Part shown: in pieces, positions 1 through 64,000 of the stretch
Layout: the number at the start of each line of letters is the position of its first letter
How positions within the stretch are numbered: the first letter of the stretch is position 1
Assembly: GCA_963675665.1 (NCBI GenBank)
Contig: OY776510.1
Coordinates: 320,001 to 384,000 of the forward strand
Direction: 5' to 3'
DNA length: 64,000 bases
Origin: Spirochaetia bacterium
GTDB taxonomy: Bacteria > Spirochaetota > Spirochaetia > UBA9216
Program-made: the position numbers and the translations under genes
The notes under the pieces: model-generated
The model's database searches: none
The model's input: only the letters and a program-made list of their open reading frames with translations
Told to the model about the DNA's origin: nothing

Positions 1-929
1 CCCTTAAAAGCTCCGTTAACAGCCGACTCAACAGCCAGGTATGTTGCCTGAACAATTTTTTTCTCAGCCGAGGTTAGAACAGTATCGGGAGCGGTAGCAT
101 TCTGATCTACGTCAACACCGATAGCAAGAACGCCCTCTTCCTTGCATGCATTGATTGCGCCAAGGCCTGTAAGACCGGCGGCATGGAAAACAATGTCCGC
201 GCCCTGCTGGATCATGGCAAGAGCAAGTTCCTTGCCCTTTGCCTGGTCGGTGAAATCGCCTGCAGTTGCGCTGAGCACTTCAATATCGGGATTCACGCTT
301 CTTGCACCGGCAATAAATCCTACTTCATATTTTTCAACGGGAGGAATAAACATGCCGAGAACAACGCCGATTACATTGTCGTCATTAAGCTTGTCTGATG
401 CCGACGCATATTCTTTTGTCATCAGCCCGGCGACAATTCCTGCAAGATATCCGGCTTCATGCTCGTTAAAAACAATACCCATGAAGTTATCGGGAGAACT
501 TTCTCCTGCGGAAATATCAATACCGGCAAAAAGAGTGTCGGGATTGTTAACTGCCGCTTCGTTTACAGCCTGATCCATAAGAAATCCAACGGCAAAAACT
601 ACATCAGCACCGTCTTCAGCAAGACCTGAGAGATTTGGAACATAGTCTGTCTGCTGTTTTGACTGAACTACTCTTGCTTCAGTGCCGAGTTCTTTTTCAG
701 CCATCTTCAGGCCGCCGTAAGCGCCGTCGTTAAAAGATTTGTCGCCGAGTCCGCCAACGTCTGTTGCCATGGCGGCAATCATGCCTTCACCCGGAAGCGC
801 GGGAGCTGCTGCCTTTGTTTCTTCCGCTGCTGCGGGAGCTTCAGCTGCTTCTTCTTTCTTGCACGACATACTACCTAATGCCACAAGCAAAATCAGGAGC
901 ACAAGACCGATAATTCTTGCTTTTTTCAT
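1..929 (-). CDS. BMP/PnrA/TmpC-family nucleoside ABC transporter substrate-binding lipoprotein (3' end runs off the window)
   Basis: Not in the ORF track because it is truncated. Read by hand from ATG at 929 (GGAGG upstream): MKKARIIGLVLLILLVALGSMSC (lipobox-like), then ATDVGGLGDKSFND, GFLM, FNEHEAGYLAG, GADIVFHAAG, AIGVDVDQ, all typical BMP motifs. Confidence 0.9.
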   Translation of the reverse strand, partial: MKKARIIGLVLLILLVALGSMSCKKEEAAEAPAAAEETKAAAPALPGEGMIAAMATDVGGLGDKSFNDGAYGGLKMAEKELGTEARVVQSKQQTDYVPNLSGLAEDGADVVFAVGFLMDQAVNEAAVNNPDTLFAGIDISAGESSPDNFMGIVFNEHEAGYLAGIVAGLMTKEYASASDKLNDDNVIGVVLGMFIPPVEKYEVGFIAGARSVNPDIEVLSATAGDFTDQAKGKELALAMIQQGADIVFHAAGLTGLGAINACKEEGVLAIGVDVDQNATAPDTVLTSAEKKIVQATYLAVESAVNGAFK

Positions 930-971
930 TTTTTCCTCCAAGATAATTAAATGAATTAAATGAACCTTCTA

Positions 972-1000
972 ATGTTATCCTTATTGATCACCTAAGTCAA
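972..1000 (-). promoter_or_regulatory. Putative sigma70 promoter of the bmp gene
   Basis: Minus strand TTGACT-17 nt-TAACAT about 40 nt upstream of the ATG. Confidence 0.5.
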
Positions 1001-1085
1001 TCAGATTTTTGTCCTCATGAATAGATTTAACAAAACCCCTGAATATCGGTCTGATTCTCAATGCGGAAAATATACGTTACAGGTA

Positions 1086-2114
1086 TTAAACTATGCTTTT
1101 AAAAAGCGCCTCAATATTCTCAGGAGGAATGTCCGGCAGGATTGCTTCGTGGCTGGGAGACAGGATTAAACCTGTTGGAAAAATCTGTTTCAGCTCAGCT
1201 ACCTTCTTCCGTACATCATCAACCGCACCGTTAACCAGCAGATGCTGGGCGTCAATCCCGCCGCAGAAAGCCACCCTGTTTCCAAATTCATCTTTCAGCG
1301 AACCGGGCTCCATTCCTTTTGCAAGGGCCTGAATCGGATGAATGACATCAACACCGATGTCAATCAAATCGCCTATTATCGGCCTTATGGAACCGCATGA
1401 ATGATGTATAACCTTTAAACCGTATTTATGCGCCTGTTCAACAAGTTTCCCGGTCCCGGGAAGCACAAGATCATTGATAAGTTCTCTGGACAACATCAGA
1501 TTTTCCTGGCTGCCGAGATCATTTCCAATCAGAACAGCATGAAGCTTGCCTTTTGCAGCTTTATAAAAGATTTCATTCGCCTCAAGATAAAACTTGAGTA
1601 TTCGGTCAATCACAGCCTTAAACATCTCCGGTTCAAGGATCATTTTCATCATTGCCGTTTCCATACCGAAGGCGGCACAGGCATCCTGAAAATGCGCTGA
1701 CCAGACAACTCCCAAAACAGCTTTATCTTCCGGCGCAGCCTCAACCGCCCTGAGGCATTCTTCCGGGTCAATGTACTTTTTCGGATCAGGCCAGTCAAAA
1801 TCATCAACAAGAGACGGATCGGAATAATCTTCAAAAAAGCCTGCAGCGGTCAGGGTCCGTTCGACCTCGTCGCCTTTAAACTCTTTTCCAAAATCAAAGG
1901 CCGCATAGATGGCATTACTGGTTGGTGATTTATAGGGAAGCTCTACGGGATAGATATCATCATTTACAGCTTCAGACATTTCCCTGATATCTTTTATCCT
2001 GAAATAATCCAAAAGAGCCTGATGCGCTTCCGGGACCGGAAGTCCCAACCAGCTTGCCGGGTAATCTACGGGCTCTCTGTTTATTGTTGCGTAAAATCTT
2101 TCAATATGTTTCAT
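1086..2114 (-). CDS. UroD/MetE (MtaA/CmuA-like) superfamily protein 1
   Basis: 342 aa. Motifs GNDLGSQ, IHHSCGSI, HPIQ, FCGGIDAQ, LSPSHEAI, PPENI. Confidence 0.85.
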   Translation of the reverse strand: MKHIERFYATINREPVDYPASWLGLPVPEAHQALLDYFRIKDIREMSEAVNDDIYPVELPYKSPTSNAIYAAFDFGKEFKGDEVERTLTAAGFFEDYSDPSLVDDFDWPDPKKYIDPEECLRAVEAAPEDKAVLGVVWSAHFQDACAAFGMETAMMKMILEPEMFKAVIDRILKFYLEANEIFYKAAKGKLHAVLIGNDLGSQENLMLSRELINDLVLPGTGKLVEQAHKYGLKVIHHSCGSIRPIIGDLIDIGVDVIHPIQALAKGMEPGSLKDEFGNRVAFCGGIDAQHLLVNGAVDDVRKKVAELKQIFPTGLILSPSHEAILPDIPPENIEALFKSIV

Positions 2115-2154
2115 GGTTTTCTTTTACCTGTATTTAAATATTTGGTCATACGAT

Positions 2155-3342
2155 CTACATTTCAGCAATATCATATTCGCCGAGTTCAAGCGGATAGTTT
2201 CCATATTTACGCATTAACCCGACAACATACTCATAACGTTCGGCACTGACATTACTGGGCACGGAATGATCGGACTGAACTATATACCCGCCGCCTTTTG
2301 CCGCATTCAGTTTTGTCAGCACTTCTGCTTTAAGTTCTTCAATAGGCGCATCGGCCCATTTCATGGCATTAATATTTCCGCAGAATCCCATTTTATGACC
2401 ATACTGTTTTCTTATATCAACAACATCAAGGCCGGATTTTGCTTCAAGGGGGTTGTAGGAATCGAGCCCCATCTCAATAAAATCCGGATAGATAGCCGAG
2501 GCATTTCCACAACCGTGATATATGACGGGAAGATTCCTGGAATGACAGTAATCAATTATTGCCTTTACACCGGGTTTGAAATGTCGGCGCCAGTAATCGG
2601 GTGAAAAAAGCATGCCATTAACATAGGCAACATCACCCCAGATAACCATTCCGTCAAGCAGGCCGTCCGCCGCTTGAATCTGGGCTTTCACCAGTTCAAA
2701 GTTAAACTCATTAACGCGTTTCAGAAACTTGCCCAGTTCTTCAGGATACAAACCCATCCACAGCATCATGTTTTCAGAACCGATAATTCTCCAACCTTCC
2801 TCATGGCCCTCGCAAACCGATCCGTAAACCGGGAAATCGGGATGAAGTGATTTCACAGTCTCTATCCAGGGCGGACTGTTACGGGTAATCACTTCGGACA
2901 CGCCTGCAATCTGGTTGTCTCCGCCCTTGAAAAAACGTCTCTCATCCCACGGATCATCAAATTTAAATGCTTTCATTTTGTCAACAGTATCTGTATCAAA
3001 ATGTTCAAAATACGGCATCTGCCTGCCGTCGCGATGCCTGATTACAGCCTCAAAACCGGTTCTCACAAGCATATCGCCGTCATTATCAGAAAGAATTTCA
3101 AAGTCTTTGATATGGGGATCCATGTTGGGAGTAGTGGCAATCCAGTCAAGATCATAATGATAATAAGGACTTGCATCCTTGGGAAGTCCAAGTTCCTGCT
3201 GCCATCGATCTATAAATGTGAGCCAGAAAAAATCACTGAATGGGACTCTGTCAGGTTCCTGATGTGATAGTGCAGTATTCATTCTGCCAAGTTTTTTTAA
3301 ACAATTATCAGTTCTATTCACAGTTATAACCCTTTCTACCAA
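2155..3342 (-). CDS. UroD/MetE superfamily protein 2
   Basis: 395 aa. Motifs HQEPDRVP, WGDVAY, YHGCGNA, NPLE, FCGNI, GGGYIVQSDHSV. Confidence 0.85.
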   Translation of the reverse strand: MVERVITVNRTDNCLKKLGRMNTALSHQEPDRVPFSDFFWLTFIDRWQQELGLPKDASPYYHYDLDWIATTPNMDPHIKDFEILSDNDGDMLVRTGFEAVIRHRDGRQMPYFEHFDTDTVDKMKAFKFDDPWDERRFFKGGDNQIAGVSEVITRNSPPWIETVKSLHPDFPVYGSVCEGHEEGWRIIGSENMMLWMGLYPEELGKFLKRVNEFNFELVKAQIQAADGLLDGMVIWGDVAYVNGMLFSPDYWRRHFKPGVKAIIDYCHSRNLPVIYHGCGNASAIYPDFIEMGLDSYNPLEAKSGLDVVDIRKQYGHKMGFCGNINAMKWADAPIEELKAEVLTKLNAAKGGGYIVQSDHSVPSNVSAERYEYVVGLMRKYGNYPLELGEYDIAEM

Positions 3343-3402
3343 TTGAGTAATTTCTTCAAGTTCAATTTATTGAAATCATTCCGGCAGAACCGCCGGAAAT
3401 AT

Positions 3403-3425
3403 CTGCCGCGGATAGCCCGCGGCAG
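3403..3425 (-). terminator. GC-rich stem-loop downstream of the binding-protein gene (terminator or mRNA stabiliser)
   Basis: CTGCCGCGG-atagc-CCGCGGCAG perfect 9-bp stem. A second weaker hairpin (ttccggc...gccggaa) is adjacent. Confidence 0.55.
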
Positions 3426-3440
3426 TCGTTTTTCGAATTC

Positions 3441-4637
3441 CTACCACTGGGGCGGATAAAATTCTTCTACATCATCAATTGTAATCATATGCTGGGGAAG
3501 GTTTCTGATTGGTTCGATTTCTTTTCCGTTAAACCAGTCTGCTGCAGTTTTTACAGCAAGAGCTCCATCGCCTTCTGCCGTCTGATAAGTGATAGCGTAA
3601 AGCTTGCCTTCCTTAACAAGGTCCATGCCGACTTTGCTGTTTCCGGCTGCGATAACTACAACATCTTCACGTCCGGCTTTTTTGAGTGCTTCAAAGATTC
3701 CAAGAGCCTGGGCCGAGTCATCAGCCGCACAAATGCCCTTAAGGTCATCGCCGAATCGGGTAAGCCAGTCGGATACAAGCTGCATTGTTTTATCAGCTTC
3801 AAATCCGGGAGCCTGTTTGTCGAGGACTTCAATTCCGGGAGCATATTCGGCAAGTTCGGATATCGGACCGAAACATCTTGCAAAATAGGGAGATCCACCG
3901 GGGGCGTGCTGTATATAGGCAACTCCGCCTTCTTTTCCAAGCTTGTCTGCCCAGAGTCTGGCAAGCTTTCTGAACTGACCGAAGTCATCCGGTCCGGTCC
4001 ATGCAATTGCATAATCCATTGCTGCTGCATCAGGAAGGGTGTTGAAGAGTATCAAAGGTATGCCGGCTTTGTTTATTTTTCTTGCCTGCTGGGGAGCTGT
4101 TTTTGCATCTAACGGGATCAGAAGGATCATGTCGGGTCTTTCGTTTATTGCCTGGTCGATCATCTGGTTCTGTACGGCAAGATCCCAGTTCGGGGACTGA
4201 ATCTTGATATCCATTTTGTAGGTATCAGCTACTTTCTGAGCTCCTGTAGTACATGCGGTTGTCCATGGATGGTCGCCGTGTACGATCATTATTACCTTTT
4301 TGCCAATTGCACCGTCTGCCGGGGATGCAGGGATGTTTGTCTTGTTTGTAATTTCTCCTGCAAACTCCATGTCCCACCAGTGCAGTGGATCTTCTTCAGG
4401 TAATGCTGAAGGGTCTGCCGGCCTTTGAGGTACTGTTCTTTTAGTTCCTCCTACCTTGATAAGCGCCTGTCCGTCGGCTGCGGTAAGAGCCAGCGCTTTC
4501 TCATCCAGTGCAAGTGATGCAGCAAGGTTTCCGTTGTCAACTGACGCTGATCCGGCTTCCTGTTGTCCGCCTGCGAACACCATTCCAACTGATGCAGTCA
4601 GCAGCAGTACCATCAAAAGTGTCAAAATCTTTTTCAT
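3441..4637 (-). CDS. Sugar ABC transporter substrate-binding protein (RbsB-like, CUT2)
   Basis: 398 aa. Signal peptide followed by AGGQQE. Peripla_BP-type segments (QNQMIDQAINERPDMILLIP, KAGIPLI, GICAADD). Lies next to the permeases and ATPase. Confidence 0.9.
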   Translation of the reverse strand: MKKILTLLMVLLLTASVGMVFAGGQQEAGSASVDNGNLAASLALDEKALALTAADGQALIKVGGTKRTVPQRPADPSALPEEDPLHWWDMEFAGEITNKTNIPASPADGAIGKKVIMIVHGDHPWTTACTTGAQKVADTYKMDIKIQSPNWDLAVQNQMIDQAINERPDMILLIPLDAKTAPQQARKINKAGIPLILFNTLPDAAAMDYAIAWTGPDDFGQFRKLARLWADKLGKEGGVAYIQHAPGGSPYFARCFGPISELAEYAPGIEVLDKQAPGFEADKTMQLVSDWLTRFGDDLKGICAADDSAQALGIFEALKKAGREDVVVIAAGNSKVGMDLVKEGKLYAITYQTAEGDGALAVKTAADWFNGKEIEPIRNLPQHMITIDDVEEFYPPQW

Positions 4638-4669
4638 CGTTTCCTCCGTTTAAAATATTCCAACAGGCT

Positions 4670-5698
4670 TTATGCCTGGTTCTGGACTTCAAGTTCTTTC
4701 ATCAGCTCAGGACGCTGACCTATTATTTTTTCATGTTTATATGCAACCCAGGCTTCATAAAGCACAACTGTTGCAAGAATAATACCGGCTATAAAAATCT
4801 TAACTTCGTTTCCAAGACCGAAGAGAATAATTCCGTTATACAGAACATCAAGCATCAGAATCGCCATAAAGGTTTTAAAAATCCCGCCCTTGCCGCCCGA
4901 CATTGCCGTTCCTCCGATAATTGTTGCGGATATAACGTACATCAGGGAAGATGTTCCCATATTCAGGGTTGCTGCGGCGCTTTCCATGGCAAAGAGGACT
5001 CCGCCGATACCGGCAAAGACACCCGACATGATAAAAGCGGCGATAGTGTATCTGTCGGTATCAATTCCGGCCAGCCAGGCAGTCTGAACATTACCGCCGA
5101 CCATATAGAAGTTCCGGCCTGTCCGGGTTTTTCTCATAAAGAAACTGGCGGCCACAACAAGAATAACCGTAATCAGAACCCTCGGAGTCACCAGGGGAAA
5201 GATCATCATTCCCAGCCAGTCCGAGACTGCAAATGCATCCGGAGTTGACAAGCTTACGGAATTACCTCCGGTAAAAGTATAAATTGCCCCCTGAAGAACC
5301 GTCATCATTCCCAATGTTACGATGAACGAATTGATTTTTGCTTTTGCAACAAGCAATCCGTTAACAAGTCCTATCAGACCGCTGGCAATTATCGCCACGG
5401 GAACACTTCCGCCGAACCCAAGATATTCTTTGAGCCCCAGCCCGAGAATACCTGTAAACGTAATAATGGTACCGATAGACAAATCAAGCTGTCCGATGAT
5501 TAAAATGACTGTAAATCCTATAGCTACAGTAGCATTCATGGCCATTGTGCGCATTATGGTTGTAAGATTAAAAACATTGAAAAACCTGGGGGCAAAAACT
5601 GCCATAAACAGGAACACCAGGCCAAAAAGCAGGAAGATCCTGTTCCGGTCGACCAGTACCAATATTGAACTCTTTTTCTTTATTTTATTATGCATCAT
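4670..5698 (-). CDS. Sugar ABC transporter permease (RbsC-like)
   Basis: 342 aa, hydrophobic. Motifs GQLDLSIG, SFIVTLG, GGNVQTAWLAGI, IIGGTAMSGGKG. Confidence 0.9.
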   Translation of the reverse strand: MMHNKIKKKSSILVLVDRNRIFLLFGLVFLFMAVFAPRFFNVFNLTTIMRTMAMNATVAIGFTVILIIGQLDLSIGTIITFTGILGLGLKEYLGFGGSVPVAIIASGLIGLVNGLLVAKAKINSFIVTLGMMTVLQGAIYTFTGGNSVSLSTPDAFAVSDWLGMMIFPLVTPRVLITVILVVAASFFMRKTRTGRNFYMVGGNVQTAWLAGIDTDRYTIAAFIMSGVFAGIGGVLFAMESAAATLNMGTSSLMYVISATIIGGTAMSGGKGGIFKTFMAILMLDVLYNGIILFGLGNEVKIFIAGIILATVVLYEAWVAYKHEKIIGQRPELMKELEVQNQA

Positions 5699-6722
5699 CC
5701 CGTCCCAATGTCCTAAGCGATTTAGCGTTAATTCCGACTACAATAATGAAAATTGCACCCCTGATCATATCCTGTGAGAATGTTCCGATACCCAAAAGCG
5801 TCATGATATTATTCATCAATCCGATAATCAGAACTCCTCCGAGGACCCCGATTATCGAACCTCTTCCGCCGGCAAGGGTCATACCGCCGATAACTATTGC
5901 AGTTACCGCCTTAAAGTCGTATCCTCCGCCGTTGTAATATGCCCCGACCCTGGAAAGCGAGGTAATAGTAAGACCGCCCAGGGTAGCCGTCAGTGCGCAG
6001 ATAATAAAACTCAGACCGATTATTCTCTCAACATTGACGCCAGAAAACTTCGCAGCCTTATTTGCCGCGCCCGTGAACTTCAGCTGCTGACCGAATTTGG
6101 TCCGCTTCATGAGGAAATTCATGAGAATTACGAGTATTATCAGAAATACAACCGGAAGAGCAATCTTGTTAAAAAATCTCAATCGGTAAATACTGTCGAA
6201 AAGATCGCTTGCCCGCTGAGATTTGGCTATCATGTCCGGATAAATCTGCTTATTCACCCATACAAGCCTGATAACGCCCAGAGTTACGTAATTTACAGCC
6301 AGCGTCCAGATAATGGGATTAGCCTTGAACTTTCCTATTGCAACTGCGTTGACAAACCCGATAGCAAGGCCGACAAGTACTGCAACCAGAACTGCAGGAA
6401 GAAATCCGAACTTCAGCATCTGAACGGCAACAATACCGGTCAGGGCCATTGTTGTGGGAACCGACAAATCGGCATAGTGTCCCGAGTAGGTTACAAAAGC
6501 CATACCCACGGCAACAATGCCGAGCATTGAAACCGCATCTACAATATTAAGCATATTCTGCGCAGTCAGAAAATTATTAATAACCCCGAGTGCCTGCAGA
6601 ATAATACCCAGAAGAAGAAACATTGCGGCAACTGCATATATCCCTACTCCATGGAGTATTTTTCCAAGAATATTATATTGAGTGGATCTGCTGTCCACTG
6701 TTTTCGTATTTTCCATCAGCAA
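5688..6722 (-). CDS. Sugar ABC transporter permease (RbsC-like)
   Basis: 344 aa, hydrophobic. Motifs ADLSV, AAKFSGVNV, VIGGMTLAGGRGS. Confidence 0.9.
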   Translation of the reverse strand: MLMENTKTVDSRSTQYNILGKILHGVGIYAVAAMFLLLGIILQALGVINNFLTAQNMLNIVDAVSMLGIVAVGMAFVTYSGHYADLSVPTTMALTGIVAVQMLKFGFLPAVLVAVLVGLAIGFVNAVAIGKFKANPIIWTLAVNYVTLGVIRLVWVNKQIYPDMIAKSQRASDLFDSIYRLRFFNKIALPVVFLIILVILMNFLMKRTKFGQQLKFTGAANKAAKFSGVNVERIIGLSFIICALTATLGGLTITSLSRVGAYYNGGGYDFKAVTAIVIGGMTLAGGRGSIIGVLGGVLIIGLMNNIMTLLGIGTFSQDMIRGAIFIIVVGINAKSLRTLGRDDA

Positions 6723-8224
6723 ATCCCCTCGCCGTTTGCTGCAAGAAGAACACTTTCCTCGGTACAGCCCGATTGATCCATTTCATGTATAAGATGTCCC
6801 TGACGCAGGACTATGACTCTGTTCGACAAGGAAACCAGCTCGGGAAGATCCGAAGAGATTAACAGAATGGTCGTTCCGGTTGCCGCCAATTTTTCTATCG
6901 ACTTATGAATTGTCATTTTGGCGCCTATATCTACCCCCCTGGTCGGTTCATCAAGAATAAGAACCTTCGGTTCCATTGCAAGCCATTTGGCAAGCAGAAC
7001 CTTCTGCTGGTTCCCTCCCGACAGGTTCCCGGTGATCCGCTCCGGATCAGGCGGATAAATTGACAACTCGCCAATCAGGTCTTTTACCTTTTGAAGACCT
7101 TTGGCTTCCTGATAAACACCATTCGGTGAAAGCTGCGGTATTATTCCGGCAAGGATATTTTCTTTCACATCAAGTCTCAATGCAAGACCTTCAGTTTTCC
7201 TGTTTTCAGTAAGATAGGTTATACCGTCTTTGAGGGCATCGGCCATTGTCCGCGGCCTGATTTCCTTATTGTCAATTAATACCCTGCCCCCGGATCTGTC
7301 ATCAAGACCGACCAAAACCCTTGCAAGCTCACTTCGTCCGGCGCCCGAAAGCCCGCAGATACCGAGAACTTCGCCCTTATGAGCTTTGAAAGACACATTA
7401 TGAAAGAAACCGTACCGTGAAAGATTTTCAACCTCAAGCCTCACTTCCTGCTGGGAATGGCTTTCATGGGAATAGAATTCCTTTACAGAACGGCCCACCA
7501 TCATCTGAACAAGCTCTTCACTTGTAACGTCTTCAATATTTCTTGTATCGATGCGTTTCCCGTCGCGCATGACCGTCACCCTGTCGGCTATCTCAAAAAT
7601 CTCCGGAAGATGATGTGATATATAAATGATAGCAAGACCGCGGTTTTTAAGCCTTTTGATTATTTCAAACAGCCTTTCCACTTCTTCCCGGGATAAAGCA
7701 GAAGTAGGCTCGTCCATAACCAGAATGCAGGGATTATTACCAAGAGCCTTGCCTATTTCTACCAGCTGACTTTCATGCTGGCTGATTTCTTCAATTTCGA
7801 TATCCGGGTCAAGATGCTCAAGCCCTACCAGCTTCAGACAACGCTTTGTCTCCTTGAAGATTTTTTCCTTGTCGAGAAACAACCCTTTTTTGGGAAGCCG
7901 CCCGACAAGCACGTTTTCGGAGATGCTCAACGGAAGGGCAAGACTCAGCTCCTGATATATCATCTCGATGCCGTTCCTTTTTGAAGCTACCGGGCTATAC
8001 AGCCTGGTTTCTTTTGAAGCAATATATATTTCACCTGAATAATCATCAAAAGATCCGGCAATAATCTTCATCAGGGTCGATTTACCTGCGCCATTCTCGC
8101 CTATAAGAGCATGAACTTCTCCTGCCCTTACATCAAAATCAACATTATCCACGGCGAGTGTGCCCGGGAAACTTTTACTGACACCCTTCATCCTTAATGC
8201 TATACCTAATTCCTGGTCACTCAA
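6716..8224 (-). CDS. Sugar ABC transporter ATP-binding protein (RbsA/MglA-like, two NBDs)
   Basis: 502 aa. Motifs GENGAGKST, LVMDEPT, LSGGNQQK, ILDEPTRGVDIGAK. Confidence 0.95.
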   Translation of the reverse strand: MSDQELGIALRMKGVSKSFPGTLAVDNVDFDVRAGEVHALIGENGAGKSTLMKIIAGSFDDYSGEIYIASKETRLYSPVASKRNGIEMIYQELSLALPLSISENVLVGRLPKKGLFLDKEKIFKETKRCLKLVGLEHLDPDIEIEEISQHESQLVEIGKALGNNPCILVMDEPTSALSREEVERLFEIIKRLKNRGLAIIYISHHLPEIFEIADRVTVMRDGKRIDTRNIEDVTSEELVQMMVGRSVKEFYSHESHSQQEVRLEVENLSRYGFFHNVSFKAHKGEVLGICGLSGAGRSELARVLVGLDDRSGGRVLIDNKEIRPRTMADALKDGITYLTENRKTEGLALRLDVKENILAGIIPQLSPNGVYQEAKGLQKVKDLIGELSIYPPDPERITGNLSGGNQQKVLLAKWLAMEPKVLILDEPTRGVDIGAKMTIHKSIEKLAATGTTILLISSDLPELVSLSNRVIVLRQGHLIHEMDQSGCTEESVLLAANGEGIC

Positions 8225-8354
8225 TTTTTATCCTCTTTCAAATAAACTAATACAGTTTAATGGTAAACCCGTAAAAATTATCACTCAACAGTGAATATTA
8301 GTTATTCATCTGTAATTTCTTGATACTTCTTGTAATTTTTTACTGTTCCGGTGC

Positions 8355-8678
8355 TCAATCAAGATGATAGAGCTCTTCCATATCAGCCCACCATTCTCCG
8401 TCTTTTCTGGTCTCAAGAGGCTTCTGCATCGGCATCATAATATCCCACCATTCCCGCGTCTTAGGATCATCAGCCATTTTTCTCATATCAGCCTCATAAT
8501 CTGAACCGACATACTCAAAATAGGCAAATAACATTCCGTCTTTATAGAAAATGGAATAGTTTCTGATATTACACGCGCTTATCATTGTGTTTATTTCAGG
8601 CCAGACCTCTGCATGATATTTTTTATAACTGTCAAAATGTTCCGGTCTTACTCCAATAAGCTGTCCGAATCTTCTCAC
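8355..8678 (-). CDS. rhaM: L-rhamnose mutarotase family protein
   Basis: 107 aa. Motifs YKKYHAEVWPE, IRNYSIF, LFAYFEY, WWDIM, WADMEELYHLD. GTG start 7 nt after GGAGG. Confidence 0.85.
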   Translation of the reverse strand: MRRFGQLIGVRPEHFDSYKKYHAEVWPEINTMISACNIRNYSIFYKDGMLFAYFEYVGSDYEADMRKMADDPKTREWWDIMMPMQKPLETRKDGEWWADMEELYHLD

Positions 8679-8882
8679 CTCATATCCTCCGTTTTTAATA
8701 TCCTAACACGAATTTTTTACATGTCAAGTTATTTTGTTAAAATTTTATCCTCATTGGTAATATTTTTAACAAATTTTAGCTAATATTTTTGATAAACAGG
8801 GTTTTTTGGGGATTATACACCCTCAAACATCATTTATACTGGCTGTATTTGCTAAATTTTGCTAAAATATTTTTTATTTCAA

Positions 8883-8929
8883 TTGACAACATCATAATAA
8901 GTGATAAAATACTGCTAAATTATTTTACC
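8883..8929 (+). promoter_or_regulatory. Promoter and candidate operator of LacI paralogue 1
   Basis: TTGACA (8883) and TG-a-TAAAAT (8902-8910). Inverted repeat GATAAAATA-N9-TATTTTACC at 8903-8929. Confidence 0.5.
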
Positions 8930-8939
8930 TGGATTGTTT

Positions 8940-9965
8940 ATGAAACCGAAATTACGAGATGTTGCAGAACGCGCAGGCGTATCAATTACAGCCGCTTCGA
9001 TGGCTCTTTCAGAATCCGGCAGAATTTCTGACGAAACAAGAAAGAAGGTTCTGAAAGCCGCAGAGGAACTGGGATATAAACGCAAACAGAAATCAAACAG
9101 GATTACGAGTTTTAATCATGTCGGAGTTTTGGTCAGCACTGATTATAAATGGGCGTTCATCTGGAAGTTTATCCGTCCGCTAATCGAGCAGATAGAAGTG
9201 GAGCTTAAGGCATATGATCTTAATCTCATCCTGATACCCATTTCTCACGATTCCTCACCGGAAGCAATATATAAAAAGATAACATCGTCTGGCTCCGGCG
9301 CGGTAATTTCGCTTCATTACGGCAACGACGACCTTTTTACAAGGCTTGAAAACACCGGAACCCATGTTATAGTAGTCATGAAATCGGACTTTCATGACCG
9401 TTATTACTCGGTTTGCGTAGACGACTTTCAGGGAGCATACGAAGCCGGCTGTCATTTAATCAGGCTCGGACATAAAAAAATTGCTTATGTAGGTGTAGAA
9501 CGCCCCGAGCTGCCTGCTCTTTCCAACGACAGGTTTATCGGCTTTAAAAAGGCAATGGATGTTAACGGTTTGACGCTTCCGGACGAAAACATATTTGAAT
9601 TCGAGACGGGGCACATGGACAAGCTCAGAAAAGATCTGTATCCGGTATTCAACCCGGGAAAAACCGAACGTCCTACTGCGGTATTCTGTCTCGATGATGA
9701 CCTTGCGCTCAGAGTAGTTATGGCGCTTCGCGATATGACCCTTTCCATCCCTGAAGATGTTTCCATCATTGCTCCCGGCGACGTGCTTGATTATAATTTG
9801 CCCTATATACCGCCAATCACCACCATGCAGATAGACACATCCTATATGGGGAAAATAGTCGCACAGATGCTTGTAAACAGAATAGAACATTCTCCGGACT
9901 CGCAGCACGGATTGAAAGTTCAGCAGCACCTTGTAGAACGGGGCAGCTGCCGGGCTTTAAAATAA
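8940..9965 (+). CDS. LacI-family transcriptional regulator (paralogue 1)
   Basis: HTH KLRDVAERAGVSITAASMAL. Sugar-binding domain with SVCVDDFQGAYE, GHKKIAY, IPEDVSII. ATG at 8940 preferred over the TTG at 8934. Confidence 0.9.
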   Translation: MKPKLRDVAERAGVSITAASMALSESGRISDETRKKVLKAAEELGYKRKQKSNRITSFNHVGVLVSTDYKWAFIWKFIRPLIEQIEVELKAYDLNLILIPISHDSSPEAIYKKITSSGSGAVISLHYGNDDLFTRLENTGTHVIVVMKSDFHDRYYSVCVDDFQGAYEAGCHLIRLGHKKIAYVGVERPELPALSNDRFIGFKKAMDVNGLTLPDENIFEFETGHMDKLRKDLYPVFNPGKTERPTAVFCLDDDLALRVVMALRDMTLSIPEDVSIIAPGDVLDYNLPYIPPITTMQIDTSYMGKIVAQMLVNRIEHSPDSQHGLKVQQHLVERGSCRALK

Positions 9966-9968
9966 CAG

Positions 9969-11273
9969 TCAGCCCGCATACTCTTCTGCAATATGGGATG
10001 CAATTGTCTCCCATTCCCACAGCCGCCGGGGGTCATATCTGACAGTAGAAATATCCTTCATTATCAGTTCAACATTGCATTTACCTTCGGTTTTATCAAG
10101 AAAATCACGAATCTCCTGCCCGGCCCGTTTCGGGTCCCAGCGGCTTTCAGCAAGAATGGCAGGGTTCGGTTTGCGGCTCATTACATAATAAGGTCCAAGA
10201 TTTTCAATCGCCCGTTCAGTCTTTGACCACGGACTTACCGAAACCTTTCTCAGATTCGGTATGCGTTTGAGGATATCGGCTTTTCCGTCAAGGGGCTCAC
10301 AGCAACCGTAATATGTATGCTTCCATCTTTTGAGCCAGCGCAGATCATGTTCAATCGCAAAATCCCGGTGCATTTCCGGCGACACTTCGCTGAAAATCTG
10401 CGCATTTGAGCATCCCCACATGTTTTCAGGTTTAATATAACCAGGATTATATTCGTCGCCCGGCAGGTCGGAAACATAGCCGTAACCCCCGGAACCTATT
10501 CTTGTATTATCACAGTCAAGCGAAAGAAGATTTTGATCTACAAACTGATCAAGCTCGATCATCCATGCGTCTACCATTCTGTCTACAAATGCATGAACCA
10601 TATCCGGTCTCATGACAAGATCCATCATGGCCTCCTGCACCCCCCACCAGCGGATTAGATAGTCCCATGGGGTAAACCAGATATGGGTTTGCCCGACTTT
10701 TTTTACCGGTATAATACCTTCATACAAGTCTTTCATAGCATTGAAACTGTACTCGGTAGCTTTTTCATAGTGGCTGACCACAGGCATTTTAATCTTCTCG
10801 AGATCATCCATACTTTTTATCTGAATCTCGAAATGCCTGGAATAGATATCGTTCTCAGCATCGGTTTTAACAACCTTTACTTCTTCAATAATCCCGAAAT
10901 CAGTGCTGTGGATAACCAGCGGGCATTCAATAAACGGATTCACAATCATATCCCCGGGCATATGATTCCATTGGTAAATGGTCCTTCTAAGCCTGAGTTC
11001 AAGCTCCCTTGCCCATGGATGTTCCGTCTTTAATGTAAGCTCATCGTTGACATTCATTTCATGCCAGGGGATTTCATTTATCCAGATCATCGGCCGCCTG
11101 GACTTCAAATCATTTAAATTCTTCCAGAGCTCCGCTCTCTGCATGTTCACCGAATCAGAGGATATTTCGGCAATTTCCCCGCCCAGCTTTTTCAGAATTT
11201 CTTTTTCTTTATCTTTCAAGATTATTTCCGCCTCAACAGGGGGGGCTTCTTTATGACTGGGATCGTGCAGCAT
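9969..11273 (-). CDS. Divergent UroD/MetE-clan TIM-barrel protein (YGCCEP type)
   Basis: 434 aa. UroD-like segments WGVQEAMMDLVMRPDMVHAFVDRM and SEVSPEMHRDF, then YYGCCEPLD and LRKVSVSPW. Confidence 0.6.
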   Translation of the reverse strand: MLHDPSHKEAPPVEAEIILKDKEKEILKKLGGEIAEISSDSVNMQRAELWKNLNDLKSRRPMIWINEIPWHEMNVNDELTLKTEHPWARELELRLRRTIYQWNHMPGDMIVNPFIECPLVIHSTDFGIIEEVKVVKTDAENDIYSRHFEIQIKSMDDLEKIKMPVVSHYEKATEYSFNAMKDLYEGIIPVKKVGQTHIWFTPWDYLIRWWGVQEAMMDLVMRPDMVHAFVDRMVDAWMIELDQFVDQNLLSLDCDNTRIGSGGYGYVSDLPGDEYNPGYIKPENMWGCSNAQIFSEVSPEMHRDFAIEHDLRWLKRWKHTYYGCCEPLDGKADILKRIPNLRKVSVSPWSKTERAIENLGPYYVMSRKPNPAILAESRWDPKRAGQEIRDFLDKTEGKCNVELIMKDISTVRYDPRRLWEWETIASHIAEEYAG

Positions 11274-11367
11274 CTTCTCAACTCCTGATTAATTATCTGA
11301 TCAATTGATAAACCTGATATATTCAGTCGTCAATCCGCTTGTCTATTTTTTACAGTTGGTTTGTAAA

Positions 11368-13080
11368 TTATTGATGTGATTTTCTGTCGCCCTGGTTGTA
11401 CTCTGACGGGTAGACCCCGGTATATTTCCTGAAAGTGTTATAAAAATAGTTTGCATCGGTGTATCCAACTTCGGCAGCTATCTGGTTAGCCTTCATTCCG
11501 GTTGTGTTTAAAAGCTCCTTTGCTTTTCTTATTCTTAAAGAATTCAAATAGCGGGAAAAGTTCTCGCCGGCTTCTTCTTTGAATAATTTGCCGAGATAAG
11601 CCGGAGACAGATCAAACTGGTAGCCTAAAACCTTCAACGACAACGGATTCTGATAGTTATTGTCAACATACTCAACAATCTGCTGAATAAGGGTCCTGGG
11701 TCTTGCACGATCGATTGATAAAAGGTTAATGATTTCAAGTGCTGTGCTCTTCAGCCAGTCGAGAGTTTTCTCAATGGTTTTATACTGAAAAAGCTGTTTA
11801 AACAGTGATTCATAACCGCCTACTATTTCCTTTTCATTCATTTTATTTGTTCTGATAATATTCAGCAGATTGGAAAGCAACTCAACAGCAAAACCGCGAA
11901 AATACTCCTCACTGATAATTCTTCTGATTGTGAAACTCTGATAGATCCCGGAAAAAAAGCGTTCTACCGCCTCACGGTTGCATTCAAGAACCATCTGATA
12001 CAGGTAATCAAGATCAATTTCTTCCGGTGTATTGGATTCGAGAAAAAAGTCATCGACATTGTCTGCCGTTAGCATCTGAATGGGCAGATACCTGAATGGT
12101 TCTACTTCAAGTCCGTTAAACCAGTCTATTGCAAGCTGAATTGCAAGCGCTCCGTCAAGCCTTGCAGACTGATAGGTTGTTAAATCAAGCCGTCCCTCTT
12201 TGAGCATCCTCATTCCGACAAAACTGCTGCCGTTTGCTGCCCGAACAATGTCTGTCCGACCGGCTTCTTCCAGGGCACGGTTTATTCCCTGCTGGGCTAC
12301 ATTGTCATCAGCGCTGACTATTCCCTTCAGCTCACTGCCGAATTCTTCTATCCATGATTTAACCTGCATGTAAGTTTTTTCTTTATCAAGCCTGGTACTC
12401 TCAACCCCAAGAAGCTTCATCTCCGGAGCAATTTCGTTCAGCTCTGTAATGAGGCCCCATTTCCGTCCAAGGTAAGCCGATGAACCGGGGATATGACATA
12501 TAACTGCATAACCGCCGCAATAGTCCATCATTCCCGCAAAACGGCCGGCTAGCACCCTGAACTGCCCCCAGTCGTCAGGCCCTGTCCAGGCAAGAATATA
12601 TTTCAATGCCTCGGGGTCCGGAACCAGATTACTTGCAACAACAGGAATTCCGGCCTTATTAATTCTGCGGTAACAGTCTACACTATCGGAAGCACTCTCA
12701 GGAACAAGAATAATCAGATCGGGTTTTGATTCTATGGCTTCTTCAACCTGCCGGGCCTGCGTATCCATATCCCAGCCGGAATGAAAAAACACCAGTTTTA
12801 TCCCGAAAGGTTCAGCTGTTTCTTTCATTCCGGCTTCATATTCAGAGTGATAAGGGTGTTCCGGTAAAAGACAGATAACATTCTTGCCTTTTGCCCCATC
12901 CATGGGCGACGGCGGAATATTTTCCTTCTTTACTCCCCAGCCGGGGTATTCTTTATCATACCAGTGAAGACGATTATTCTCAGGGTAGTCTTCAGGATGT
13001 TTCGGTCTTTGGGGAATTTCTTTTCTGCCGCCCACCCAGAGAATAGGCTTTCTTCCGTCTGCATGATTATACGGACCCAT
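11368..13080 (-). CDS. AraC-family regulator with an N-terminal sugar-binding-protein domain
   Basis: 570 aa, no signal peptide. The N-terminal ~340 aa is collinear with the SBP at 3441-4637. C-terminal AraC HTH: SPAYLGKLFKEEAGENFSRYLNSLRIRKAKELL...VGYTDANYFYNTFRKYTGVYPSEY. Confidence 0.9.
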   Translation of the reverse strand: MGPYNHADGRKPILWVGGRKEIPQRPKHPEDYPENNRLHWYDKEYPGWGVKKENIPPSPMDGAKGKNVICLLPEHPYHSEYEAGMKETAEPFGIKLVFFHSGWDMDTQARQVEEAIESKPDLIILVPESASDSVDCYRRINKAGIPVVASNLVPDPEALKYILAWTGPDDWGQFRVLAGRFAGMMDYCGGYAVICHIPGSSAYLGRKWGLITELNEIAPEMKLLGVESTRLDKEKTYMQVKSWIEEFGSELKGIVSADDNVAQQGINRALEEAGRTDIVRAANGSSFVGMRMLKEGRLDLTTYQSARLDGALAIQLAIDWFNGLEVEPFRYLPIQMLTADNVDDFFLESNTPEEIDLDYLYQMVLECNREAVERFFSGIYQSFTIRRIISEEYFRGFAVELLSNLLNIIRTNKMNEKEIVGGYESLFKQLFQYKTIEKTLDWLKSTALEIINLLSIDRARPRTLIQQIVEYVDNNYQNPLSLKVLGYQFDLSPAYLGKLFKEEAGENFSRYLNSLRIRKAKELLNTTGMKANQIAAEVGYTDANYFYNTFRKYTGVYPSEYNQGDRKSHQ

Positions 13081-13125
13081 AAACAGATAATAACAGATTT
13101 GAAAGCTTTTCCCAAATACTTTAAA

Positions 13126-14379
13126 TCACAGACTGAACTCTCTTGCCGCCTCAAACATTGCAAGTATGTTCTGCGGCGGGATATCGGGCATTATGTTATG
13201 AATATTGGCAAAGACAAAGCCTCCGCCCGGGGCAAGAATTTCCATCCGCCTGGTTGCTTCCGCCTTAACCGCAGAAACCGACCCGTTTTTAAGAATATCC
13301 CGGACCTCCATTCCACCTCCCCAGAAAACCATATCAGATCCGAATTCCTTCTTTAACCGTTCCGGCTCCATATTCAGACAGTTTGTCTGAACCGGATTGA
13401 TTATATCAATTCCGGAATTTATAAAATCAGGAATATACTGATAGACGGAGCCGCAGGTATGAAGAAATGTTTTCATCCCGGTATTTTTATGCACATAATC
13501 AGACAGTCTCTTTCTATGCTCATGAAAAAGCTCCCGGTAGACAGCAAGACTCATAAACGGTCCCGAATCCATGCCCAGATCATCCCCAAAACGGATAATA
13601 TCAACAATATCTCCGACACTTTCACAGACCGCTTCAAGGCTTTTCATGTGCCGTTCCATTAATAATTCAAGAAGGACAGAAACCTTGTCTTTCCCGGTGT
13701 ATAAATCCATCAGGAAATTATCCATCCGGCGCAGAAAGGTTCCCCATTCAAAAAGGTTGCAGCCTATTACAACCATCAAAGCCTTGTCAGTCTGTGCTCT
13801 CAGCTGTATTGTCCTTTCACGAAGCTGTTCATAAAAATCCGGTTCTGAAGCATGATCCCACGGGCTATGGACAAAATGAGCCCATAAAACCTTATCCATT
13901 GCTTCATCCAGCGCCTCATCCATTGCATTTCGGCCTTCCGGATAACCTTCCAGAAACGGAAATACCGTCTGATCAAAAAAGGTAGCGCTCTCAGGCATTA
14001 CTGCTATAATCTCTCCGTTGCCGTGCCTCGCTTCCCAGGCGCCGGCATCATTTTTTTCAGGTTTAAACCATGAGGGATAATATGCAGTTTTTCCTGTCGG
14101 CAGTTTCATTTGAGTCCAGTCAGTTTCACTGTTATTGAAACTGCGTCCGATATCAAGAACATCAACCCCGAGAAGATCAATCAGCTCCGGCCCGGGCTGA
14201 GCAAGCTGCTGTACAACATCATAAACAAGAGTAGGATCATCCTTCCGTCCCAGATACTCCACAAGATTACGGTGCGCTATGGCAGAAATGCCGGCACTTG
14301 GATTGGAACCGAGATCAATCGGGGGCCTGTCAGGCTCTTTATGATTGATTGACAGCAGTACTCGATCTCTTGAAGTCAT
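13126..14379 (-). CDS. UroD/MetE superfamily protein 3
   Basis: 417 aa. Motifs MTSRDRV..HKEPDRPP, FGDDLG, FLHTCGSV, NPVQ, FWGGG, GGGFVFANIHNI, PPQNI. Confidence 0.85.
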   Translation of the reverse strand: MTSRDRVLLSINHKEPDRPPIDLGSNPSAGISAIAHRNLVEYLGRKDDPTLVYDVVQQLAQPGPELIDLLGVDVLDIGRSFNNSETDWTQMKLPTGKTAYYPSWFKPEKNDAGAWEARHGNGEIIAVMPESATFFDQTVFPFLEGYPEGRNAMDEALDEAMDKVLWAHFVHSPWDHASEPDFYEQLRERTIQLRAQTDKALMVVIGCNLFEWGTFLRRMDNFLMDLYTGKDKVSVLLELLMERHMKSLEAVCESVGDIVDIIRFGDDLGMDSGPFMSLAVYRELFHEHRKRLSDYVHKNTGMKTFLHTCGSVYQYIPDFINSGIDIINPVQTNCLNMEPERLKKEFGSDMVFWGGGMEVRDILKNGSVSAVKAEATRRMEILAPGGGFVFANIHNIMPDIPPQNILAMFEAAREFSL

Positions 14380-14575
14380 TAAAATCCCCCAAATATAAAG
14401 GTTATGTTTATCAATAATTTTGCTTTATTTTACCTTACCATATCACCTGTATTTTAGCATATAGTCTTCTCAAGTCAAGAAAAATGTTTATATTTAATTT
14501 ATATATTCAAATTTTACCAACTTCTTTATCATATTTTACTATTTTCCGTTATATTTTACCACTATTTTACTTGTT

Positions 14576-14611
14576 TAATGATAAAATATATTATAATATA
14601 TTTTATCATTA
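14576..14611. promoter_or_regulatory. Perfect 36-bp palindrome centred on a TATAAT, candidate operator of LacI paralogue 2
   Basis: TAATGATAAAATATATTATAATATATTTTATCATTA is self-complementary and ends 12 nt before the ATG at 14624. Confidence 0.65.
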
Positions 14612-14623
14612 CAAGGAAGAACC

Positions 14624-15631
14624 ATGGTTAAATTATCCGATATTGCACTGGAGGCCGGGGTATCCGTCACAACTGTTTCGATGGCGCTCTCGGGAAAAGG
14701 CAGAATCTCTACTGAAATAAGACAGAAGGTGCAGAAGTCTGCAGACAAACTTGGTTATGTAAAAAAGAAAAGATGTTCTTCCGAATCAGTCTGGGCAGTA
14801 CTTGTTCCGATGTCCGAGCAATGGGATTCAATATGGCATTTTATCAGACCTGTCATAGATAACATTACAAAAACCGCCGTCAGGAACGGGATTGGCTGCT
14901 GCATAATTCCTGTTTATCCGGAGTTTACTGTTTCAGATGTTAAATCATCCTTACATCATCATAAAGCTGCATCCGTATTCTCCATACACTTCGGAAATAC
15001 AGAACTTTTTGAGAGTCTTGAGAAAGAAGGGATTCCGGTTGTTGTAATTAATAATTCGCAATATCAGGAAGGATATTTCTCAATCTGCGTAGACGACTTT
15101 CAGGGGGCATATGAGGGAACAAAACACATTATCAATAAAAAGCATACTGCTATTGCATTTCTGGATTACCCGCGTCCAATGCTGCCCAATCTGGCATCAG
15201 ACAGATATTTCGGTTTTTTAAAGGCAATTGAAGAAGAAAATATTCAGTTCAAAGAAGAATGGAAAATTCAAATAGATCTTGATGATATTACCGAGCTAAA
15301 AAACAGGTTAAAAAAGATGCTTGAAAAAACACCGGCGCCTACGGCTTTCTTTGTTCACGATGATTTCATGGCTAACCGTTTAATATTTATACTTAATGAA
15401 CTCGGTCTGTCGGTTCCCGAAGATATTTCAATTACTGCTCCGGGAGATACATTGAATTACTCTTTCCCTGAAACGGCTAGAATAACCACAATGAGCATCA
15501 ATACAGGGTTGATGGGCAAATATGCCGCAGACATGATGCTTGAACGTGAATCAGGCGGGTACCAGGAAAGTCATGTTCTAAAAATAAAACAGCAGCTTAT
15601 TATAAGAGGCTCAACTCTCACCAGAGACTGA
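14624..15631 (+). CDS. LacI-family transcriptional regulator (paralogue 2)
   Basis: HTH KLSDIALEAGVSVTTVSMAL. Segments SICVDDFQGAYE and VPEDISITAPGD closely match paralogue 1. Confidence 0.9.
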   Translation: MVKLSDIALEAGVSVTTVSMALSGKGRISTEIRQKVQKSADKLGYVKKKRCSSESVWAVLVPMSEQWDSIWHFIRPVIDNITKTAVRNGIGCCIIPVYPEFTVSDVKSSLHHHKAASVFSIHFGNTELFESLEKEGIPVVVINNSQYQEGYFSICVDDFQGAYEGTKHIINKKHTAIAFLDYPRPMLPNLASDRYFGFLKAIEEENIQFKEEWKIQIDLDDITELKNRLKKMLEKTPAPTAFFVHDDFMANRLIFILNELGLSVPEDISITAPGDTLNYSFPETARITTMSINTGLMGKYAADMMLERESGGYQESHVLKIKQQLIIRGSTLTRD

Positions 15632-15640
15632 CCCGTTAAA

Positions 15641-15668
15641 CAGGGGGCTGCAACAATGCGCCCCCCTG
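15641..15668. terminator. Hairpin between convergent genes
   Basis: CAGGGGG-ctgcaacaatgcg-CCCCCCTG between the lacI stop (15631) and the permease stop (15676). Confidence 0.5.
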
Positions 15669-15675
15669 CGGCCCT

Positions 15676-16629
15676 TTATTCCGGACGCTCAATCATAAAG
15701 TCTACGCCGTCGGCTTTCGGAGCGCGCGAACGGCGGACCAGACCGGCCACTGCAACCACAGTAAGGACATACGGCAGGATGATAAACAGTTCTTCGGGAA
15801 TATTAAGTTCCAGGGCTATCTGCAGCCTGACCTGAAGCGCGTCCGCAAAACCGAAAAACAGGGACGCGATAAAAGCGCCTATGGGGGCCCATCCGCCTGA
15901 AATCATGGCGGCCATCGCAATAAATCCGCGGCCGCTGCTCATTCCCTCGGTAAAAGAAACAGCGTTTTCAATCGAAAGATATGCGCCGGCAAGGCCCGCC
16001 ATCATTCCCGAAACAAATACGCCGATATATCGCATCCTGTACACGGAAACACCGATTGTTTCCAGCGCCAGAGGATGTTCGCCTGCGGCCTTTATATGCA
16101 GGCCGAGCTTTGTCCTCTTCAGAAAGAATGTAAAAAATATTATCAGAATAAAACTGAAGTATATAATCGGAGTCTGGTTGAAAAATATCGGCCCGAGAAC
16201 CGGTATTTTTGAGAGACCCGGTATGGCCCACTGAAAATCCTTAAGCGAGTGTACGATAGGATCGGTTGTTCCGGGATGGCCGTAGATTACAACCATCAGG
16301 TACCGGACAAGTCCAAACGCAAGGATGTTCAGGACAGCGCCCGAAACTACATGCTCTAAATGGAGACTTACCGTGGCAAACGCATGCAGAAGCGAAAAAA
16401 CGCCCCCGGCCAGAACGGCAAACAATAGGCCGAGCCACGGGTTGCCGGTAAACATAGCGCCGACAAGACCGGTAAAGGCCCCGACTATCATCATTCCTTC
16501 CATAGCGATATTTACAACGCCGGATCGTTCACAGATAGTCGCTCCTATAGCTGCAAGGGTTATCGGGGTAGAAAGCCTGACAGTAGCGACAAGCAGTTGA
16601 GTATTAAAAATCTGGGCAAGCACTTCCAT
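15676..16629 (-). CDS. Nucleoside ABC transporter permease (NupC/YufQ-like)
   Basis: 317 aa. Motifs ERSGVVNIAMEG, AAGEHP, GRGFIAMAA, LPYVLT. Confidence 0.9.
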   Translation of the reverse strand: MEVLAQIFNTQLLVATVRLSTPITLAAIGATICERSGVVNIAMEGMMIVGAFTGLVGAMFTGNPWLGLLFAVLAGGVFSLLHAFATVSLHLEHVVSGAVLNILAFGLVRYLMVVIYGHPGTTDPIVHSLKDFQWAIPGLSKIPVLGPIFFNQTPIIYFSFILIIFFTFFLKRTKLGLHIKAAGEHPLALETIGVSVYRMRYIGVFVSGMMAGLAGAYLSIENAVSFTEGMSSGRGFIAMAAMISGGWAPIGAFIASLFFGFADALQVRLQIALELNIPEELFIILPYVLTVVAVAGLVRRSRAPKADGVDFMIERPE

Positions 16630-17889
16630 CTAAACCGCCTCCTGTTTTTTGGAAATCCTGGCTTTCCGTCGTTTTTTAATCCGTCCGCCGATATAGGTAT
16701 AGATGTACCTCGCTACAATAAGGAAAAGAATAATACCCTTCAGAATCTCAACAATCGAGTTCGGAATCTGCGTTGTTCTTGTCATATACTGACCGCCCGC
16801 ATCGAGGGCACCCCATAGAAGAGAGGTGAAGATAACGCCTATCGGGTTATTGGACGCCAGTATCGCAACCGAAATACCGTTCCAGCCGTATCCCGCGCTG
16901 AGGTTCTGGTACATCTTGTGATCAAGCCCGACAACCTGGTTGACCCCCGCCAGACCCGAAAGAAAACCGGCAAAGAGCAGCGCTATCATGATGTTCCTGC
17001 CGATTGAAATGCCCTGGGCCCTGGCGGCATTCGGGTTCTGTCCCACCGCGCGTATTTCAAAACCTATCCGGGTATAATACAGAATATAATACACCAGCAC
17101 GGCGACGGCTATTGCTATCAGAATGCCGATATGAAGTCGGTAATTCGCGTTCGGCAGAAACTGTTTAAACATCGGCAGAAAGTTGTTTTCAAGAATATCG
17201 TTTGTAACATAGGCGTGTGTCGATGCAGCGGGATCGCCGCCGTTTGCCCTGATAAATATCGGCGAAAGATGTCTTGCCGTGTGGGCAAGCATCATTGTAG
17301 TGATAACCTCATGGGCGCCGGTTTTAACCTTCAGCGCAGCAGGAACAATATTGTACGCAGCTGCGGCAAGACCCGAAATAACAAAAATCAGGATTATCGA
17401 GAAAAATGTCGGCATTCCGAGCCTCAGGCCGAGCCATGTAGCTGCCATCGATCCTATATAAAACTGCCCCTCGGCACCGATATTGAAAAGCCCGGCCTGA
17501 AAAGCAAACGCAACCGACAGCCCGGTAAAAATCAGCGGTACGGCATTAAGAATCGAAATATGCCAGTTCCGGACAAACCCGCCGTAAAACAGGGCTTTAT
17601 AAGCCTCTACCGGATCATAACCGGTAAACAGCATTATGATTCCGCCGAGAATAATCGCCGCCGCAATTCCCAACACAGGGATATAGAGCGTTTTGATAAA
17701 CTGTTTTGCCCAGCTGTTTGAAGCTTCCACGCCCTCGGCATAGCGTTTATAGAAATAGTAAAGTATCAATGCCGCTGCTATCAGAAAGATCCCGAAAAAG
17801 TAGGAAGCCGAATAAAAAACTATTCCGGCGGCGCCGGAGAGCAGCATCAGAACTGAAAACAATCGTTGAATATTTTTATTCTGAGTCAC
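16630..17889 (-). CDS. Nucleoside ABC transporter permease (NupB/YufP-like)
   Basis: 419 aa. Motifs AGLFNIGAEGQ, HEVITTMML, GFEIRAVGQN, GYGWNGISVA. Confidence 0.9.
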   Translation of the reverse strand: MTQNKNIQRLFSVLMLLSGAAGIVFYSASYFFGIFLIAAALILYYFYKRYAEGVEASNSWAKQFIKTLYIPVLGIAAAIILGGIIMLFTGYDPVEAYKALFYGGFVRNWHISILNAVPLIFTGLSVAFAFQAGLFNIGAEGQFYIGSMAATWLGLRLGMPTFFSIILIFVISGLAAAAYNIVPAALKVKTGAHEVITTMMLAHTARHLSPIFIRANGGDPAASTHAYVTNDILENNFLPMFKQFLPNANYRLHIGILIAIAVAVLVYYILYYTRIGFEIRAVGQNPNAARAQGISIGRNIMIALLFAGFLSGLAGVNQVVGLDHKMYQNLSAGYGWNGISVAILASNNPIGVIFTSLLWGALDAGGQYMTRTTQIPNSIVEILKGIILFLIVARYIYTYIGGRIKKRRKARISKKQEAV

Positions 17890-19432
17890 CGGAACCCTCC
17901 TGTCCGCCGGTCATATACAGACCGACTTCTTTTTCATCAGTTTCTTCAGGCTTGAAGGATTTAACCAGTCGTCCTTCAAACATAACTTCTATCCTGTCCG
18001 ACAACGCAAAAATTTCTTCAAGTTCGAGCGAGATAAGCAATATCGCCACTCCCTTGGCTCGCATGTCAAGAATCTGCCGGTGTATATACTCGATAGCACC
18101 GACATCCAGTCCGCGCGTGGGCTGGGTAATAAGCAGGAAATCCGGTTCGCGAGAGAATTCGCGGGCAAGAATAACCTTCTGCTGGTTACCACCGGACAAA
18201 TTTCCCGCAGGTATATTCACACCCGGTGTACGAACATCATACTGCCTGACAAGCTCTTCAGCCCCGGAAACAATCTTCTCCAGGTTCAGATTAATACTGC
18301 CCTTCGATTTAAGCGCCGGCATCCGGTCGTGATAACCCAGAATCGAATTCTCGGCAATGGTCATCGGAAGAACAAGCCCGAAGCGGTGCCGGTCGGCCGG
18401 AACGTAAGCCATTCCCCGTTTTATAAGCTCTTTTGTTTTAAGATGAGTAACTTCCTCATCCCTGAACAGTATTGAGCCTGACTCAACAGCCCTGAGGCTT
18501 CGTATTGCTTCGGCAAGTTCAGTCTGACCGTTTCCATCGACTCCGGCAATACCTACAATTTCGCCCGGACTGATATCAAGATCAAGATCAACAACCGCAT
18601 GTATGTTTTTGTCGTTCCTGACGTTAAGGCCCTTTATTTTCATTACAGGGGGCGCTGCTGAGCTGCGCTTTTCCTTGTGAACGGTAAGAACCACATCGCG
18701 GCCTACCATCAAATTTGCAAGATCCGCTTTCGAAACTTCAGATGTGATACATTCTCCCGATATTTCACCGCGGCGCAGAATATACGACCTGTCCGACAAC
18801 TCTTTAACCTCTTCGAGTTTGTGGGTAATAATAATAACCGAGACACCTGTTGCCACAAGGGTTTTGATAACTTCAAAAAGTTCATCAACCTCCTGCGGCG
18901 TAAGAACAGCAGTAGGTTCATCGAGGATAAGAACCTTTGCTTTTCGGTACAGCGCTTTCAGGATTTCAACCCTCTGCTGCAATCCGACAGGCATTGATTC
19001 GATAAGGGCATCAGGATCAACCTTTAATCCGTATTTCTTTGAAAGCATTCCAACTTCTTCACGGGCTCTTTTATAATCTATAATCCCAGCTGTTCCGGGT
19101 TCACTTCCAAGTATAATATTTTCGGTAACAGTCAGGGTTTCAACCAGCATGAAATGCTGATGCACCATCCCAAGACCGCGTACTATGGCATCTTTGGGTG
19201 ATGAAAAAGAGACTTCCTCGCCGTTCAGAAAAATCTGCCCCGATGTGGGTTTATAAAGTCCGTAGAGTACATTCATAAGGGTGGATTTTCCGGCTCCGTT
19301 CTCGCCCAGAAGCGAAAGGATCTCCCCCTCATGAAGCTTGATATTGATATTGTTATTTGCAAGAACTTTCGGAAATTGCTTAACAATGTTTCTCATTTCG
19401 AGAACGACGTTTCCGCCCAGGATTGCCGACAT
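17876..19432 (-). CDS. Nucleoside ABC transporter ATP-binding protein (NupA/YufO-like)
   Basis: Motifs GENGAGKST, GMVHQHFML, LDEPTAVLTPQE, LSGGNQQK, QPTRGLDVGA. ATG at 19432 follows AGGAG; the ORF-track start at 19477 looks too long. Confidence 0.92.
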   Translation of the reverse strand: MSAILGGNVVLEMRNIVKQFPKVLANNNINIKLHEGEILSLLGENGAGKSTLMNVLYGLYKPTSGQIFLNGEEVSFSSPKDAIVRGLGMVHQHFMLVETLTVTENIILGSEPGTAGIIDYKRAREEVGMLSKKYGLKVDPDALIESMPVGLQQRVEILKALYRKAKVLILDEPTAVLTPQEVDELFEVIKTLVATGVSVIIITHKLEEVKELSDRSYILRRGEISGECITSEVSKADLANLMVGRDVVLTVHKEKRSSAAPPVMKIKGLNVRNDKNIHAVVDLDLDISPGEIVGIAGVDGNGQTELAEAIRSLRAVESGSILFRDEEVTHLKTKELIKRGMAYVPADRHRFGLVLPMTIAENSILGYHDRMPALKSKGSINLNLEKIVSGAEELVRQYDVRTPGVNIPAGNLSGGNQQKVILAREFSREPDFLLITQPTRGLDVGAIEYIHRQILDMRAKGVAILLISLELEEIFALSDRIEVMFEGRLVKSFKPEETDEKEVGLYMTGGQEGSGDSE

Positions 19433-19493
19433 ATAAACTCCTATAAAATCCATCCGGATCAAAAAACCAAGAGCCATGGATGGCGAGTATAAG

Positions 19494-19554
19494 GGATTGA
19501 AAAGCCGGGCTTTTCAATCCAAAACATAAAAAGGCATGAATGACTTTTTATGTT
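19494..19554. terminator. Two adjacent hairpins between rarD and the nucleoside ABC operon
   Basis: GGATTGAAAAGCC-g-GGCTTTTCAATCC (19494-19520) and AACATAAAAAG-N10-CTTTTTATGTT (19523-19554). Confidence 0.5.
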
Positions 19555-19617
19555 CGTCCTCATTATTATGCTTTGAGTATTTTAACATAAAATTTGTAAT
19601 AATAGTCGAGGTTTTTA

Positions 19618-20487
19618 TTAACTTTTACGCGACGAGATTAAAAATATCGCAATGCCAATCCAGACTGAAGCAAAACCGAAGATGTCAAAAACCGTCATAT
19701 TTTCATGATATATAAAGATACCGAAGATAAGCATCATTGTAGGCGCAATAAACTGAAGAAAACCTATCCAGGTCAGCGGTATTCGCGTTGTTCCCTTGGC
19801 AAATAAAACAAGAGGAACAACCGTAATAATTCCTGTCGTAAAAAACATCAGTTTCATTCCCGGTCCCGAAGAAAGGAAACTGGCTGTTCCGGCTATTTCA
19901 GTGAAAACAAGATAAAAAGCCGCAAGAGGAAGAAGGAGAAAACTTTCAATCGTCATGCCTACAATACTGCCGTCTGCACTCTTCTTCTTCATCAAGCCGT
20001 AAAATCCGAAACTGAACGCGAGGATTACCGATACAACCGGAAAACTGCCGACAAGCGCCGTTTTAAGAATAACTCCAAAGGCGGCAAAACCGACGGCGGC
20101 CCACTGAAAACCGGTTAAATTCTCTTTCATAAAAACAAGTCCAAGAAATATGCTTACAAGGGGGTTCAGATAATAACCCAGGCTTGCTTCAAGAACGCGG
20201 CCGTGGCTTATCGCCCAGACATAGGTATACCAGTTAAATCCAAGAAGGACCGTTCGCAGTATAATCCAGCCCATCTGGCTGCGATCAGATAAAACTTTTT
20301 TGAATCTTGCGAAACCGCCTGTTATTCCCAGCATAAACAGCGACACAAAGAATGCCCAGAAAATTCTGTGAGCAATAATTTCAAGCGAGCCGATTCCCGA
20401 AAAGAACTTCCAGTAAACAGGAGTGAAGCCCCACCAAAGGTAGGATGCGGCCGCATAAATAACCCCGGCAGTTCGTTTGTTTTCCAT
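19618..20487 (-). CDS. rarD: EamA/DMT-family transporter RarD
   Basis: 289 aa, about 10 TM. Motifs LWWGFTPVYWK, EIIAHRIFW, EASLGYYLNPL, GFLQFIAPT. Confidence 0.9.
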   Translation of the reverse strand: MENKRTAGVIYAAASYLWWGFTPVYWKFFSGIGSLEIIAHRIFWAFFVSLFMLGITGGFARFKKVLSDRSQMGWIILRTVLLGFNWYTYVWAISHGRVLEASLGYYLNPLVSIFLGLVFMKENLTGFQWAAVGFAAFGVILKTALVGSFPVVSVILAFSFGFYGLMKKKSADGSIVGMTIESFLLLPLAAFYLVFTEIAGTASFLSSGPGMKLMFFTTGIITVVPLVLFAKGTTRIPLTWIGFLQFIAPTMMLIFGIFIYHENMTVFDIFGFASVWIGIAIFLISSRKS

Positions 20488-20707
20488 ATACTGATCGAGA
20501 TTACTTTAGAATCGGGAAAATGACAACACAGCCGGGGGAAGATTACTCAATGATAACTATCCTACCCTGAGGTTGAGAATGGACAACCCCGGAGGTTTAT
20601 TCTAAAAGATATTGATATCTTCAATTTGAAGATTGCCTTAATGTTTATTAAAAAGCAATATATTAAATTGCAGATAGTTATTTTAAGAATATTGTGATTG
20701 TAATATT

Positions 20708-21358
20708 TTATATATTCTTGTTAAAATCTTCGAGAAATCCTAAAATGTTTTGTATGTGCTTTTTTAGACTTTCTTCCACACATCTTGCCTCACGGTTACG
20801 AATTAGATCTATTATCTCGATATGTTCCAAACGACTTTTATCGCTTCTTAGAAAAGAATATTCTTTCGTGTAATTTCTTATTCGATACACATGATCTGAA
20901 AAATTCGACAATATTGCTATCAGGTACTGGTTTCTACTGTTGTTTGCAATCAATCTGTGAAAATTATTATCGATCGAAATATGTTCGTTTAATTCTATTT
21001 CATTGTTATAATCCGGGTTCTTCCATAAATCATAGTAGTAATCCAACTCTGTAAGATCGATATAGTTCGTTGCGAGTCGGGCTGCATACGGTTCTATAAG
21101 CAGACGAATTGAATAAAGATCCAGTATTTCGGTTTTATATATCGTTGTGGCAAATATCCCGCGCTTAGGAAAAAACTTGACGAGATTCTCATTTTCCAAT
21201 CGAGTTAAAGCCTCTCTAATAGGAGTTCTTCCGATTCCGAGGTCCTCACCCAGTTCCTTATCCGATACAGGATCTCCAGGTTTTATAGTAAGATTTAGAA
21301 GTCTTTTTTTAATTTCATTATATGCAATTTCAGATAATTTCATCCTGTTTTTATTCAA
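20708..21358 (-). CDS. GntR-family regulator with FCD domain
   Basis: 216 aa. Motifs LGIGRTPIREALTRLE and DNNFHRLIA..N.YL, EH..II. Confidence 0.9.
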   Translation of the reverse strand: MNKNRMKLSEIAYNEIKKRLLNLTIKPGDPVSDKELGEDLGIGRTPIREALTRLENENLVKFFPKRGIFATTIYKTEILDLYSIRLLIEPYAARLATNYIDLTELDYYYDLWKNPDYNNEIELNEHISIDNNFHRLIANNSRNQYLIAILSNFSDHVYRIRNYTKEYSFLRSDKSRLEHIEIIDLIRNREARCVEESLKKHIQNILGFLEDFNKNI

Positions 21359-21563
21359 GAATCTCCTTCTTCAAAATAAAGATCCGCATTCCATTGCTAA
21401 GTATATTTTACATGTTCACATCATTCTTGCCAATACATTTCGAAAGATACCCGTATTATCAATTTCAAGTAAAAAGTCAAGGCTTTTTTATATAACACTT
21501 TTTAATTATCAATCCTTTTTTCCCCAAGATTTATTAACATTGCCTACATTTGAAATAGTATTT

Positions 21564-22619
21564 TCACAGCCTGACACTTGCGCCGACTCTCGAAGCCAGC
21601 GCATTCAATTCGTCTATAAAAGATTCTTGTAAAGTAATCCCTTCTATTCTTCTTTTAGCCGAAATTTCCGATTCCGGTTCCCCAGGCCATTTAACCGTAA
21701 CTTCACTACAGTTCGACGGGGTTTCTTTAAGGATTTTCTTGAATTCATCTATACGTTTATAGAAGTCTTCCATTTCTATTAGAGCATCAATTTTAATAGC
21801 CATCATTAAATGAGCTGTAACACTCGGGTCTTTTGGATATTTATACATACCTTTCAGATGATGCAGGAATGCCCCACCAGTGAAAACACCGCATAAAATA
21901 TCTATAATTAAAGCAAGACCAAATCCTTTATGCCCCGCTATCGGCAATAGATATCCCTTTACAGCCGCTGCAGGATCTGTTGTAGGAATACCGTCAACAT
22001 CTGTCGCCCAGTCATCAGGAATAGATCCGCCCATTTTTTCCGCCAGGAGGATTTTACCCAAAGCAACATTTGAAAGAGAAATATCAAGAACTATAGGATC
22101 TCCCGACCTGACAGGAACAGCTATAGCAAAGGGATTATTACCGATGATAGCTTTTGGAACTCCAGGGACCGTCATCAGTGGAGCAACATTTGTCATGCAG
22201 ATACCTATCATCCCTTCTTCTACGGCCATACGTGCGAAAATCCCGGCTGCTCCGAAATGATTGCTGTTGATTGCCCCGCATAATCCAATTTGGAATTCCT
22301 TTGCAGTCTGAATCGCTTCCCGCATCCCCCTGTATCCGACAAGCATTCCCGGCGCATTATCACCGTCTATTAGCGATATGCCTCCATTCTTTTTTATAAC
22401 CCGAACATTAGGTTCACAGTTCATCGCACCTGATAAAATACGTTCTAGATAGATAGGCAGTCTTAGTATTCCATGAGAATCAATTCCTAATAAATTCGCC
22501 GCAATTAGTTTATCCGCGATAATCTCTCCATTCTTTTTACTCATCCCCGCCGCTTTGAAAATCTCTGATGTGAATGCTATTAAATCTTCATATGATTTCT
22601 TTTTTGAACCTGTATTCAT
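21564..22619 (-). CDS. Ldh_2 (type 2 malate/L-lactate/ureidoglycolate dehydrogenase) family oxidoreductase
   Basis: Motifs GIDSHG..RL..Y, SNHFGAAG, GNNPFAIAVP, GHKGFGLA, WPGE. ATG at 22619 follows AAGGAG. Confidence 0.88.
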   Translation of the reverse strand: MNTGSKKKSYEDLIAFTSEIFKAAGMSKKNGEIIADKLIAANLLGIDSHGILRLPIYLERILSGAMNCEPNVRVIKKNGGISLIDGDNAPGMLVGYRGMREAIQTAKEFQIGLCGAINSNHFGAAGIFARMAVEEGMIGICMTNVAPLMTVPGVPKAIIGNNPFAIAVPVRSGDPIVLDISLSNVALGKILLAEKMGGSIPDDWATDVDGIPTTDPAAAVKGYLLPIAGHKGFGLALIIDILCGVFTGGAFLHHLKGMYKYPKDPSVTAHLMMAIKIDALIEMEDFYKRIDEFKKILKETPSNCSEVTVKWPGEPESEISAKRRIEGITLQESFIDELNALASRVGASVRL

Positions 22620-22757
22620 TAATTTCTCCTTTTTTTCTTTTGCGTACAATTCAGCCCGCATTTCGGATTCTCGATACGCTTCCTGTTTAGTCCATATATT
22701 TCTTTTCACGTGAAAATATTCGATGTTTTGACATCTTCTTTTTTTACGATATTATAA

Positions 22758-24704
22758 TTAAGGTAAAACTTCTTGTTGCCGTGTCTTTATGGTTTTTTTC
22801 AGATTAATGATCACACAAATTACGAGTATCACCAATCCTGCAATATCCGTTTTGTAGCCGGGGATAACCAGAAATAACCCTCCTGCCAATGACATGATTC
22901 TCTCATAGACAGTCTGTTTAGAAAAAAGGAATCCGGTTAATGCGGACGCAATCGTTATGACTCCGATTACCGCAGTTGGAATATTAAGCAAAACCCAGAG
23001 GAACCCTCTATCAAACATAATAAATGAAGGTTTAAAAGCAAAAATAAAAGGGACAACAAATGCAGCAACAGCTAATCGCGTTGACTGTATTCCTGTTTTA
23101 ATAGGTTCACCTTTTGCTATTCCTGCTCCCGCCACAGCGGCCAAACATACTGGAGGAGTAATATCAGCAATTATCCCGAAATAGAATGCAAACATGTGGG
23201 AAACCAGAATAGGCACACCGAGTAATAATAATGCCGGAGCTGCTATTGTTGATGTGATGACATAATTTGCAGTTGTCGGGACTCCCATTCCAAGGATTAT
23301 CGAAGCAATCATTGTAAAGAACAATGTCAGAAAAAGATTACCGTGAGCAATGCTTACCAAAGCCGATCCAAGTTTCAGACCTACCCCGGTTTGAGTAATA
23401 ACCCCAATAATAATTCCGGCACATGCACATGCTGCAAGTACACCCAGAGTATTCAATGCGCCGACTCTGAGGCATTCTATAATATCCCGTAGCGTTAGGC
23501 GTGTACTTTTCCTGAATTGTGAACAAATTATTGTGATGATAATGGCAAATAATCCTGCTTTAATTGGAGTATATCCCATTACCAAAATTACTATGATTGC
23601 AATGATGGGTATCAGCAGGTGCCCTCTCTCTTTTAGCGTTTCCTTTATTTTAGGCAATTCATCTTTTCGCATTCCACGAAGTTTCAGTTTTTTTGCTTCA
23701 AAATGAACACCTGCCCAAAGACCCAAATAATAAAGCAACGCCGGAATGAACGCCGTTACCGCTACTTTAAGGTATGGTGTGTTTGTAAACTCAGCTATTA
23801 GAAACGCAGCCGCACCCATGATAGGAGGCATAATCTGCCCTCCCGTAGAAGCTGCCGCTTCTACAGCACCAGCAAACTCCGGAGAATATCCCAGCCGCTT
23901 CATCATCGGGATCGTAAAACTTCCTGTACCTACAACATTAGCCGTTGTACTGCCGGTAATTGTACCCATAAATCCACTAGCCATTACAGAAACTTTTGCC
24001 GGACCTCCAGTCGCAGAGCCGGCTATTGAGTTTGCCAGATCTATGAATAGTTGACCCATGCCGGATTTTTCCAGAAAAGCACCGAACAGAATAAATAAAA
24101 AAACGAATGTTGCCGAAACGGAAATGGGTATCCCCATAATTCCTTCAAGAGTAAAAAATTGGTGCTGTATCAGATTTATTAGCGATAACCCCTTGTGAGC
24201 TATCGCCTTTGGAAAGTATCTTCCGAAAAGACCATAAAAAATAAATAGAAGTGCCAATATTATCATTGGCCAACCGACTACGCGTCTTGTAATTTCCAAT
24301 ACAAGGATAATCGCAATTATTCCGACAATCATATCAATATATGTTATACTGCCTGCCCTTCTTACGATATTTTCAAAGTTAAATACGATGTACATCGGAA
24401 CAGCTGCGCTTATAGTTGCCAGGGTTATATCCAACACATGAATTTTTTTCAGATTCCCTTTTTTACTTCCTGGAAAAATTAAAAAAATAAGCATAAAGCC
24501 GAATGAAAGATGAATACACCGAATAATCATAGTCTCCAGAGTATAAAAAGCGTTTACATAGATTTCAAAAACTGAAAAAAGAATAGCAATAATCGCAACT
24601 ATTTTATAGGAAACTCCCGTCAGTTCTCGACGGTTAGATTCCTTATCAACAGAGCGAAGCACCTCCTCAGTACTCATGTCTTGTATCTTTCTTTTAGCAA
24701 ACAA
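22758..24704 (-). CDS. TRAP transporter fused permease (4TM/12TM, TAXI-associated)
   Basis: 648 aa. Motifs GGPAKVSV, TGSFTIPMMK, EAAASTGGQIMPPIMGAAAF, GMGVPTTANY, DITPPV. Confidence 0.92.
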   Translation of the reverse strand: MFAKRKIQDMSTEEVLRSVDKESNRRELTGVSYKIVAIIAILFSVFEIYVNAFYTLETMIIRCIHLSFGFMLIFLIFPGSKKGNLKKIHVLDITLATISAAVPMYIVFNFENIVRRAGSITYIDMIVGIIAIILVLEITRRVVGWPMIILALLFIFYGLFGRYFPKAIAHKGLSLINLIQHQFFTLEGIMGIPISVSATFVFLFILFGAFLEKSGMGQLFIDLANSIAGSATGGPAKVSVMASGFMGTITGSTTANVVGTGSFTIPMMKRLGYSPEFAGAVEAAASTGGQIMPPIMGAAAFLIAEFTNTPYLKVAVTAFIPALLYYLGLWAGVHFEAKKLKLRGMRKDELPKIKETLKERGHLLIPIIAIIVILVMGYTPIKAGLFAIIITIICSQFRKSTRLTLRDIIECLRVGALNTLGVLAACACAGIIIGVITQTGVGLKLGSALVSIAHGNLFLTLFFTMIASIILGMGVPTTANYVITSTIAAPALLLLGVPILVSHMFAFYFGIIADITPPVCLAAVAGAGIAKGEPIKTGIQSTRLAVAAFVVPFIFAFKPSFIMFDRGFLWVLLNIPTAVIGVITIASALTGFLFSKQTVYERIMSLAGGLFLVIPGYKTDIAGLVILVICVIINLKKTIKTRQQEVLP

Positions 24705-24716
24705 GGCTTCCTCCTC

Positions 24717-24762
24717 ATATATGACTTATATATATCTTATATATAAGTCATATATTTGTCAA
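24717..24762 (-). promoter_or_regulatory. Promoter TTGACA-17-TAAGAT overlapped by a perfect 18-bp inverted repeat (operator)
   Basis: ATATATGACTTATATATA-tct-TATATATAAGTCATATAT at 24717-24755, just upstream of the permease RBS. Confidence 0.7.
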
Positions 24763-24852
24763 GTTTTTTCTTTTATACAAATACTTAAATTCAAAAATGA
24801 CTCGTATTAGAGTATCATAATAACATTTAAAAAATAATTTTAGATTTTATAT

Positions 24853-26127
24853 CATAGCTGTCCAAAACAATCATAACAGCTCCATTTGAAGTTTTAAGCC
24901 TGGCTCATTTCTGCCGGGCGGCGGTAGTTTATTCAGAATATTCCAGAGATCTTTTCTGGTCGTCAGGATTGATGGAAGCAATTTCATAAGCGAATAATGA
25001 GTCCATCCACCGGAAGATAACATCTTCAGATATTGCAGCATCAGATGAGTTATCAATGCTATCCAGATCTGAGTCATTACTGCATTTTTCGTCGTTCCAA
25101 AAAACTTCTTTATTTTCAGGTTCTGTTTGATTGTTTTGAAGAATATTTCTATCTGCCATCTGTCCTTATAGACAGCAGCAACTGTTGTAGGTGCCCAATC
25201 AAGCTGATTTGTAAGAATTACAATATATTTTCCTGTTTCCGGATCTTTTATTCTAATTCGCCGTAATTGGAGTGGACACTTCTTGCTGGTGTAGTATCCT
25301 CGCATTTCAATTATTTGATCTGATGAAATATTTTCATATTTTGAAACATTATTTCTTTGAAAAACTTTATAATCTGCATTCTTTTTCATACGAGTAATAA
25401 AATAAATGCCTGCAATACAATAACTTGCAAATAATTTGAAATCTGTATAGGCCCGATCGAATGCAACTACATCACCTTTATTGAATTTCATTTTCTTGAG
25501 TGAATTAAGCTCATGGGTTTGAGCTGTTGTAACAGATACAAAGTCCGGAATATATCCGCTGTGATCAAGTTTTACATTAAGTTTGATTCCGCCTTTATTC
25601 TTTCTAAACTTCGCCCATGGAAATACTGACAGGCATAAATCGATGGTTGTCGCATCAACACTGTACAGCGGATTTTTAAATCTATGCTTATGAGACCTTT
25701 TCATTTTAAGGATCTTTGTCAGCAGGTTATTGAATACATTTTCATAAATTTCTGAGGGTCTGTTGTTATTTGCATAGGAAAGTGTTGAGCGTTTAATCTT
25801 TTTTACCCCCAAATGATAAAGCATGTTTTTAATCGAATCCAATGCTGTTTCTATGCCTCTAAGTCCGGTCTGTCCTGTAAATTGGGCAAACAGCATTGAA
25901 ACAAATTGTTCCCAACAGGAGAATCCTTTTGAAGCAAAATCTCCTTTATACTTTCTGACAGATCTTTCAAATTCATGTCTCGGAATGATTTGAAGTATCT
26001 GATTTAAAATGCTATTCTTATAACTCATTGCCTGTTTTCCTTCCGTTGTAATGATTTAAGCTTGCCCGCTCAATTCATTATAACCAGGGATTCAGGCTAT
26101 TAATAGTCCTTATTTTGGACAGCTATG
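24853..26127 (-). mobile_element. IS4-family insertion sequence, 1275 bp
   Basis: TIR CATAGCTGTCCAAAA at 24853-24867 with its reverse complement at 26113-26127. Flanked by the 9-bp direct repeat ATTTTATAT at 24844-24852 and 26128-26136. Confidence 0.93.
24871..26028 (-). CDS. IS4-family DDE transposase
   Basis: 385 aa, intact. Motifs SVDATTI, AFDRAY and the YREK signature YKDRWQIEIFFKTIKQ. Confidence 0.93.
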   Translation of the reverse strand: MSYKNSILNQILQIIPRHEFERSVRKYKGDFASKGFSCWEQFVSMLFAQFTGQTGLRGIETALDSIKNMLYHLGVKKIKRSTLSYANNNRPSEIYENVFNNLLTKILKMKRSHKHRFKNPLYSVDATTIDLCLSVFPWAKFRKNKGGIKLNVKLDHSGYIPDFVSVTTAQTHELNSLKKMKFNKGDVVAFDRAYTDFKLFASYCIAGIYFITRMKKNADYKVFQRNNVSKYENISSDQIIEMRGYYTSKKCPLQLRRIRIKDPETGKYIVILTNQLDWAPTTVAAVYKDRWQIEIFFKTIKQNLKIKKFFGTTKNAVMTQIWIALITHLMLQYLKMLSSGGWTHYSLMKLLPSILTTRKDLWNILNKLPPPGRNEPGLKLQMELL

Positions 26128-26163
26128 ATTTTATATTAAAAAAGCCACACAAACCGCGCGCTT

Positions 26164-26619
26164 CTATTTCATAGAAATCGCAATTAATTCACCCGGCATG
26201 AAATAATCTAACAAATAAAATTCATTTCCGCCTACGACCAGTTTATGTTTTGGAATATCAATAACAGGAAGACGTATCAAATAATTTTCGAAAACAATAT
26301 TCGTATTATTAATACATTTCCCATCTCGAAAAGAAATAATATTCTCCGATGATGAATAACTTGCCATCCCTGATCCATATGAGGAATATTCTGTTTCTGA
26401 TAAAATAATCGTATTATCGTTATTTATAACTAATTTTTCTGTTACTTCCGATATAGTGACTGAGTTTATATAGATATGATAGAAGCTTTCGCCCTCAATT
26501 TTAATTTCTAACGTCTTTCCATTCTCATTCCGTATACAGATATTTTTCTGAGCATCCAAACTCGAACAGGAAAAATAAAGTATTGCAAAAATAAAAATTA
26601 ATAAAATTCTTCTATTCAT
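26164..26619 (-). CDS. DUF1850-like accessory protein of TAXI-TRAP systems
   Basis: 151 aa. Segments FYHIYINSV..SEVTE and TEYSSYGSGM. Lies between the TAXI SBP and the fused permease. Confidence 0.7.
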   Translation of the reverse strand: MNRRILLIFIFAILYFSCSSLDAQKNICIRNENGKTLEIKIEGESFYHIYINSVTISEVTEKLVINNDNTIILSETEYSSYGSGMASYSSSENIISFRDGKCINNTNIVFENYLIRLPVIDIPKHKLVVGGNEFYLLDYFMPGELIAISMK

Positions 26620-26641
26620 AAAACACTACAATCACTACCAA

Positions 26642-26670
26642 TACGGGTACAAAATAATTTTGTACCCGTA
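26642..26670. terminator. Perfect hairpin downstream of the TAXI SBP gene
   Basis: TACGGGTACAAAAT-a-ATTTTGTACCCGTA, 14-bp arms. Confidence 0.6.
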
Positions 26671-26690
26671 TAATTATATCATTTCCCTAA

Positions 26691-27650
26691 TTACTTCAGG
26701 ATTCCAACTTCTTTGAAGTATCTGGCCGCACCGGGATGAAGGTCGACCGGCATCCCCTTGAGAGCGTTCTCTAAAGTAATCTGACTTCCAACCGCATGAG
26801 AAGCCTTGACCCGATCCAGATTTTCGAATATTGCTTTTACCAATTTATAAGCCACTTCTTCATCCATACTCTTATCAACGCAGAGCATGGCCTTTACGCT
26901 TATCATTTCAACATCTTCTGTTTGTCCTCTATATGTATTAGCAGGCAGTACATATTCAGCAAAGAAAGGATATTCTTTGATAACTTGATCTCTTAATTCG
27001 CCATCGATAGGGACAACATGCAATTCATGTTGAGCAGCAATATCCTGCATAATAGCAGCAGGAGCGCCTATAGTATTCATGAATGCATCAATTACCCCGT
27101 CTTTCAATGCAGCTGCTGCATCGGTATGCTGAAGAGTATACTTCTTAATATCTTCATCGATATCCATTCCAGCCACTCTGAAAAGTTGTTTACAGTTTTC
27201 AGTGATTATACTGCCAATTCCACCAACCGAAACCCTTTTACCTCTTAAATCATATATTGAATTGATATTTTTATCCAAGGTTACTACATGAAAAGGTTCT
27301 ACATGCATTGTAAAAAGCCCTCTCACATCTTCATATTTGTTGATTCCCGCTTTTCCTTGTACCGCATAGAATACAGCATCATTCTGATTCAAGCTGGCTT
27401 CAATTTGGCCTTCTTTCATAAGATTCAGATTGGCAACTGAACATCCAGTACTTTGTGCGGTTGCGTTGATTCCTTCTATACTTGTATTCCAAATATCCGC
27501 AAACCCTCCGCCGATTGGGAAATACGTACCTGATGTTCCGCATGTCCCGAGATTGATGAAAACAACATCATCCTGCTGTCCGGTAGAATGAACATACCCG
27601 ATAAAAAGCATGAACATTAATGCCAAACATAATAAAAACCTCTTTTTCAT
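26691..27650 (-). CDS. TAXI-family TRAP solute-binding protein
   Basis: 319 aa. Motifs GTCGTSGTYFPIG, STGCSVANL, LRGKRVSVG, LHPGAARYFKE. Confidence 0.92.
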   Translation of the reverse strand: MKKRFLLCLALMFMLFIGYVHSTGQQDDVVFINLGTCGTSGTYFPIGGGFADIWNTSIEGINATAQSTGCSVANLNLMKEGQIEASLNQNDAVFYAVQGKAGINKYEDVRGLFTMHVEPFHVVTLDKNINSIYDLRGKRVSVGGIGSIITENCKQLFRVAGMDIDEDIKKYTLQHTDAAAALKDGVIDAFMNTIGAPAAIMQDIAAQHELHVVPIDGELRDQVIKEYPFFAEYVLPANTYRGQTEDVEMISVKAMLCVDKSMDEEVAYKLVKAIFENLDRVKASHAVGSQITLENALKGMPVDLHPGAARYFKEVGILK

Positions 27651-27674
27651 TTTCCATCTCCTAATTAATATATT

Positions 27675-27687
27675 TTGGTATTACCAG
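27675..27687. promoter_or_regulatory. FadR-type operator box (TAXI SBP promoter)
   Basis: TTGGTATTACCAG fits the TGGT-N3-ACCA pattern of the FadR subfamily. Confidence 0.65.
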
Positions 27688-27781
27688 ATACCATATTATA
27701 ACTTAAGAATATTTTCTTGACAAGTTCTTTATCAAACAGAAAAAACTCATTAACGCTGCCTTGAAGATCCCTTATCACAAC

Positions 27782-29128
27782 CTATTTTAAAAGTTTGTCA
27801 GAAGCTGCGTTTAACCCTTCTTTCAGGATTTTTATCAAATTTAAAATCTCTTCTTCCGTAACATTTAAAGGTGGCGCGATCAACAGGTTATCTCCTCCAG
27901 CCCCCCTGTTTACCATACCCATATACGGATACACTATTAGTCCCCTTTCAGCACACTCTTGTGTTACTACAGATGAAGCTTTTACTGAAATTGGAAATGT
28001 CTCTTTTGTCGAAGCATCAGCCACAATTTCTATTCCATACATCAAACCAATCCCACGAATATCACCAACGATTGGAATACTTTTTAGTTTTGAAAGTTCT
28101 TTGTTCAGTAATTGTCCCTGCACTTCAACATTCTCAATAATTTTATTAGCTCTAATGTACTTTACAACTTCAACTATAGCTGCAGCCGTTACTGGATTCG
28201 CATTGTATGTGTGCCCATGCATAAAATGCCCACTTCCGATTTTAATTGCATTCATTATTTCATCACGTATAATAACACCTCCGGCAGGCGAATATCCCGC
28301 TGTTATTCCTTTAGCAGAAGTGATAATGTCGGGAACAATATCCCAATGATTTACACAGAACTCTTTACCTGTCCGTCCCATTCCTGTCATAATCTCGTCT
28401 GCAATCAGAAGAATATCGTTCTCAGTGCATATTTTTCTAACCAGTGGCCAGTATTCATCCGGAGGCCTTAAAGCACCGACAGCCGACCCTACAACAGGTT
28501 CGGCTATGAATGCTGCAATATTTTCTGACCCATAAGAGTTTATTGTTTTCTGAAGTTCCTCGGCACACATCAAATTACAGCCTGGATATTCTTTTTCATA
28601 AGGACATCTATAACAATAATGTTCAGGTATCTTCGGATGATCCATAAACATTGGAGAAAATATTTTTCTTCTGGGGATATTCCCGCTTACTGCCATACAG
28701 CCTATTGTTGAACCGTGATACGAATTCCATCTTCCTATAATCAGACGTTTTCCATATGACATTTTATCCCGCTCACAGTAATATTGTCTTGCCAATTTTA
28801 TAGCTGACTCAATCGCCTCACTCCCCCCACTTACAAACCATATATGATTCATGCCATCGGGAGCAAATTCCGCTAACAGACTCGCCGCTTCTTCAGTCTT
28901 CTTGTTTCTCCATCTTGACGGATGAGCAAAGTTTATAGTTTTTAGTTGTTCATACATTGCTTCAATAATTTCCGAAACGCCATAACCCAGATTGTTTACA
29001 AGAGCTCCGCTACATCCATCGAAATACCTTTTACCGTCTTCATCAATAATATATTTTCCTTCAGCACGTATTGCCAATTTTATATCTGCGTTGTAGTTGC
29101 GCGGTATGTTCTGCCCTTTTTCTTTCAA
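27782..29128 (-). CDS. Class-III PLP aminotransferase (BioA/omega-amino-acid type)
   Basis: Motifs SGGSEAIE, SYHGST, FIAEPVVG, LLIADEIMTGMGRTG, SAKG, HGHTY. The TTG at 29128 follows AAGGAG and is preferred to 29206. Confidence 0.9.
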   Translation of the reverse strand: MKEKGQNIPRNYNADIKLAIRAEGKYIIDEDGKRYFDGCSGALVNNLGYGVSEIIEAMYEQLKTINFAHPSRWRNKKTEEAASLLAEFAPDGMNHIWFVSGGSEAIESAIKLARQYYCERDKMSYGKRLIIGRWNSYHGSTIGCMAVSGNIPRRKIFSPMFMDHPKIPEHYCYRCPYEKEYPGCNLMCAEELQKTINSYGSENIAAFIAEPVVGSAVGALRPPDEYWPLVRKICTENDILLIADEIMTGMGRTGKEFCVNHWDIVPDIITSAKGITAGYSPAGGVIIRDEIMNAIKIGSGHFMHGHTYNANPVTAAAIVEVVKYIRANKIIENVEVQGQLLNKELSKLKSIPIVGDIRGIGLMYGIEIVADASTKETFPISVKASSVVTQECAERGLIVYPYMGMVNRGAGGDNLLIAPPLNVTEEEILNLIKILKEGLNAASDKLLK

Positions 29129-29150
29129 ATTAAACTCCTTAATCGTGTTT

Positions 29151-29163
29151 TTGGTATTACCGG
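29151..29163. promoter_or_regulatory. FadR-type operator box (aminotransferase promoter)
   Basis: TTGGTATTACCGG. Shares TTTGGTATTACCRGATAC with the 27675 site. Confidence 0.65.
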
Positions 29164-29707
29164 ATACAATCATACTACAATGCTTACATTTTATCAAGAA
29201 AAACATTATAAGATTTCACATAACTATAAAAAGTTTCAAATGCTGGGCAGGTCACTTATTTTCAGGATGCAGCCTTATAGCATAAACCTAAATGAAATTA
29301 TTTGTTTTTTTAAAAAAAGCATAAGAATTTCTACTTTTTGCAATCATTTCAACTCATTTAATGAAAATGATCTTATCGTCCTTAGATAATTCAAAAAGAG
29401 TGTATGCAAACACATTAATGACGAATAAAGGGACATTAAAATATCTTCCGGGAAACATTTTGAAATCAGGGTAGTGCCAAGTTTTTACATCTGAGAGAAA
29501 TAAACTTTATAAAAAAAGTAACCCCGTTTTAAAAAGTTTTGACTGATAATGAAGCAAGCCTGCCGGACAGCTCTTGCCCGGATTAACAAAGTGCCGGGTT
29601 TTTTATGATCTTCCTTGAAGAACAATCTGAAAATTATAAGTAACCAAAAGGAGCTCAATCAGCTGACATAACTAGTTTTTTAAATTGTTATTAAATTTAA
29701 AATATAT

Positions 29708-30418
29708 TTATTTTTGTCTTTTTTTTGTCAGTAGAGAAATTCTTTCAAAATTCTTCATATGTTTCTCCATCTCAACTGCAGCGCCTTCAATATCCTTGTT
29801 TACAATCCGCTTCAGTATAGCTTTATGGCTTTTCGCTGAAGCTTCGGTTCTTCCGGGAAGGATATTGCTGAATTCAACAAAACTTTCTATCAAATTGGAA
29901 AATAGTGTATAAATCAATTCCAGGAAAGTATTCTGCGTTGAATGAATGATTTCCATATGAAATTCTATATCAAGCTTTGAAATCTTTTTTCTATTCGTCA
30001 CATTTTCATCCATTCCTTCGATGATTTCCTGAAGTTTTTTGACGTTCTCATCTGTTCTGTTCGCTGCGGCTAATTTTGCAGATTGTATTTCTATTATTCT
30101 CCGAAATTCTGCAATTTTCTCGATTTCGTATTTATCTTTATTCCTTGCATAATACAGTTTAAAAACCTCAGAAATATTATCGACTTCTATTTGCTGTATA
30201 TATGTTCCGCTGCCTGGCTGTGTCTCAAGCAGACCTTTTGCATTCAGTATATTAAGTGCCTCTCTAATAACGGTTCGGCTGACATTGAATTTTTCACATA
30301 ATTCTCTTTCAGTAGCCAGCCTGCTTCCAGTTGCCAATTCCCCTTTCAAATATAACTCTTCTATTTGATTTGCAACCTGATACGATAATTTATCCTGCCT
30401 GAAAACCGGTTCATACAT
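29708..30418 (-). CDS. FadR/GntR-family regulator
   Basis: 236 aa. Motifs RLATERELCEKFNVSRTVIREAL and DIEFHMEII. Confidence 0.92.
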   Translation of the reverse strand: MYEPVFRQDKLSYQVANQIEELYLKGELATGSRLATERELCEKFNVSRTVIREALNILNAKGLLETQPGSGTYIQQIEVDNISEVFKLYYARNKDKYEIEKIAEFRRIIEIQSAKLAAANRTDENVKKLQEIIEGMDENVTNRKKISKLDIEFHMEIIHSTQNTFLELIYTLFSNLIESFVEFSNILPGRTEASAKSHKAILKRIVNKDIEGAAVEMEKHMKNFERISLLTKKRQK

Positions 30419-30470
30419 TTATAGCTCCTTGAAAATCCTATCTTATTACACAAATAATGTTTCATATAAT

Positions 30471-30490
30471 TTGGTATTATATATTACCAG
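30471..30490. promoter_or_regulatory. Candidate autoregulatory FadR site
   Basis: TTGGTATTATATATTACCAG upstream of the fadR-like gene; both half-sites match the 27675 box. Confidence 0.5.
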
Positions 30491-30611
30491 AAACATGTTT
30501 ATACTTCAACACTGAATTTTCTGCTTCTTGTACATATTAAAATTCAGCAAATCTAACCAATATTATTCTATAACCGACACTTTTCATAAACCTTGTTTTT
30601 TAAATTGTTAA

Positions 30612-30650
30612 TTGACAAATATATTACTTTTATATATGTTATATATAACA
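30612..30650 (+). promoter_or_regulatory. Promoter/operator of the DRE-TIM gene, near-identical to the TRAP permease promoter
   Basis: TTGACA-17-TATGTT with the palindrome TGTTATATATAACA (30637-30650). 33 of 37 nt are identical to 24762-24726 read on the minus strand. Confidence 0.7.
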
Positions 30651-30670
30651 GAATAAGGAGGAAAATCCAC

Positions 30671-31885
30671 ATGAAAAATTATTACCGTAAAAAGGACGCA
30701 TGGTGGGTAAGCCCATACAATTACTACCATGAAGTAATCGGAGAATTCTCTATTCCTGACAAGGTTTCAATACACGATGCGACGCTAAGGGATGGTGAGC
30801 AAACACCGGGAGTGGTATTCAGACCCGAAGATAAAATTAGTATAGCAAAGAAGTTATCATCCGTCGGGGTTGAAAGAATAGAAGCCGGAATGCCTGCTGT
30901 TTCACAAGATGACTATAAATCAATACAGGAAATTACCAAGCTGGGTTTGAATTCAAAAATTTACTCATTTGCCAGAGCTCTCAATTCAGATATTGACAAA
31001 GCCGTCGAATGCGGAGTTGACGGTGTGGTTCTTGAAGTGCCAATCGGTTATCCTAAACTAAAATATCAATTCAACTGGACATGGGAGGATGTTTTTAAAA
31101 AGAGTGCCGATGTAATCAACTATGCGAAGAGTAAAAATCTTGAAGTTGTCTATTTCCCCTATGATACAACAAGAGCAAGAGAAGAAGATATAGACCAGCT
31201 TCTGTATAACATTATGAAATTCTCACCTCCTGATTCTATAGGCGTAGTAGACACAATGGGCTGTGCTTTACCTCAAGCTATTGTTTACCTCGTAAAAAAA
31301 TTCAAGGATATGACAAATCTCCCCATAGAGATACATACCCATAACGATTTCGGAATGGCGGTTGCTACGGAACTCATGGCTGTCACCGCAGGTGCCGAGG
31401 TAATACATTCTTGTGTAAACGGGTTGGGAGAAAGAACCGGCAACGCTGCACTTGAAGAATTAATGATCTGCCTTCATATCCTCCTGGGAATAAAAACCAA
31501 TTACAAGTTCGATCAGCTGATGGAACTTTCCGATCTTGTCCGCAGGCTTAGTAAAACAGATTATGCAAAAAATAAACCGGTTGTTGGTGAACGAAATTTC
31601 ACAAGAGAATCGGGAATAGGCATAGATCTCGTTATAAACCAACCCCTCGCAATGTTCGGCACTTCACCAAGCTTTACAGGAAGAAAAGGCGATATAGTTC
31701 TGGGGAAAAAAAGCGGGAAATTATCAGTCGAATACTTTCTAAAGAAACATGGATATGAAAATGATATCGATGATACTATAAAAAACACAATTTTAGAGGA
31801 AATAAAAAAACTCGGCATCAAGAAACAGGGGCTCTTAACTGATGGAGAATTCGACAGTATAGTAAAAAAAATTCTTGAAAAGTAA
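30671..31885 (+). CDS. LeuA/homocitrate-synthase-like DRE-TIM metallolyase without a LeuA regulatory domain
   Basis: Motifs HDATLRDGEQTPG, IEAGMP, DTMG, HTHNDFGMAVA, NGLGERTGNA, LGKKSG. ATG at 30671 follows AGGAGG. Confidence 0.85.
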   Translation: MKNYYRKKDAWWVSPYNYYHEVIGEFSIPDKVSIHDATLRDGEQTPGVVFRPEDKISIAKKLSSVGVERIEAGMPAVSQDDYKSIQEITKLGLNSKIYSFARALNSDIDKAVECGVDGVVLEVPIGYPKLKYQFNWTWEDVFKKSADVINYAKSKNLEVVYFPYDTTRAREEDIDQLLYNIMKFSPPDSIGVVDTMGCALPQAIVYLVKKFKDMTNLPIEIHTHNDFGMAVATELMAVTAGAEVIHSCVNGLGERTGNAALEELMICLHILLGIKTNYKFDQLMELSDLVRRLSKTDYAKNKPVVGERNFTRESGIGIDLVINQPLAMFGTSPSFTGRKGDIVLGKKSGKLSVEYFLKKHGYENDIDDTIKNTILEEIKKLGIKKQGLLTDGEFDSIVKKILEK

Positions 31886-32110
31886 ATATATTGATTCTTC
31901 AATAATCGAACCAGGATTAATTGTATATACAGTTAAACAATTATATTTATCTTTTTTAATCAATTGTTCTGGTTCTAATTTTTATACGTTAGGGTTTTCG
32001 GTATCAGCTATATGTTATTACATCAGTATTTGAAAACGAAGTTCAATAAACCACTATTATCCATACTTTCCGTTTGCCCAGCTTGTCGAAACCGTGGCCA
32101 GGAACCCTCC

Positions 32111-32148
32111 AAATAAAAGGACCGCCCTTTCGGACGGTCCTTTTATTT
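32111..32148 (-). terminator. Rho-independent terminator (probably bidirectional)
   Basis: AAATAAAAGGACCG-ccctttcgga-CGGTCCTTTTATTT just after the stop at 32160. Confidence 0.8.
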
Positions 32149-32159
32149 TATCAATGCTA

Positions 32160-34643
32160 CTATTCAATTCCCGAAACGGCAAATTCAACCCTTCGGTTCT
32201 TCCACCTGATGCTTCGATCGGTGACCGATACCATCGGGTATTTTCCGCCGAAAGCTTCCATCTGTATCCGATCCGGATCCATTCCCATTTCAACAAGGGT
32301 TTTCCGAACTTCCTGCGCGCGGTTTTCAGTCAGCGGATAGAGGATTTCCTCTTCTTTTTCTTCACGGTCTCCGCCGCGATATATATTCAGAGCATGAGCA
32401 TCGAGGATCAACCCGTATTCGGGAAAACGCTCCGAAAGTTCTATAATTCTACCGAGTGAAGAAATGTTTTCCTTATACTGTGCAGGCCCTGCGGAATCGA
32501 GCTTATATTTATAGGCCCCGAAAATTATATTCGGTACCATAACAAAATACTTGCCGTCTTTCTTTATAAGCATTACATCAATAGGAATCCTCTCCTGGAG
32601 GGTTGATGTATTGCCGGACTTGTCCGTTACCCTGAGCTTAATTGTATACTTCTCGCCGCTGACGATGTTTATTCCGTTATCGGAGGTACTCCAGGTTATA
32701 TCACCGCTCGGATTTCCTTCGCCGGCATATGTTCTGATATTATTGCCGTGCTCATCATAGATATCCATCATCCAGCCGCGAACCGCCTGATCTTCTTCAA
32801 CATCAACCGAGATAAAAACCGATCCTTCAAGGCCCTTTTCCGTTTCGGCGAAAGCATTGGTCCTGACAACCATCCTGATTTTCGGCGGCTTGTTATCAAG
32901 AACAAAAAGATCAGATTCGGTTTTAACAAAATCTCCTTTCAGGTAATCTACATAAAGCACCGCCTGGTAAACGCCCTCAAGCGCCGGGGCAACATTACCT
33001 TCCTGAAGTATCATGCCGTCCCAGGACAGTTCGGCAGGAAGAGTATCGGTTCCCCTGAACGAGGTCAGAACCTCGCCGGAATCATCGATTACTACTATCT
33101 TCCATTCCTTGACATCGGTATGCAGATCAGATTCAATCTGAACATGAAGCTTGTCTTCAAATCCGTCCCCGTTGGGTGAAAAACCTGCCGGAACTTTCAG
33201 GACTGTTGAGACCGGGCGCCGATCAATTTTAAACGTTAAGGGTTCGGCATATGTAACATTTCCGGCAAGATCGGTAAATACTCCCAAAACAAGATACTCT
33301 CCGTCGGGTACTTCTTTACCGTCAGGGGCCCTGCCGTCCCATTTTACAAGCGACGTTGTTCTTGAATAATCCGTTTCCATTACCACCTTGCCGGTCATAT
33401 CGATGATACTGCCTTCCCAGGTAACAACTTCATTTGCCCGGTATCGTACGGAAACGGTATCTCCCAGGCCGTCGCCGTTGGGAGAGAACGCAAGGCGTTC
33501 GGGTATTATTTCAACATTGGGCGCGGTTATATCGATTATTATGTCCTTCTCTGCTACCGGGCGCCATGAGTTTTCATATTGAACAGACATGGAAAACAGA
33601 TAGTTTCCGGGGTAAAGCGGCAGCCCCGATTCATTCAGGCCGTCCAGAACAACTGTTTCAGGCAAACCGTCGGATGCAGCGCCCTTTTTCTGCATTACCA
33701 CGCCGCCGCCGTCTGCAAGCGACCAGCTCCATGAAACAATATCTTCCTTCAATTCATAGGCCGGGGTTATAACCACTTTGTCTTTTACACCGTCGGCATT
33801 GGGAGAAAAAACAGAAGTATCCGTTTCAAGAACAAGGCGGGGCGACATTCCGTTAATCACAATTCCCTGAATCTGATATTTATCAGACTTGTTTCCTGCA
33901 AGGTCGGTCGTTTGAATTTCATAACTGTATTTACCGTCGGAAAGCATCTTTCCGTCGTCATTCAGGCCGTCCCAGAGGACATCTCCCGGTGCTTCATTGC
34001 TCCAGTCAAAGGTTTTTACAGGTTTACCGGCGCTGTCTTTAAAAACGCCCTTCCATTCCTTTTCTACGGTTCCGTCCGCCTGCAGAATAATCAGCACATC
34101 GCCGTTTCCGTCATTATTCGGAGAAAACAACAGCGACTCAGGCTTCTTAACCGATACGGACGGTTTTTTCGTATCGACAATAAAATCATCAACATCTATC
34201 TCTGTAATCTGGTCGGAAGCGTCCATAACCCAGACGGTAACTTTATAAACTCCGTCGGCAACCAGATTGCCGTCGGGGTCGGTTCCGTCCCACGTAATCT
34301 TTTTCTCCAGATTAAACTCATCATATCCGCGAAAAATCTGAAAAAGCCAGAAAACATCGCTTTTTTCGGTCTCTATTTTTTCTGCTACGACATTTCCGGC
34401 GGAATCAGTAATTCTCAGACCATATTCGGGAACATACCCTTCTTCACTCTTTACATAAATCTTTACGCTGAATTTAAGGGTAGCATCATCCATAACACCG
34501 TCTCCGTTGGGAGACAGGTACTGTGTTCCGGAGGTTACCGGCGGTATTTCGGGAACTTCCGCGGATCCGAACGCAAACAGCGATAATCCTGATACTGATA
34601 AAAACAGCACTGTTAAAAGGGCCGCTTTTTTAAATACAGACAT
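32160..34643 (-). CDS. Exported FlgD-Ig-like repeat protein with a C-terminal OmpA-like domain
   Basis: Signal peptide. Five (F/L)SPNxDG repeats plus WDG and DxAGN motifs. C-terminal LTENRA..V..L..G...RI...G...P...NRRVEF. ATG at 34643 follows GGAGG. Confidence 0.8.
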   Translation of the reverse strand: MSVFKKAALLTVLFLSVSGLSLFAFGSAEVPEIPPVTSGTQYLSPNGDGVMDDATLKFSVKIYVKSEEGYVPEYGLRITDSAGNVVAEKIETEKSDVFWLFQIFRGYDEFNLEKKITWDGTDPDGNLVADGVYKVTVWVMDASDQITEIDVDDFIVDTKKPSVSVKKPESLLFSPNNDGNGDVLIILQADGTVEKEWKGVFKDSAGKPVKTFDWSNEAPGDVLWDGLNDDGKMLSDGKYSYEIQTTDLAGNKSDKYQIQGIVINGMSPRLVLETDTSVFSPNADGVKDKVVITPAYELKEDIVSWSWSLADGGGVVMQKKGAASDGLPETVVLDGLNESGLPLYPGNYLFSMSVQYENSWRPVAEKDIIIDITAPNVEIIPERLAFSPNGDGLGDTVSVRYRANEVVTWEGSIIDMTGKVVMETDYSRTTSLVKWDGRAPDGKEVPDGEYLVLGVFTDLAGNVTYAEPLTFKIDRRPVSTVLKVPAGFSPNGDGFEDKLHVQIESDLHTDVKEWKIVVIDDSGEVLTSFRGTDTLPAELSWDGMILQEGNVAPALEGVYQAVLYVDYLKGDFVKTESDLFVLDNKPPKIRMVVRTNAFAETEKGLEGSVFISVDVEEDQAVRGWMMDIYDEHGNNIRTYAGEGNPSGDITWSTSDNGINIVSGEKYTIKLRVTDKSGNTSTLQERIPIDVMLIKKDGKYFVMVPNIIFGAYKYKLDSAGPAQYKENISSLGRIIELSERFPEYGLILDAHALNIYRGGDREEKEEEILYPLTENRAQEVRKTLVEMGMDPDRIQMEAFGGKYPMVSVTDRSIRWKNRRVEFAVSGIE

Positions 34644-34701
34644 GAACTTCCTCCAAATATGCTTCAACTTATAAATTATCTCATTCTACCATATAAAACA
34701 T

Positions 34702-35883
34702 TCATGAGGCAAAGAAGTTACCTCTTTTAAATGTTGTCACCCCAAAAAATGACGTCAAATTCCGTGGAAGATCGGTAAAAGATGCTCTGATTCCCAGATT
34801 CTGCGCCTTTTTTCCTTTTACGTAATAAAGAAGAGGAACATATTCACGTGTATGGTCTGTCCCCTTAAAAGTCGGATCACATCCGTGGTCGGCTGTAATA
34901 ACAAGAAGGTCGCCTTCATCCATAAGTTCAATCATTTCGGGCAGTCTGTCGTCTACAGCCCTGACAGCATCATGATACCCCTGAACATCGCGCCTGTGCC
35001 CGTAGACCATATCGGTATCAACCAGATTCACAAAAATAAACTCGGCCTTTTCCGGTTTTACGGAAAGCAGCTTCAACGTCCTGTCGATACATGCGGGATT
35101 TCCTTTATCAGGCCAGGTTTCATCTATGCCCTGTCCATTGAATATATCGCCTATCTTGCCTACGGCTATGGTTTTAACTCCTTCCGTCCGCAGATGGTCA
35201 AGAATTGATTCTTCCGGCAGCGCAATGCTGTAATCATGGCGCCGGCTGGTTCGACTGAAAGCTCCCGGACGGCCTTCAAAAGGTCTGGCGATTATACGGC
35301 CGACCATGTAAGAATCACATAACCGGCGCGTAATTTCACAAATGCGGTAAAGTTCATCAATCGGAATAATGTCTTCATGCGCAGCAATCTGAAAAACCGA
35401 ATCGGCTGATGTGTAACAGATGGGCGCACCTGTTTTCATATGTTCTTCGCCCAGTTCTTCTATTATAGCGGTGCCCGACGCAGCTTTATTTCCGAGAATG
35501 GTCCGACCGGTTTCTCTTTCAAAAGCATCAACCAGCTCAGACGGAAAAGACGGATATTCCGGCGGAAAGACAGGAAAAGGTTTATCCAGAACAATACCGG
35601 CAAGTTCCCAGTGACCCGTCGTCGTATCCTTTCCGGGAGAAGATTCGTTCATAACGCCGTATGAAGCAAGCGGGGCGTCGACCGGGGGGCAGCCTTTCAG
35701 CTCGTTCCCAAGCAGCATGGACGCGTTGCCGAGTCCGAGTTTCTGTAAACTGGACCAGTCGGCTCCGCCGGGTACATTTTCACTTATGTGCAGTGCTGTA
35801 TTCGAACCGACATCCCCGTATCTGTCGGCATCCGGCAGCTCTCCGATCCCGAAACTGTCTATTACAAGTACTGTCGCACGCAT
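34702..35883 (-). CDS. deoB: Phosphopentomutase
   Basis: 393 aa. Motifs VIDSFGIGELPDA, GKDTTTGHWE, YTSADSVFQIAAHE, YGHRRD, TADHGCDPT, TDHTRE. Confidence 0.96.
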   Translation of the reverse strand: MRATVLVIDSFGIGELPDADRYGDVGSNTALHISENVPGGADWSSLQKLGLGNASMLLGNELKGCPPVDAPLASYGVMNESSPGKDTTTGHWELAGIVLDKPFPVFPPEYPSFPSELVDAFERETGRTILGNKAASGTAIIEELGEEHMKTGAPICYTSADSVFQIAAHEDIIPIDELYRICEITRRLCDSYMVGRIIARPFEGRPGAFSRTSRRHDYSIALPEESILDHLRTEGVKTIAVGKIGDIFNGQGIDETWPDKGNPACIDRTLKLLSVKPEKAEFIFVNLVDTDMVYGHRRDVQGYHDAVRAVDDRLPEMIELMDEGDLLVITADHGCDPTFKGTDHTREYVPLLYYVKGKKAQNLGIRASFTDLPRNLTSFFGVTTFKRGNFFAS

Positions 35884-35991
35884 TATATTAACCTCCGAAC
35901 TTTGCTGCCGGGGAGGGCAGCTCTACAAAAATATCGGCAAATGCCCTGTTAATATCAATATACTCCATTTTCAGCCTTATTCAAAAAAGAT

Positions 35992-36019
35992 TTGCCGTCG
36001 GACAGGCTTATGTTATAAT
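35992..36019 (+). promoter_or_regulatory. Promoter with extended -10 immediately before the glnA-like start
   Basis: TTGCCG-16-TATAAT preceded by TG (TGtTATAAT, 36011-36019). The ATG is 6 nt downstream. Confidence 0.6.
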
Positions 36020-36025
36020 TTTCTT

Positions 36026-37567
36026 ATGAATACCCATTTCGCTCTTGAAAATCCGATAGAAGTTCTTACCGGTAAAAAAAGGTCGGAACTTACCAGAGAC
36101 GATCTTATCAATATTATCAATAAAAAACAGATCGAACGAATTACGTTTCACTACACTGCCATAGACGGCAGGGTGAAAGAACTCAGGCTGCCGATTACCG
36201 GCCATGAGCAGGCTGAAATAATTCTGGCTGAGGGAGAACGCGTCGACGGCTCTTCGCTTTTCAAGGGAGTTGTGGACGCCGGTAAATCCGATCTTTACGT
36301 AATTCCCGTTTATAAATCCGCTTTCATAAACCCCTTTGATCAGACAAGCCTGGATTTTATCTGCCGGTTCGTCACAGGCGACGGCGAACTTGCTCCGTTT
36401 GCACCGGACAATCTGCTCTCTATTACTCACCAGATACTGAAAGAAGAATTCGACGTGGAATTCAACGCGCTTGGAGAACTTGAGTTTTATCTTATCGGGA
36501 ACCAGGATGTTAATCTTTACCCGCTGCCGAACCAGAAGGGCTATCACGGAAGCAGCCCCTACGTTAAAACAACCGACATTGTAAACGAAATGCTCCGGGT
36601 TATGACCAATATTACAAGCGAAATAAAGTATGCACATAATGAAGTGGGACTCATCAACCGGCTTGAGAGCGACAACCCCCTTCTCAACGGCAAGCTTGCC
36701 GAGCAGGTTGAGATTGAGTTTCTTCCCGCCCCGATTGAAGATGCTGCTGATGTAGTTGTTCTCGGCAAGTGGCTGTGCCAGAGCATTGCGAACCAGTACG
36801 GACTGATTGCCACTTTTTATCCGAAGATTCAGATAGGAGATGCCGGAAGCGGGCTCCATTTTCACACAATGCTGAGAAGAAACAATAAGAACATAATGCT
36901 GAATGCCGATCAGGAACTTTCCGAGGAAGCGCTGAAACTTATAGGCGGGTTATGCAGATACGCGCCTACGCTTTCGGCATTCGGTAATATGACCGCAGGT
37001 TCTTTTCTCAGACTGGTTCCTCACCAGGAAGCGCCGACAAAGGTCTGCTGGGGATATTCAAACCGCAGCGCCCTGATAAGGGTACCGCTGGGCTGGCGCA
37101 ATCTTGACAACCTTGCAATGAAGGTCAATCCGCAGCAGAGACTGAAGGCTGATATCAAGGACAGCCGGCAGACCGTCGAGTTACGAAGCGCCGACGGAAG
37201 CGCAAATACCCACCTGCTGCTTGCCGCCATGACTACCGCCGTGCTATGGGCCTTCCGCAATCCCGAAGAATCCCTTAAACTGGCGAAGAAAAACTTTGTT
37301 GCGGGAAATATTCACAGCGATCCTGAAATGGAAAAGAAACTTATCGATATTGCGACCAGCTGCGTTGAAACGTCTGAAACCCTTAATGAGCACCGGTCCT
37401 ATTACGAAGAAGACGGATATTTTACCGAAACACTAATCAACAAGGTTATAGAACTGCTCGAGGCCGAAAACGACAGGGGTCTTAATAAAAAAATAATATC
37501 ACTGCCGCCGGAAGACGGCAGGATGCTGGCTGAAGACTTTATAAAAAAAGGATTCAGCAAGTATTAA
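36026..37567 (+). CDS. glnA: Glutamine synthetase family protein (GSI-like)
   Basis: Motifs DGSS, GELEFY, HNEVG, EIEF, GSGLHFH, EAPT, NRSALIRVP, ELRSADGSAN. Start at MNTHF; the ORF-track extension to 35717 overlaps deoB antisense. Confidence 0.82.
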   Translation: MNTHFALENPIEVLTGKKRSELTRDDLINIINKKQIERITFHYTAIDGRVKELRLPITGHEQAEIILAEGERVDGSSLFKGVVDAGKSDLYVIPVYKSAFINPFDQTSLDFICRFVTGDGELAPFAPDNLLSITHQILKEEFDVEFNALGELEFYLIGNQDVNLYPLPNQKGYHGSSPYVKTTDIVNEMLRVMTNITSEIKYAHNEVGLINRLESDNPLLNGKLAEQVEIEFLPAPIEDAADVVVLGKWLCQSIANQYGLIATFYPKIQIGDAGSGLHFHTMLRRNNKNIMLNADQELSEEALKLIGGLCRYAPTLSAFGNMTAGSFLRLVPHQEAPTKVCWGYSNRSALIRVPLGWRNLDNLAMKVNPQQRLKADIKDSRQTVELRSADGSANTHLLLAAMTTAVLWAFRNPEESLKLAKKNFVAGNIHSDPEMEKKLIDIATSCVETSETLNEHRSYYEEDGYFTETLINKVIELLEAENDRGLNKKIISLPPEDGRMLAEDFIKKGFSKY

Positions 37568-38791
37568 TCAGCGTAACGGCACCTCAATTTCAATATCGCT
37601 CAGCGGATACGAAGAACACGTATGGATATACCCGAATTTTTTGTCGGCTGCCCTGCGCCCGTCGGTATTTTCAGGAATAAAAACGTCGCCGCTGATGAGA
37701 CGGCTGCGACAGAACCCGCATTCGCCGCTTCTGCACCTCGAAGGCGCCTTTACGCCGCCGCGTTCAAGAGAGGTCAGCAGACTCTCGGTTGCTGCCGCTT
37801 CAAGCTGATACGTTTCCCCGTTTATATGGACCTTCAAATTGAATGTTTTACTTTCATAACCGGCCGGATATTTTTCGTCCGCAGAGACGTTATCCGCCTC
37901 TCCGAATAATTCTCTCCGGATAAATTTCTTCTGAATCTGCATTTGAACAAGCTCTTTTTCAACAAAATTGTACATCGCCTGCGGACCGCACATAAATACC
38001 GAGAACGGTTTATCCGAATGCGCATATCTGCTTATCAGTTCCCTGGTTATAAAGCCTGTCTCAACGTTACCGCCCGGGTTCTCATCCGAAATAACATTAA
38101 TCAGCTGGATTTTGCCGTCGGTTCTTTTCATCAGTTCGTCAAATTCATTCCGGAAGATAATATCCTTTTCGCGGCGATTTCCGAACAGAACAATCAGATT
38201 AAAATCCTCAGTTCCCTCCGCTATCGCTCTTGCCATTGCCCGAAAGGGCGTGATTCCGCATCCGCCGGCAATTCCTATAACCGTATCGGAATCGCGCAGA
38301 GATTCATAATAAAAATCGCCTTCGGGGCCGGAAACTTCAACACCGGTCCCTTTTTTCCAGTTGCCCTGAATAAAAGGAGAGACAAAACCGTCGGCCTGCT
38401 TCTTAATGCTTATGATATAAAAACCTGAAAGGGCGTCTTTCGGCGAGGAGCTTATGGATACGGGACGGGTAACGAATGCGCCGTCAATCTCAAGGCTGAC
38501 GCTCAGGTACTGTCCCGCCCTGAAATACGCACATTTTTCCGTACCCTTACCGGTGTCGGGAACCAGCCTGTAGGAAATTATATCGCCGCCTTCATCAATT
38601 ACTTCGCTTACAATCATATACTGGACCTTCGGATGCAGCGACCTTGCCAGAAGATTCATCGGCAAATCAACCGTTAAAGGCGAAGCCTCTGCCGCTTCAA
38701 TCCTCTTCCTTCTTTCCGGCACCAGGTTTTTAAACGCAAGAAGATCAAGAAATCCGAAAGCTTTTACCTTTACATTCAATCTATTATCCAT
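37568..38791 (-). CDS. FAD/NAD(P)-binding ferredoxin-reductase-type oxidoreductase with C-terminal 2Fe-2S domain (PaaE/Hcr-like)
   Basis: 407 aa. Motifs FRAGQYL, RPVSISS, GFVS, AGGCGITPF, MCGP, CRSGECGFC...C. Confidence 0.88.
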   Translation of the reverse strand: MDNRLNVKVKAFGFLDLLAFKNLVPERRKRIEAAEASPLTVDLPMNLLARSLHPKVQYMIVSEVIDEGGDIISYRLVPDTGKGTEKCAYFRAGQYLSVSLEIDGAFVTRPVSISSSPKDALSGFYIISIKKQADGFVSPFIQGNWKKGTGVEVSGPEGDFYYESLRDSDTVIGIAGGCGITPFRAMARAIAEGTEDFNLIVLFGNRREKDIIFRNEFDELMKRTDGKIQLINVISDENPGGNVETGFITRELISRYAHSDKPFSVFMCGPQAMYNFVEKELVQMQIQKKFIRRELFGEADNVSADEKYPAGYESKTFNLKVHINGETYQLEAAATESLLTSLERGGVKAPSRCRSGECGFCRSRLISGDVFIPENTDGRRAADKKFGYIHTCSSYPLSDIEIEVPLR

Positions 38792-40314
38792 CAGTTTTTC
38801 TCCATTCTGTCTTTCAATGTAAGAAGCGCAGCTGTTTCCCCCGAAAGATACGAGGAGCTGTACCCGAACAATCTGAACGCAAAGCCTCCGCAGAACCTCA
38901 GCCCCTGAAGCCTGTGATCTTCATCCATCATCATCATCCGCGGAAGAAGCGAATCCCAGGAATCGGCTTCATACCCGTATATGCTTCCGTTATTCGCCCC
39001 GGTATATCGGGCAAAGGTAGCGGGACTTGCAACCGATATTTCTTCTATCGCATCCCTGATATGAATACCGGTGGTTTTTTCAAAATTATCAATTACTTCA
39101 CCGGCTATTTCGTTCTTGGTCCGATAGTACTTCTCAGCTGAAATGTCCGACCATGCGTCATCGGTGTACAGTGTGGTGAACGACATTATGGATGTTCCCG
39201 GGGGAGAACAGTCCGGGATGGCCTTGTTCAGACAGACGGTGGCCTGTATCGGTTTCTTGTCTATCTTTTTCAAATCCGAATAAAGCTTCCCGGTGTCCAT
39301 CGACGGATATATAAAGTAGCTGTAATCGGTAATACCCAGTTCCTCAGGGGTTTTGTTTAATCCCAGGTAGAGCACCCACCCCTGGGCCCCTGATCTTCGC
39401 GCGTTACCGGCCCTGATTTCTATTTCCGGGACTGCTTCTGGCGGCGTTACCATTGATGAAAAAACTACATGCCGCGGAATGTTTGCTATCACATGTTCGG
39501 TCTTAAACTCGCCCTTATCGGTCAGAACGCTCTTAACCGCCCCGTTTTGCGTGTTTATTTTTTCGGCCTTCGTATTAAACATTACAGTGCCGCCGAGCTT
39601 TTGGAATTCATCAATGAGCGCCGAAGAAATTTCATGCGAACGGAGTTTCGGGATATATGCTCCCTTATCCATGTATTTATATACCATTGCGGCGAAAATT
39701 GTAAAATTCAGCCTGCTGACGGGAAGCCCTATATAACACCAGTATGCGTTCAGTATCCTGCGCGCTTTTGCCGGAATTTTCAGTGATTTTTCAACCTGCT
39801 CAACCGAATAGGATGCCGTTTTAAGAAAATTTGGATATTCTTTCATAAGGACTTTTTTATCCGGATGCCCCTTTGACGCACCAAGATAGTTTAATCCGGC
39901 CAGAATTTCTTCCGCAAGCGCGAAAAAACTCTCAATCGACACCCTTGAGCCCGGCACCTGCTTCTCCATCTCGTCTACATACTCTTTAAGGCCGAACGGC
40001 ATTCTTACGTCAAGAATTCCTTCCGGGTCGTCGGTTGTTATCAGGCGGTAAGCCTCGGGAACGGGAACAAAATCCACCTCAATATTCAGCCTTTTAAAAA
40101 GCTCCCCTACGCCTCCCGGATTATCAGCCGAACCGACATCGCAAAGTTCATGCAGGGACGGCTCAAACTCAAAACGCCCCCTGATAAAACTGGAAGCAAA
40201 TCCTCCCGGCAAATTATGCTGTTCAACAAGAAGCGTTTTCAGACCTTTTTGAGCTGCTGTAACGGCAGCCGTAAGCCCGCCGTTACCGGCTCCCAAAACA
40301 ACTACATCATACAT
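38791..40314 (-). CDS. Phytoene-desaturase (CrtI/CrtISO/RetSat)-like FAD-dependent oxidoreductase
   Basis: Motifs DVVVLGAGNGGL, EQHNLPGG, FIRGRFEFE, SPATFARYT..NGSIYG, GLRFCGG. ATG at 40314 follows GGAG. 1-bp stop/start overlap with the reductase. Confidence 0.82.
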   Translation of the reverse strand: MYDVVVLGAGNGGLTAAVTAAQKGLKTLLVEQHNLPGGFASSFIRGRFEFEPSLHELCDVGSADNPGGVGELFKRLNIEVDFVPVPEAYRLITTDDPEGILDVRMPFGLKEYVDEMEKQVPGSRVSIESFFALAEEILAGLNYLGASKGHPDKKVLMKEYPNFLKTASYSVEQVEKSLKIPAKARRILNAYWCYIGLPVSRLNFTIFAAMVYKYMDKGAYIPKLRSHEISSALIDEFQKLGGTVMFNTKAEKINTQNGAVKSVLTDKGEFKTEHVIANIPRHVVFSSMVTPPEAVPEIEIRAGNARRSGAQGWVLYLGLNKTPEELGITDYSYFIYPSMDTGKLYSDLKKIDKKPIQATVCLNKAIPDCSPPGTSIMSFTTLYTDDAWSDISAEKYYRTKNEIAGEVIDNFEKTTGIHIRDAIEEISVASPATFARYTGANNGSIYGYEADSWDSLLPRMMMMDEDHRLQGLRFCGGFAFRLFGYSSSYLSGETAALLTLKDRMEKN

Positions 40315-40330
40315 ATTTCTCTCCAGATTT

Positions 40331-40447
40331 GTGGTATGGCCAGAGACCACTAGAACTATAAACTGTATTTCTTTATTTTGTAAAGAAAAATATTTTTATA
40401 CAAAGTTTATATTCCAATTTACCGGCTGTGGTATATAATATGTCCAC
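40331..40447. promoter_or_regulatory. Two similar 20-bp FadR-type operator candidates in the divergent promoter
   Basis: GTGGTATGGCCAGAGACCAC (40331-40350) and GTGGTATATAATATGTCCAC (40428-40447), each next to one of the two RBSs. Confidence 0.55.
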
Positions 40448-40459
40448 AAAGGAGCGCTG

Positions 40460-41182
40460 ATGAACAACAAGAATTTCAGGGAATTGAAGTCTCCCAGCCT
40501 GAAGGAATTATTTGTACAGGAAATTGAATCAATGATTATATCCGGGCAGCTGCAGACGGGCGAACGCCTTCCCCCGGAAAGGGAGCTTTCCGAAAAAATG
40601 CATGTCAGCCGCAGTGTTATAAATTCAGGCGTTTCAGAGCTTGCAGCAAAGGGATTTCTTGAAGTTGTACCCAGACAGGGGACCTTTATTTCCGATTATA
40701 AACGTAAAGGCTCTTTTGGAATTCTCTCATCAATCATGAATTATCACGGGGGCAAGCTTGACCATGAAATATTTCAGTCGCTGATGGCAATCCGCCAATT
40801 AATTGAAATAGAAAGCGCCAGCCTTGCGGCCGTCAAGAGAACGGATGAAGATCTGAAAGAACTTGAAGAGATAGTAAACAATAAAATGCTCCTGGATATC
40901 AGTAACCCCGATTATATTGCGGAACAGAATTTCCTGTTTCACTACAAAATTACCCTTGCGTCGGGGAATATCCTTTATGCGCTGTTGATGGGATCTTTCG
41001 AGCCGCTCTGTATTGAATTGATTCGGAAATATTTTCATGCCGGGGAGAATTCAGAAATATCAGTCCACAGGCATAAAAAACTGTTTAATGCGATAAAGGC
41101 CCGCGACCCTGAAAAGGCAGCACAGCAAATGAAGGAAATTCTGACGCACGGGGCTTCAATACTGTCACGTATAGCCCAATAG
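40460..41182 (+). CDS. FadR/GntR-family regulator
   Basis: 240 aa. Motifs GERLPPERELSEKMHVSRSVI and FHYKITLASGN. Confidence 0.92.
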   Translation: MNNKNFRELKSPSLKELFVQEIESMIISGQLQTGERLPPERELSEKMHVSRSVINSGVSELAAKGFLEVVPRQGTFISDYKRKGSFGILSSIMNYHGGKLDHEIFQSLMAIRQLIEIESASLAAVKRTDEDLKELEEIVNNKMLLDISNPDYIAEQNFLFHYKITLASGNILYALLMGSFEPLCIELIRKYFHAGENSEISVHRHKKLFNAIKARDPEKAAQQMKEILTHGASILSRIAQ

Positions 41183-41215
41183 TCCGTTTATGCTTCGAAC
41201 TGCTTCCGTTCTGAT

Positions 41216-42571
41216 TTAAATCACAAGCATTATCTGAACGTCGCAGACATTTGTATTTGTCGGACCTGTTACAAGGAGTCCCCCGGTCTGTCTGAAGTAA
41301 TTGTATGAATCGTTATTGTCCAGGTAATCCTGAATGCTCAGCCCGGCAGCCCTTCCGGCGGCGGCTATGTCGTCCGCGGCGAATGCTCCGGCGGCATCGG
41401 TCGGCCCGTCGTTACCGTCGGTACCGCCTGAAAGAAAATAAATCTGCGGCGTATCTTTCAGTTCATTCAGAAACGCCAGCGCCATCTCCTGATTTCGGCC
41501 GCCCAGGCCTTTACCCTTTATCGTAACGGTTGTTTCGCCGCCGCCGATTATACAGGCAGGCCGCGGAAGCATACCCTGATCTCGAAGGATGTCGCGGCCT
41601 ATACCCAGGTAGAACTTCGCCGCTTCGGATGCTTCTCCGGTTATCTGTGACGACAGGATTTTTGTGTTATAACCCAATTCAACAGCCTTGTTCTCCGCAG
41701 AGCGGAGCGCCGCGAGGTTTGTCCCGATAAGGATATTCTTTACCCGCTGAAAAACCCCGGAGCCTGATTTCGGCGTTTCCGGGACTTCACCGGCAACACC
41801 TTTTTCGATAAGTTCGCGGACGGCAGCGGGAAGACGTTCCCCGATTTTGTATTTGGAAATTATCGCGGCGGCATCGGAAAAGAAGGACCCGTCGGGCACT
41901 GTCAGGCCCGATGCTATCGAATCAAGCCTGTCGCCGATTACATCGGACAGAATCAGGTTCAGGACCTCGGCAGGGAACATTGCCTCGGCAAGCCGGCCGC
42001 CCTTGATCCCGGAGAGATGCTTTCTGATGGTATTTATTTCTGCGATTTCAGCTCCGCATTCAAGAAGCAGTTTCGTTGTCTGCTGTTTTTCATCAAGGCT
42101 GAGATTAATTCCGCCGGAAGCATAGGGTTTACACAAAAGGGCTGAGCCCCCGCCCGAGATAAGGTTGATTACAAGCGACTTTTCATCGGCGGAAGACACG
42201 AGCTTCAGAATTTCGGAGGCGGCCCGGCTGCTTTGATCATCGGGTACGGGGTGTCCGGCCTCGATTGTTTTTATATATTCCAGCCTCTCGGTATGTCCGT
42301 ATTTTACAGAGATAAGCCCGGCGGTAATCCGTTCACCAAGAATTGCCTCCAGCCCCTTTGCCATCCTGGCCGTGGCCTTGCCGGCCCCGGTTACAATTAT
42401 CCGGTTGAACGCAGACAAGTCGTATTCCGCCTTCTGATCCGGCAGAGTTACAGAAAAACGATCTCCGTCAAGCCTACACTGCTGAAGAAGCATGGCTTCC
42501 GGGTCAACCCGTCTTACCGAGGCGTTGAATATCGCCTTAAGATCCTCTCTATACTCTCTGCCTTTAGTCAT
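41216..42571 (-). CDS. Glycerate kinase type 2 (MOFRL/TtuD/GckA family)
   Basis: 451 aa. Motifs GAGKA, AGHPVPD, LISGGGSAL, RKHLSGIKGGRLA, GGETTV, GGRNQE, GTDGNDG, TGPTNTNVCD. Confidence 0.92.
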   Translation of the reverse strand: MTKGREYREDLKAIFNASVRRVDPEAMLLQQCRLDGDRFSVTLPDQKAEYDLSAFNRIIVTGAGKATARMAKGLEAILGERITAGLISVKYGHTERLEYIKTIEAGHPVPDDQSSRAASEILKLVSSADEKSLVINLISGGGSALLCKPYASGGINLSLDEKQQTTKLLLECGAEIAEINTIRKHLSGIKGGRLAEAMFPAEVLNLILSDVIGDRLDSIASGLTVPDGSFFSDAAAIISKYKIGERLPAAVRELIEKGVAGEVPETPKSGSGVFQRVKNILIGTNLAALRSAENKAVELGYNTKILSSQITGEASEAAKFYLGIGRDILRDQGMLPRPACIIGGGETTVTIKGKGLGGRNQEMALAFLNELKDTPQIYFLSGGTDGNDGPTDAAGAFAADDIAAAGRAAGLSIQDYLDNNDSYNYFRQTGGLLVTGPTNTNVCDVQIMLVI

Positions 42572-42603
42572 ATATTTCTCCCGTCCGTTCTGATCTTGAT
42601 ATT

Positions 42604-43962
42604 CTAGTGATACGACGGACCTATCAGCTTTTCAGGAAGCCAGGTTATAATCTCCGGAAAAACTATACAAAGTACCAGCACCAGCATGATAATAAGAACA
42701 AAAGGAATAACTCCTTTTATTATATCACCCATGGTAAGCCCCAGTTTGGGATCAGCTGTCCCTTTAAGCACAAATATCGACATGGCCATAGGCGGCGTCT
42801 GAAAAGCCATCTGAAGGTTTATACAAATCATCATTCCCGCCCACAGGGGATTAAAACCAAGCTGAGTAAGTATCGGGGAAAAAATCGGAACAATGATAAA
42901 TACAATACCTATCCATTCTATGAACATCCCAAGCAGAAATACAATAAGCATAATAACCGCAAAAGAGGCCCATTTGCCGCCGGGAACTGCAAGGATGAGC
43001 TTTGTTACAACATCTCCTGATCCGGCGCTCATAAATATTCCGACAAAAGCATAACATAAAGCAGCTATTATAACAACAAAGGAACTTACCCTAAGGGTTT
43101 CGATCGCGGCATGCTTAATAAGGCTCCAGCTGAATTTCCTGTATATTATCGCCAGAATAACTGCTGCAAGACTTCCTACAGCGGCAGCCTCGGTAGGAGG
43201 CGCCATTCCTGAAAAAATTGTACCCAAAACAGCAATAATCAGGGCAACCGGAGGAACAAGGGATTTCATAAGTTTTACGAATTTGGCCATAGAAAACGGA
43301 GTTATTTCACTTTCAGACATTGCAGGTCCCGCTTCCGGCTGCAGACGGCACCTTATTGCAATATATGCAACATAGAGCGCCGAAAGCAGCAGTCCGGGGA
43401 AAATAGCGCCCATGAACATCTGGCCGATCGAAAGCCCGGCCTGGGGTCCGTAGACTACAAGCATTATACTCGGAGGAATAAGAATCCCCAGGGTTCCGGA
43501 GGCTACTATGGTACCTGCTGCAAGCGGCTTGTTATATCCGCGTGTTATCATGGGACCTAACGCTATAAGCGTAAGTATGGTAACGGAAGCCGCAATTACC
43601 CCCAGGCAAGCAGCAAGGATAGTCCCGAATATAACGGTAACTATGGCAAGTCCGCCCTTAAGACCTCCGAGCGATTCGTACAGACTTTCATACAGCGTTT
43701 TCGTTATTCCCGAATGCTGGAGTATTACCCCCATAAAAGTGAACAGAGGTACCGCCAGATAAGGATAATTAAGCGAAAGGCCGTAAAAACGGCTGTAAAG
43801 AATGTGAAAAGTTGTTTCAGGCCCGAAAACGAGAAATCCGACAATGAACGAAACACTTCCGATTACAAAAGCGATGGGGAAACCGGTTAAGACCAGTGCA
43901 AAAACTCCCCCGAGCATTAAAAAGGTTACGAGTTCTGCGCTTATATCAATCAATTTTCTCAC
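42604..43962 (-). CDS. dctM: TRAP transporter large permease
   Basis: Motifs LAVPLFTFMG, SGTLGILIPPSI, PTEAAAVG, FQTPP. Confidence 0.92.
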   Translation of the reverse strand: MRKLIDISAELVTFLMLGGVFALVLTGFPIAFVIGSVSFIVGFLVFGPETTFHILYSRFYGLSLNYPYLAVPLFTFMGVILQHSGITKTLYESLYESLGGLKGGLAIVTVIFGTILAACLGVIAASVTILTLIALGPMITRGYNKPLAAGTIVASGTLGILIPPSIMLVVYGPQAGLSIGQMFMGAIFPGLLLSALYVAYIAIRCRLQPEAGPAMSESEITPFSMAKFVKLMKSLVPPVALIIAVLGTIFSGMAPPTEAAAVGSLAAVILAIIYRKFSWSLIKHAAIETLRVSSFVVIIAALCYAFVGIFMSAGSGDVVTKLILAVPGGKWASFAVIMLIVFLLGMFIEWIGIVFIIVPIFSPILTQLGFNPLWAGMMICINLQMAFQTPPMAMSIFVLKGTADPKLGLTMGDIIKGVIPFVLIIMLVLVLCIVFPEIITWLPEKLIGPSYH

Positions 43963-44464
43963 CCCTTATCAAAAAATAAAAATCTCGAATAAATTTAGCC
44001 AATCCCTGCAGAATCAGCATCAACAACCCCAGGGCGAATATAATTCTGTACGGAGCCGCCGGAGGATACCAGAAGCTGTTGAACATCACCTCATTAACCA
44101 TCACAGCCTTTACAGACCACTTCACCGCAAGCTTAAACATGATGATCATCAGCGGAAAAAACAGAATCAATGAACAGATTACATCCATAAGTGCCTGTTT
44201 TCTCTCAGACAGCTGGCTGTAGATAAGATCAACTCTGGTATGAGAATCTTTCAGATAAGTGTATGAGGCTCCGAGCAGATACAGGGCGCCTCCGGCCATA
44301 CAGAGGCTGTCATAGGCCCAGATTGTAGGAGCGTTAAAGAAATGTCTGGATATGGTTTCGTACGATCCTATCAGAACAAGGAGCACAGCAAACCACTTAC
44401 CCACCTGCCCGGCTTTTTCACTTATCATATCAATCGTTTTTATCAATATTCTTAAAAAGGTCAT
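43946..44464 (-). CDS. dctQ: TRAP transporter small permease
   Basis: 172 aa, 4 TM. Motifs RHFFNAPTIWA and HTRVDLIY. Confidence 0.9.
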   Translation of the reverse strand: MTFLRILIKTIDMISEKAGQVGKWFAVLLVLIGSYETISRHFFNAPTIWAYDSLCMAGGALYLLGASYTYLKDSHTRVDLIYSQLSERKQALMDVICSLILFFPLMIIMFKLAVKWSVKAVMVNEVMFNSFWYPPAAPYRIIFALGLLMLILQGLAKFIRDFYFLIRGEKID

Positions 44465-44534
44465 GCTATGACTCCTTATAAAACAGGCCCCCGCTGCCGT
44501 TTTGACAGTAGGGACCCGTATTAAAAATAGTTAA

Positions 44535-45608
44535 TTAATGAACTGCGTCGTATGCTTCACCATATTCTTTCATCGACTGGTAGATTTTGCCGAAAATAGG
44601 ATCTTCCGTAGCAGACTTCTCTTTATAGAAGGCTGCAGCTTCTGCTGTAAGAGCTTCTTCAATGTCGGACGGTACCTTGTATACTTCTACACCCGCTCCC
44701 CTGAATTTCTCAATAGCGTTTACTGATTCATAAACAAGGTATTCATGCTGGGCCTGGGTCCATCTGTCTATTTCACTCTGAACAATTTCCTTCAGATCAT
44801 CCGGAAGTTCATTCCATGCGTCCTTGTTAACAAAGAACACCTGCGGATCACTGGGAGCTCTTGTCGGTGAGATGTAAAGATAAGGCGCTACTTCATTAAA
44901 ATGCATGTTCCAGTTTGTCGCCAGGGTTGAGTATTCAAAGGCGTCGATAGTACCACGCTGCATGGCTTCATAACATTCGCTGCCCGGGATTATAACGGTT
45001 GCCGCACCCATTCTCTTAAGTACTTCACCTCCGTCGCCCATACATCTTGCCTTAAGACCTTTAATATCCGCAAGACTTTCAAGCTTGACTTTGGAATGAA
45101 AGAAAACTTCTTCCGGGAGCGGAGACAGCGCTCCGGGGAACGTGATTACATCATAGCCTTCCATCATTTCATTCATCAGGTCAGCTCCGCCGCCGTAGTT
45201 GAACCAGGTTCTAAGCGATTCTCCCGGTAGTCCGCCCGGACGGGAGCTTATAAGGCCGGCTGCAGGCCATTTATCCAGATTGTACATCGGACAGGTATAA
45301 CCCATCTGAAGAACACCTTCGTTAATGGCATCAAGTTCTTTGTATGCCGGAACAATCGAACCTCCGACAAACGGTTTAACCTCAAGTCTTCCGCCGCTGG
45401 CAAGCGTGATGGCTTCACAGCATTTATCATGAAAAATCTGTGACGGATCAGTTGCCGGTCCATGTCCTGAAGATTTCCAGACAATCTTTTCAACCTTCTT
45501 TACAGGTTCATCACCTGCCGCTGCAGTTTCTTTTTCTGCACAAGAAGTCATCCCGAACACAAGAAGCACAGCAAGCAGAATTAATACAGCTTTTTGTCTT
45601 TTAAACAT
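44535..45608 (-). CDS. dctP: TRAP solute-binding lipoprotein (DctP, TakP-like branch)
   Basis: 357 aa. Lipobox-like GMTSC, then SGGRLEV, GGSIVP, KGLKAR, AMQRGTIDAFE, WNELPDDLK. Confidence 0.9.
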   Translation of the reverse strand: MFKRQKAVLILLAVLLVFGMTSCAEKETAAAGDEPVKKVEKIVWKSSGHGPATDPSQIFHDKCCEAITLASGGRLEVKPFVGGSIVPAYKELDAINEGVLQMGYTCPMYNLDKWPAAGLISSRPGGLPGESLRTWFNYGGGADLMNEMMEGYDVITFPGALSPLPEEVFFHSKVKLESLADIKGLKARCMGDGGEVLKRMGAATVIIPGSECYEAMQRGTIDAFEYSTLATNWNMHFNEVAPYLYISPTRAPSDPQVFFVNKDAWNELPDDLKEIVQSEIDRWTQAQHEYLVYESVNAIEKFRGAGVEVYKVPSDIEEALTAEAAAFYKEKSATEDPIFGKIYQSMKEYGEAYDAVH

Positions 45609-45656
45609 CTATTCCCTCCTGAATAATTAATAATGAGCTGCGGGATTTCCGCCGAC

Positions 45657-46490
45657 TCAATAATCCAAAAAAATACTGCTTCCGGTGCTGTTATGAAAAA
45701 AACTGCTGCCTTCACGTTCAAGCCTCTTCATTCCATCAACACCGGTACAGTGAGAAACTCCCAGTATTTTAATATTGTCGTTGCTGAGATATTTAATGGA
45801 CATCTCAAGGTTCTCACCAGAAGCCTCAACCAGGTGAGTTCCCCCGAGAACCGCATATACAGGCTTATCAAACTCTGCATATACAGTATCAATCATATTT
45901 TTAACCCCCGGATGAGAGCATCCAAGCAACACGACCATGCCCAGAGGAGTTTCTATTGCGATTAAAATTTCATCGTTAAAAGGATCGCTTACAAACCGGT
46001 TGTTTTTTTTCAGTTTAAAGCGGGAATTAATTGTTTCGTCTGTATTACTGCGAATAAAATCCGTAATTATAAAGATTCCGTTCCCAAGATCTGTCTTCCG
46101 GCTTTCAATAAAGCTGTGTTTGATATTTTTTTCCGTCAAATCCGCTTCAATGAAATTGTTTCCAAGGTATTCATATGAATTGTTCCGGTATCCGTATTTT
46201 TCTTCGAAAAAACCGTTTCCTAGAAAAAGTTTAAAATCATCGTTTATATCAGCCAAAGCCATCAGACCGCCGGTGTGATCATAGTGACCGTGGCTGAGTA
46301 TAACCTTCTCAACCCTTCTCAAATCCAAATTGAGCTGGGCAGCATTGTATAAAAAAGCATCAGTCTGCCCTGCATCGAACAACAGCATCGAACCATCCTT
46401 TTCGATGCAGAATGAAATGCCATGCTCGGTTTTTAACCCAAGGTGTTCACCCCGGCTGTTTTCAATCAACGTAGTAATCTTCAATGGCAT
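45657..46490 (-). CDS. Metallo-beta-lactamase-fold hydrolase (COG1237-like)
   Basis: 277 aa. Motifs EHGIS, LFDAG, LSHGHYDHTGG, GCSHPG, GGTHL, HCTG. Confidence 0.88.
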   Translation of the reverse strand: MPLKITTLIENSRGEHLGLKTEHGISFCIEKDGSMLLFDAGQTDAFLYNAAQLNLDLRRVEKVILSHGHYDHTGGLMALADINDDFKLFLGNGFFEEKYGYRNNSYEYLGNNFIEADLTEKNIKHSFIESRKTDLGNGIFIITDFIRSNTDETINSRFKLKKNNRFVSDPFNDEILIAIETPLGMVVLLGCSHPGVKNMIDTVYAEFDKPVYAVLGGTHLVEASGENLEMSIKYLSNDNIKILGVSHCTGVDGMKRLEREGSSFFHNSTGSSIFLDY

Positions 46491-46512
46491 AATGCTTTTT
46501 ATTCTCCTCTTT

Positions 46513-47220
46513 TCAGTTGCTTTGCATTGACCTCCTGATATCCTCTACGGCATTATTCAGATGCTCCAGCATCGCCGCTTCCGCTTTTTCAGGATTGCCG
46601 GCCTTTATGGCCTTTACAATGGCTTTATGCTCACCAACGGTTTTCTCTATTCTTCCCGGAACATGCAGACTTGAAATCCACCCTTCCGGAAGCGATTTGG
46701 TCATCGCTTTCATTATGAAATAAAGGGTCCTGTTTTTGGTTGATTTCGCGAGCAGTTCATGGAACCTCTCATCACACTTTATAAGGCTCCCGGTGCTTCC
46801 CCCCGGCATTTCCGCCTCAAAATCGCTACAGGCTTTCTCCAGCTTTTCGATATCATGATCATCAGCTTTCATAGCGGAGTGCGCAGCAGCTTTCGGATCG
46901 ATAATCAGCCTTACTTCAAAATGATCAAAAATAGATTCTTCATTTGATCTAAGCCATTCCTGAAAAGCCGCCAGCTCATGCTGGATCGAATCAGCTATAA
47001 AGATTCCCTTTCCGTGCTTAACGGAAACATACCCGGTTGCTTCAAGAATCCTGACAGCTTCCCTTATTGAAGACCTGCTGACTTCAAGTTTTTTTGTCAG
47101 TTCATTCTCTGAGTAAAATTTATCGCCCGGGGAAAAGCCGTCTTCGCTAATCATCTGCTTGATTGCTTCGATAACCCGATCCGACAGTCTGATTTTTTTT
47201 ATCGGTTCCATTTTTACCAC
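46513..47220 (-). CDS. FadR/GntR-family regulator
   Basis: 235 aa. Motifs SENELTKKLEVSRSSIREA and DERFHELLA. Confidence 0.92.
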   Translation of the reverse strand: MVKMEPIKKIRLSDRVIEAIKQMISEDGFSPGDKFYSENELTKKLEVSRSSIREAVRILEATGYVSVKHGKGIFIADSIQHELAAFQEWLRSNEESIFDHFEVRLIIDPKAAAHSAMKADDHDIEKLEKACSDFEAEMPGGSTGSLIKCDERFHELLAKSTKNRTLYFIMKAMTKSLPEGWISSLHVPGRIEKTVGEHKAIVKAIKAGNPEKAEAAMLEHLNNAVEDIRRSMQSN

Positions 47221-47235
47221 CTTATAGATATCTTA

Positions 47236-47374
47236 TCATCAGATATCTACTCATCAGACAAGTTGATTCTACACCTGCCTGAATAATATGTCAAGATTTA
47301 TTGAATACATTTTAAGTCCTTTTTTGGAGATACTAACTGTTAGCAGCATGTATGCTCATCAGACATGCTGCTAA
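47236..47374. promoter_or_regulatory. Three TCATCAGA(C/T)A copies and a 12-bp-arm inverted repeat upstream of the fadR-TRAP operon
   Basis: Copies at 47236, 47251 and 47356. TTAGCAGCATGT-N11-ACATGCTGCTAA at 47340-47374. Confidence 0.5.
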
Positions 47375-47518
47375 TGATAATGAAATTAAATCCGTGAGTC
47401 AATTCAACTTTTTATTCAGTGATTAGTTATCAAATCCGCATGTAAATAAAAAATAAACCCCGAATCAACTCTTTCGAATTCACCCGGGGCTGTCGGTATG
47501 CAGGAAAACCGAATCTGC

Positions 47519-48298
47519 CTAATACCCGCTCTCAATCGTCTGGCCGCTGATTATTTTTATTCCGCCGCTGGTGCCCAGCCTTGTAGCTCCGGCTTTGATC
47601 ATTGCAACAGCATCATCAAATGTCCGGACCCCTCCGGCAGCCTTTACTTCGGCATGTGCACCTACAGTCTTTTTCATCAGCGCAACATGTTCGGGTTTTG
47701 CACCGGCAGTTGAGAACCCGGTTGAGGTTTTTACAAAGTGCGCCCCCGTTTCCTTGCAGATCTGACAGGCAAGAATAATTTCCTCTTCCGTAAGAAGGGC
47801 GGTTTCTATTATGACTTTCAGTTTCGCCCTCTGGCCGCATGCCCGAAGGACCCAAAGCACATCGTCTTTAACAAGTTTCAGGTCCCGTGATTTAAGGGCG
47901 CCGATATTCATTACCATATCGATTTCGTTTGCCCCGTCCTCAATAGCATGACGTGCTTCAAAATGTTTGCTTCGACTGTTCATGGCGCCGAGAGGAAAGC
48001 CTACAACGGAACAAACCTTTACATCCGTTCCCCGAAGGTTCCCGGCACAGCGTTCAACCCAGGTTGTATTCACGCATACTGAATAAAACCCGTACTCTTT
48101 AGCCTCGCTGCAGAGCTTGTCTATATCCTCAGCTGTCGCCTCAGGCTTCAGCAATGTATGATCTATATATTTGGCCAGTTCCGAAGGCCTAATGCTCAAG
48201 CTATCTCCGGTGTTTTTCCCGGTAGAAAAAGCCGGTTCAGCTTTCAGCCTGCTGACAACCTCTTTGGTTATGCTCTCAATCAGTTCATTTTCATCCAT
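47519..48298 (-). CDS. deoC: Deoxyribose-phosphate aldolase with N-terminal encapsulation-peptide-like extension
   Basis: Motifs IDHTLLKP, VVGFPLG, EIDMV, LKVIIET, FVKTSTGF, VKAAGG, GATRLGTS. Extension ENELIESITKEVVSRL. Confidence 0.95.
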   Translation of the reverse strand: MDENELIESITKEVVSRLKAEPAFSTGKNTGDSLSIRPSELAKYIDHTLLKPEATAEDIDKLCSEAKEYGFYSVCVNTTWVERCAGNLRGTDVKVCSVVGFPLGAMNSRSKHFEARHAIEDGANEIDMVMNIGALKSRDLKLVKDDVLWVLRACGQRAKLKVIIETALLTEEEIILACQICKETGAHFVKTSTGFSTAGAKPEHVALMKKTVGAHAEVKAAGGVRTFDDAVAMIKAGATRLGTSGGIKIISGQTIESGY

Positions 48299-48303
48299 AA
48301 TTT

Positions 48304-48804
48304 TTATCCGTTTCCCCTTTCCACAGCCATCATTTTATTAATCCTCGGCCAGTGCCTGCCGCCTTCGAAGCGTGTCTCAAGCCATATTTTTACCATTTCG
48401 CACAGCTCCCGGGGCTGGTGCAGCGGTCCTCCGAGTGTTAATACATTTGCGTTATTGTGTAATCGGCTGTTTTTCACCGTTACTATATCATAACACAGAG
48501 CGGCGCGTATACCTCTTACCTTGTTGCAGACCATCGACGATCCTATTCCGGCGCCGTCTATCATTATTCCGCGCGAATCATCTTCAGCGGCCACCTTTCT
48601 GGCAACCTTCACCGCATAATCAGGGTAATCCACGCTTTCTTTTGAAAAAGTGCCTACGTCCTCCACCCTGTAACCGAGCGTTTCAATATATCTTTTCAGG
48701 ATTTCCTTGGATTCGAAACCTCCGTGGTCCGAGCCGATATATATCTTTGTAATCTTATCGGTACTGTTCTTTTCACTGAAATCAACACTGTTATACATAA
48801 TCAC
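48304..48804 (-). CDS. rpiB: Ribose-5-phosphate isomerase B family protein
   Basis: Motifs IGSDHGG, VDYPDYA, DGAGIGS, NKVRGIRAA, HNNANVL, FEGGRH. Confidence 0.92.
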   Translation of the reverse strand: MIMYNSVDFSEKNSTDKITKIYIGSDHGGFESKEILKRYIETLGYRVEDVGTFSKESVDYPDYAVKVARKVAAEDDSRGIMIDGAGIGSSMVCNKVRGIRAALCYDIVTVKNSRLHNNANVLTLGGPLHQPRELCEMVKIWLETRFEGGRHWPRINKMMAVERGNG

Positions 48805-49073
48805 CCCGCTGTTGTAATTTCATCAATTATTCCGACAATTACCGTCCGTATCGGTAGCCCCGACGAGTTTAAAACCAGGTTTGCCGAACCGCCCTCGTCA
48901 ATAACAAGCACCCTGTCTCCCGTGCCGGCCTGCACCGTATCCACTGCGATAAAAGACGCTCCGGCCCTGCCGCCGTCCGGGGCTTCCGGCGTTACGATCA
49001 ATAATTTCAGATTCTTCAGAGCTCCAATTTTCGCATCGGCGACAACAGTTCCGGTAACCCTGCCTGCAATCAT
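48801..49073 (-). CDS. BMC-P vertex protein (EutN/CcmL family) 4
   Basis: 90 aa. Motifs GRVTGTVV, AVDTVQAGTGD.V, IVGIID. Confidence 0.92.
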   Translation of the reverse strand: MIAGRVTGTVVADAKIGALKNLKLLIVTPEAPDGGRAGASFIAVDTVQAGTGDRVLVIDEGGSANLVLNSSGLPIRTVIVGIIDEITTAG

Positions 49074-49342
49074 ACTTCCGCCTTTTCCAGCTGATCAATA
49101 ATACCGATTACCGCGGCATCAGCCGGATTAAACTGATTTCTCATCGACATCGCGGCCTCTCTGCCGCCCTCGTAAATCACCAAATCGCCGGGACCCGCCT
49201 GGACCGTATCGCAGGCAACTATCGGAGGGCCCTTTTCTTTCATTTCATCATCAAGCGGCTGGATAAGAAGCAGGATTTCTCCTTCAAAAGATTCCACCTT
49301 GACGGAACATACAACCGAACCCGTTACTCTTGCTATCTTCAT
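49070..49342 (-). CDS. BMC-P vertex protein (EutN/CcmL family) 3
   Basis: 90 aa. Motifs ARVTGSVV..K, ACDTVQAGPGD, DAAVIGIID. Confidence 0.92.
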   Translation of the reverse strand: MKIARVTGSVVCSVKVESFEGEILLLIQPLDDEMKEKGPPIVACDTVQAGPGDLVIYEGGREAAMSMRNQFNPADAAVIGIIDQLEKAEV

Positions 49343-49354
49343 ATCTCAACCGCC

Positions 49355-50773
49355 TCAGACTATCCTGAAATTATCAACCAGAACGCACCGCCGTTCCCTG
49401 GTAAATGTCCTTGCCCTGGTGAACCCTTCCCCGGTAGGGCTGGCTATCGTAAAAGACGTGAACCCTGAACCGCCGTAACCCATACCGTTGAAATTCGAAC
49501 CGTTTTTAACAAACAGCGAACAGTTCATAATTCTGGCCATTTTTGAGAGCTTGTCGATGTTGGTTGAATGTATCGACGCGCTGTGCCTGAAACCGTGTTC
49601 AACTTCAAAAGCAAAATCAATCGCTTCGTCTACATTGTTCATTCTTACAAGCGGGATTACGGGCATCAGCTGCTCGGTCCATACCAGGGGATGAGAACCG
49701 TCGACTTCGCACAGCAGGATTCGCGTTTCCTCCGGAATATCAAGCCCTATCATTCCGGCAATTACCGATGCGTTTTTACCAACATATTTTTTGTTTATCG
49801 CACCTTCATCGCCTTTTCTTCCGGGCCGTTCGATAACCATATCCGTAACCGCCTTAATCTGTTCCGAACCCAGTTCAAAAGCTCCCTGTCTGCACATTTC
49901 CGTTTTCAGAAGGTCGGCCACCTGCCTGACGACAAAGATTTCCTTTTCGCAGATACAAACGATATTGTTGTCAAAACCTGTGCCGGCAACTATGTCCCTT
50001 GCGGCTTTAGGAATATCAGCTGTTTCATCAACAACTACCGGCGGATTTCCGGGACCGGCGGCTATTACTTTTTTTGAGGACTGCCGCGCAAGGTTAACCA
50101 CTGCCGGACCGCCCGTAACCGTAAGCAAGTCTACCAGCGGGTGCTTCATAAGCATCTGACCGGACTCTATTGTAGGTGCATCAACAGTAGTTATTACGTT
50201 ATCAGGGCCCCCGGCTTCGGCAATTGCCCTGTTCAATATGCCTACCGTAAAAACCGATACCTTTTTAGCCGCCGGATGCGGGTTAAAAACCACCGTATTG
50301 CCGGCGGCAAGCATACTGATGGAATTATTGATTATGGTTTCGGTCGGATTAGTACTGGGCGCAATTGCCCCTATTACGCCGTACGGCGCATTTTCCACCA
50401 GCGTCAGCCCGTGATCATCGGTAAAACTCTGCGGCTCCAGGTCTTCCACGCCGGGAGTTAAATCGGCGGCAAGGGCGTTCTTTTTTAATTTATCTTCATA
50501 CCGCCCCATTCCTGTTTCTTCCACAGCCATGGCGGCCAGTTTTTCCACGTTGGCATGAACTGCTGCTCGCATTTCCTTTATCATCTTTCGCCGGACTTCC
50601 AGACTTGTCTTCCGGTAAACGCCGAATGCTTTCGAGGCCTCATAGACGGCCTTGTTGATATCAGGAAAGACTCCGGGCACACTGTAAGCCGCCGCTTCTT
50701 TCCTGCCGTCGGTATTTAATTCCTCAATTACATTTTTCACTATCTCACTGACAGCTTTTTCATCAATTTCCAT
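49355..50773 (-). CDS. CoA-acylating aldehyde dehydrogenase (EutE/PduP family) with N-terminal encapsulation peptide
   Basis: 472 aa. Motifs PYGVIGAIAPSTNP, TGGPAVV, AGPGNPP, FDNNIVCICEKE, EQLMP, PTGEG. N-terminus DEKAVSEIVKNVIEEL. Confidence 0.93.
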   Translation of the reverse strand: MEIDEKAVSEIVKNVIEELNTDGRKEAAAYSVPGVFPDINKAVYEASKAFGVYRKTSLEVRRKMIKEMRAAVHANVEKLAAMAVEETGMGRYEDKLKKNALAADLTPGVEDLEPQSFTDDHGLTLVENAPYGVIGAIAPSTNPTETIINNSISMLAAGNTVVFNPHPAAKKVSVFTVGILNRAIAEAGGPDNVITTVDAPTIESGQMLMKHPLVDLLTVTGGPAVVNLARQSSKKVIAAGPGNPPVVVDETADIPKAARDIVAGTGFDNNIVCICEKEIFVVRQVADLLKTEMCRQGAFELGSEQIKAVTDMVIERPGRKGDEGAINKKYVGKNASVIAGMIGLDIPEETRILLCEVDGSHPLVWTEQLMPVIPLVRMNNVDEAIDFAFEVEHGFRHSASIHSTNIDKLSKMARIMNCSLFVKNGSNFNGMGYGGSGFTSFTIASPTGEGFTRARTFTRERRCVLVDNFRIV

Positions 50774-51326
50774 TGAAAAACCCCTTAAGGTCCGGATGCG
50801 GGCCCGGTATTATCACTCTGCTGTAAAGCATGCCCTTGCTGAAAAGCGGTTCTGCCGCTGCGTCAACCGCAGGCTGTACATCGCTTACCGGCCCGTTTAT
50901 CATCAAAATTCCCCGGCCGCCTGTTTCGTTCCCTGCCTTGATGGATACTATGTCGATTTCAGCCTTCTTTGCGGCCCTGTCAGCGGCTTCTATGGCGCCG
51001 GCAACGGACACTGATTCGACTATACCCAGCGCGTCGGGGGCCCGGGGGGCGCGGAACGTCTGCAGGGCCGGCAGAATACTACCGTCCAGAGCAGTGAGCA
51101 GCAGATGATCAAGTATCATGCTGCTGTTTTCAACAGCCCCGATTCCGGCATCAAGCGCTATTTCCGTCGACGCGACATCGCCGGTAACAAGAATCAGGAA
51201 TTTACCCGGATTGACAATGTCCGCCTTCAATACTGAAACCGGAGCCGACTTTATCATTGCATCAAGGCACACATAACCGTCTGCGATGCTGAGCAGTTCA
51301 AGAACACCAAGAATTTCAGCATTCAT
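50763..51326 (-). CDS. BMC-T shell protein (PduT-like tandem domain)
   Basis: 187 aa with two BMC domains: LGVLELLSIADG..LDAMIK..PGKF..GDV and ALGIVES..AADRAAK..IPGPH. Confidence 0.88.
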   Translation of the reverse strand: MNAEILGVLELLSIADGYVCLDAMIKSAPVSVLKADIVNPGKFLILVTGDVASTEIALDAGIGAVENSSMILDHLLLTALDGSILPALQTFRAPRAPDALGIVESVSVAGAIEAADRAAKKAEIDIVSIKAGNETGGRGILMINGPVSDVQPAVDAAAEPLFSKGMLYSRVIIPGPHPDLKGFFNGN

Positions 51327-51610
51327 TTTCTGTATACTTCCCTTCCGTTTTCAACTACAGAATCGACAATTCCTACTATGAGCGCATCAACGGGTTTGTC
51401 GATCGTAGAGGGCGTCTGCCTTGTTGACGAGCCCTGTGAAACCATAACAATCTCGTCTTTACCGGCGCCGATTATATCCAGCGCTATCATGTCGCCGCCT
51501 GCCGTTTTGCCTTCGGGCGTCAGCGGGGACACAACCAGATACGCCGGCGAATCAAGTCCGTCCGCTCTGACTGCCGCAACAACCGTGCCGCTTACTTTTG
51601 CCAGCAGCAT
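51323..51610 (-). CDS. BMC-P vertex protein (EutN/CcmL family) 2
   Basis: 95 aa. Motifs AKVSGTVV, ALDIIGAG, GSSTR, PVDALIVGIVD. Confidence 0.92.
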   Translation of the reverse strand: MLLAKVSGTVVAAVRADGLDSPAYLVVSPLTPEGKTAGGDMIALDIIGAGKDEIVMVSQGSSTRQTPSTIDKPVDALIVGIVDSVVENGREVYRK

Positions 51611-51912
51611 TATTTTAAGCCCGCCTTTGAATAAACGATCTTTCCGTCGATTTCCAGATTATCAACTATGGCTGTTATTGTCGCGTCGCTCGGTTTTCCA
51701 CTTGTAACATCAGTCTGCCGGCTGCTGCTTCCGGTCACATAGAATACTATCTCGCCCATCCCTGCGCCTACGGCATCCATTGCGACAATAAAATCGTTTT
51801 TACCTTTCATTGTCTTCGGATCCAGTTTTTCAACCAGAAGGAATTTAATTCCGTCAAGCCTCGGCTCTTTCATAGTCGAGACTACCGTGCCGACCACTTT
51901 TGAAAGTACCAT
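51610..51912 (-). CDS. BMC-P vertex protein (EutN/CcmL family) 1
   Basis: 100 aa. Motifs KVVGTVVSTMK, AMDAVGAGMGE, GSSSR, PSDATITAIVD. Confidence 0.92.
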   Translation of the reverse strand: MVLSKVVGTVVSTMKEPRLDGIKFLLVEKLDPKTMKGKNDFIVAMDAVGAGMGEIVFYVTGSSSRQTDVTSGKPSDATITAIVDNLEIDGKIVYSKAGLK

Positions 51913-51915
51913 CGG

Positions 51916-52215
51916 TTACTTCTTGCCTTCGGCTCTTCCAAGCGGATAGACAGCGTCAACGCTTTCATGGGGCCTGGGTATAATACTCACTGAAATAATT
52001 TCGCCCACACGCTCTGCTGCGCGGTTGCCCGCATCAAGAGCAGCCCTGACTGCCGCCACATCTCCCCTTATCACGGACGTTGTATACCCGCCGCCGATTT
52101 TAACCTGGCCGATGAGTTCAACATTGGCCGCTTTTACCATTGCATCCGAGGCTTCAACCATTGCGGCGAATCCTCGTGTCTCTATCATTCCCAAAGCATT
52201 TTCAGTTATTGCCAT
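51916..52215 (-). CDS. BMC-H hexameric shell protein (EutM/PduA-like)
   Basis: 99 aa. Motifs ALGMIETRG, DAMVKAANV, KIGGGY, RGDVAAV, IPRPH. Confidence 0.96.
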   Translation of the reverse strand: MAITENALGMIETRGFAAMVEASDAMVKAANVELIGQVKIGGGYTTSVIRGDVAAVRAALDAGNRAAERVGEIISVSIIPRPHESVDAVYPLGRAEGKK

Positions 52216-52842
52216 TTATTCCTCCCTTCCGTTTATATCAGCAAGCCTTGCTTCGACCACATCCTTGCTTACAAGCACTTCGGCCTCTTCACCCGCGATA
52301 TAAACTCTTCCGTATTTACCATACCCAGTTACATTTATAATCTTGATAGTGGACGCTTTCTCTGCTTCATTAGCCGCATAAAAAGCATATCCGGCCGGTT
52401 CGATCTCAAGAACAAACAGGGTATCTCCCCTCAGCACCATATTCCCATACCGGACTTTATTTACAAGCTGTGCATGGTGATCACTGACGTTTTTGATAAG
52501 CTGGCTTGTAAGAACGCGGGGTTTCATCCTGCTGGCCTCTTCCAGTTTCAGCTCTTCAAGGACGGCACTCCCGGCCTGCCTTACATCGGCCTGACTGTCT
52601 GAATGGACCTCCAGCAGGCCGAAGGAGCGCTCAACTATCTGTATACCCGGGACCACATTCGTGGCCTTCAGGGCAATATCGGTAAGCCTGTTTATTTCTA
52701 TTCCCGGTGAGATCTCAATAAACGCGCAGGCCTGGCCTCCCACAGGGAAATACCCCCGTGAAATAGTGCACATATACGACGCCATCTGAAGCTGCAGCGA
52801 ATCAATAAAATTATAAGTTCGAAGATCTACGTTGTTCATCAT
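52216..52842 (-). CDS. BMC-T(dp) permuted double-stacking trimer (CcmP/CsoS1D-like)
   Basis: 208 aa. Motifs LRTY.FIDSLQ.Q, EISPG, DIALKA, VERSFGLLEVH, AANEAEKA, GKYGRVYIAG. Confidence 0.88.
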   Translation of the reverse strand: MMNNVDLRTYNFIDSLQLQMASYMCTISRGYFPVGGQACAFIEISPGIEINRLTDIALKATNVVPGIQIVERSFGLLEVHSDSQADVRQAGSAVLEELKLEEASRMKPRVLTSQLIKNVSDHHAQLVNKVRYGNMVLRGDTLFVLEIEPAGYAFYAANEAEKASTIKIINVTGYGKYGRVYIAGEEAEVLVSKDVVEARLADINGREE

Positions 52843-52848
52843 TCACAC

Positions 52849-53136
52849 TCAGCCGTTCAGCGGCAGTTTCGCGTCTACAGAAGAATCCGGCCGGGGTATC
52901 AGGTGTACTGAAATAACCTCCCCAATTTTTTCGCCGGCCCTGCTTCCTGCATCAAGAGCAGCCTTTACAGCGGCAACGTCTCCCCGGATTACGGCGGTAA
53001 CGTATCCCCCGCCGGTTTTTTCCCAGCCTTTCAAATCGACTTTCGCAGCTTTTACCATCGCATCCGAAGCTTCAACAAGAGCGGCGAACCCCTTTGTTTC
53101 TATCATACCTAATGCTTCCGTCTGTATGTCAGCCAT
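52849..53136 (-). CDS. BMC-H hexameric shell protein (EutM/PduA-like)
   Basis: 95 aa. Motifs ALGMIETKG, DAMVKAA, KTGGGY, RGDVAAV, IPRP. Confidence 0.96.
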   Translation of the reverse strand: MADIQTEALGMIETKGFAALVEASDAMVKAAKVDLKGWEKTGGGYVTAVIRGDVAAVKAALDAGSRAGEKIGEVISVHLIPRPDSSVDAKLPLNG

Positions 53137-53147
53137 ACAACCTCCTG

Positions 53148-53927
53148 TTAAACAGTAAATAATTCTATGCCATAATCCCTGATAATACGTTCATATTCTT
53201 CAGGAATACCGGTATCCGTTATAATTGCACTGAAATCTTCAAGTGAAGCAAAATAATTGGTCTGGACCTTTCCGAATTTACTCGAATCAATCAGCAGAAT
53301 CCTTTTCTGGCTGGATTCCATTATCGCTTCCTTTACAGCCCTCTCGTGGTGAATCTTTGTCGTCACTCCCAGCTCTGCGGTTGCTCCGCTGGCCGAGACA
53401 AAGGCTGTAACCGCCCGTGTCCGCCTGATAAGAGACAAACCCTCGGGACTTTCAAACATCTGGGAACGTTCATGAAACAACCCCCCGGCAAACAGCACCT
53501 GGCAGTTTTTCTTTCTGGTCATTTCATTCAGCACATTAAGCGAGTAGCAGAGTACTGTCAGGGGAAAATCAGCCGGAATCAGCCTGGAAACCAGTTCCAT
53601 CGTCGAACCGGAATCGAGAGTGATAACATCGTCGGGGTCGATAAGGGAAACAGCTTTTTCGGCTATCCTCTTTTTTTCGGCCATCCTGATCGTTCCCGCG
53701 ACAGGCAGAGTATAATCCGCTTCCGGGTTTCTGCCTGTCGTTCCGGAATTGTAAAATACCCCTCCGTGCCTTGAAAGAACAAGATTCTGATCTTCAAGGA
53801 TTCTCAGATCACGGCGTATCGTCATCTCTGATACCTGCAGCTTCCCGGAAAGATACTTTACATCCGCTGATTTGTTTTCTTCGAGATATTCAACTATCGA
53901 ATTCAGCCGCCTGATTTTCTTGTTCAT
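53148..53927 (-). CDS. DeoR/GlpR-family regulator heading the BMC operon
   Basis: 259 aa. Motifs VSEMTIRRDL, EKKRIA, LDSGST, DSSKFG, IITD. Confidence 0.93.
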   Translation of the reverse strand: MNKKIRRLNSIVEYLEENKSADVKYLSGKLQVSEMTIRRDLRILEDQNLVLSRHGGVFYNSGTTGRNPEADYTLPVAGTIRMAEKKRIAEKAVSLIDPDDVITLDSGSTMELVSRLIPADFPLTVLCYSLNVLNEMTRKKNCQVLFAGGLFHERSQMFESPEGLSLIRRTRAVTAFVSASGATAELGVTTKIHHERAVKEAIMESSQKRILLIDSSKFGKVQTNYFASLEDFSAIITDTGIPEEYERIIRDYGIELFTV

Positions 53928-53938
53928 TGCAATAAGTC

Positions 53939-54008
53939 AGTGTAGATCCGGAAGTGTTATTTGTCAAACATTTTATCATTTTTTGTTATTATTTTGTTAC
54001 TTTTAACA
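53939..54008 (-). promoter_or_regulatory. BMC operon promoter and DeoR-like operator candidates
   Basis: Minus strand TTGACA-17-TACACT ends 11 nt before the deoR ATG. TGTTA-cttt-TAACA (53995-54008) and further TGTTA copies (53955, 53984) resemble E. coli DeoR half-sites. Confidence 0.55.
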
Positions 54009-54032
54009 TTTTGAGTTTTGAACTGATCCAAT

Positions 54033-54056
54033 AAAAAAGGAGGCTGTCGCCCCCTT
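54033..54056 (-). terminator. Rho-independent terminator after galE
   Basis: Minus strand AAGGGGGC-gaca-GCCTCCTT followed by a T-run. Confidence 0.7.
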
Positions 54057-54144
54057 ATATCCAATAACGCAAATCCTGCTCAAATTACTAATCCAAGCAA
54101 GACTTCGAGAACTGATTTTTTTAACTGCAGTTTTTAGAAGTCTC

Positions 54145-55134
54145 CTATTTAAGAAGCTCGTCCAGTTTGTCCCTGTAAACTTCCCATGAAGTTGCGATAA
54201 GTGTCTCACAGTCGCTGTATTCGGCAACCCAGCCGAGCTTCTCTTTGGCCATTGCAGACGATGCAACAAGTTTTGCAGGGTCCCCGGGTCGTCTGCCTAC
54301 AATTTCGGAAGGAATCTCGCGTCCTGAAATTCTGCGTGCTTCTTCCAGCAGTTCCAGCACCGACAGCCCGTTTTCAGAACCAAGGTTAACGGTAAGGCTC
54401 TCGTCTTTCTCATTAATATATTTCAGGGCCCTGACATGGGCATCGGCCAGGTCAGTCACATGAACGTAATCACGCACCCCGGTTCCGTCTTTTGTGTCGT
54501 AGTCGTTACCGAAAATCTGGAGCTTTTCACGTATCCCCGCGGCAGTCTCCATTATCACAGGAAGCAGATTAGCCGGGTTGCGTTCAAGGCCCCTGATTTC
54601 ACCGTCAACATCGTAGCCGGCTGCATTGAAGTATCTTAAAGCTGCATATTTCAAGCCCTTAAGTTTATCATACCAGGAAAGGAACCGTTCAATCTCAAGC
54701 TTGGTGAAACCGTAGTAGTTTTCCGGGTTTTTAGGGTGCTCTTCGTCTACCGGAAGCCTTTTCGGTTCACCGAAAATAGCTGCTGACGAGGAAAAAACAA
54801 GCTTTTTCACACCGGCATCACAAAGAGCGTTAAGAATATTAATGGTGCCTGAGATATTGTTAACCGAATACTTCTCCGGATGAATCATCGACTCGCCTGC
54901 GGCTTTGAAGGCGGCAAGATGCACTGCCGCATCAAACTTATCAGACTGGAATGCATCTGAAAGTTCCAGCTGATTCAGAATATCCCCCTCAATAAACCCG
55001 GCTTCACTGAAAAGATTTTCTTCACGGCCCGAGGAAAGGTTGTCGAATACGGTTATTTTATGTCCCGCGTTTAAAAAAGCCTTTACAACATGGCTGCCGA
55101 TATACCCGGCGCCGCCTATTACCATTACTTTCAT
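54145..55134 (-). CDS. galE: UDP-glucose 4-epimerase
   Basis: Motifs GGAGYIGSH, FSSSAA, YYGFTK, LRYFNAAG, RDYVHV.DLA, RRPGD. Confidence 0.95.
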   Translation of the reverse strand: MKVMVIGGAGYIGSHVVKAFLNAGHKITVFDNLSSGREENLFSEAGFIEGDILNQLELSDAFQSDKFDAAVHLAAFKAAGESMIHPEKYSVNNISGTINILNALCDAGVKKLVFSSSAAIFGEPKRLPVDEEHPKNPENYYGFTKLEIERFLSWYDKLKGLKYAALRYFNAAGYDVDGEIRGLERNPANLLPVIMETAAGIREKLQIFGNDYDTKDGTGVRDYVHVTDLADAHVRALKYINEKDESLTVNLGSENGLSVLELLEEARRISGREIPSEIVGRRPGDPAKLVASSAMAKEKLGWVAEYSDCETLIATSWEVYRDKLDELLK

Positions 55135-55154
55135 TTAATACTCCCGTCCCTGCA

Positions 55155-56432
55155 CTACAATACTCTGCAGGCAGGTTTATTTCTGATTCCGAGCTCTGCG
55201 CAACATCCTTCTCCAAAAATACGCTCCATGTAAACAGTATACTCGTTTACACGGTTTACTGGAATATATGCCTGGACAGTTCCGGCAAATCCTCCGCCCT
55301 GCACACGGCAGGCGCCGTCGCCGGATAGAAACTGCTCACTGAATGCGAGTCCGATACTCAAAGCCTGTTCAGCCGGCCTTCTTCCGATATATATGTTCTG
55401 AAGATATTTAAACGACGAATTACCCGATTCATTTACCAGCCTTAAATATTCGGCAAAATCATCATTTTCAAGAGCCTTAAACTGGGCAACTGTCCTTTTG
55501 TTTTCGTTGATAAAATGAAAAGCCCGAAGAACGGCCCTGTCTCCGCAGCTTTCGCGAATACCCCGGATATTATCCGACAGCTGGTCCATTGTGATTCCGC
55601 GGCAGACATCCCTTCCGAGCCTCCCGGCTGCACAGCGCATTTCTTTCGGTATTGCGCTGTATTCATCCGACAAATCTGCGTGGCTCGATCCGACTGCGGT
55701 GACCATCAGGCTGTAGCCTTTCGCGGCAAAACTGTAGCTGATCGGTTTTATAACAGGCGCTTCCGGATTTTTAAAATCGATGCCCACTACACCGCCTGCA
55801 GCACAGGCTACCTGGTCCATCAGGCCGCAGGCCTTGCCGAAATATTGGTTTTCGGCAAACTGACCTATCTGTGATACCTCGACATAGCCGACTTTTCCGT
55901 TGTTATACAATTCGCTCAACACCGTTCCAATCAGAACTTCTATTGATGCCGAAGAGCTTAACCCGGATCCGGGCAGGACCTTTGAATCCATATTGCAGTT
56001 AAACCCGCCGGTTTTATAACCAAGCTCTTTGAAGCGGAAAAGAATGCCTCTGAGCAAAGCTGTAGTTGTGTCTTTTTCGCCTGCACGCACCGAAAGATCT
56101 GCCGTATCGAGCGTTACGGGATCATAGCCTTCGGAGATAAACCTAACCTTGCTTCCATCCGTTTTGGAAGCAACACATACTGAATCAAGCTCTACACTTC
56201 CTGCCAGTACATTTCCATGATTGTGATCCGTATGGTTTCCTCCCAGTTCAGTACGTCCCGGAGTACTGATCACCATTGCTTCCGTATCGCCGAATAACTC
56301 ATTATGCATATTCAACAATTTAAGATACCGTTCTCTTTGGGCCGGAAGCGCAGCCTCATTGTAGATTTCACCAAGAACGACATCGGCTGAACAGGTTGTT
56401 ACATCCCTGATAAGTTCTTTAATCGTCTTCAT
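55155..56432 (-). CDS. galK: Galactokinase
   Basis: Motifs PGRTELGGNHTDH, PGSGLSSSA, CGLMDQ, RVQGGGFAG. Lies between galT and galE. Confidence 0.9.
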   Translation of the reverse strand: MKTIKELIRDVTTCSADVVLGEIYNEAALPAQRERYLKLLNMHNELFGDTEAMVISTPGRTELGGNHTDHNHGNVLAGSVELDSVCVASKTDGSKVRFISEGYDPVTLDTADLSVRAGEKDTTTALLRGILFRFKELGYKTGGFNCNMDSKVLPGSGLSSSASIEVLIGTVLSELYNNGKVGYVEVSQIGQFAENQYFGKACGLMDQVACAAGGVVGIDFKNPEAPVIKPISYSFAAKGYSLMVTAVGSSHADLSDEYSAIPKEMRCAAGRLGRDVCRGITMDQLSDNIRGIRESCGDRAVLRAFHFINENKRTVAQFKALENDDFAEYLRLVNESGNSSFKYLQNIYIGRRPAEQALSIGLAFSEQFLSGDGACRVQGGGFAGTVQAYIPVNRVNEYTVYMERIFGEGCCAELGIRNKPACRVL

Positions 56433-57472
56433 TCTGCTGCCTCCCTGCTGAAGTGGATTTCCGGTACTGCCCGGAGGGTTGAAGCCGCACCTTCCGCGCT
56501 GATATCCCTTTGCGGCATTGCAAGAAGCTCATACCCAACCATAAATTTCCTTATTTCGGCGGATCGCAGCAGCGGAGGGAAATAGTGAAAGTGAAAATGT
56601 ACTTCAGGATACTCGCCGCCGTCGGTAGGTTTCTGATGGATTCCCATCGAATACGGAAATCTTGTCTGAAAAAGATTATCGTATTTGATGCCGAGCAAAC
56701 GCAGAACGACTGCAAGATCCGTCTTCTCTTTATCATTCATAAGCGAAATACTGCCCATATGCCGTTTCGGCAGGATCATTGTTTCATATGGCCAGACGGC
56801 CCAGAACGGAACCAGAACTACGAAGCTTTCATTTTCATGAATTACCCTGCTGCCGTCTTCAAGTTCCTGCTTCAGATAATCGCATAGCATACATGAATTC
56901 TTCTCTTCATAATGCATTTTTTGATTTAAAAGTTCCATAGCCGGAAGCACCGGTATTTCACGCTCGGCCCATATCTGGCCGTGGGGGTGCGGATTTGAGC
57001 AGCCCATCATCGAGCCCCGGTTTTCAAAAATCTGTACATGATTTATGAATTCCATTGAACCGAGTTCTATATACTGGTCAACCCAAAGCTGAACTACATT
57101 TTTTATATCTTCTGTTTTCATCAATGCAAGGGTAAGATCATGCCTGGGAGAAAAACAGATTACACGGCATAAACCCTGTTCGGTTTTAGCCTGCAGAAGT
57201 CCGTTCTTATACACGCCTTCTTCTGTTTTCGGGAGAATGGCCATAAAATCATTATCAAAAACAAAAGTCCCGCTATAGTCGGGGTTCTTTATATCTCCGG
57301 CCCTTTTATTCCCCGGACAAAGATAACAGCCCGGATCATATTCCGGTAATCTTTCAGTAACGCTCTTGTCGACCTGTCCGTTCCACGGTCTTCTTGTCCG
57401 GTGCGGCGACACCTTTACCCATTCTCCCGTCAGGATATTCAGTCTGCGGTGAGGGTCTTCATTGAAATTCAA
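56429..57472 (-). CDS. galT: Galactose-1-phosphate uridylyltransferase
   Basis: Motifs HRRLN.LTGEW..VSPHR..RPW, CYLCPGN, FENRGSMMGCSNPHPHGQ, RKFMVGYE. TTG at 57472 follows GGAGG. Confidence 0.95.
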   Translation of the reverse strand: MNFNEDPHRRLNILTGEWVKVSPHRTRRPWNGQVDKSVTERLPEYDPGCYLCPGNKRAGDIKNPDYSGTFVFDNDFMAILPKTEEGVYKNGLLQAKTEQGLCRVICFSPRHDLTLALMKTEDIKNVVQLWVDQYIELGSMEFINHVQIFENRGSMMGCSNPHPHGQIWAEREIPVLPAMELLNQKMHYEEKNSCMLCDYLKQELEDGSRVIHENESFVVLVPFWAVWPYETMILPKRHMGSISLMNDKEKTDLAVVLRLLGIKYDNLFQTRFPYSMGIHQKPTDGGEYPEVHFHFHYFPPLLRSAEIRKFMVGYELLAMPQRDISAEGAASTLRAVPEIHFSREAAE

Positions 57473-57517
57473 ATTTCTGCCTCCGGTTTGAATATAAATA
57501 AATGCTTGACAATAATA

Positions 57518-57531
57518 TGTACACGTGTACA
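57518..57531. promoter_or_regulatory. LacI-type operator of the gal locus
   Basis: Perfect palindrome TGTACACGTGTACA with central CG, between TTGACA (57506) and TACAAT (57528). Confidence 0.75.
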
Positions 57532-57558
57532 ATACTATGAGATGAGGCGCAGGTCAAT

Positions 57559-58554
57559 ATGAAAAAAGCTGATTCAGATAAATCAGTCCCGCTCAGGGAC
57601 CAGGTTGCCGCGGCAGCAAATGTCAGCAGCGCAACGGTTTCCAGGGTTTATAATAATCCTTCAAGTGTAAGCAGGGAAAAATGCGAAGCAGTCAGAAATG
57701 CCGCAGAAGCTCTGGGCTATGTTCCGAACAAGTCGGCAAGTGCTCTCAGACGTAACGGCAGCGGTATAATCACCCTTGTTGAACTTAAAAAAAAGCAAAG
57801 ACAATACTACTGGGCAGATCTGCCGATTTTCAAATGGTTTTATGCCGATGTTCTTCACTCGGTAAAAAATGTAATTGACGGCAGTATGTACCAGCTGAAT
57901 ATAGCCTCGGTCAAAGGCCCGGATGATTTGAAAGCATTAAAAGCCGGAACAGACGGTCTTATCTGCTATGATGTTGACGAGCCCGCAGAGGCTGAAATGA
58001 TCGCGGAGGCCGGCATTCCTTACGTTATAGGCCACCACACAAAATCGTTCGCCGGCTTTTCAAGATGCAGTACCGATAATTTTGAGGGGGGCCGTATCCA
58101 GGCCTTAATGCTTAAAGATGTCGGCTGCAACCGGCCGGCCTATATAACAGCTCATCTTGATATGGTCCGGCCCCACCGGGAGCGGCTTGAAGGATTTTTA
58201 TCGGTATATTCCGAACAGAATGTGATAATTACCGGAGACGGAGTTGGCCGTGAAGCCGGATACAAAGCGGTGCATAATCTTGCAGACACTGTAGACGGCA
58301 TTGCTGCAGTAAACGACATTACAGCTGCCGGCGCAGGATACGCATTAATGGAATCCGGGCTAAAGGTGCAGCAGGATATTCCGCTGGCAGGCTATGATAA
58401 TATGCCTTTAAGCATTGCTCTTCCGTTCAGGCTTTTATCCGTTGATCTGAAACCGTCCATTATATATGAAAAAGCGGCCGATAAACTTTTGGAACTTCTA
58501 TTAGGAAAAAAACCGGAAGAAAATTCAACTGTACTTCCTGAAAAAATAATTTAA
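57559..58554 (+). CDS. LacI-family regulator, divergent from galTKE (GalR-like role)
   Basis: HTH VAAAANVSSATVSRV and hinge LGYVPNKSASAL. Confidence 0.9.
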   Translation: MKKADSDKSVPLRDQVAAAANVSSATVSRVYNNPSSVSREKCEAVRNAAEALGYVPNKSASALRRNGSGIITLVELKKKQRQYYWADLPIFKWFYADVLHSVKNVIDGSMYQLNIASVKGPDDLKALKAGTDGLICYDVDEPAEAEMIAEAGIPYVIGHHTKSFAGFSRCSTDNFEGGRIQALMLKDVGCNRPAYITAHLDMVRPHRERLEGFLSVYSEQNVIITGDGVGREAGYKAVHNLADTVDGIAAVNDITAAGAGYALMESGLKVQQDIPLAGYDNMPLSIALPFRLLSVDLKPSIIYEKAADKLLELLLGKKPEENSTVLPEKII

Positions 58555-58570
58555 TCTTCTTTTCATGATC

Positions 58571-58624
58571 TTGACAAATTTCCATGATAATTATATATTT
58601 ACATATGAACAATTGCTCATATGT
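58571..58624 (+). promoter_or_regulatory. Promoter and SmtB/CzrA-type operator
   Basis: TTGACA-17-TATATT followed by ACATATGA-acaattgc-TCATATGT (58601-58624). Confidence 0.75.
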
Positions 58625-58641
58625 TCAAGCATGGAGGCGAA

Positions 58642-58995
58642 ATGACTGAGAATGAAATTAAAATATCATGCAACCTGACGGAAAATGATGCCGGAGAACT
58701 GAGAAAAAAATTTCCCATAGAAGAGGAAATCCAGGATCTTTCAGAGTTCTTCAAGGTTTTCGGTGATTCGACCCGCCTCAGAATTCTTTTCCTGCTTAAA
58801 GAAGGAGAATTCTGCGTTCATGACATATCAATAATGGTTGACATGAACCAGACGGCAGTAAGCCATCAGCTGAAATCACTCAGACAGGCGCGACTGGTAA
58901 AATACCGGAAAGACGGGAAACAGGTTTTTTATTCGCTTAATGATGAGCATATCAACGAGATACTGGCCATCGGACTCCGTCATATAAATGAATAA
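58642..58995 (+). CDS. ArsR/SmtB-family metalloregulator
   Basis: Motifs FFKVFGDSTRLRIL, CVHDI, AVSHQL, and alpha5-type DEH..H..E. ATG at 58642 follows GGAGG. Confidence 0.92.
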   Translation: MTENEIKISCNLTENDAGELRKKFPIEEEIQDLSEFFKVFGDSTRLRILFLLKEGEFCVHDISIMVDMNQTAVSHQLKSLRQARLVKYRKDGKQVFYSLNDEHINEILAIGLRHINE

Positions 58996-59025
58996 TATAA
59001 CGGCTGATTTTTACAGGAGAAACTG

Positions 59026-60378
59026 GTGATAATTACTTATATAAAACTTTTTTTAAGCGAAGCAGTGTCGCTCTTCTTCGATATGGCTCCATATATCATG
59101 CTTGGCATAGGTATTGCCGGACTGCTGCATGTAATTCTGAGCAAGGATTTTGTAGCCCGGCATATCGGAGGCAATAATATTGCTTCTGTTTTTAAGGCTG
59201 CTCTTTTCGGCGTTCCTCTGCCGTTATGCTCATGCGGAGTGGTTCCTACTGCAGTCTATCTGAAAAACTCGGGCGCCTCAAAAGCCGCTGTTACATCATT
59301 TCTTATATCAACGCCTCAGACGGGGATAGACAGTATCTCCGCAACCTGGGGAATGCTGGGCCCGGTATTCGCCGTATTCAAAGCCTTTGCAGCCCTGATA
59401 ATAGGAATGGCCGGAGGAATGGCCGATTATCTGCTGGACAGGAAGGCGGAAACAAAAGGCCCTGTTTCCGGCGCCCCAACAGCAAACAACCGCAGCGTTG
59501 TAGATACTGAAGGGATAACTCAATACAAGGGAGCAGGCGGAAAGATAAAAGAAGCCTTTAATTATGCTTTCTTTGAGCTTCTCGATGATATTGCTGTAAA
59601 CTTTATTATCGGCCTTGCAATAGCCGCAGTTATATCAATTGTAATTCCTGATAACTTCTTCGAAGGATCTTTTCTTTCAAATCCGCTGGTGAGCATGGCT
59701 GCAATGGTAATAATCGGGATACCCATGTATATCTGCTCAACCTCAAGCATTCCGATTGCCGTTGCATTGATTGTGAAAGGAATATCTCCCGGCGCCGCCT
59801 ATGTCTTCCTGGTGGCGGGACCGGCAACAAACGCTGCTTCCCTGGCAATAATTGGCAGGGCGCTAGGAAGAAAGACGACGATCAGGTATCTTATAACAAT
59901 AATTTCCGGTTCGCTTGTATTCGGCTTTACCATGGACCTTATCTATACACAACTCGGGATATCCCCGTTCGGCGCTGCCATGGCCCACCATCACGGCGAA
60001 ACGGCTCCGGGGCCTTTTCTGACGGCAGTATCCGTTTTCTTTCTGATAATGCTGATTGTACTGTTTTATCGAAGGATAAGAACAAAAATTAAAGGAGACC
60101 GATCGAAATGCGAATGCGGCGGGGAAGAAAGCTGTGAAACTGATAAATCCGTTAAGGAGAAAATAATGACGAGAATAAATATTGAAGGAATGAGCTGCAG
60201 CCACTGCACTGCAAGCGTTGAAAAGGCCCTGAGTACGGTAAGCGGAATAAATGCAATAGCTGTCAGCCTCTCGGGCAAATATGCTGATATCGACGGAGAA
60301 TTTGATCAGTCAGCTGCCGAAGCTGCAATCAGAAACGCAGGCTATGAGGTTGCAGGAAGCAGGGAACAACCTTTTTAA
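59026..60378 (+). CDS. DUF318/SO_0444-family metal permease with C-terminal HMA domain
   Basis: Motifs GVPLPLCSCGVVP, FLISTPQTG.DS, PMYICST, AGPATN, HHHGE, GMSCSHC. Confidence 0.88.
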   Translation: MIITYIKLFLSEAVSLFFDMAPYIMLGIGIAGLLHVILSKDFVARHIGGNNIASVFKAALFGVPLPLCSCGVVPTAVYLKNSGASKAAVTSFLISTPQTGIDSISATWGMLGPVFAVFKAFAALIIGMAGGMADYLLDRKAETKGPVSGAPTANNRSVVDTEGITQYKGAGGKIKEAFNYAFFELLDDIAVNFIIGLAIAAVISIVIPDNFFEGSFLSNPLVSMAAMVIIGIPMYICSTSSIPIAVALIVKGISPGAAYVFLVAGPATNAASLAIIGRALGRKTTIRYLITIISGSLVFGFTMDLIYTQLGISPFGAAMAHHHGETAPGPFLTAVSVFFLIMLIVLFYRRIRTKIKGDRSKCECGGEESCETDKSVKEKIMTRINIEGMSCSHCTASVEKALSTVSGINAIAVSLSGKYADIDGEFDQSAAEAAIRNAGYEVAGSREQPF

Positions 60379-60407
60379 GCGAACGTTTATATAATGATTC
60401 GGAACCA

Positions 60408-62018
60408 TCAATATACACTTTTTCTGTATTCAGTCGGGGTTACGCCGAAGTACTTCTTGTATACCCTGAAAAAATAATCGGGTTCGTTGTATCCGACTTT
60501 ATAACAAATCTCAGAGACATTTATTTCGGTTTCTTCCAATAGCCTGTTGGCTTCCTTCATTCTCACCTTCGTGAGGTATTTAACAAAGTTAACTCCCGTC
60601 TTTTCCTTGAAAATCTTGCTGAAATACTGCGGGCTCAGCAACACGCTCTCGGCCAGATCTTCAAGTGAAATCTCGGTATAGTAATGACTGTTTATATACT
60701 TTTTCACCCTGTCCATTATTCGTTCAATCTTGTCTTCATGACTGCTGCCCAGCAGATCTATAGCTTCATCAACAGATTTCTGTATTATCTTTTTCAGCCT
60801 TACAATACCGTCAAGCGATTTAATTTCTTCATAGACATTAATATTGAGGATGTCATATTCCCGGGTTATTTTTAACTTGTCGATAATCAGCTTCTGAATA
60901 TCGGTTATCATTGAATTCATATAGACCCGGGTATTGACCAGATTATCCGATTCCCGGTTTATCAGGATAAACCAGTTGAATATATCCTCAATATAATTAT
61001 GACAAGATTCTTTATCTCCCATTTTAATCGCGAATATCAGGCCCTCTTCTTTATGGGCCGGATATCTGTCAATATCTCTCAACTCAATAGCAATATCGTT
61101 ACACTGCCTGATGGATTTTGTATTTTCCAGCGACATTAGATCCTTGTTGGCTTCTTCATATGCGAAGACAAGGTTATTAATGCCCTTGTAGGGATTGCTC
61201 ATTCCCATGTCTACTTTCTCTTTATATAAATTCCCGATTCTTGTACATAACCGGGAACCGGTTTTCATTGAATAGGTTCTTACGGAATATTCTTTTTTAA
61301 AATCTTTTGTTGAGATAATTAATGCTATTTTATTTGAGGAAATTATCGATAACGCACATTTGAACTCTTTATGCAATTCGCCTGATAAGAAATTGAAAAT
61401 TTGTTTTATCGTCGGCTCTCGTTTATTGTTATTATCAACGACAAAATCAATTTGCTCATGTATTCTGAACAGAATTACAATACCACTTGAAAAATCTTTA
61501 TCCATTATTTTGAAATAACTGGACATTTCTTCTTTAAAAATATTTCCCTCAACTGCCAGTGTCGTAAACTGACTTTCCACCAGAGGAAGAGCTACTTTTA
61601 ATTTATTGTCTAATAACTGTTTTGTTTTTCGTTCCTGCTCTTCTTTCTCTATCTTGAGTATTGTATTATCCAGAGCTTTTTTTAACTGTTCCAGGGTATA
61701 AGGTTTTAAGAGATAATTATCTATACCCAACACAATAGCATTATTCATATAATCAAAATCACTATAAGCGCTTGAAATAATTACATGTATTTCTTTTTCA
61801 TTTCCCTTGATAAATCTTGAAGCTTCAATTCCATTTAATATAGGCATTTTAATATCCATTATGACTATATCAGGAAGTTTCTGTTCGCACAATTTAACCG
61901 CATCTCTGCCGTTTTCGACTTCTCCGATTAATTCTATTTCGGGAAAATAATCTTCTATTAATTTTCTTAAACCGTTTCTTTCTATTTTTTCATCATCGGC
62001 AATTATTATGCTATACAT
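60408..62018 (-). CDS. YesN-like response regulator (REC + AraC HTH)
   Basis: 536 aa. Motifs IADDE, MDIKMP, YLLKP, SPQYFSKIFK, VGYNEPDYF. Confidence 0.92.
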   Translation of the reverse strand: MYSIIIADDEKIERNGLRKLIEDYFPEIELIGEVENGRDAVKLCEQKLPDIVIMDIKMPILNGIEASRFIKGNEKEIHVIISSAYSDFDYMNNAIVLGIDNYLLKPYTLEQLKKALDNTILKIEKEEQERKTKQLLDNKLKVALPLVESQFTTLAVEGNIFKEEMSSYFKIMDKDFSSGIVILFRIHEQIDFVVDNNNKREPTIKQIFNFLSGELHKEFKCALSIISSNKIALIISTKDFKKEYSVRTYSMKTGSRLCTRIGNLYKEKVDMGMSNPYKGINNLVFAYEEANKDLMSLENTKSIRQCNDIAIELRDIDRYPAHKEEGLIFAIKMGDKESCHNYIEDIFNWFILINRESDNLVNTRVYMNSMITDIQKLIIDKLKITREYDILNINVYEEIKSLDGIVRLKKIIQKSVDEAIDLLGSSHEDKIERIMDRVKKYINSHYYTEISLEDLAESVLLSPQYFSKIFKEKTGVNFVKYLTKVRMKEANRLLEETEINVSEICYKVGYNEPDYFFRVYKKYFGVTPTEYRKSVY

Positions 62019-62033
62019 TTCCCGCCCGCCGGA

Positions 62034-63512
62034 TCATATTGCTTCAACATTCCTGTTTGTATATGGGATCAATATTTTCACGAAAGTTCCATGTTTCTTT
62101 AAATTATTAATATGAAATAAATCTTTTCGTCCAAAAAAATATTCTATCCTCTTTTTTACATTATTAATTCCTATTCCCCCGTTATCGCTTGAGAGGATGT
62201 CCTGCAGTTTACGTTCATCAATTCCAACACCGTTATCGATAATTTCTATTACCGCCACATCTTCATCACAAAAACAGTCCGGATACACGTTTATCTCAAG
62301 GGTCCCCTTCTCCGGCATGGGTTCAATTCCGTGAATTATTGCATTCTCGACCAAAGGCTGCAGAATAAAATAAGGAACCCTGATATCCAGAAGCGAATTC
62401 TCAATATTAAATTTATAATCAAAATTTTCAAGAAACCTTGTTTTATAGATCAGGATATATTCTTTAATATTCTCAATTTCATCGCGTAAAAAAATTCTTT
62501 CCTTTCTTTCATTTTCCAGATTATACCTGAGCAGCTGTGATGTGGACTGGATTAAGCTGTTCGTGGTCATTGCATTTTCAATCATTGATATCTTTGATAT
62601 TGTATTCAGGGTATTAAAAAGAAAATGCGGGTTCATCTGTGATCTCAGCATTTTTATTTCCGCTTCCTTGATCATGTTTACATTTCTGAGGTTCTTCATC
62701 TCTTCTTCTTTAAGTTTCTTTTCAAGTTCAGACTGATCTATTATTTTCTGTATTAGTAACCTGATCTTTCGCAACATTTCGTTAAAGGAATTTGCCAGTA
62801 CTGAAATTTCATCATTGGATTTGACGATTACCTCGGACACATTAATATCTCCTGAAGCAAATCGTTCAGCTTTTTTTGATAAATTCATTACCGGAGTTGA
62901 TATATGTTCCGAGAACTTGTAAATATAAAATACCAATAATGAAATCAACATTATCAAAGAGAAAACCAGCATAATATTGAGTTTTTCACCCAGGCTGCTC
63001 ATTTTTTCATATAAAGCGGAACTGTCGTCAAGAAGCGTTGAGACAATAAGATCTATTCTTTTATTAATATATACCGCAACACTTCTGTTGTACTTGAGCG
63101 CATCATAATACGGCTCGCCTTTGCCGATCAGTATAAACAGCTTGTTTATATTATTTTCGTATGTCCCCAGCATATTCCCAAGACCATATATCTCCGACCA
63201 TCCCGCAGAATAATAAACCTTTTCAGCATAACGATTGACTTCAGAATGAAGATCTTGAAGTTCAATAATCTTTTCATTCCTTTTCTCCAACTCTTTCGAT
63301 CGTACAAATAATGAATTAAAGTCGTAATCCAGCCTGTTGAAAGATGCGGACAACTCTTTATAAAAAAACAAATTGTCCAGGATTTCCTTGTGTTCATTAA
63401 CAATATAATCATTATATATCATTACCCCGAACACAATTACGGTCATAACCGCAAAAGGTATAATTGACAATATAATCAGTTTCTTCTTTAAAGTCTTAAT
63501 TTGTAAAAACAA
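62034..63512 (-). CDS. YesM/LytS-like sensor histidine kinase with HAMP domain
   Basis: 492 aa, 2 TM. Motifs DEISVLANSFNEM, QMNPHFLFNTLN, LQPLVENAIIHG, DNGVG, GIGINNV. Confidence 0.92.
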   Translation of the reverse strand: MFLQIKTLKKKLIILSIIPFAVMTVIVFGVMIYNDYIVNEHKEILDNLFFYKELSASFNRLDYDFNSLFVRSKELEKRNEKIIELQDLHSEVNRYAEKVYYSAGWSEIYGLGNMLGTYENNINKLFILIGKGEPYYDALKYNRSVAVYINKRIDLIVSTLLDDSSALYEKMSSLGEKLNIMLVFSLIMLISLLVFYIYKFSEHISTPVMNLSKKAERFASGDINVSEVIVKSNDEISVLANSFNEMLRKIRLLIQKIIDQSELEKKLKEEEMKNLRNVNMIKEAEIKMLRSQMNPHFLFNTLNTISKISMIENAMTTNSLIQSTSQLLRYNLENERKERIFLRDEIENIKEYILIYKTRFLENFDYKFNIENSLLDIRVPYFILQPLVENAIIHGIEPMPEKGTLEINVYPDCFCDEDVAVIEIIDNGVGIDERKLQDILSSDNGGIGINNVKKRIEYFFGRKDLFHINNLKKHGTFVKILIPYTNRNVEAI

Positions 63513-63562
63513 TTCCGCCCCTGTTAATGCTATTAATGATATTTAAAATTTTAAAGATTTAA

Positions 63563-64000
63563 TTAAACAACCCCCGTAGCAGCAGCCATTATCAATTCTT
63601 CAGTAGCTTCATCAGAATCAAATTCACGTACAATTGTGCCGTTATTTAAAACGACGAACCTGTCGCAAATGCCGAGCAGCTCCGGTAATTCGGAAGAAAT
63701 AATGATAAATGATACCCCGTCGCTTGTCAATTTGTTAATGATGTTGTAGATTTCGTATTTCGCCCCTACATCGATACCCCTGGTCGGTTCATCCAGGATC
63801 ATTATACGGGGCTGCTGCAGAAGCCATCTTGCCATGATTACTTTCTGTTGGTTGCCTCCGCTCAGGTTTTTGATCTTCGTCTCAACATCCGGCGCTTTAA
63901 TATTTAACTTATCCATAAGTTCATTAACAATCCCGGTTTCTTCTTTTCTTTTAATCACACCGGTTTTAAACATCCTGTTAAGCATTACTATGGTTGCGTT
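63563..64000 (-). CDS. Sugar ABC transporter ATP-binding protein, C-terminal part (5' end outside the window)
   Basis: Motifs LSGGNQQK, LDEPTRGIDVGAK, ISSELPEL. The frame stays open to the window edge. Confidence 0.9.
   Translation of the reverse strand, partial: NATIVMLNRMFKTGVIKRKEETGIVNELMDKLNIKAPDVETKIKNLSGGNQQKVIMARWLLQQPRIMILDEPTRGIDVGAKYEIYNIINKLTSDGVSFIIISSELPELLGICDRFVVLNNGTIVREFDSDEATEELIMAAATGVV

Follow-up and report, generated by a model that had tools for sequence, protein, structure and literature searches.

The gene at 11368..13080 of the window (the whole 64,000-nucleotide stretch of DNA that was analysed) encodes a protein, here called REG (P0001), which is probably an AraC-family one-component regulator of transcription, located in the cytoplasm. 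Its N-terminal 346 residues form a complete type I sugar-binding-protein fold without an export signal, and its C-terminal 220 residues are the helical module and double HTH with which YesN-type response regulators end. The fusion family is old and spread through Spirochaetota, and not newly made in this genome. The gene and its parts are as follows:

11368..13080, minus strand: REG (P0001), 570 aa, ATG start, built of an arm, an SBP-type sensor, a helical module, and an AraC HTH
12895..13080, minus strand: REG residues 1-62, N-terminal arm PxRP...HWYDxEYxGW, common to the SBP subfamily
12043..12894, minus strand: REG residues 63-346, type I (CUT2 / Peripla_BP_4) binding-protein fold, presumed ligand sensor (Pfam and fold matches)
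11698..12042, minus strand: REG residues 347-461, helical module, a homologue of the region that precedes the HTH in YesN-type response regulators
11389..11697, minus strand: REG residues 462-564, AraC/XylS-type double HTH DNA-binding domain (Pfam and PDB sequence matches)

In Pfam, REG matches Peripla_BP_4 at residues 74-322 (95.1 bits, cut-off 35.1), HTH_18 at residues 489-563 (75.2 bits, cut-off 33.6), and HTH_AraC (41.9 bits, cut-off 26.6). A PDB sequence search gave matches over residues 462-564 that include 3oou (E 4.5e-21), YesN 3lsg, AraC 2k9s, and MarA, and the protein can be placed by sequence in the AraC/XylS family. The AF2 model of REG has a pLDDT of 90.1 (86-97 for arm residues 21-60), and its sensor is predicted to adopt the two-lobed alpha/beta fold of type I / CUT2 (Peripla_BP_4) sugar-binding proteins. 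The top Foldseek matches of the sensor are transport SBPs (E 3e-20, TM 0.85 to 2ioy), and with VIA it matches 4kq9 at Z 33.0 (rmsd 1.9, 288 aligned residues) and the 50 transport SBPs among the matches listed at Z 29-33. The arm alone (66 aa) matched no Pfam family, residues 346-470 gave a single chance-level Pfam match (E 0.11), and residues 345-570 found generic AraC HTH clusters only in the ESM Atlas (score 0.91). The first-pass annotation had reported neither a signal peptide nor a transmembrane helix, and indeed no hydrophobic segment is present, the highest 19-residue Kyte-Doolittle mean of REG being 1.00. A hydrophobic N-terminal segment occurs neither in REG nor in any of the 73 fusions, whose arm begins inside the first 25 residues; in two of the 73 the hydrophobicity threshold is exceeded, both times by a segment at residues 389-426 within the helical module. 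Because this N-terminal segment is absent, REG is not a transport SBP, that is, an exported receptor of an ABC system.

The output half goes back to another family of regulators. REG 351-570 matches YesN-type response regulators over query positions 4-213, i.e., the whole linker and HTH, at 30-43% identity, which bears out the YesN-like helical linker noted earlier. The best 40 matches comprise 24 REC(+GGDEF_2)+AraC proteins of ~515-535 aa (most of them matching most or all of positions 4-213), 14 PBP+AraC proteins, and two with AraC only. The window's own YesN-like gene matches REG residues 434-564 only, and no receiver domain (Response_reg) was matched in REG with Pfam. A tree of the C-terminal module clusters the PBP fusions, with six changes of which the starred branches force only two, branch support being too weak to count acquisitions. 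When two copies of REG 345-570 were predicted together, a score of 0.45 was obtained (best control 0.25), which lies only just above a mark reached by 20 of 30 solved homodimers and by one of 23 proteins solved as single chains. Contact agreement between runs was at least 72% and partner pLDDT at least 79, and the predicted interface (residues 390-407 and 422-432) lies in the helical module. The model supports, rather than demonstrates, dimerisation through this part of the protein.

REG lies in a cluster that also encodes an ABC transporter and its exported binding protein:

1086-2114, minus strand: URO-D-family gene, downstream of the SBP gene
2155-3342, minus strand: URO-D-family gene, downstream of the SBP gene
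3441..4637, minus strand: exported arm-bearing SBP (P0002) of the ABC transporter, 398 aa, 44% identical to the REG sensor
4670-5698, minus strand: permease (Pfam)
5688-6722, minus strand: permease (Pfam)
6716-8224, minus strand: ABC ATPase (Pfam)
8355..8678, minus strand: rhaM-family (L-rhamnose mutarotase) gene, first in the transporter operon, conserved in the cluster (Pfam E 1.6e-32)
8934..9965, plus strand: LacI-family regulator, divergent from the transporter operon (Pfam)
9969..11273, minus strand: UNK (P0004), URO-D/MtaA-like fold without a Pfam match, the commonest immediate neighbour of REG
13126..14379, minus strand: URO-D-family gene (P0003), 45 bp upstream of REG
14624..15631, plus strand: second LacI-family regulator, divergent from the URO-D/REG/UNK genes (Pfam)

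P0003 and REG are probably carried on one transcript. P0002 matches Peripla_BP_4 alone in Pfam and has a hydrophobic segment at residues 4-22 (Kyte-Doolittle mean 2.5). When the profile of UNK was compared with those of the three URO-D paralogues, at best 80% probability was reached, over 59 columns only; its URO-D/MtaA-like fold was settled by a fold search. At least one cluster gene was found at 19 of the 27 other REG loci within the available flanking DNA: UNK in 14 (adjacent in 11), URO-D in 17, rhaM in 15, and the arm-bearing SBP in nine. The other eight have no cluster gene in the available flanks (two of these with 10 kb on each side), and some family members therefore also serve other targets. 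Within the window's order a full-length REG gene is present in four of 11 genomes, and in the two with REG and SBP on one contig (G004 and G009) they are about 9 kb apart. The cluster itself was found in Spirochaetota, Planctomycetota, Verrucomicrobiota (including Akkermansia MAGs), Moorella, and others. It is not accompanied by REG in two complete genomes from this order (G002 and G003) or at any non-spirochaete locus; for this reason, and because two LacI-type regulators stand at the locus, REG may be a secondary control. A literature search, in whose coverage subscription journals were mostly not included, found no paper on the fusion family or on the URO-D/rhaM/ABC cluster and no published name for the arm-bearing SBP subfamily. 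Corrinoid-dependent methyl transfer by the URO-D paralogues was considered and set aside as speculation, as none of the 13 B12-binding-domain matches in this genome lies near the cluster.

By BLASTP, P0001 7-346 aligns to P0002 54-394 with 149 of 341 residues identical (44%), 63% positives, and one gap (E 2e-100), and the alignment takes in the N-terminal arm. The full-length resemblance claimed on first reading is thus confirmed, and all five peptide pairs quoted for it are present in the two translations. The arm motif PxRP...HW[YF]DxE[YF]xGW and the WTGPDDW motif both occur in REG; together with the grouping in trees described below, they assign it to the arm-bearing SBP subfamily. The REG sensor is 44-50% identical to exported SBPs. 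The presumed pocket was taken as the positions aligned to ribose-binding-protein (RBP) contacts plus neighbouring loops, a contact list for E. coli RBP being mapped onto REG by sequence alignment at ~20% identity. In a sample of 73 fusions, 35 SBPs, and nine permease fusions, H75, Y77, N151, W165, D169, D170, H196, S201, R206, L231, A257, D258, D259, G284, and Q304 are invariant or nearly so, with R206 and Q304 (the equivalents of RBP Arg141 and Gln235) invariant in 73 of 73 fusions. When the 73 fusions were compared with the 44 SBP or permease-fused forms, 84 conserved columns carried the identical residue and none was conserved but different; a loss of pocket residues, which would have spoken against the initial proposal, is thus not seen. 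Systematic differences occur at a few pocket-lining positions. Position 78 is mostly T in the SBPs and M/H/S/N in the regulators, position 126 is F in the SBPs and V/I/W in the regulators, and the 283-285 loop reads A-G in 35 of 35 SBPs (A-G-N in P0002) as opposed to N-G-S in P0001, with N in 42 of 73 fusions. Because of these differences, the ligands of regulator and SBP may be related rather than identical.

The resemblance had been read as showing that REG is a copy of the transporter's own binding protein. According to this explanation, a copy of the SBP gene that arose by duplication within the lineage shed its signal peptide and became joined to an AraC domain, a recent birth that would be readable at the locus. 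It is true that P0001 is the closest paralogue of P0002 in the genome (44%, ahead of a copy linked to a chemoreceptor with 35% and of ordinary SBPs with 27-31%) and that 8 kb separate the two genes within one cluster. The trees, however, tell otherwise. The search yielded 361 proteins at E<=1e-10, of which the best 120 were listed, and 73 of 124 tree rows were classed as fusions. All 73 fell into one group in a quick tree (SH-aLRT 88), as did 27 of 27 fusions in a careful tree (support 96/93). Together with the chemoreceptor-linked domains (five copies sampled), the fusions make up a clade of 32 (100/99), and all 17 SBPs that are exported or fused to a permease lie outside it; the arm-bearing family splits from ordinary SBP paralogues at support 100. 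PBP-AraC forms that lack the arm also exist (P0131, P0136). P0002 is placed elsewhere, among the exported SBPs, and is 66-67% identical to P0115 and P0099 of other organisms but only 44% to REG, which in turn is 72-80% identical to the fusions of other genomes. Forcing P0001 and P0002 to be sisters cost 237.6 log-likelihood units and was rejected (AU p 2e-31). As the sensor is most closely related to SBP domains at chemoreceptor C-termini, one of them in this very genome, the sensor was not copied from the genome's own transporter SBP. Full-length REG matches were found at 27 loci of other genomes (25 with Spirochaetota titles, two without a taxon in the title), with Treponemataceae, Rectinemataceae, Oceanispirochaeta, and Marispirochaeta among the fusion taxa. 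Given this age and spread, no regulator birth is visible in this genome, although the locus had been called a clear example of one, and a duplication within the lineage is scarcely credible. What survives of the first-pass annotation's duplicated receptor moved to the cytoplasm is that REG is a cytoplasmic member of the same arm-bearing subfamily; the derivation from this transporter's SBP does not. Grouping with unrelated SBP or LacI domains, which had been named as a refutation, was not observed, as the sensor groups with the arm-bearing SBP family. The chemoreceptor gene of this genome stands at the end of the chromosome record, and its frame stops at once when read across the record ends; either the gene is cut there or the record ends do not abut.

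Our preferred mechanism starts from an ABC system that would import an unmodified sugar or polyol, possibly 6-deoxyhexose-like because a rhaM-family gene belongs to the cluster. The imported solute, or a very close derivative, would then close the two lobes of the REG sensor, and we infer that REG and the SBP share this ligand. Alternatively, REG might sense a molecule other than the one the SBP delivers, such as the product of a URO-D-fold enzyme or a related sugar, and would then act as a sensor of a pathway intermediate. The differences at positions 78, 126, and 283-285 fit such a role, as do the linkage of REG, which is tightest to UNK, its direct neighbour in 11 of 27 loci, and looser to the SBP, found at nine of 27, and the location of some paralogues beside unrelated genes, for example, a pterin-binding methyltransferase and MTHFR (L024). 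On the other hand, the strongly conserved pocket-loop residues are identical in both groups, with no column conserved but different, and ABC import does not alter a solute chemically; a different ligand is accordingly unlikely, if well worth keeping in mind. It could also be imagined that the SBP-like domain binds no ligand at all and serves as a scaffold or for dimerisation only, with REG being constitutive or otherwise controlled. The dimer prediction leaves room for this, since it puts the interface in the helical module and is silent on the sensor, but the invariance of the pocket-loop residues, R206 and Q304 among them, is hard to explain without selection for binding, which makes an empty sensor very improbable.

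Next to the preferred ligand-sensing mechanism, a broader evolutionary reading is possible, if somewhat doubtful. One branch of exported SBPs may have entered the cytoplasm once and been wired to both a YesN-type AraC module and the C-terminus of a chemoreceptor, so that one recognition module, its pocket almost unchanged, would serve uptake, induction, and chemotaxis toward a single solute. This solute would feed a pathway found in several phyla and composed of four URO-D-fold enzymes, a rhamnose-mutarotase-like protein, and a CUT2 transporter. The spirochaete studied here carries an exported SBP, REG, and a chemoreceptor with an SBP domain. The chemoreceptors of the sister group, which carry an SBP domain at a cytoplasmic C-terminus, hint at an unusual form of taxis, in which an imported solute is sensed. 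The soluble sensor and the exported SBP, whose pockets are nearly alike, furthermore provide two independent proteins for ligand screens on the cluster substrate.

Several known systems combine similar parts. The last ~210 residues of REG align throughout with YesN-type systems (30-43%), which also use a Peripla_BP_4 sugar sensor, YesN being presumably the partner of XylFII-LytS. Unlike these systems, REG lacks both a receiver domain and a kinase partner; its binding-protein domain is joined straight to the output module, and three proteins are replaced by one, located in the cytoplasm. XylFII-LytS of Clostridium beijerinckii is listed as a three-component sugar sensor in a table (PMC8050422). 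The Bacteroides hybrid two-component sensor BT1754 (2X7X) likewise has a type I SBP fold as built-in sugar sensor and ends in an AraC HTH (VIA Z 30.2, rmsd 3.4, 283 aligned residues to the REG sensor). Its sensor domain is periplasmic according to the entry title, and it presumably signals via kinase and receiver domains, whereas REG is soluble and direct. With LacI/GalR repressors, REG shares a cytoplasmic type I binding-protein fold joined to a DNA-binding domain, but it lacks the N-terminal LacI HTH (no PF00356 match, while both neighbouring LacI genes match), and Peripla_BP_1 reaches 24.5 bits over residues 73-155 only, compared with 95 bits for Peripla_BP_4. REG is thus not one of the LacI/GalR repressors.

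The domain order of REG is that of the XylR family (Ni et al. 2013), whose Escherichia coli member has an N-terminal PBP fold for a sugar in the cytoplasm and a C-terminal AraC-type double HTH (PMC3561964). According to the same source, XylR (PDB 4FE4/4FE7) contacts xylose via Arg139, Asp219, and Gln237, binds two sites as an antiparallel dimer formed via its PBP domains, and has a sensor closest to LacI/GalR repressors (PurR) (PMC3561964). REG appears to differ in that its sensor is nearest to transport SBPs, the dimer contact is predicted within the helical module, outside the PBP domains, and it carries a 60-residue N-terminal arm and a ~115-residue helical module for which the 392-residue XylR has no room. 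R206 and Q304 of REG, at the places of RBP Arg141 and Gln235, may correspond to XylR Arg139 and Gln237, judging from the near-identical numbering. By phmmer, REG matches XylR only in the DNA-binding domain (464-563 with XylR 286-385, E 5.5e-9); XylR is absent among the best 50 Foldseek / VIA matches listed, but these are filled by transport SBPs, so that XylR may still be a structural match. In Bacillus subtilis, the AraC-type activator Btr is described as having a ligand domain homologous to the SBP (FeuA) of its target ABC transporter and as binding a direct repeat overlapping the -35 element on its upstream side (PMC3333878). Btr thereby embodies the logic first proposed for REG, namely a regulator sensor akin to the SBP of the regulated transporter. 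From the same description, however, its AraC part is N-terminal and its siderophore-type SBP-like part C-terminal, with no YesN-type module, and the NCBIfam Btr model scores 48.3 bits on REG (cut-off 900), in the HTH only. The two fusions are not homologous, and REG is an independent case of the same idea rather than a Btr-type protein. The principle is thus already documented by Btr/FeuA (PMC3333878) and the XylR family (PMC3561964), which makes REG instructive for the specialist rather than startling. Its family is nevertheless a clean and well-populated case of a transport receptor turned intracellular sensor, with 84 conserved positions unchanged.

In the preferred mechanism, a REG dimer held by the helical module would set its HTH pairs on direct repeats rich in A/T and spaced by about two turns of the helix, beside the -35 element. 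It would activate three promoters, namely those of UNK, the rhaM/ABC/SBP/URO-D operon, and the URO-D/REG operon that encodes REG itself, acting alongside the two LacI-type repressors of the locus. Candidate elements were found at the following places:

11328..11356, minus strand: putative REG site with a -35 between REG and UNK, ACTGTAAAAAATAGACAAGCGGATTGACG, containing ACTGTAAAAAAT and GACA, kept in the closest orthologous loci
8722..8773, minus strand: transporter promoter, with -35 TTGACA (8722-8727) and proximal element ATAAAATTTTAACA (8735-8748)
8758-8773 with 8781-8796: upstream direct-repeat pair of the transporter promoter, 23 bp start to start
14507..14546, minus strand: pair of GTAAAAT-type direct repeats with a spacing of 22 bp, lying upstream of the URO-D/REG promoter (weaker candidate)

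The block in the REG-UNK spacer is conserved in four loci within an otherwise diverged spacer, and a related element adjoins the -35 of the transporter promoter in three loci. The 8758-8773 copy and the proximal element at 8735-8748 are 22 bp apart by eye. The promoters have near-consensus -35 boxes, and the motif spacing varies by one base between them. A degenerate site pattern gave five matches in the window where 0.93 were expected, only two of them within the locus, and the transporter-promoter 16-mer with up to three mismatches gave five (3.4 expected); a tandem TTTAGCAAA pattern, set with the wrong spacing, gave none. The 16-mer and tandem results carry no information on the sites. The candidate sites are not assignable between REG and the two LacI proteins. 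Near the lacI starts, TGATAAA..TTTAGCA elements resemble LacI-type half-palindromes.

The AraC-type regulator REG (P0001; ORF 11368-13080, minus strand) has 570 residues, in which Pfam recognizes a Peripla_BP_4 domain (74-322) and an AraC-type HTH_18 domain (489-563), and SBP (P0002; ORF 3441-4637), the exported binding protein of the nearby ABC transporter, has 398 residues, Peripla_BP_4 as its sole Pfam domain, and a signal-like hydrophobic segment at residues 4-22. By BLASTP, REG residues 7-346 align with SBP residues 54-394 with one gap and 149 of 341 positions identical (44%, E 2e-100). All peptide pairs quoted in the first-pass annotation are found in the two translations, and the resemblance of the REG sensor to the transporter's SBP is confirmed. 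The annotation was also right that REG is devoid of a signal peptide or transmembrane helix, as its 19-residue hydropathy mean peaks at 1.00 and hydrophobic segments are absent.

The same annotation regarded the sensor as a copy of the transporter's own SBP fused to an AraC domain. A search with REG residues 1-350 returned 361 proteins at E<=1e-10; among the best 120 of these 361, the ~65 highest-ranking rows have ~560-585 aa and combine Peripla_BP_4 with HTH_18 like REG, their identity falling from 80% to ~48%, and databases name these fusions merely 'substrate-binding domain-containing protein' or 'ABC-type sugar transport system substrate-binding protein/AraC-like DNA-binding protein'. Ranking under them in the same set are exported SBPs of ~398 aa (~50% identity to the REG sensor), permease-SBP fusions, chemoreceptors with a C-terminal SBP domain, and one fusion with an extra domain of the uroporphyrinogen decarboxylase (URO-D) family. 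Trees were built from the sensor-equivalent region of every protein and three own-genome paralogues, the rows being best matches to the REG sensor, so that sampling is skewed toward its kin. In a quick tree of 124 rows, all 73 fusions, including two shorter forms (P0021, 449 aa, without HTH; P0064, 518 aa, with a short N-terminus and the HTH present), form one group (SH-aLRT 88), which joins four chemoreceptor-linked domains and the own-genome paralogue L003 with a support of 99. A careful tree of 51 rows (LG+C20+F+G4) unites its fusions (27 of 27; 96/93) and, separately, the five chemoreceptor-linked domains (98/85); together they make up a clade of 32 that leaves all 17 exported or permease-fused SBPs outside, a split that is surer than the position of the root, given long outgroup branches. 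The window's SBP is placed among the exported SBPs (66-67% identical to P0115), and a tree constrained to pair it with REG is worse by 237.6 log-likelihood units (AU p 2e-31). Given the common grouping of the 73 fusions sampled and the AU test, local birth of REG from this transporter's SBP is not supported, and what holds is the family-level reading, in which the sensor derives from the arm-bearing SBP family. Judging from these trees, the fusion is old and of one origin among the sampled members.

The most interesting extension is the sister relation of REG to chemoreceptors carrying the same cytoplasmic domain (joint clade 100/99). In chemoreceptors of other genomes (P0084, P0095, P0113, P0116; L021:3186-6419, plus strand), two N-terminal membrane helices are followed by HAMP, the MCP signalling domain, and finally the SBP domain; as no other membrane segment occurs, the SBP domain should be cytoplasmic. 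The own genome encodes, outside the window (L003, L084; G000:C1:~5148274-5150563, plus strand), a methyl-accepting chemotaxis protein with a C-terminal arm-bearing SBP domain (Pfam MCPsignal and Peripla_BP_4), which is 35% identical to the window's SBP and lacks a hydrophobic segment, the gene being cut at the last base of the record. Other arrangements occur as well: P0070 (844 aa) combines three parts in one chain, an SBP-type sensor, an AraC HTH, and a C-terminal URO-D domain, which makes a physical tie between the regulator and the cluster's enzyme family, and nine of the 124 tree rows (P0071, P0074, P0078, P0085, P0093, P0102, P0104, P0105, and P0118; ~760-790 aa) carry an arm-bearing SBP at the C-terminus of a BPD_transp_2 permease.

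For the output half, REG residues 351-570 were searched against 1.84 billion representative proteins, which gave 39 matches at E<=1e-30, and the best 150 were taken. Pfam, run on 40 of the best 53, assigned 24 as receiver(+GGDEF_2)+AraC proteins of the YesN type (~515-535 aa), 14 as periplasmic-binding-protein (PBP) plus AraC, and 2 as HTH only. Query positions 4-213 are mostly or fully covered by most YesN-type matches, so the helical module is shared with the YesN type along with the HTH, which bears out the YesN-like linker described earlier. By local domain assignment, the 151 rows made up of the best 150 and REG comprise 93 receiver-type, 17 PBP-type (including REG), and 41 other or short proteins; branch support in the output-module tree is too low for counting acquisitions. 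Fusion of this module to further SBP lineages may also have occurred, as suggested by P0131 (534 aa) and P0136 (521 aa), PBP plus AraC proteins whose Peripla_BP_4 begins at residue ~18-39, leaving no arm. Within the window, a YesM-type histidine kinase and a YesN-type response regulator (REC plus AraC, 536 aa) form a pair at 60408-63512 (minus strand) that is a two-component relative of REG's output half; this regulator (60408-62018) matches REG residues 434-564 only, at 34%. Two copies of REG residues 345-570 are predicted to pair via helices 390-407 and 422-432 (score 0.45 versus 0.25 for the best control; of solved homodimers 20 of 30 attain this mark, of single chains 1 of 23), with at least 72% of contacts agreeing between runs and partner pLDDT of at least 79, which supports such pairing rather than shows it.

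The AlphaFold model of REG (81-row alignment, pLDDT 90.1, pTM 0.71) has a two-lobed domain to ~346, six helices at 358-458, and then the HTH domain, and the N-terminal arm is confidently packed (pLDDT 86-97 at residues 21-60). Transport SBPs top the Foldseek and VIA-align rankings (2ioy, E 3e-20, TM 0.85; 4kq9, Z 33.0, rmsd 1.9 over 288 aligned residues), and the Bacteroides BT1754 periplasmic sensor scores Z 30.2. Among the structural matches listed, 7x0p alone starts before model residue 59, and the arm by itself matches no Pfam family. Positions of the Thermoanaerobacter ribose-binding protein 2IOY that we take to be ribose contacts, from a list in the E. coli RBP literature, were mapped by alignment: N13, F15, F16, N64, D89, and R90 correspond to H75, Y77, H78, V126, N151, and L152 of REG, and R141, F165, N191, D216, and Q236 to R206, R230, A257, G284, and Q304. 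The list is supported because residue types at the listed 2IOY chain numbers are all consistent with it and because, according to PMC2315655, the Thermoanaerobacter and E. coli pockets are identical, with numbering offset by one beyond residue ~152. In the set of 73 fusions, 35 exported SBPs, and 9 permease fusions, H75, Y77, N151, W165, D169, D170, H196, S201, R206, L231, A257, D258, D259, G284, and Q304 show little or no variation, and pocket positions 78, 126, 152, 230, and 283 vary; the 283-285 loop and positions 78 and 126 differ systematically between regulators and SBPs. Counted across the entire domain, regulators and SBPs share one and the same residue in 84 columns conserved to at least 85%, and no column is conserved with a different residue. 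Sixteen of the 84 fall up to K66, that is, in the arm and the stretch into the first strand. Keeping the arm in a cytoplasmic protein would be unexpected if it served only for permease docking, which argues that it is probably part of the fold or of the binding site.

Genes of the locus.
13126-14379, minus: URO-D-family gene
11368-13080, minus: REG
9969-11273, minus: UNK (P0004), without Pfam match
8934-9965, plus: LacI gene, divergent
8355-8678, minus: rhamnose-mutarotase-family gene, rhaM (Pfam, E 1.6e-32)
6716-8224, minus: ABC ATPase
between ABC ATPase and SBP, minus: two permeases
3441-4637, minus: SBP
2155-3342 and 1086-2114, minus: two further URO-D-family genes
14624-15631, plus: second LacI gene, divergent from the first URO-D gene (13126-14379)

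UNK, the commonest gene adjoining the regulator, matches no Pfam or NCBIfam model and has an invariant YYGCCE motif. Its AlphaFold model (pLDDT 79.1, from 19 aligned homologues) resembles uroporphyrinogen decarboxylases (best E 4.2e-8, TM 0.37-0.59) and also a Methanosarcina MtaA-like methyltransferase, so that UNK is predicted to have the URO-D/MtaA fold and the cluster would hold four URO-D-fold paralogues. No B12-binding gene lies near the cluster in the own genome.

Scanning one genome per species turned up 251 stretches that encode a relative, and the best 80 of 251, representing 77 loci, were used. Full-length REG matches occur at 27 of these loci, 25 titled Spirochaetota (Spirochaetales, Spirochaetaceae, Treponemataceae, Rectinemataceae, Oceanispirochaeta, Marispirochaeta) and 2 without a taxon in the title; matches to residues ~7-346 only come from Planctomycetota, Verrucomicrobiota (including Akkermansia MAGs), Armatimonadota, Moorella/Neomoorella, Vallitalea, Calditrichales, and others. 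Window proteins were then compared with every ORF in the DNA available around each locus, within which at least one cluster gene is present at 19 of the 27 REG loci and none at 8: UNK at 14 (adjoining REG at 11), a URO-D paralogue at 17, rhaM at 15, the arm-bearing SBP at 9, the ATPase at 13, and a LacI gene at 11. At the 50 loci with SBP and without REG, a URO-D paralogue (16), rhaM (22), and UNK (5) are found. Within the window's order, 4 of 11 genomes have a full-length regulator, SBP lies ~9 kb from it in the two with both on one contig (G004, G009), and the nearly complete G002 and G003 have SBP and lack the regulator. The link of regulator and cluster is thus conserved, yet not obligatory. 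Among loci L025-L082, which lack the AraC fusion, the cluster of URO-D-fold paralogues, a rhaM-family gene, and a CUT2 ABC transporter whose SBP bears the arm is found again in Planctomycetota, Verrucomicrobiota (Akkermansia MAGs), Armatimonadota, Moorella, Vallitalea, and Calditrichales. At L024:7098-11671, the usual cluster genes are all missing within 10 kb; there a REG paralogue stands divergent to genes for a pterin-binding methyltransferase-like protein and for MTHFR, neighbours that hint at one-carbon or methyl transfer.

AraC-type dimers use direct repeats two helical turns apart abutting the -35. The 94-bp REG-UNK spacer contains the block ACTGTAAAAAATAGACAAGCGGATTGACG (11328-11356), which is kept in the three closest orthologous loci amid diverged flanks and terminates in a -35-like TTGACG, the -10 candidates after it being poor. 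At the transporter promoter, ATAAAATTTTAACA (8735-8748) lies seven bases upstream of TTGACA (8722-8727), with a resembling element 22 bp further upstream; the proximal element and -35 are conserved in L007 and L008. Ahead of the first URO-D gene, two GTAAAAT-type repeats stand 22 bp apart (14507-14546). Since these regions are A/T-rich, within-motif spacing varies by one base between promoters, a degenerate pattern matches five times in the window (0.93 expected) with only two matches in the locus, and two LacI proteins share the candidate promoter regions, the REG sites are put forward as candidates only. The TGATAAA..TTTAGCA elements look like LacI operators, and a perfect 36-bp palindrome (14576-14611; 18-nt arms, no spacer) just upstream of the LacI-type gene 14624-15631 is probably its operator.

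Three-component sugar sensors consist of a Peripla_BP_4 protein, a YesN-type regulator, and a kinase; XylFII-LytS is tabulated in PMC8050422. By analogy, REG resembles a chain of this kind condensed into a single cytoplasmic protein. It has precedents in principle in the XylR family and Btr. As defined in PMC3561964, the 'XylR family' joins an N-terminal PBP-fold effector domain to an AraC-like domain; REG fits this architecture, but its sequence match to XylR is confined to the HTH, its sensor comes from transport SBPs rather than from the LacI/GalR-like branch, and it has the arm and the YesN-type module beyond the XylR plan. According to PMC3333878, Btr is an AraC regulator that activates a transporter and has a ligand domain homologous to that transporter's SBP, and its sites are direct repeats two helical turns apart abutting the -35; unlike in REG, its domain order is reversed and its SBP is of the siderophore type. 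No description of the fusion family or of the URO-D/rhaM/ABC cluster was found in the literature searched. REG is of practical value mainly as a soluble second receptor with which to identify the substrate of this widespread and uncharacterised cluster.

Elsewhere in the window, a stretch of low G+C (24000-32000; 0.35-0.36 versus ~0.45 elsewhere) contains a DDE transposase gene (24871-26028, minus strand; DUF4372 and DDE_Tnp_1), and a BMC-domain shell protein, an aldehyde dehydrogenase, and a DeoC-type aldolase are encoded together at 47519-51326 (minus strand), in what resembles a portion of a bacterial microcompartment locus.
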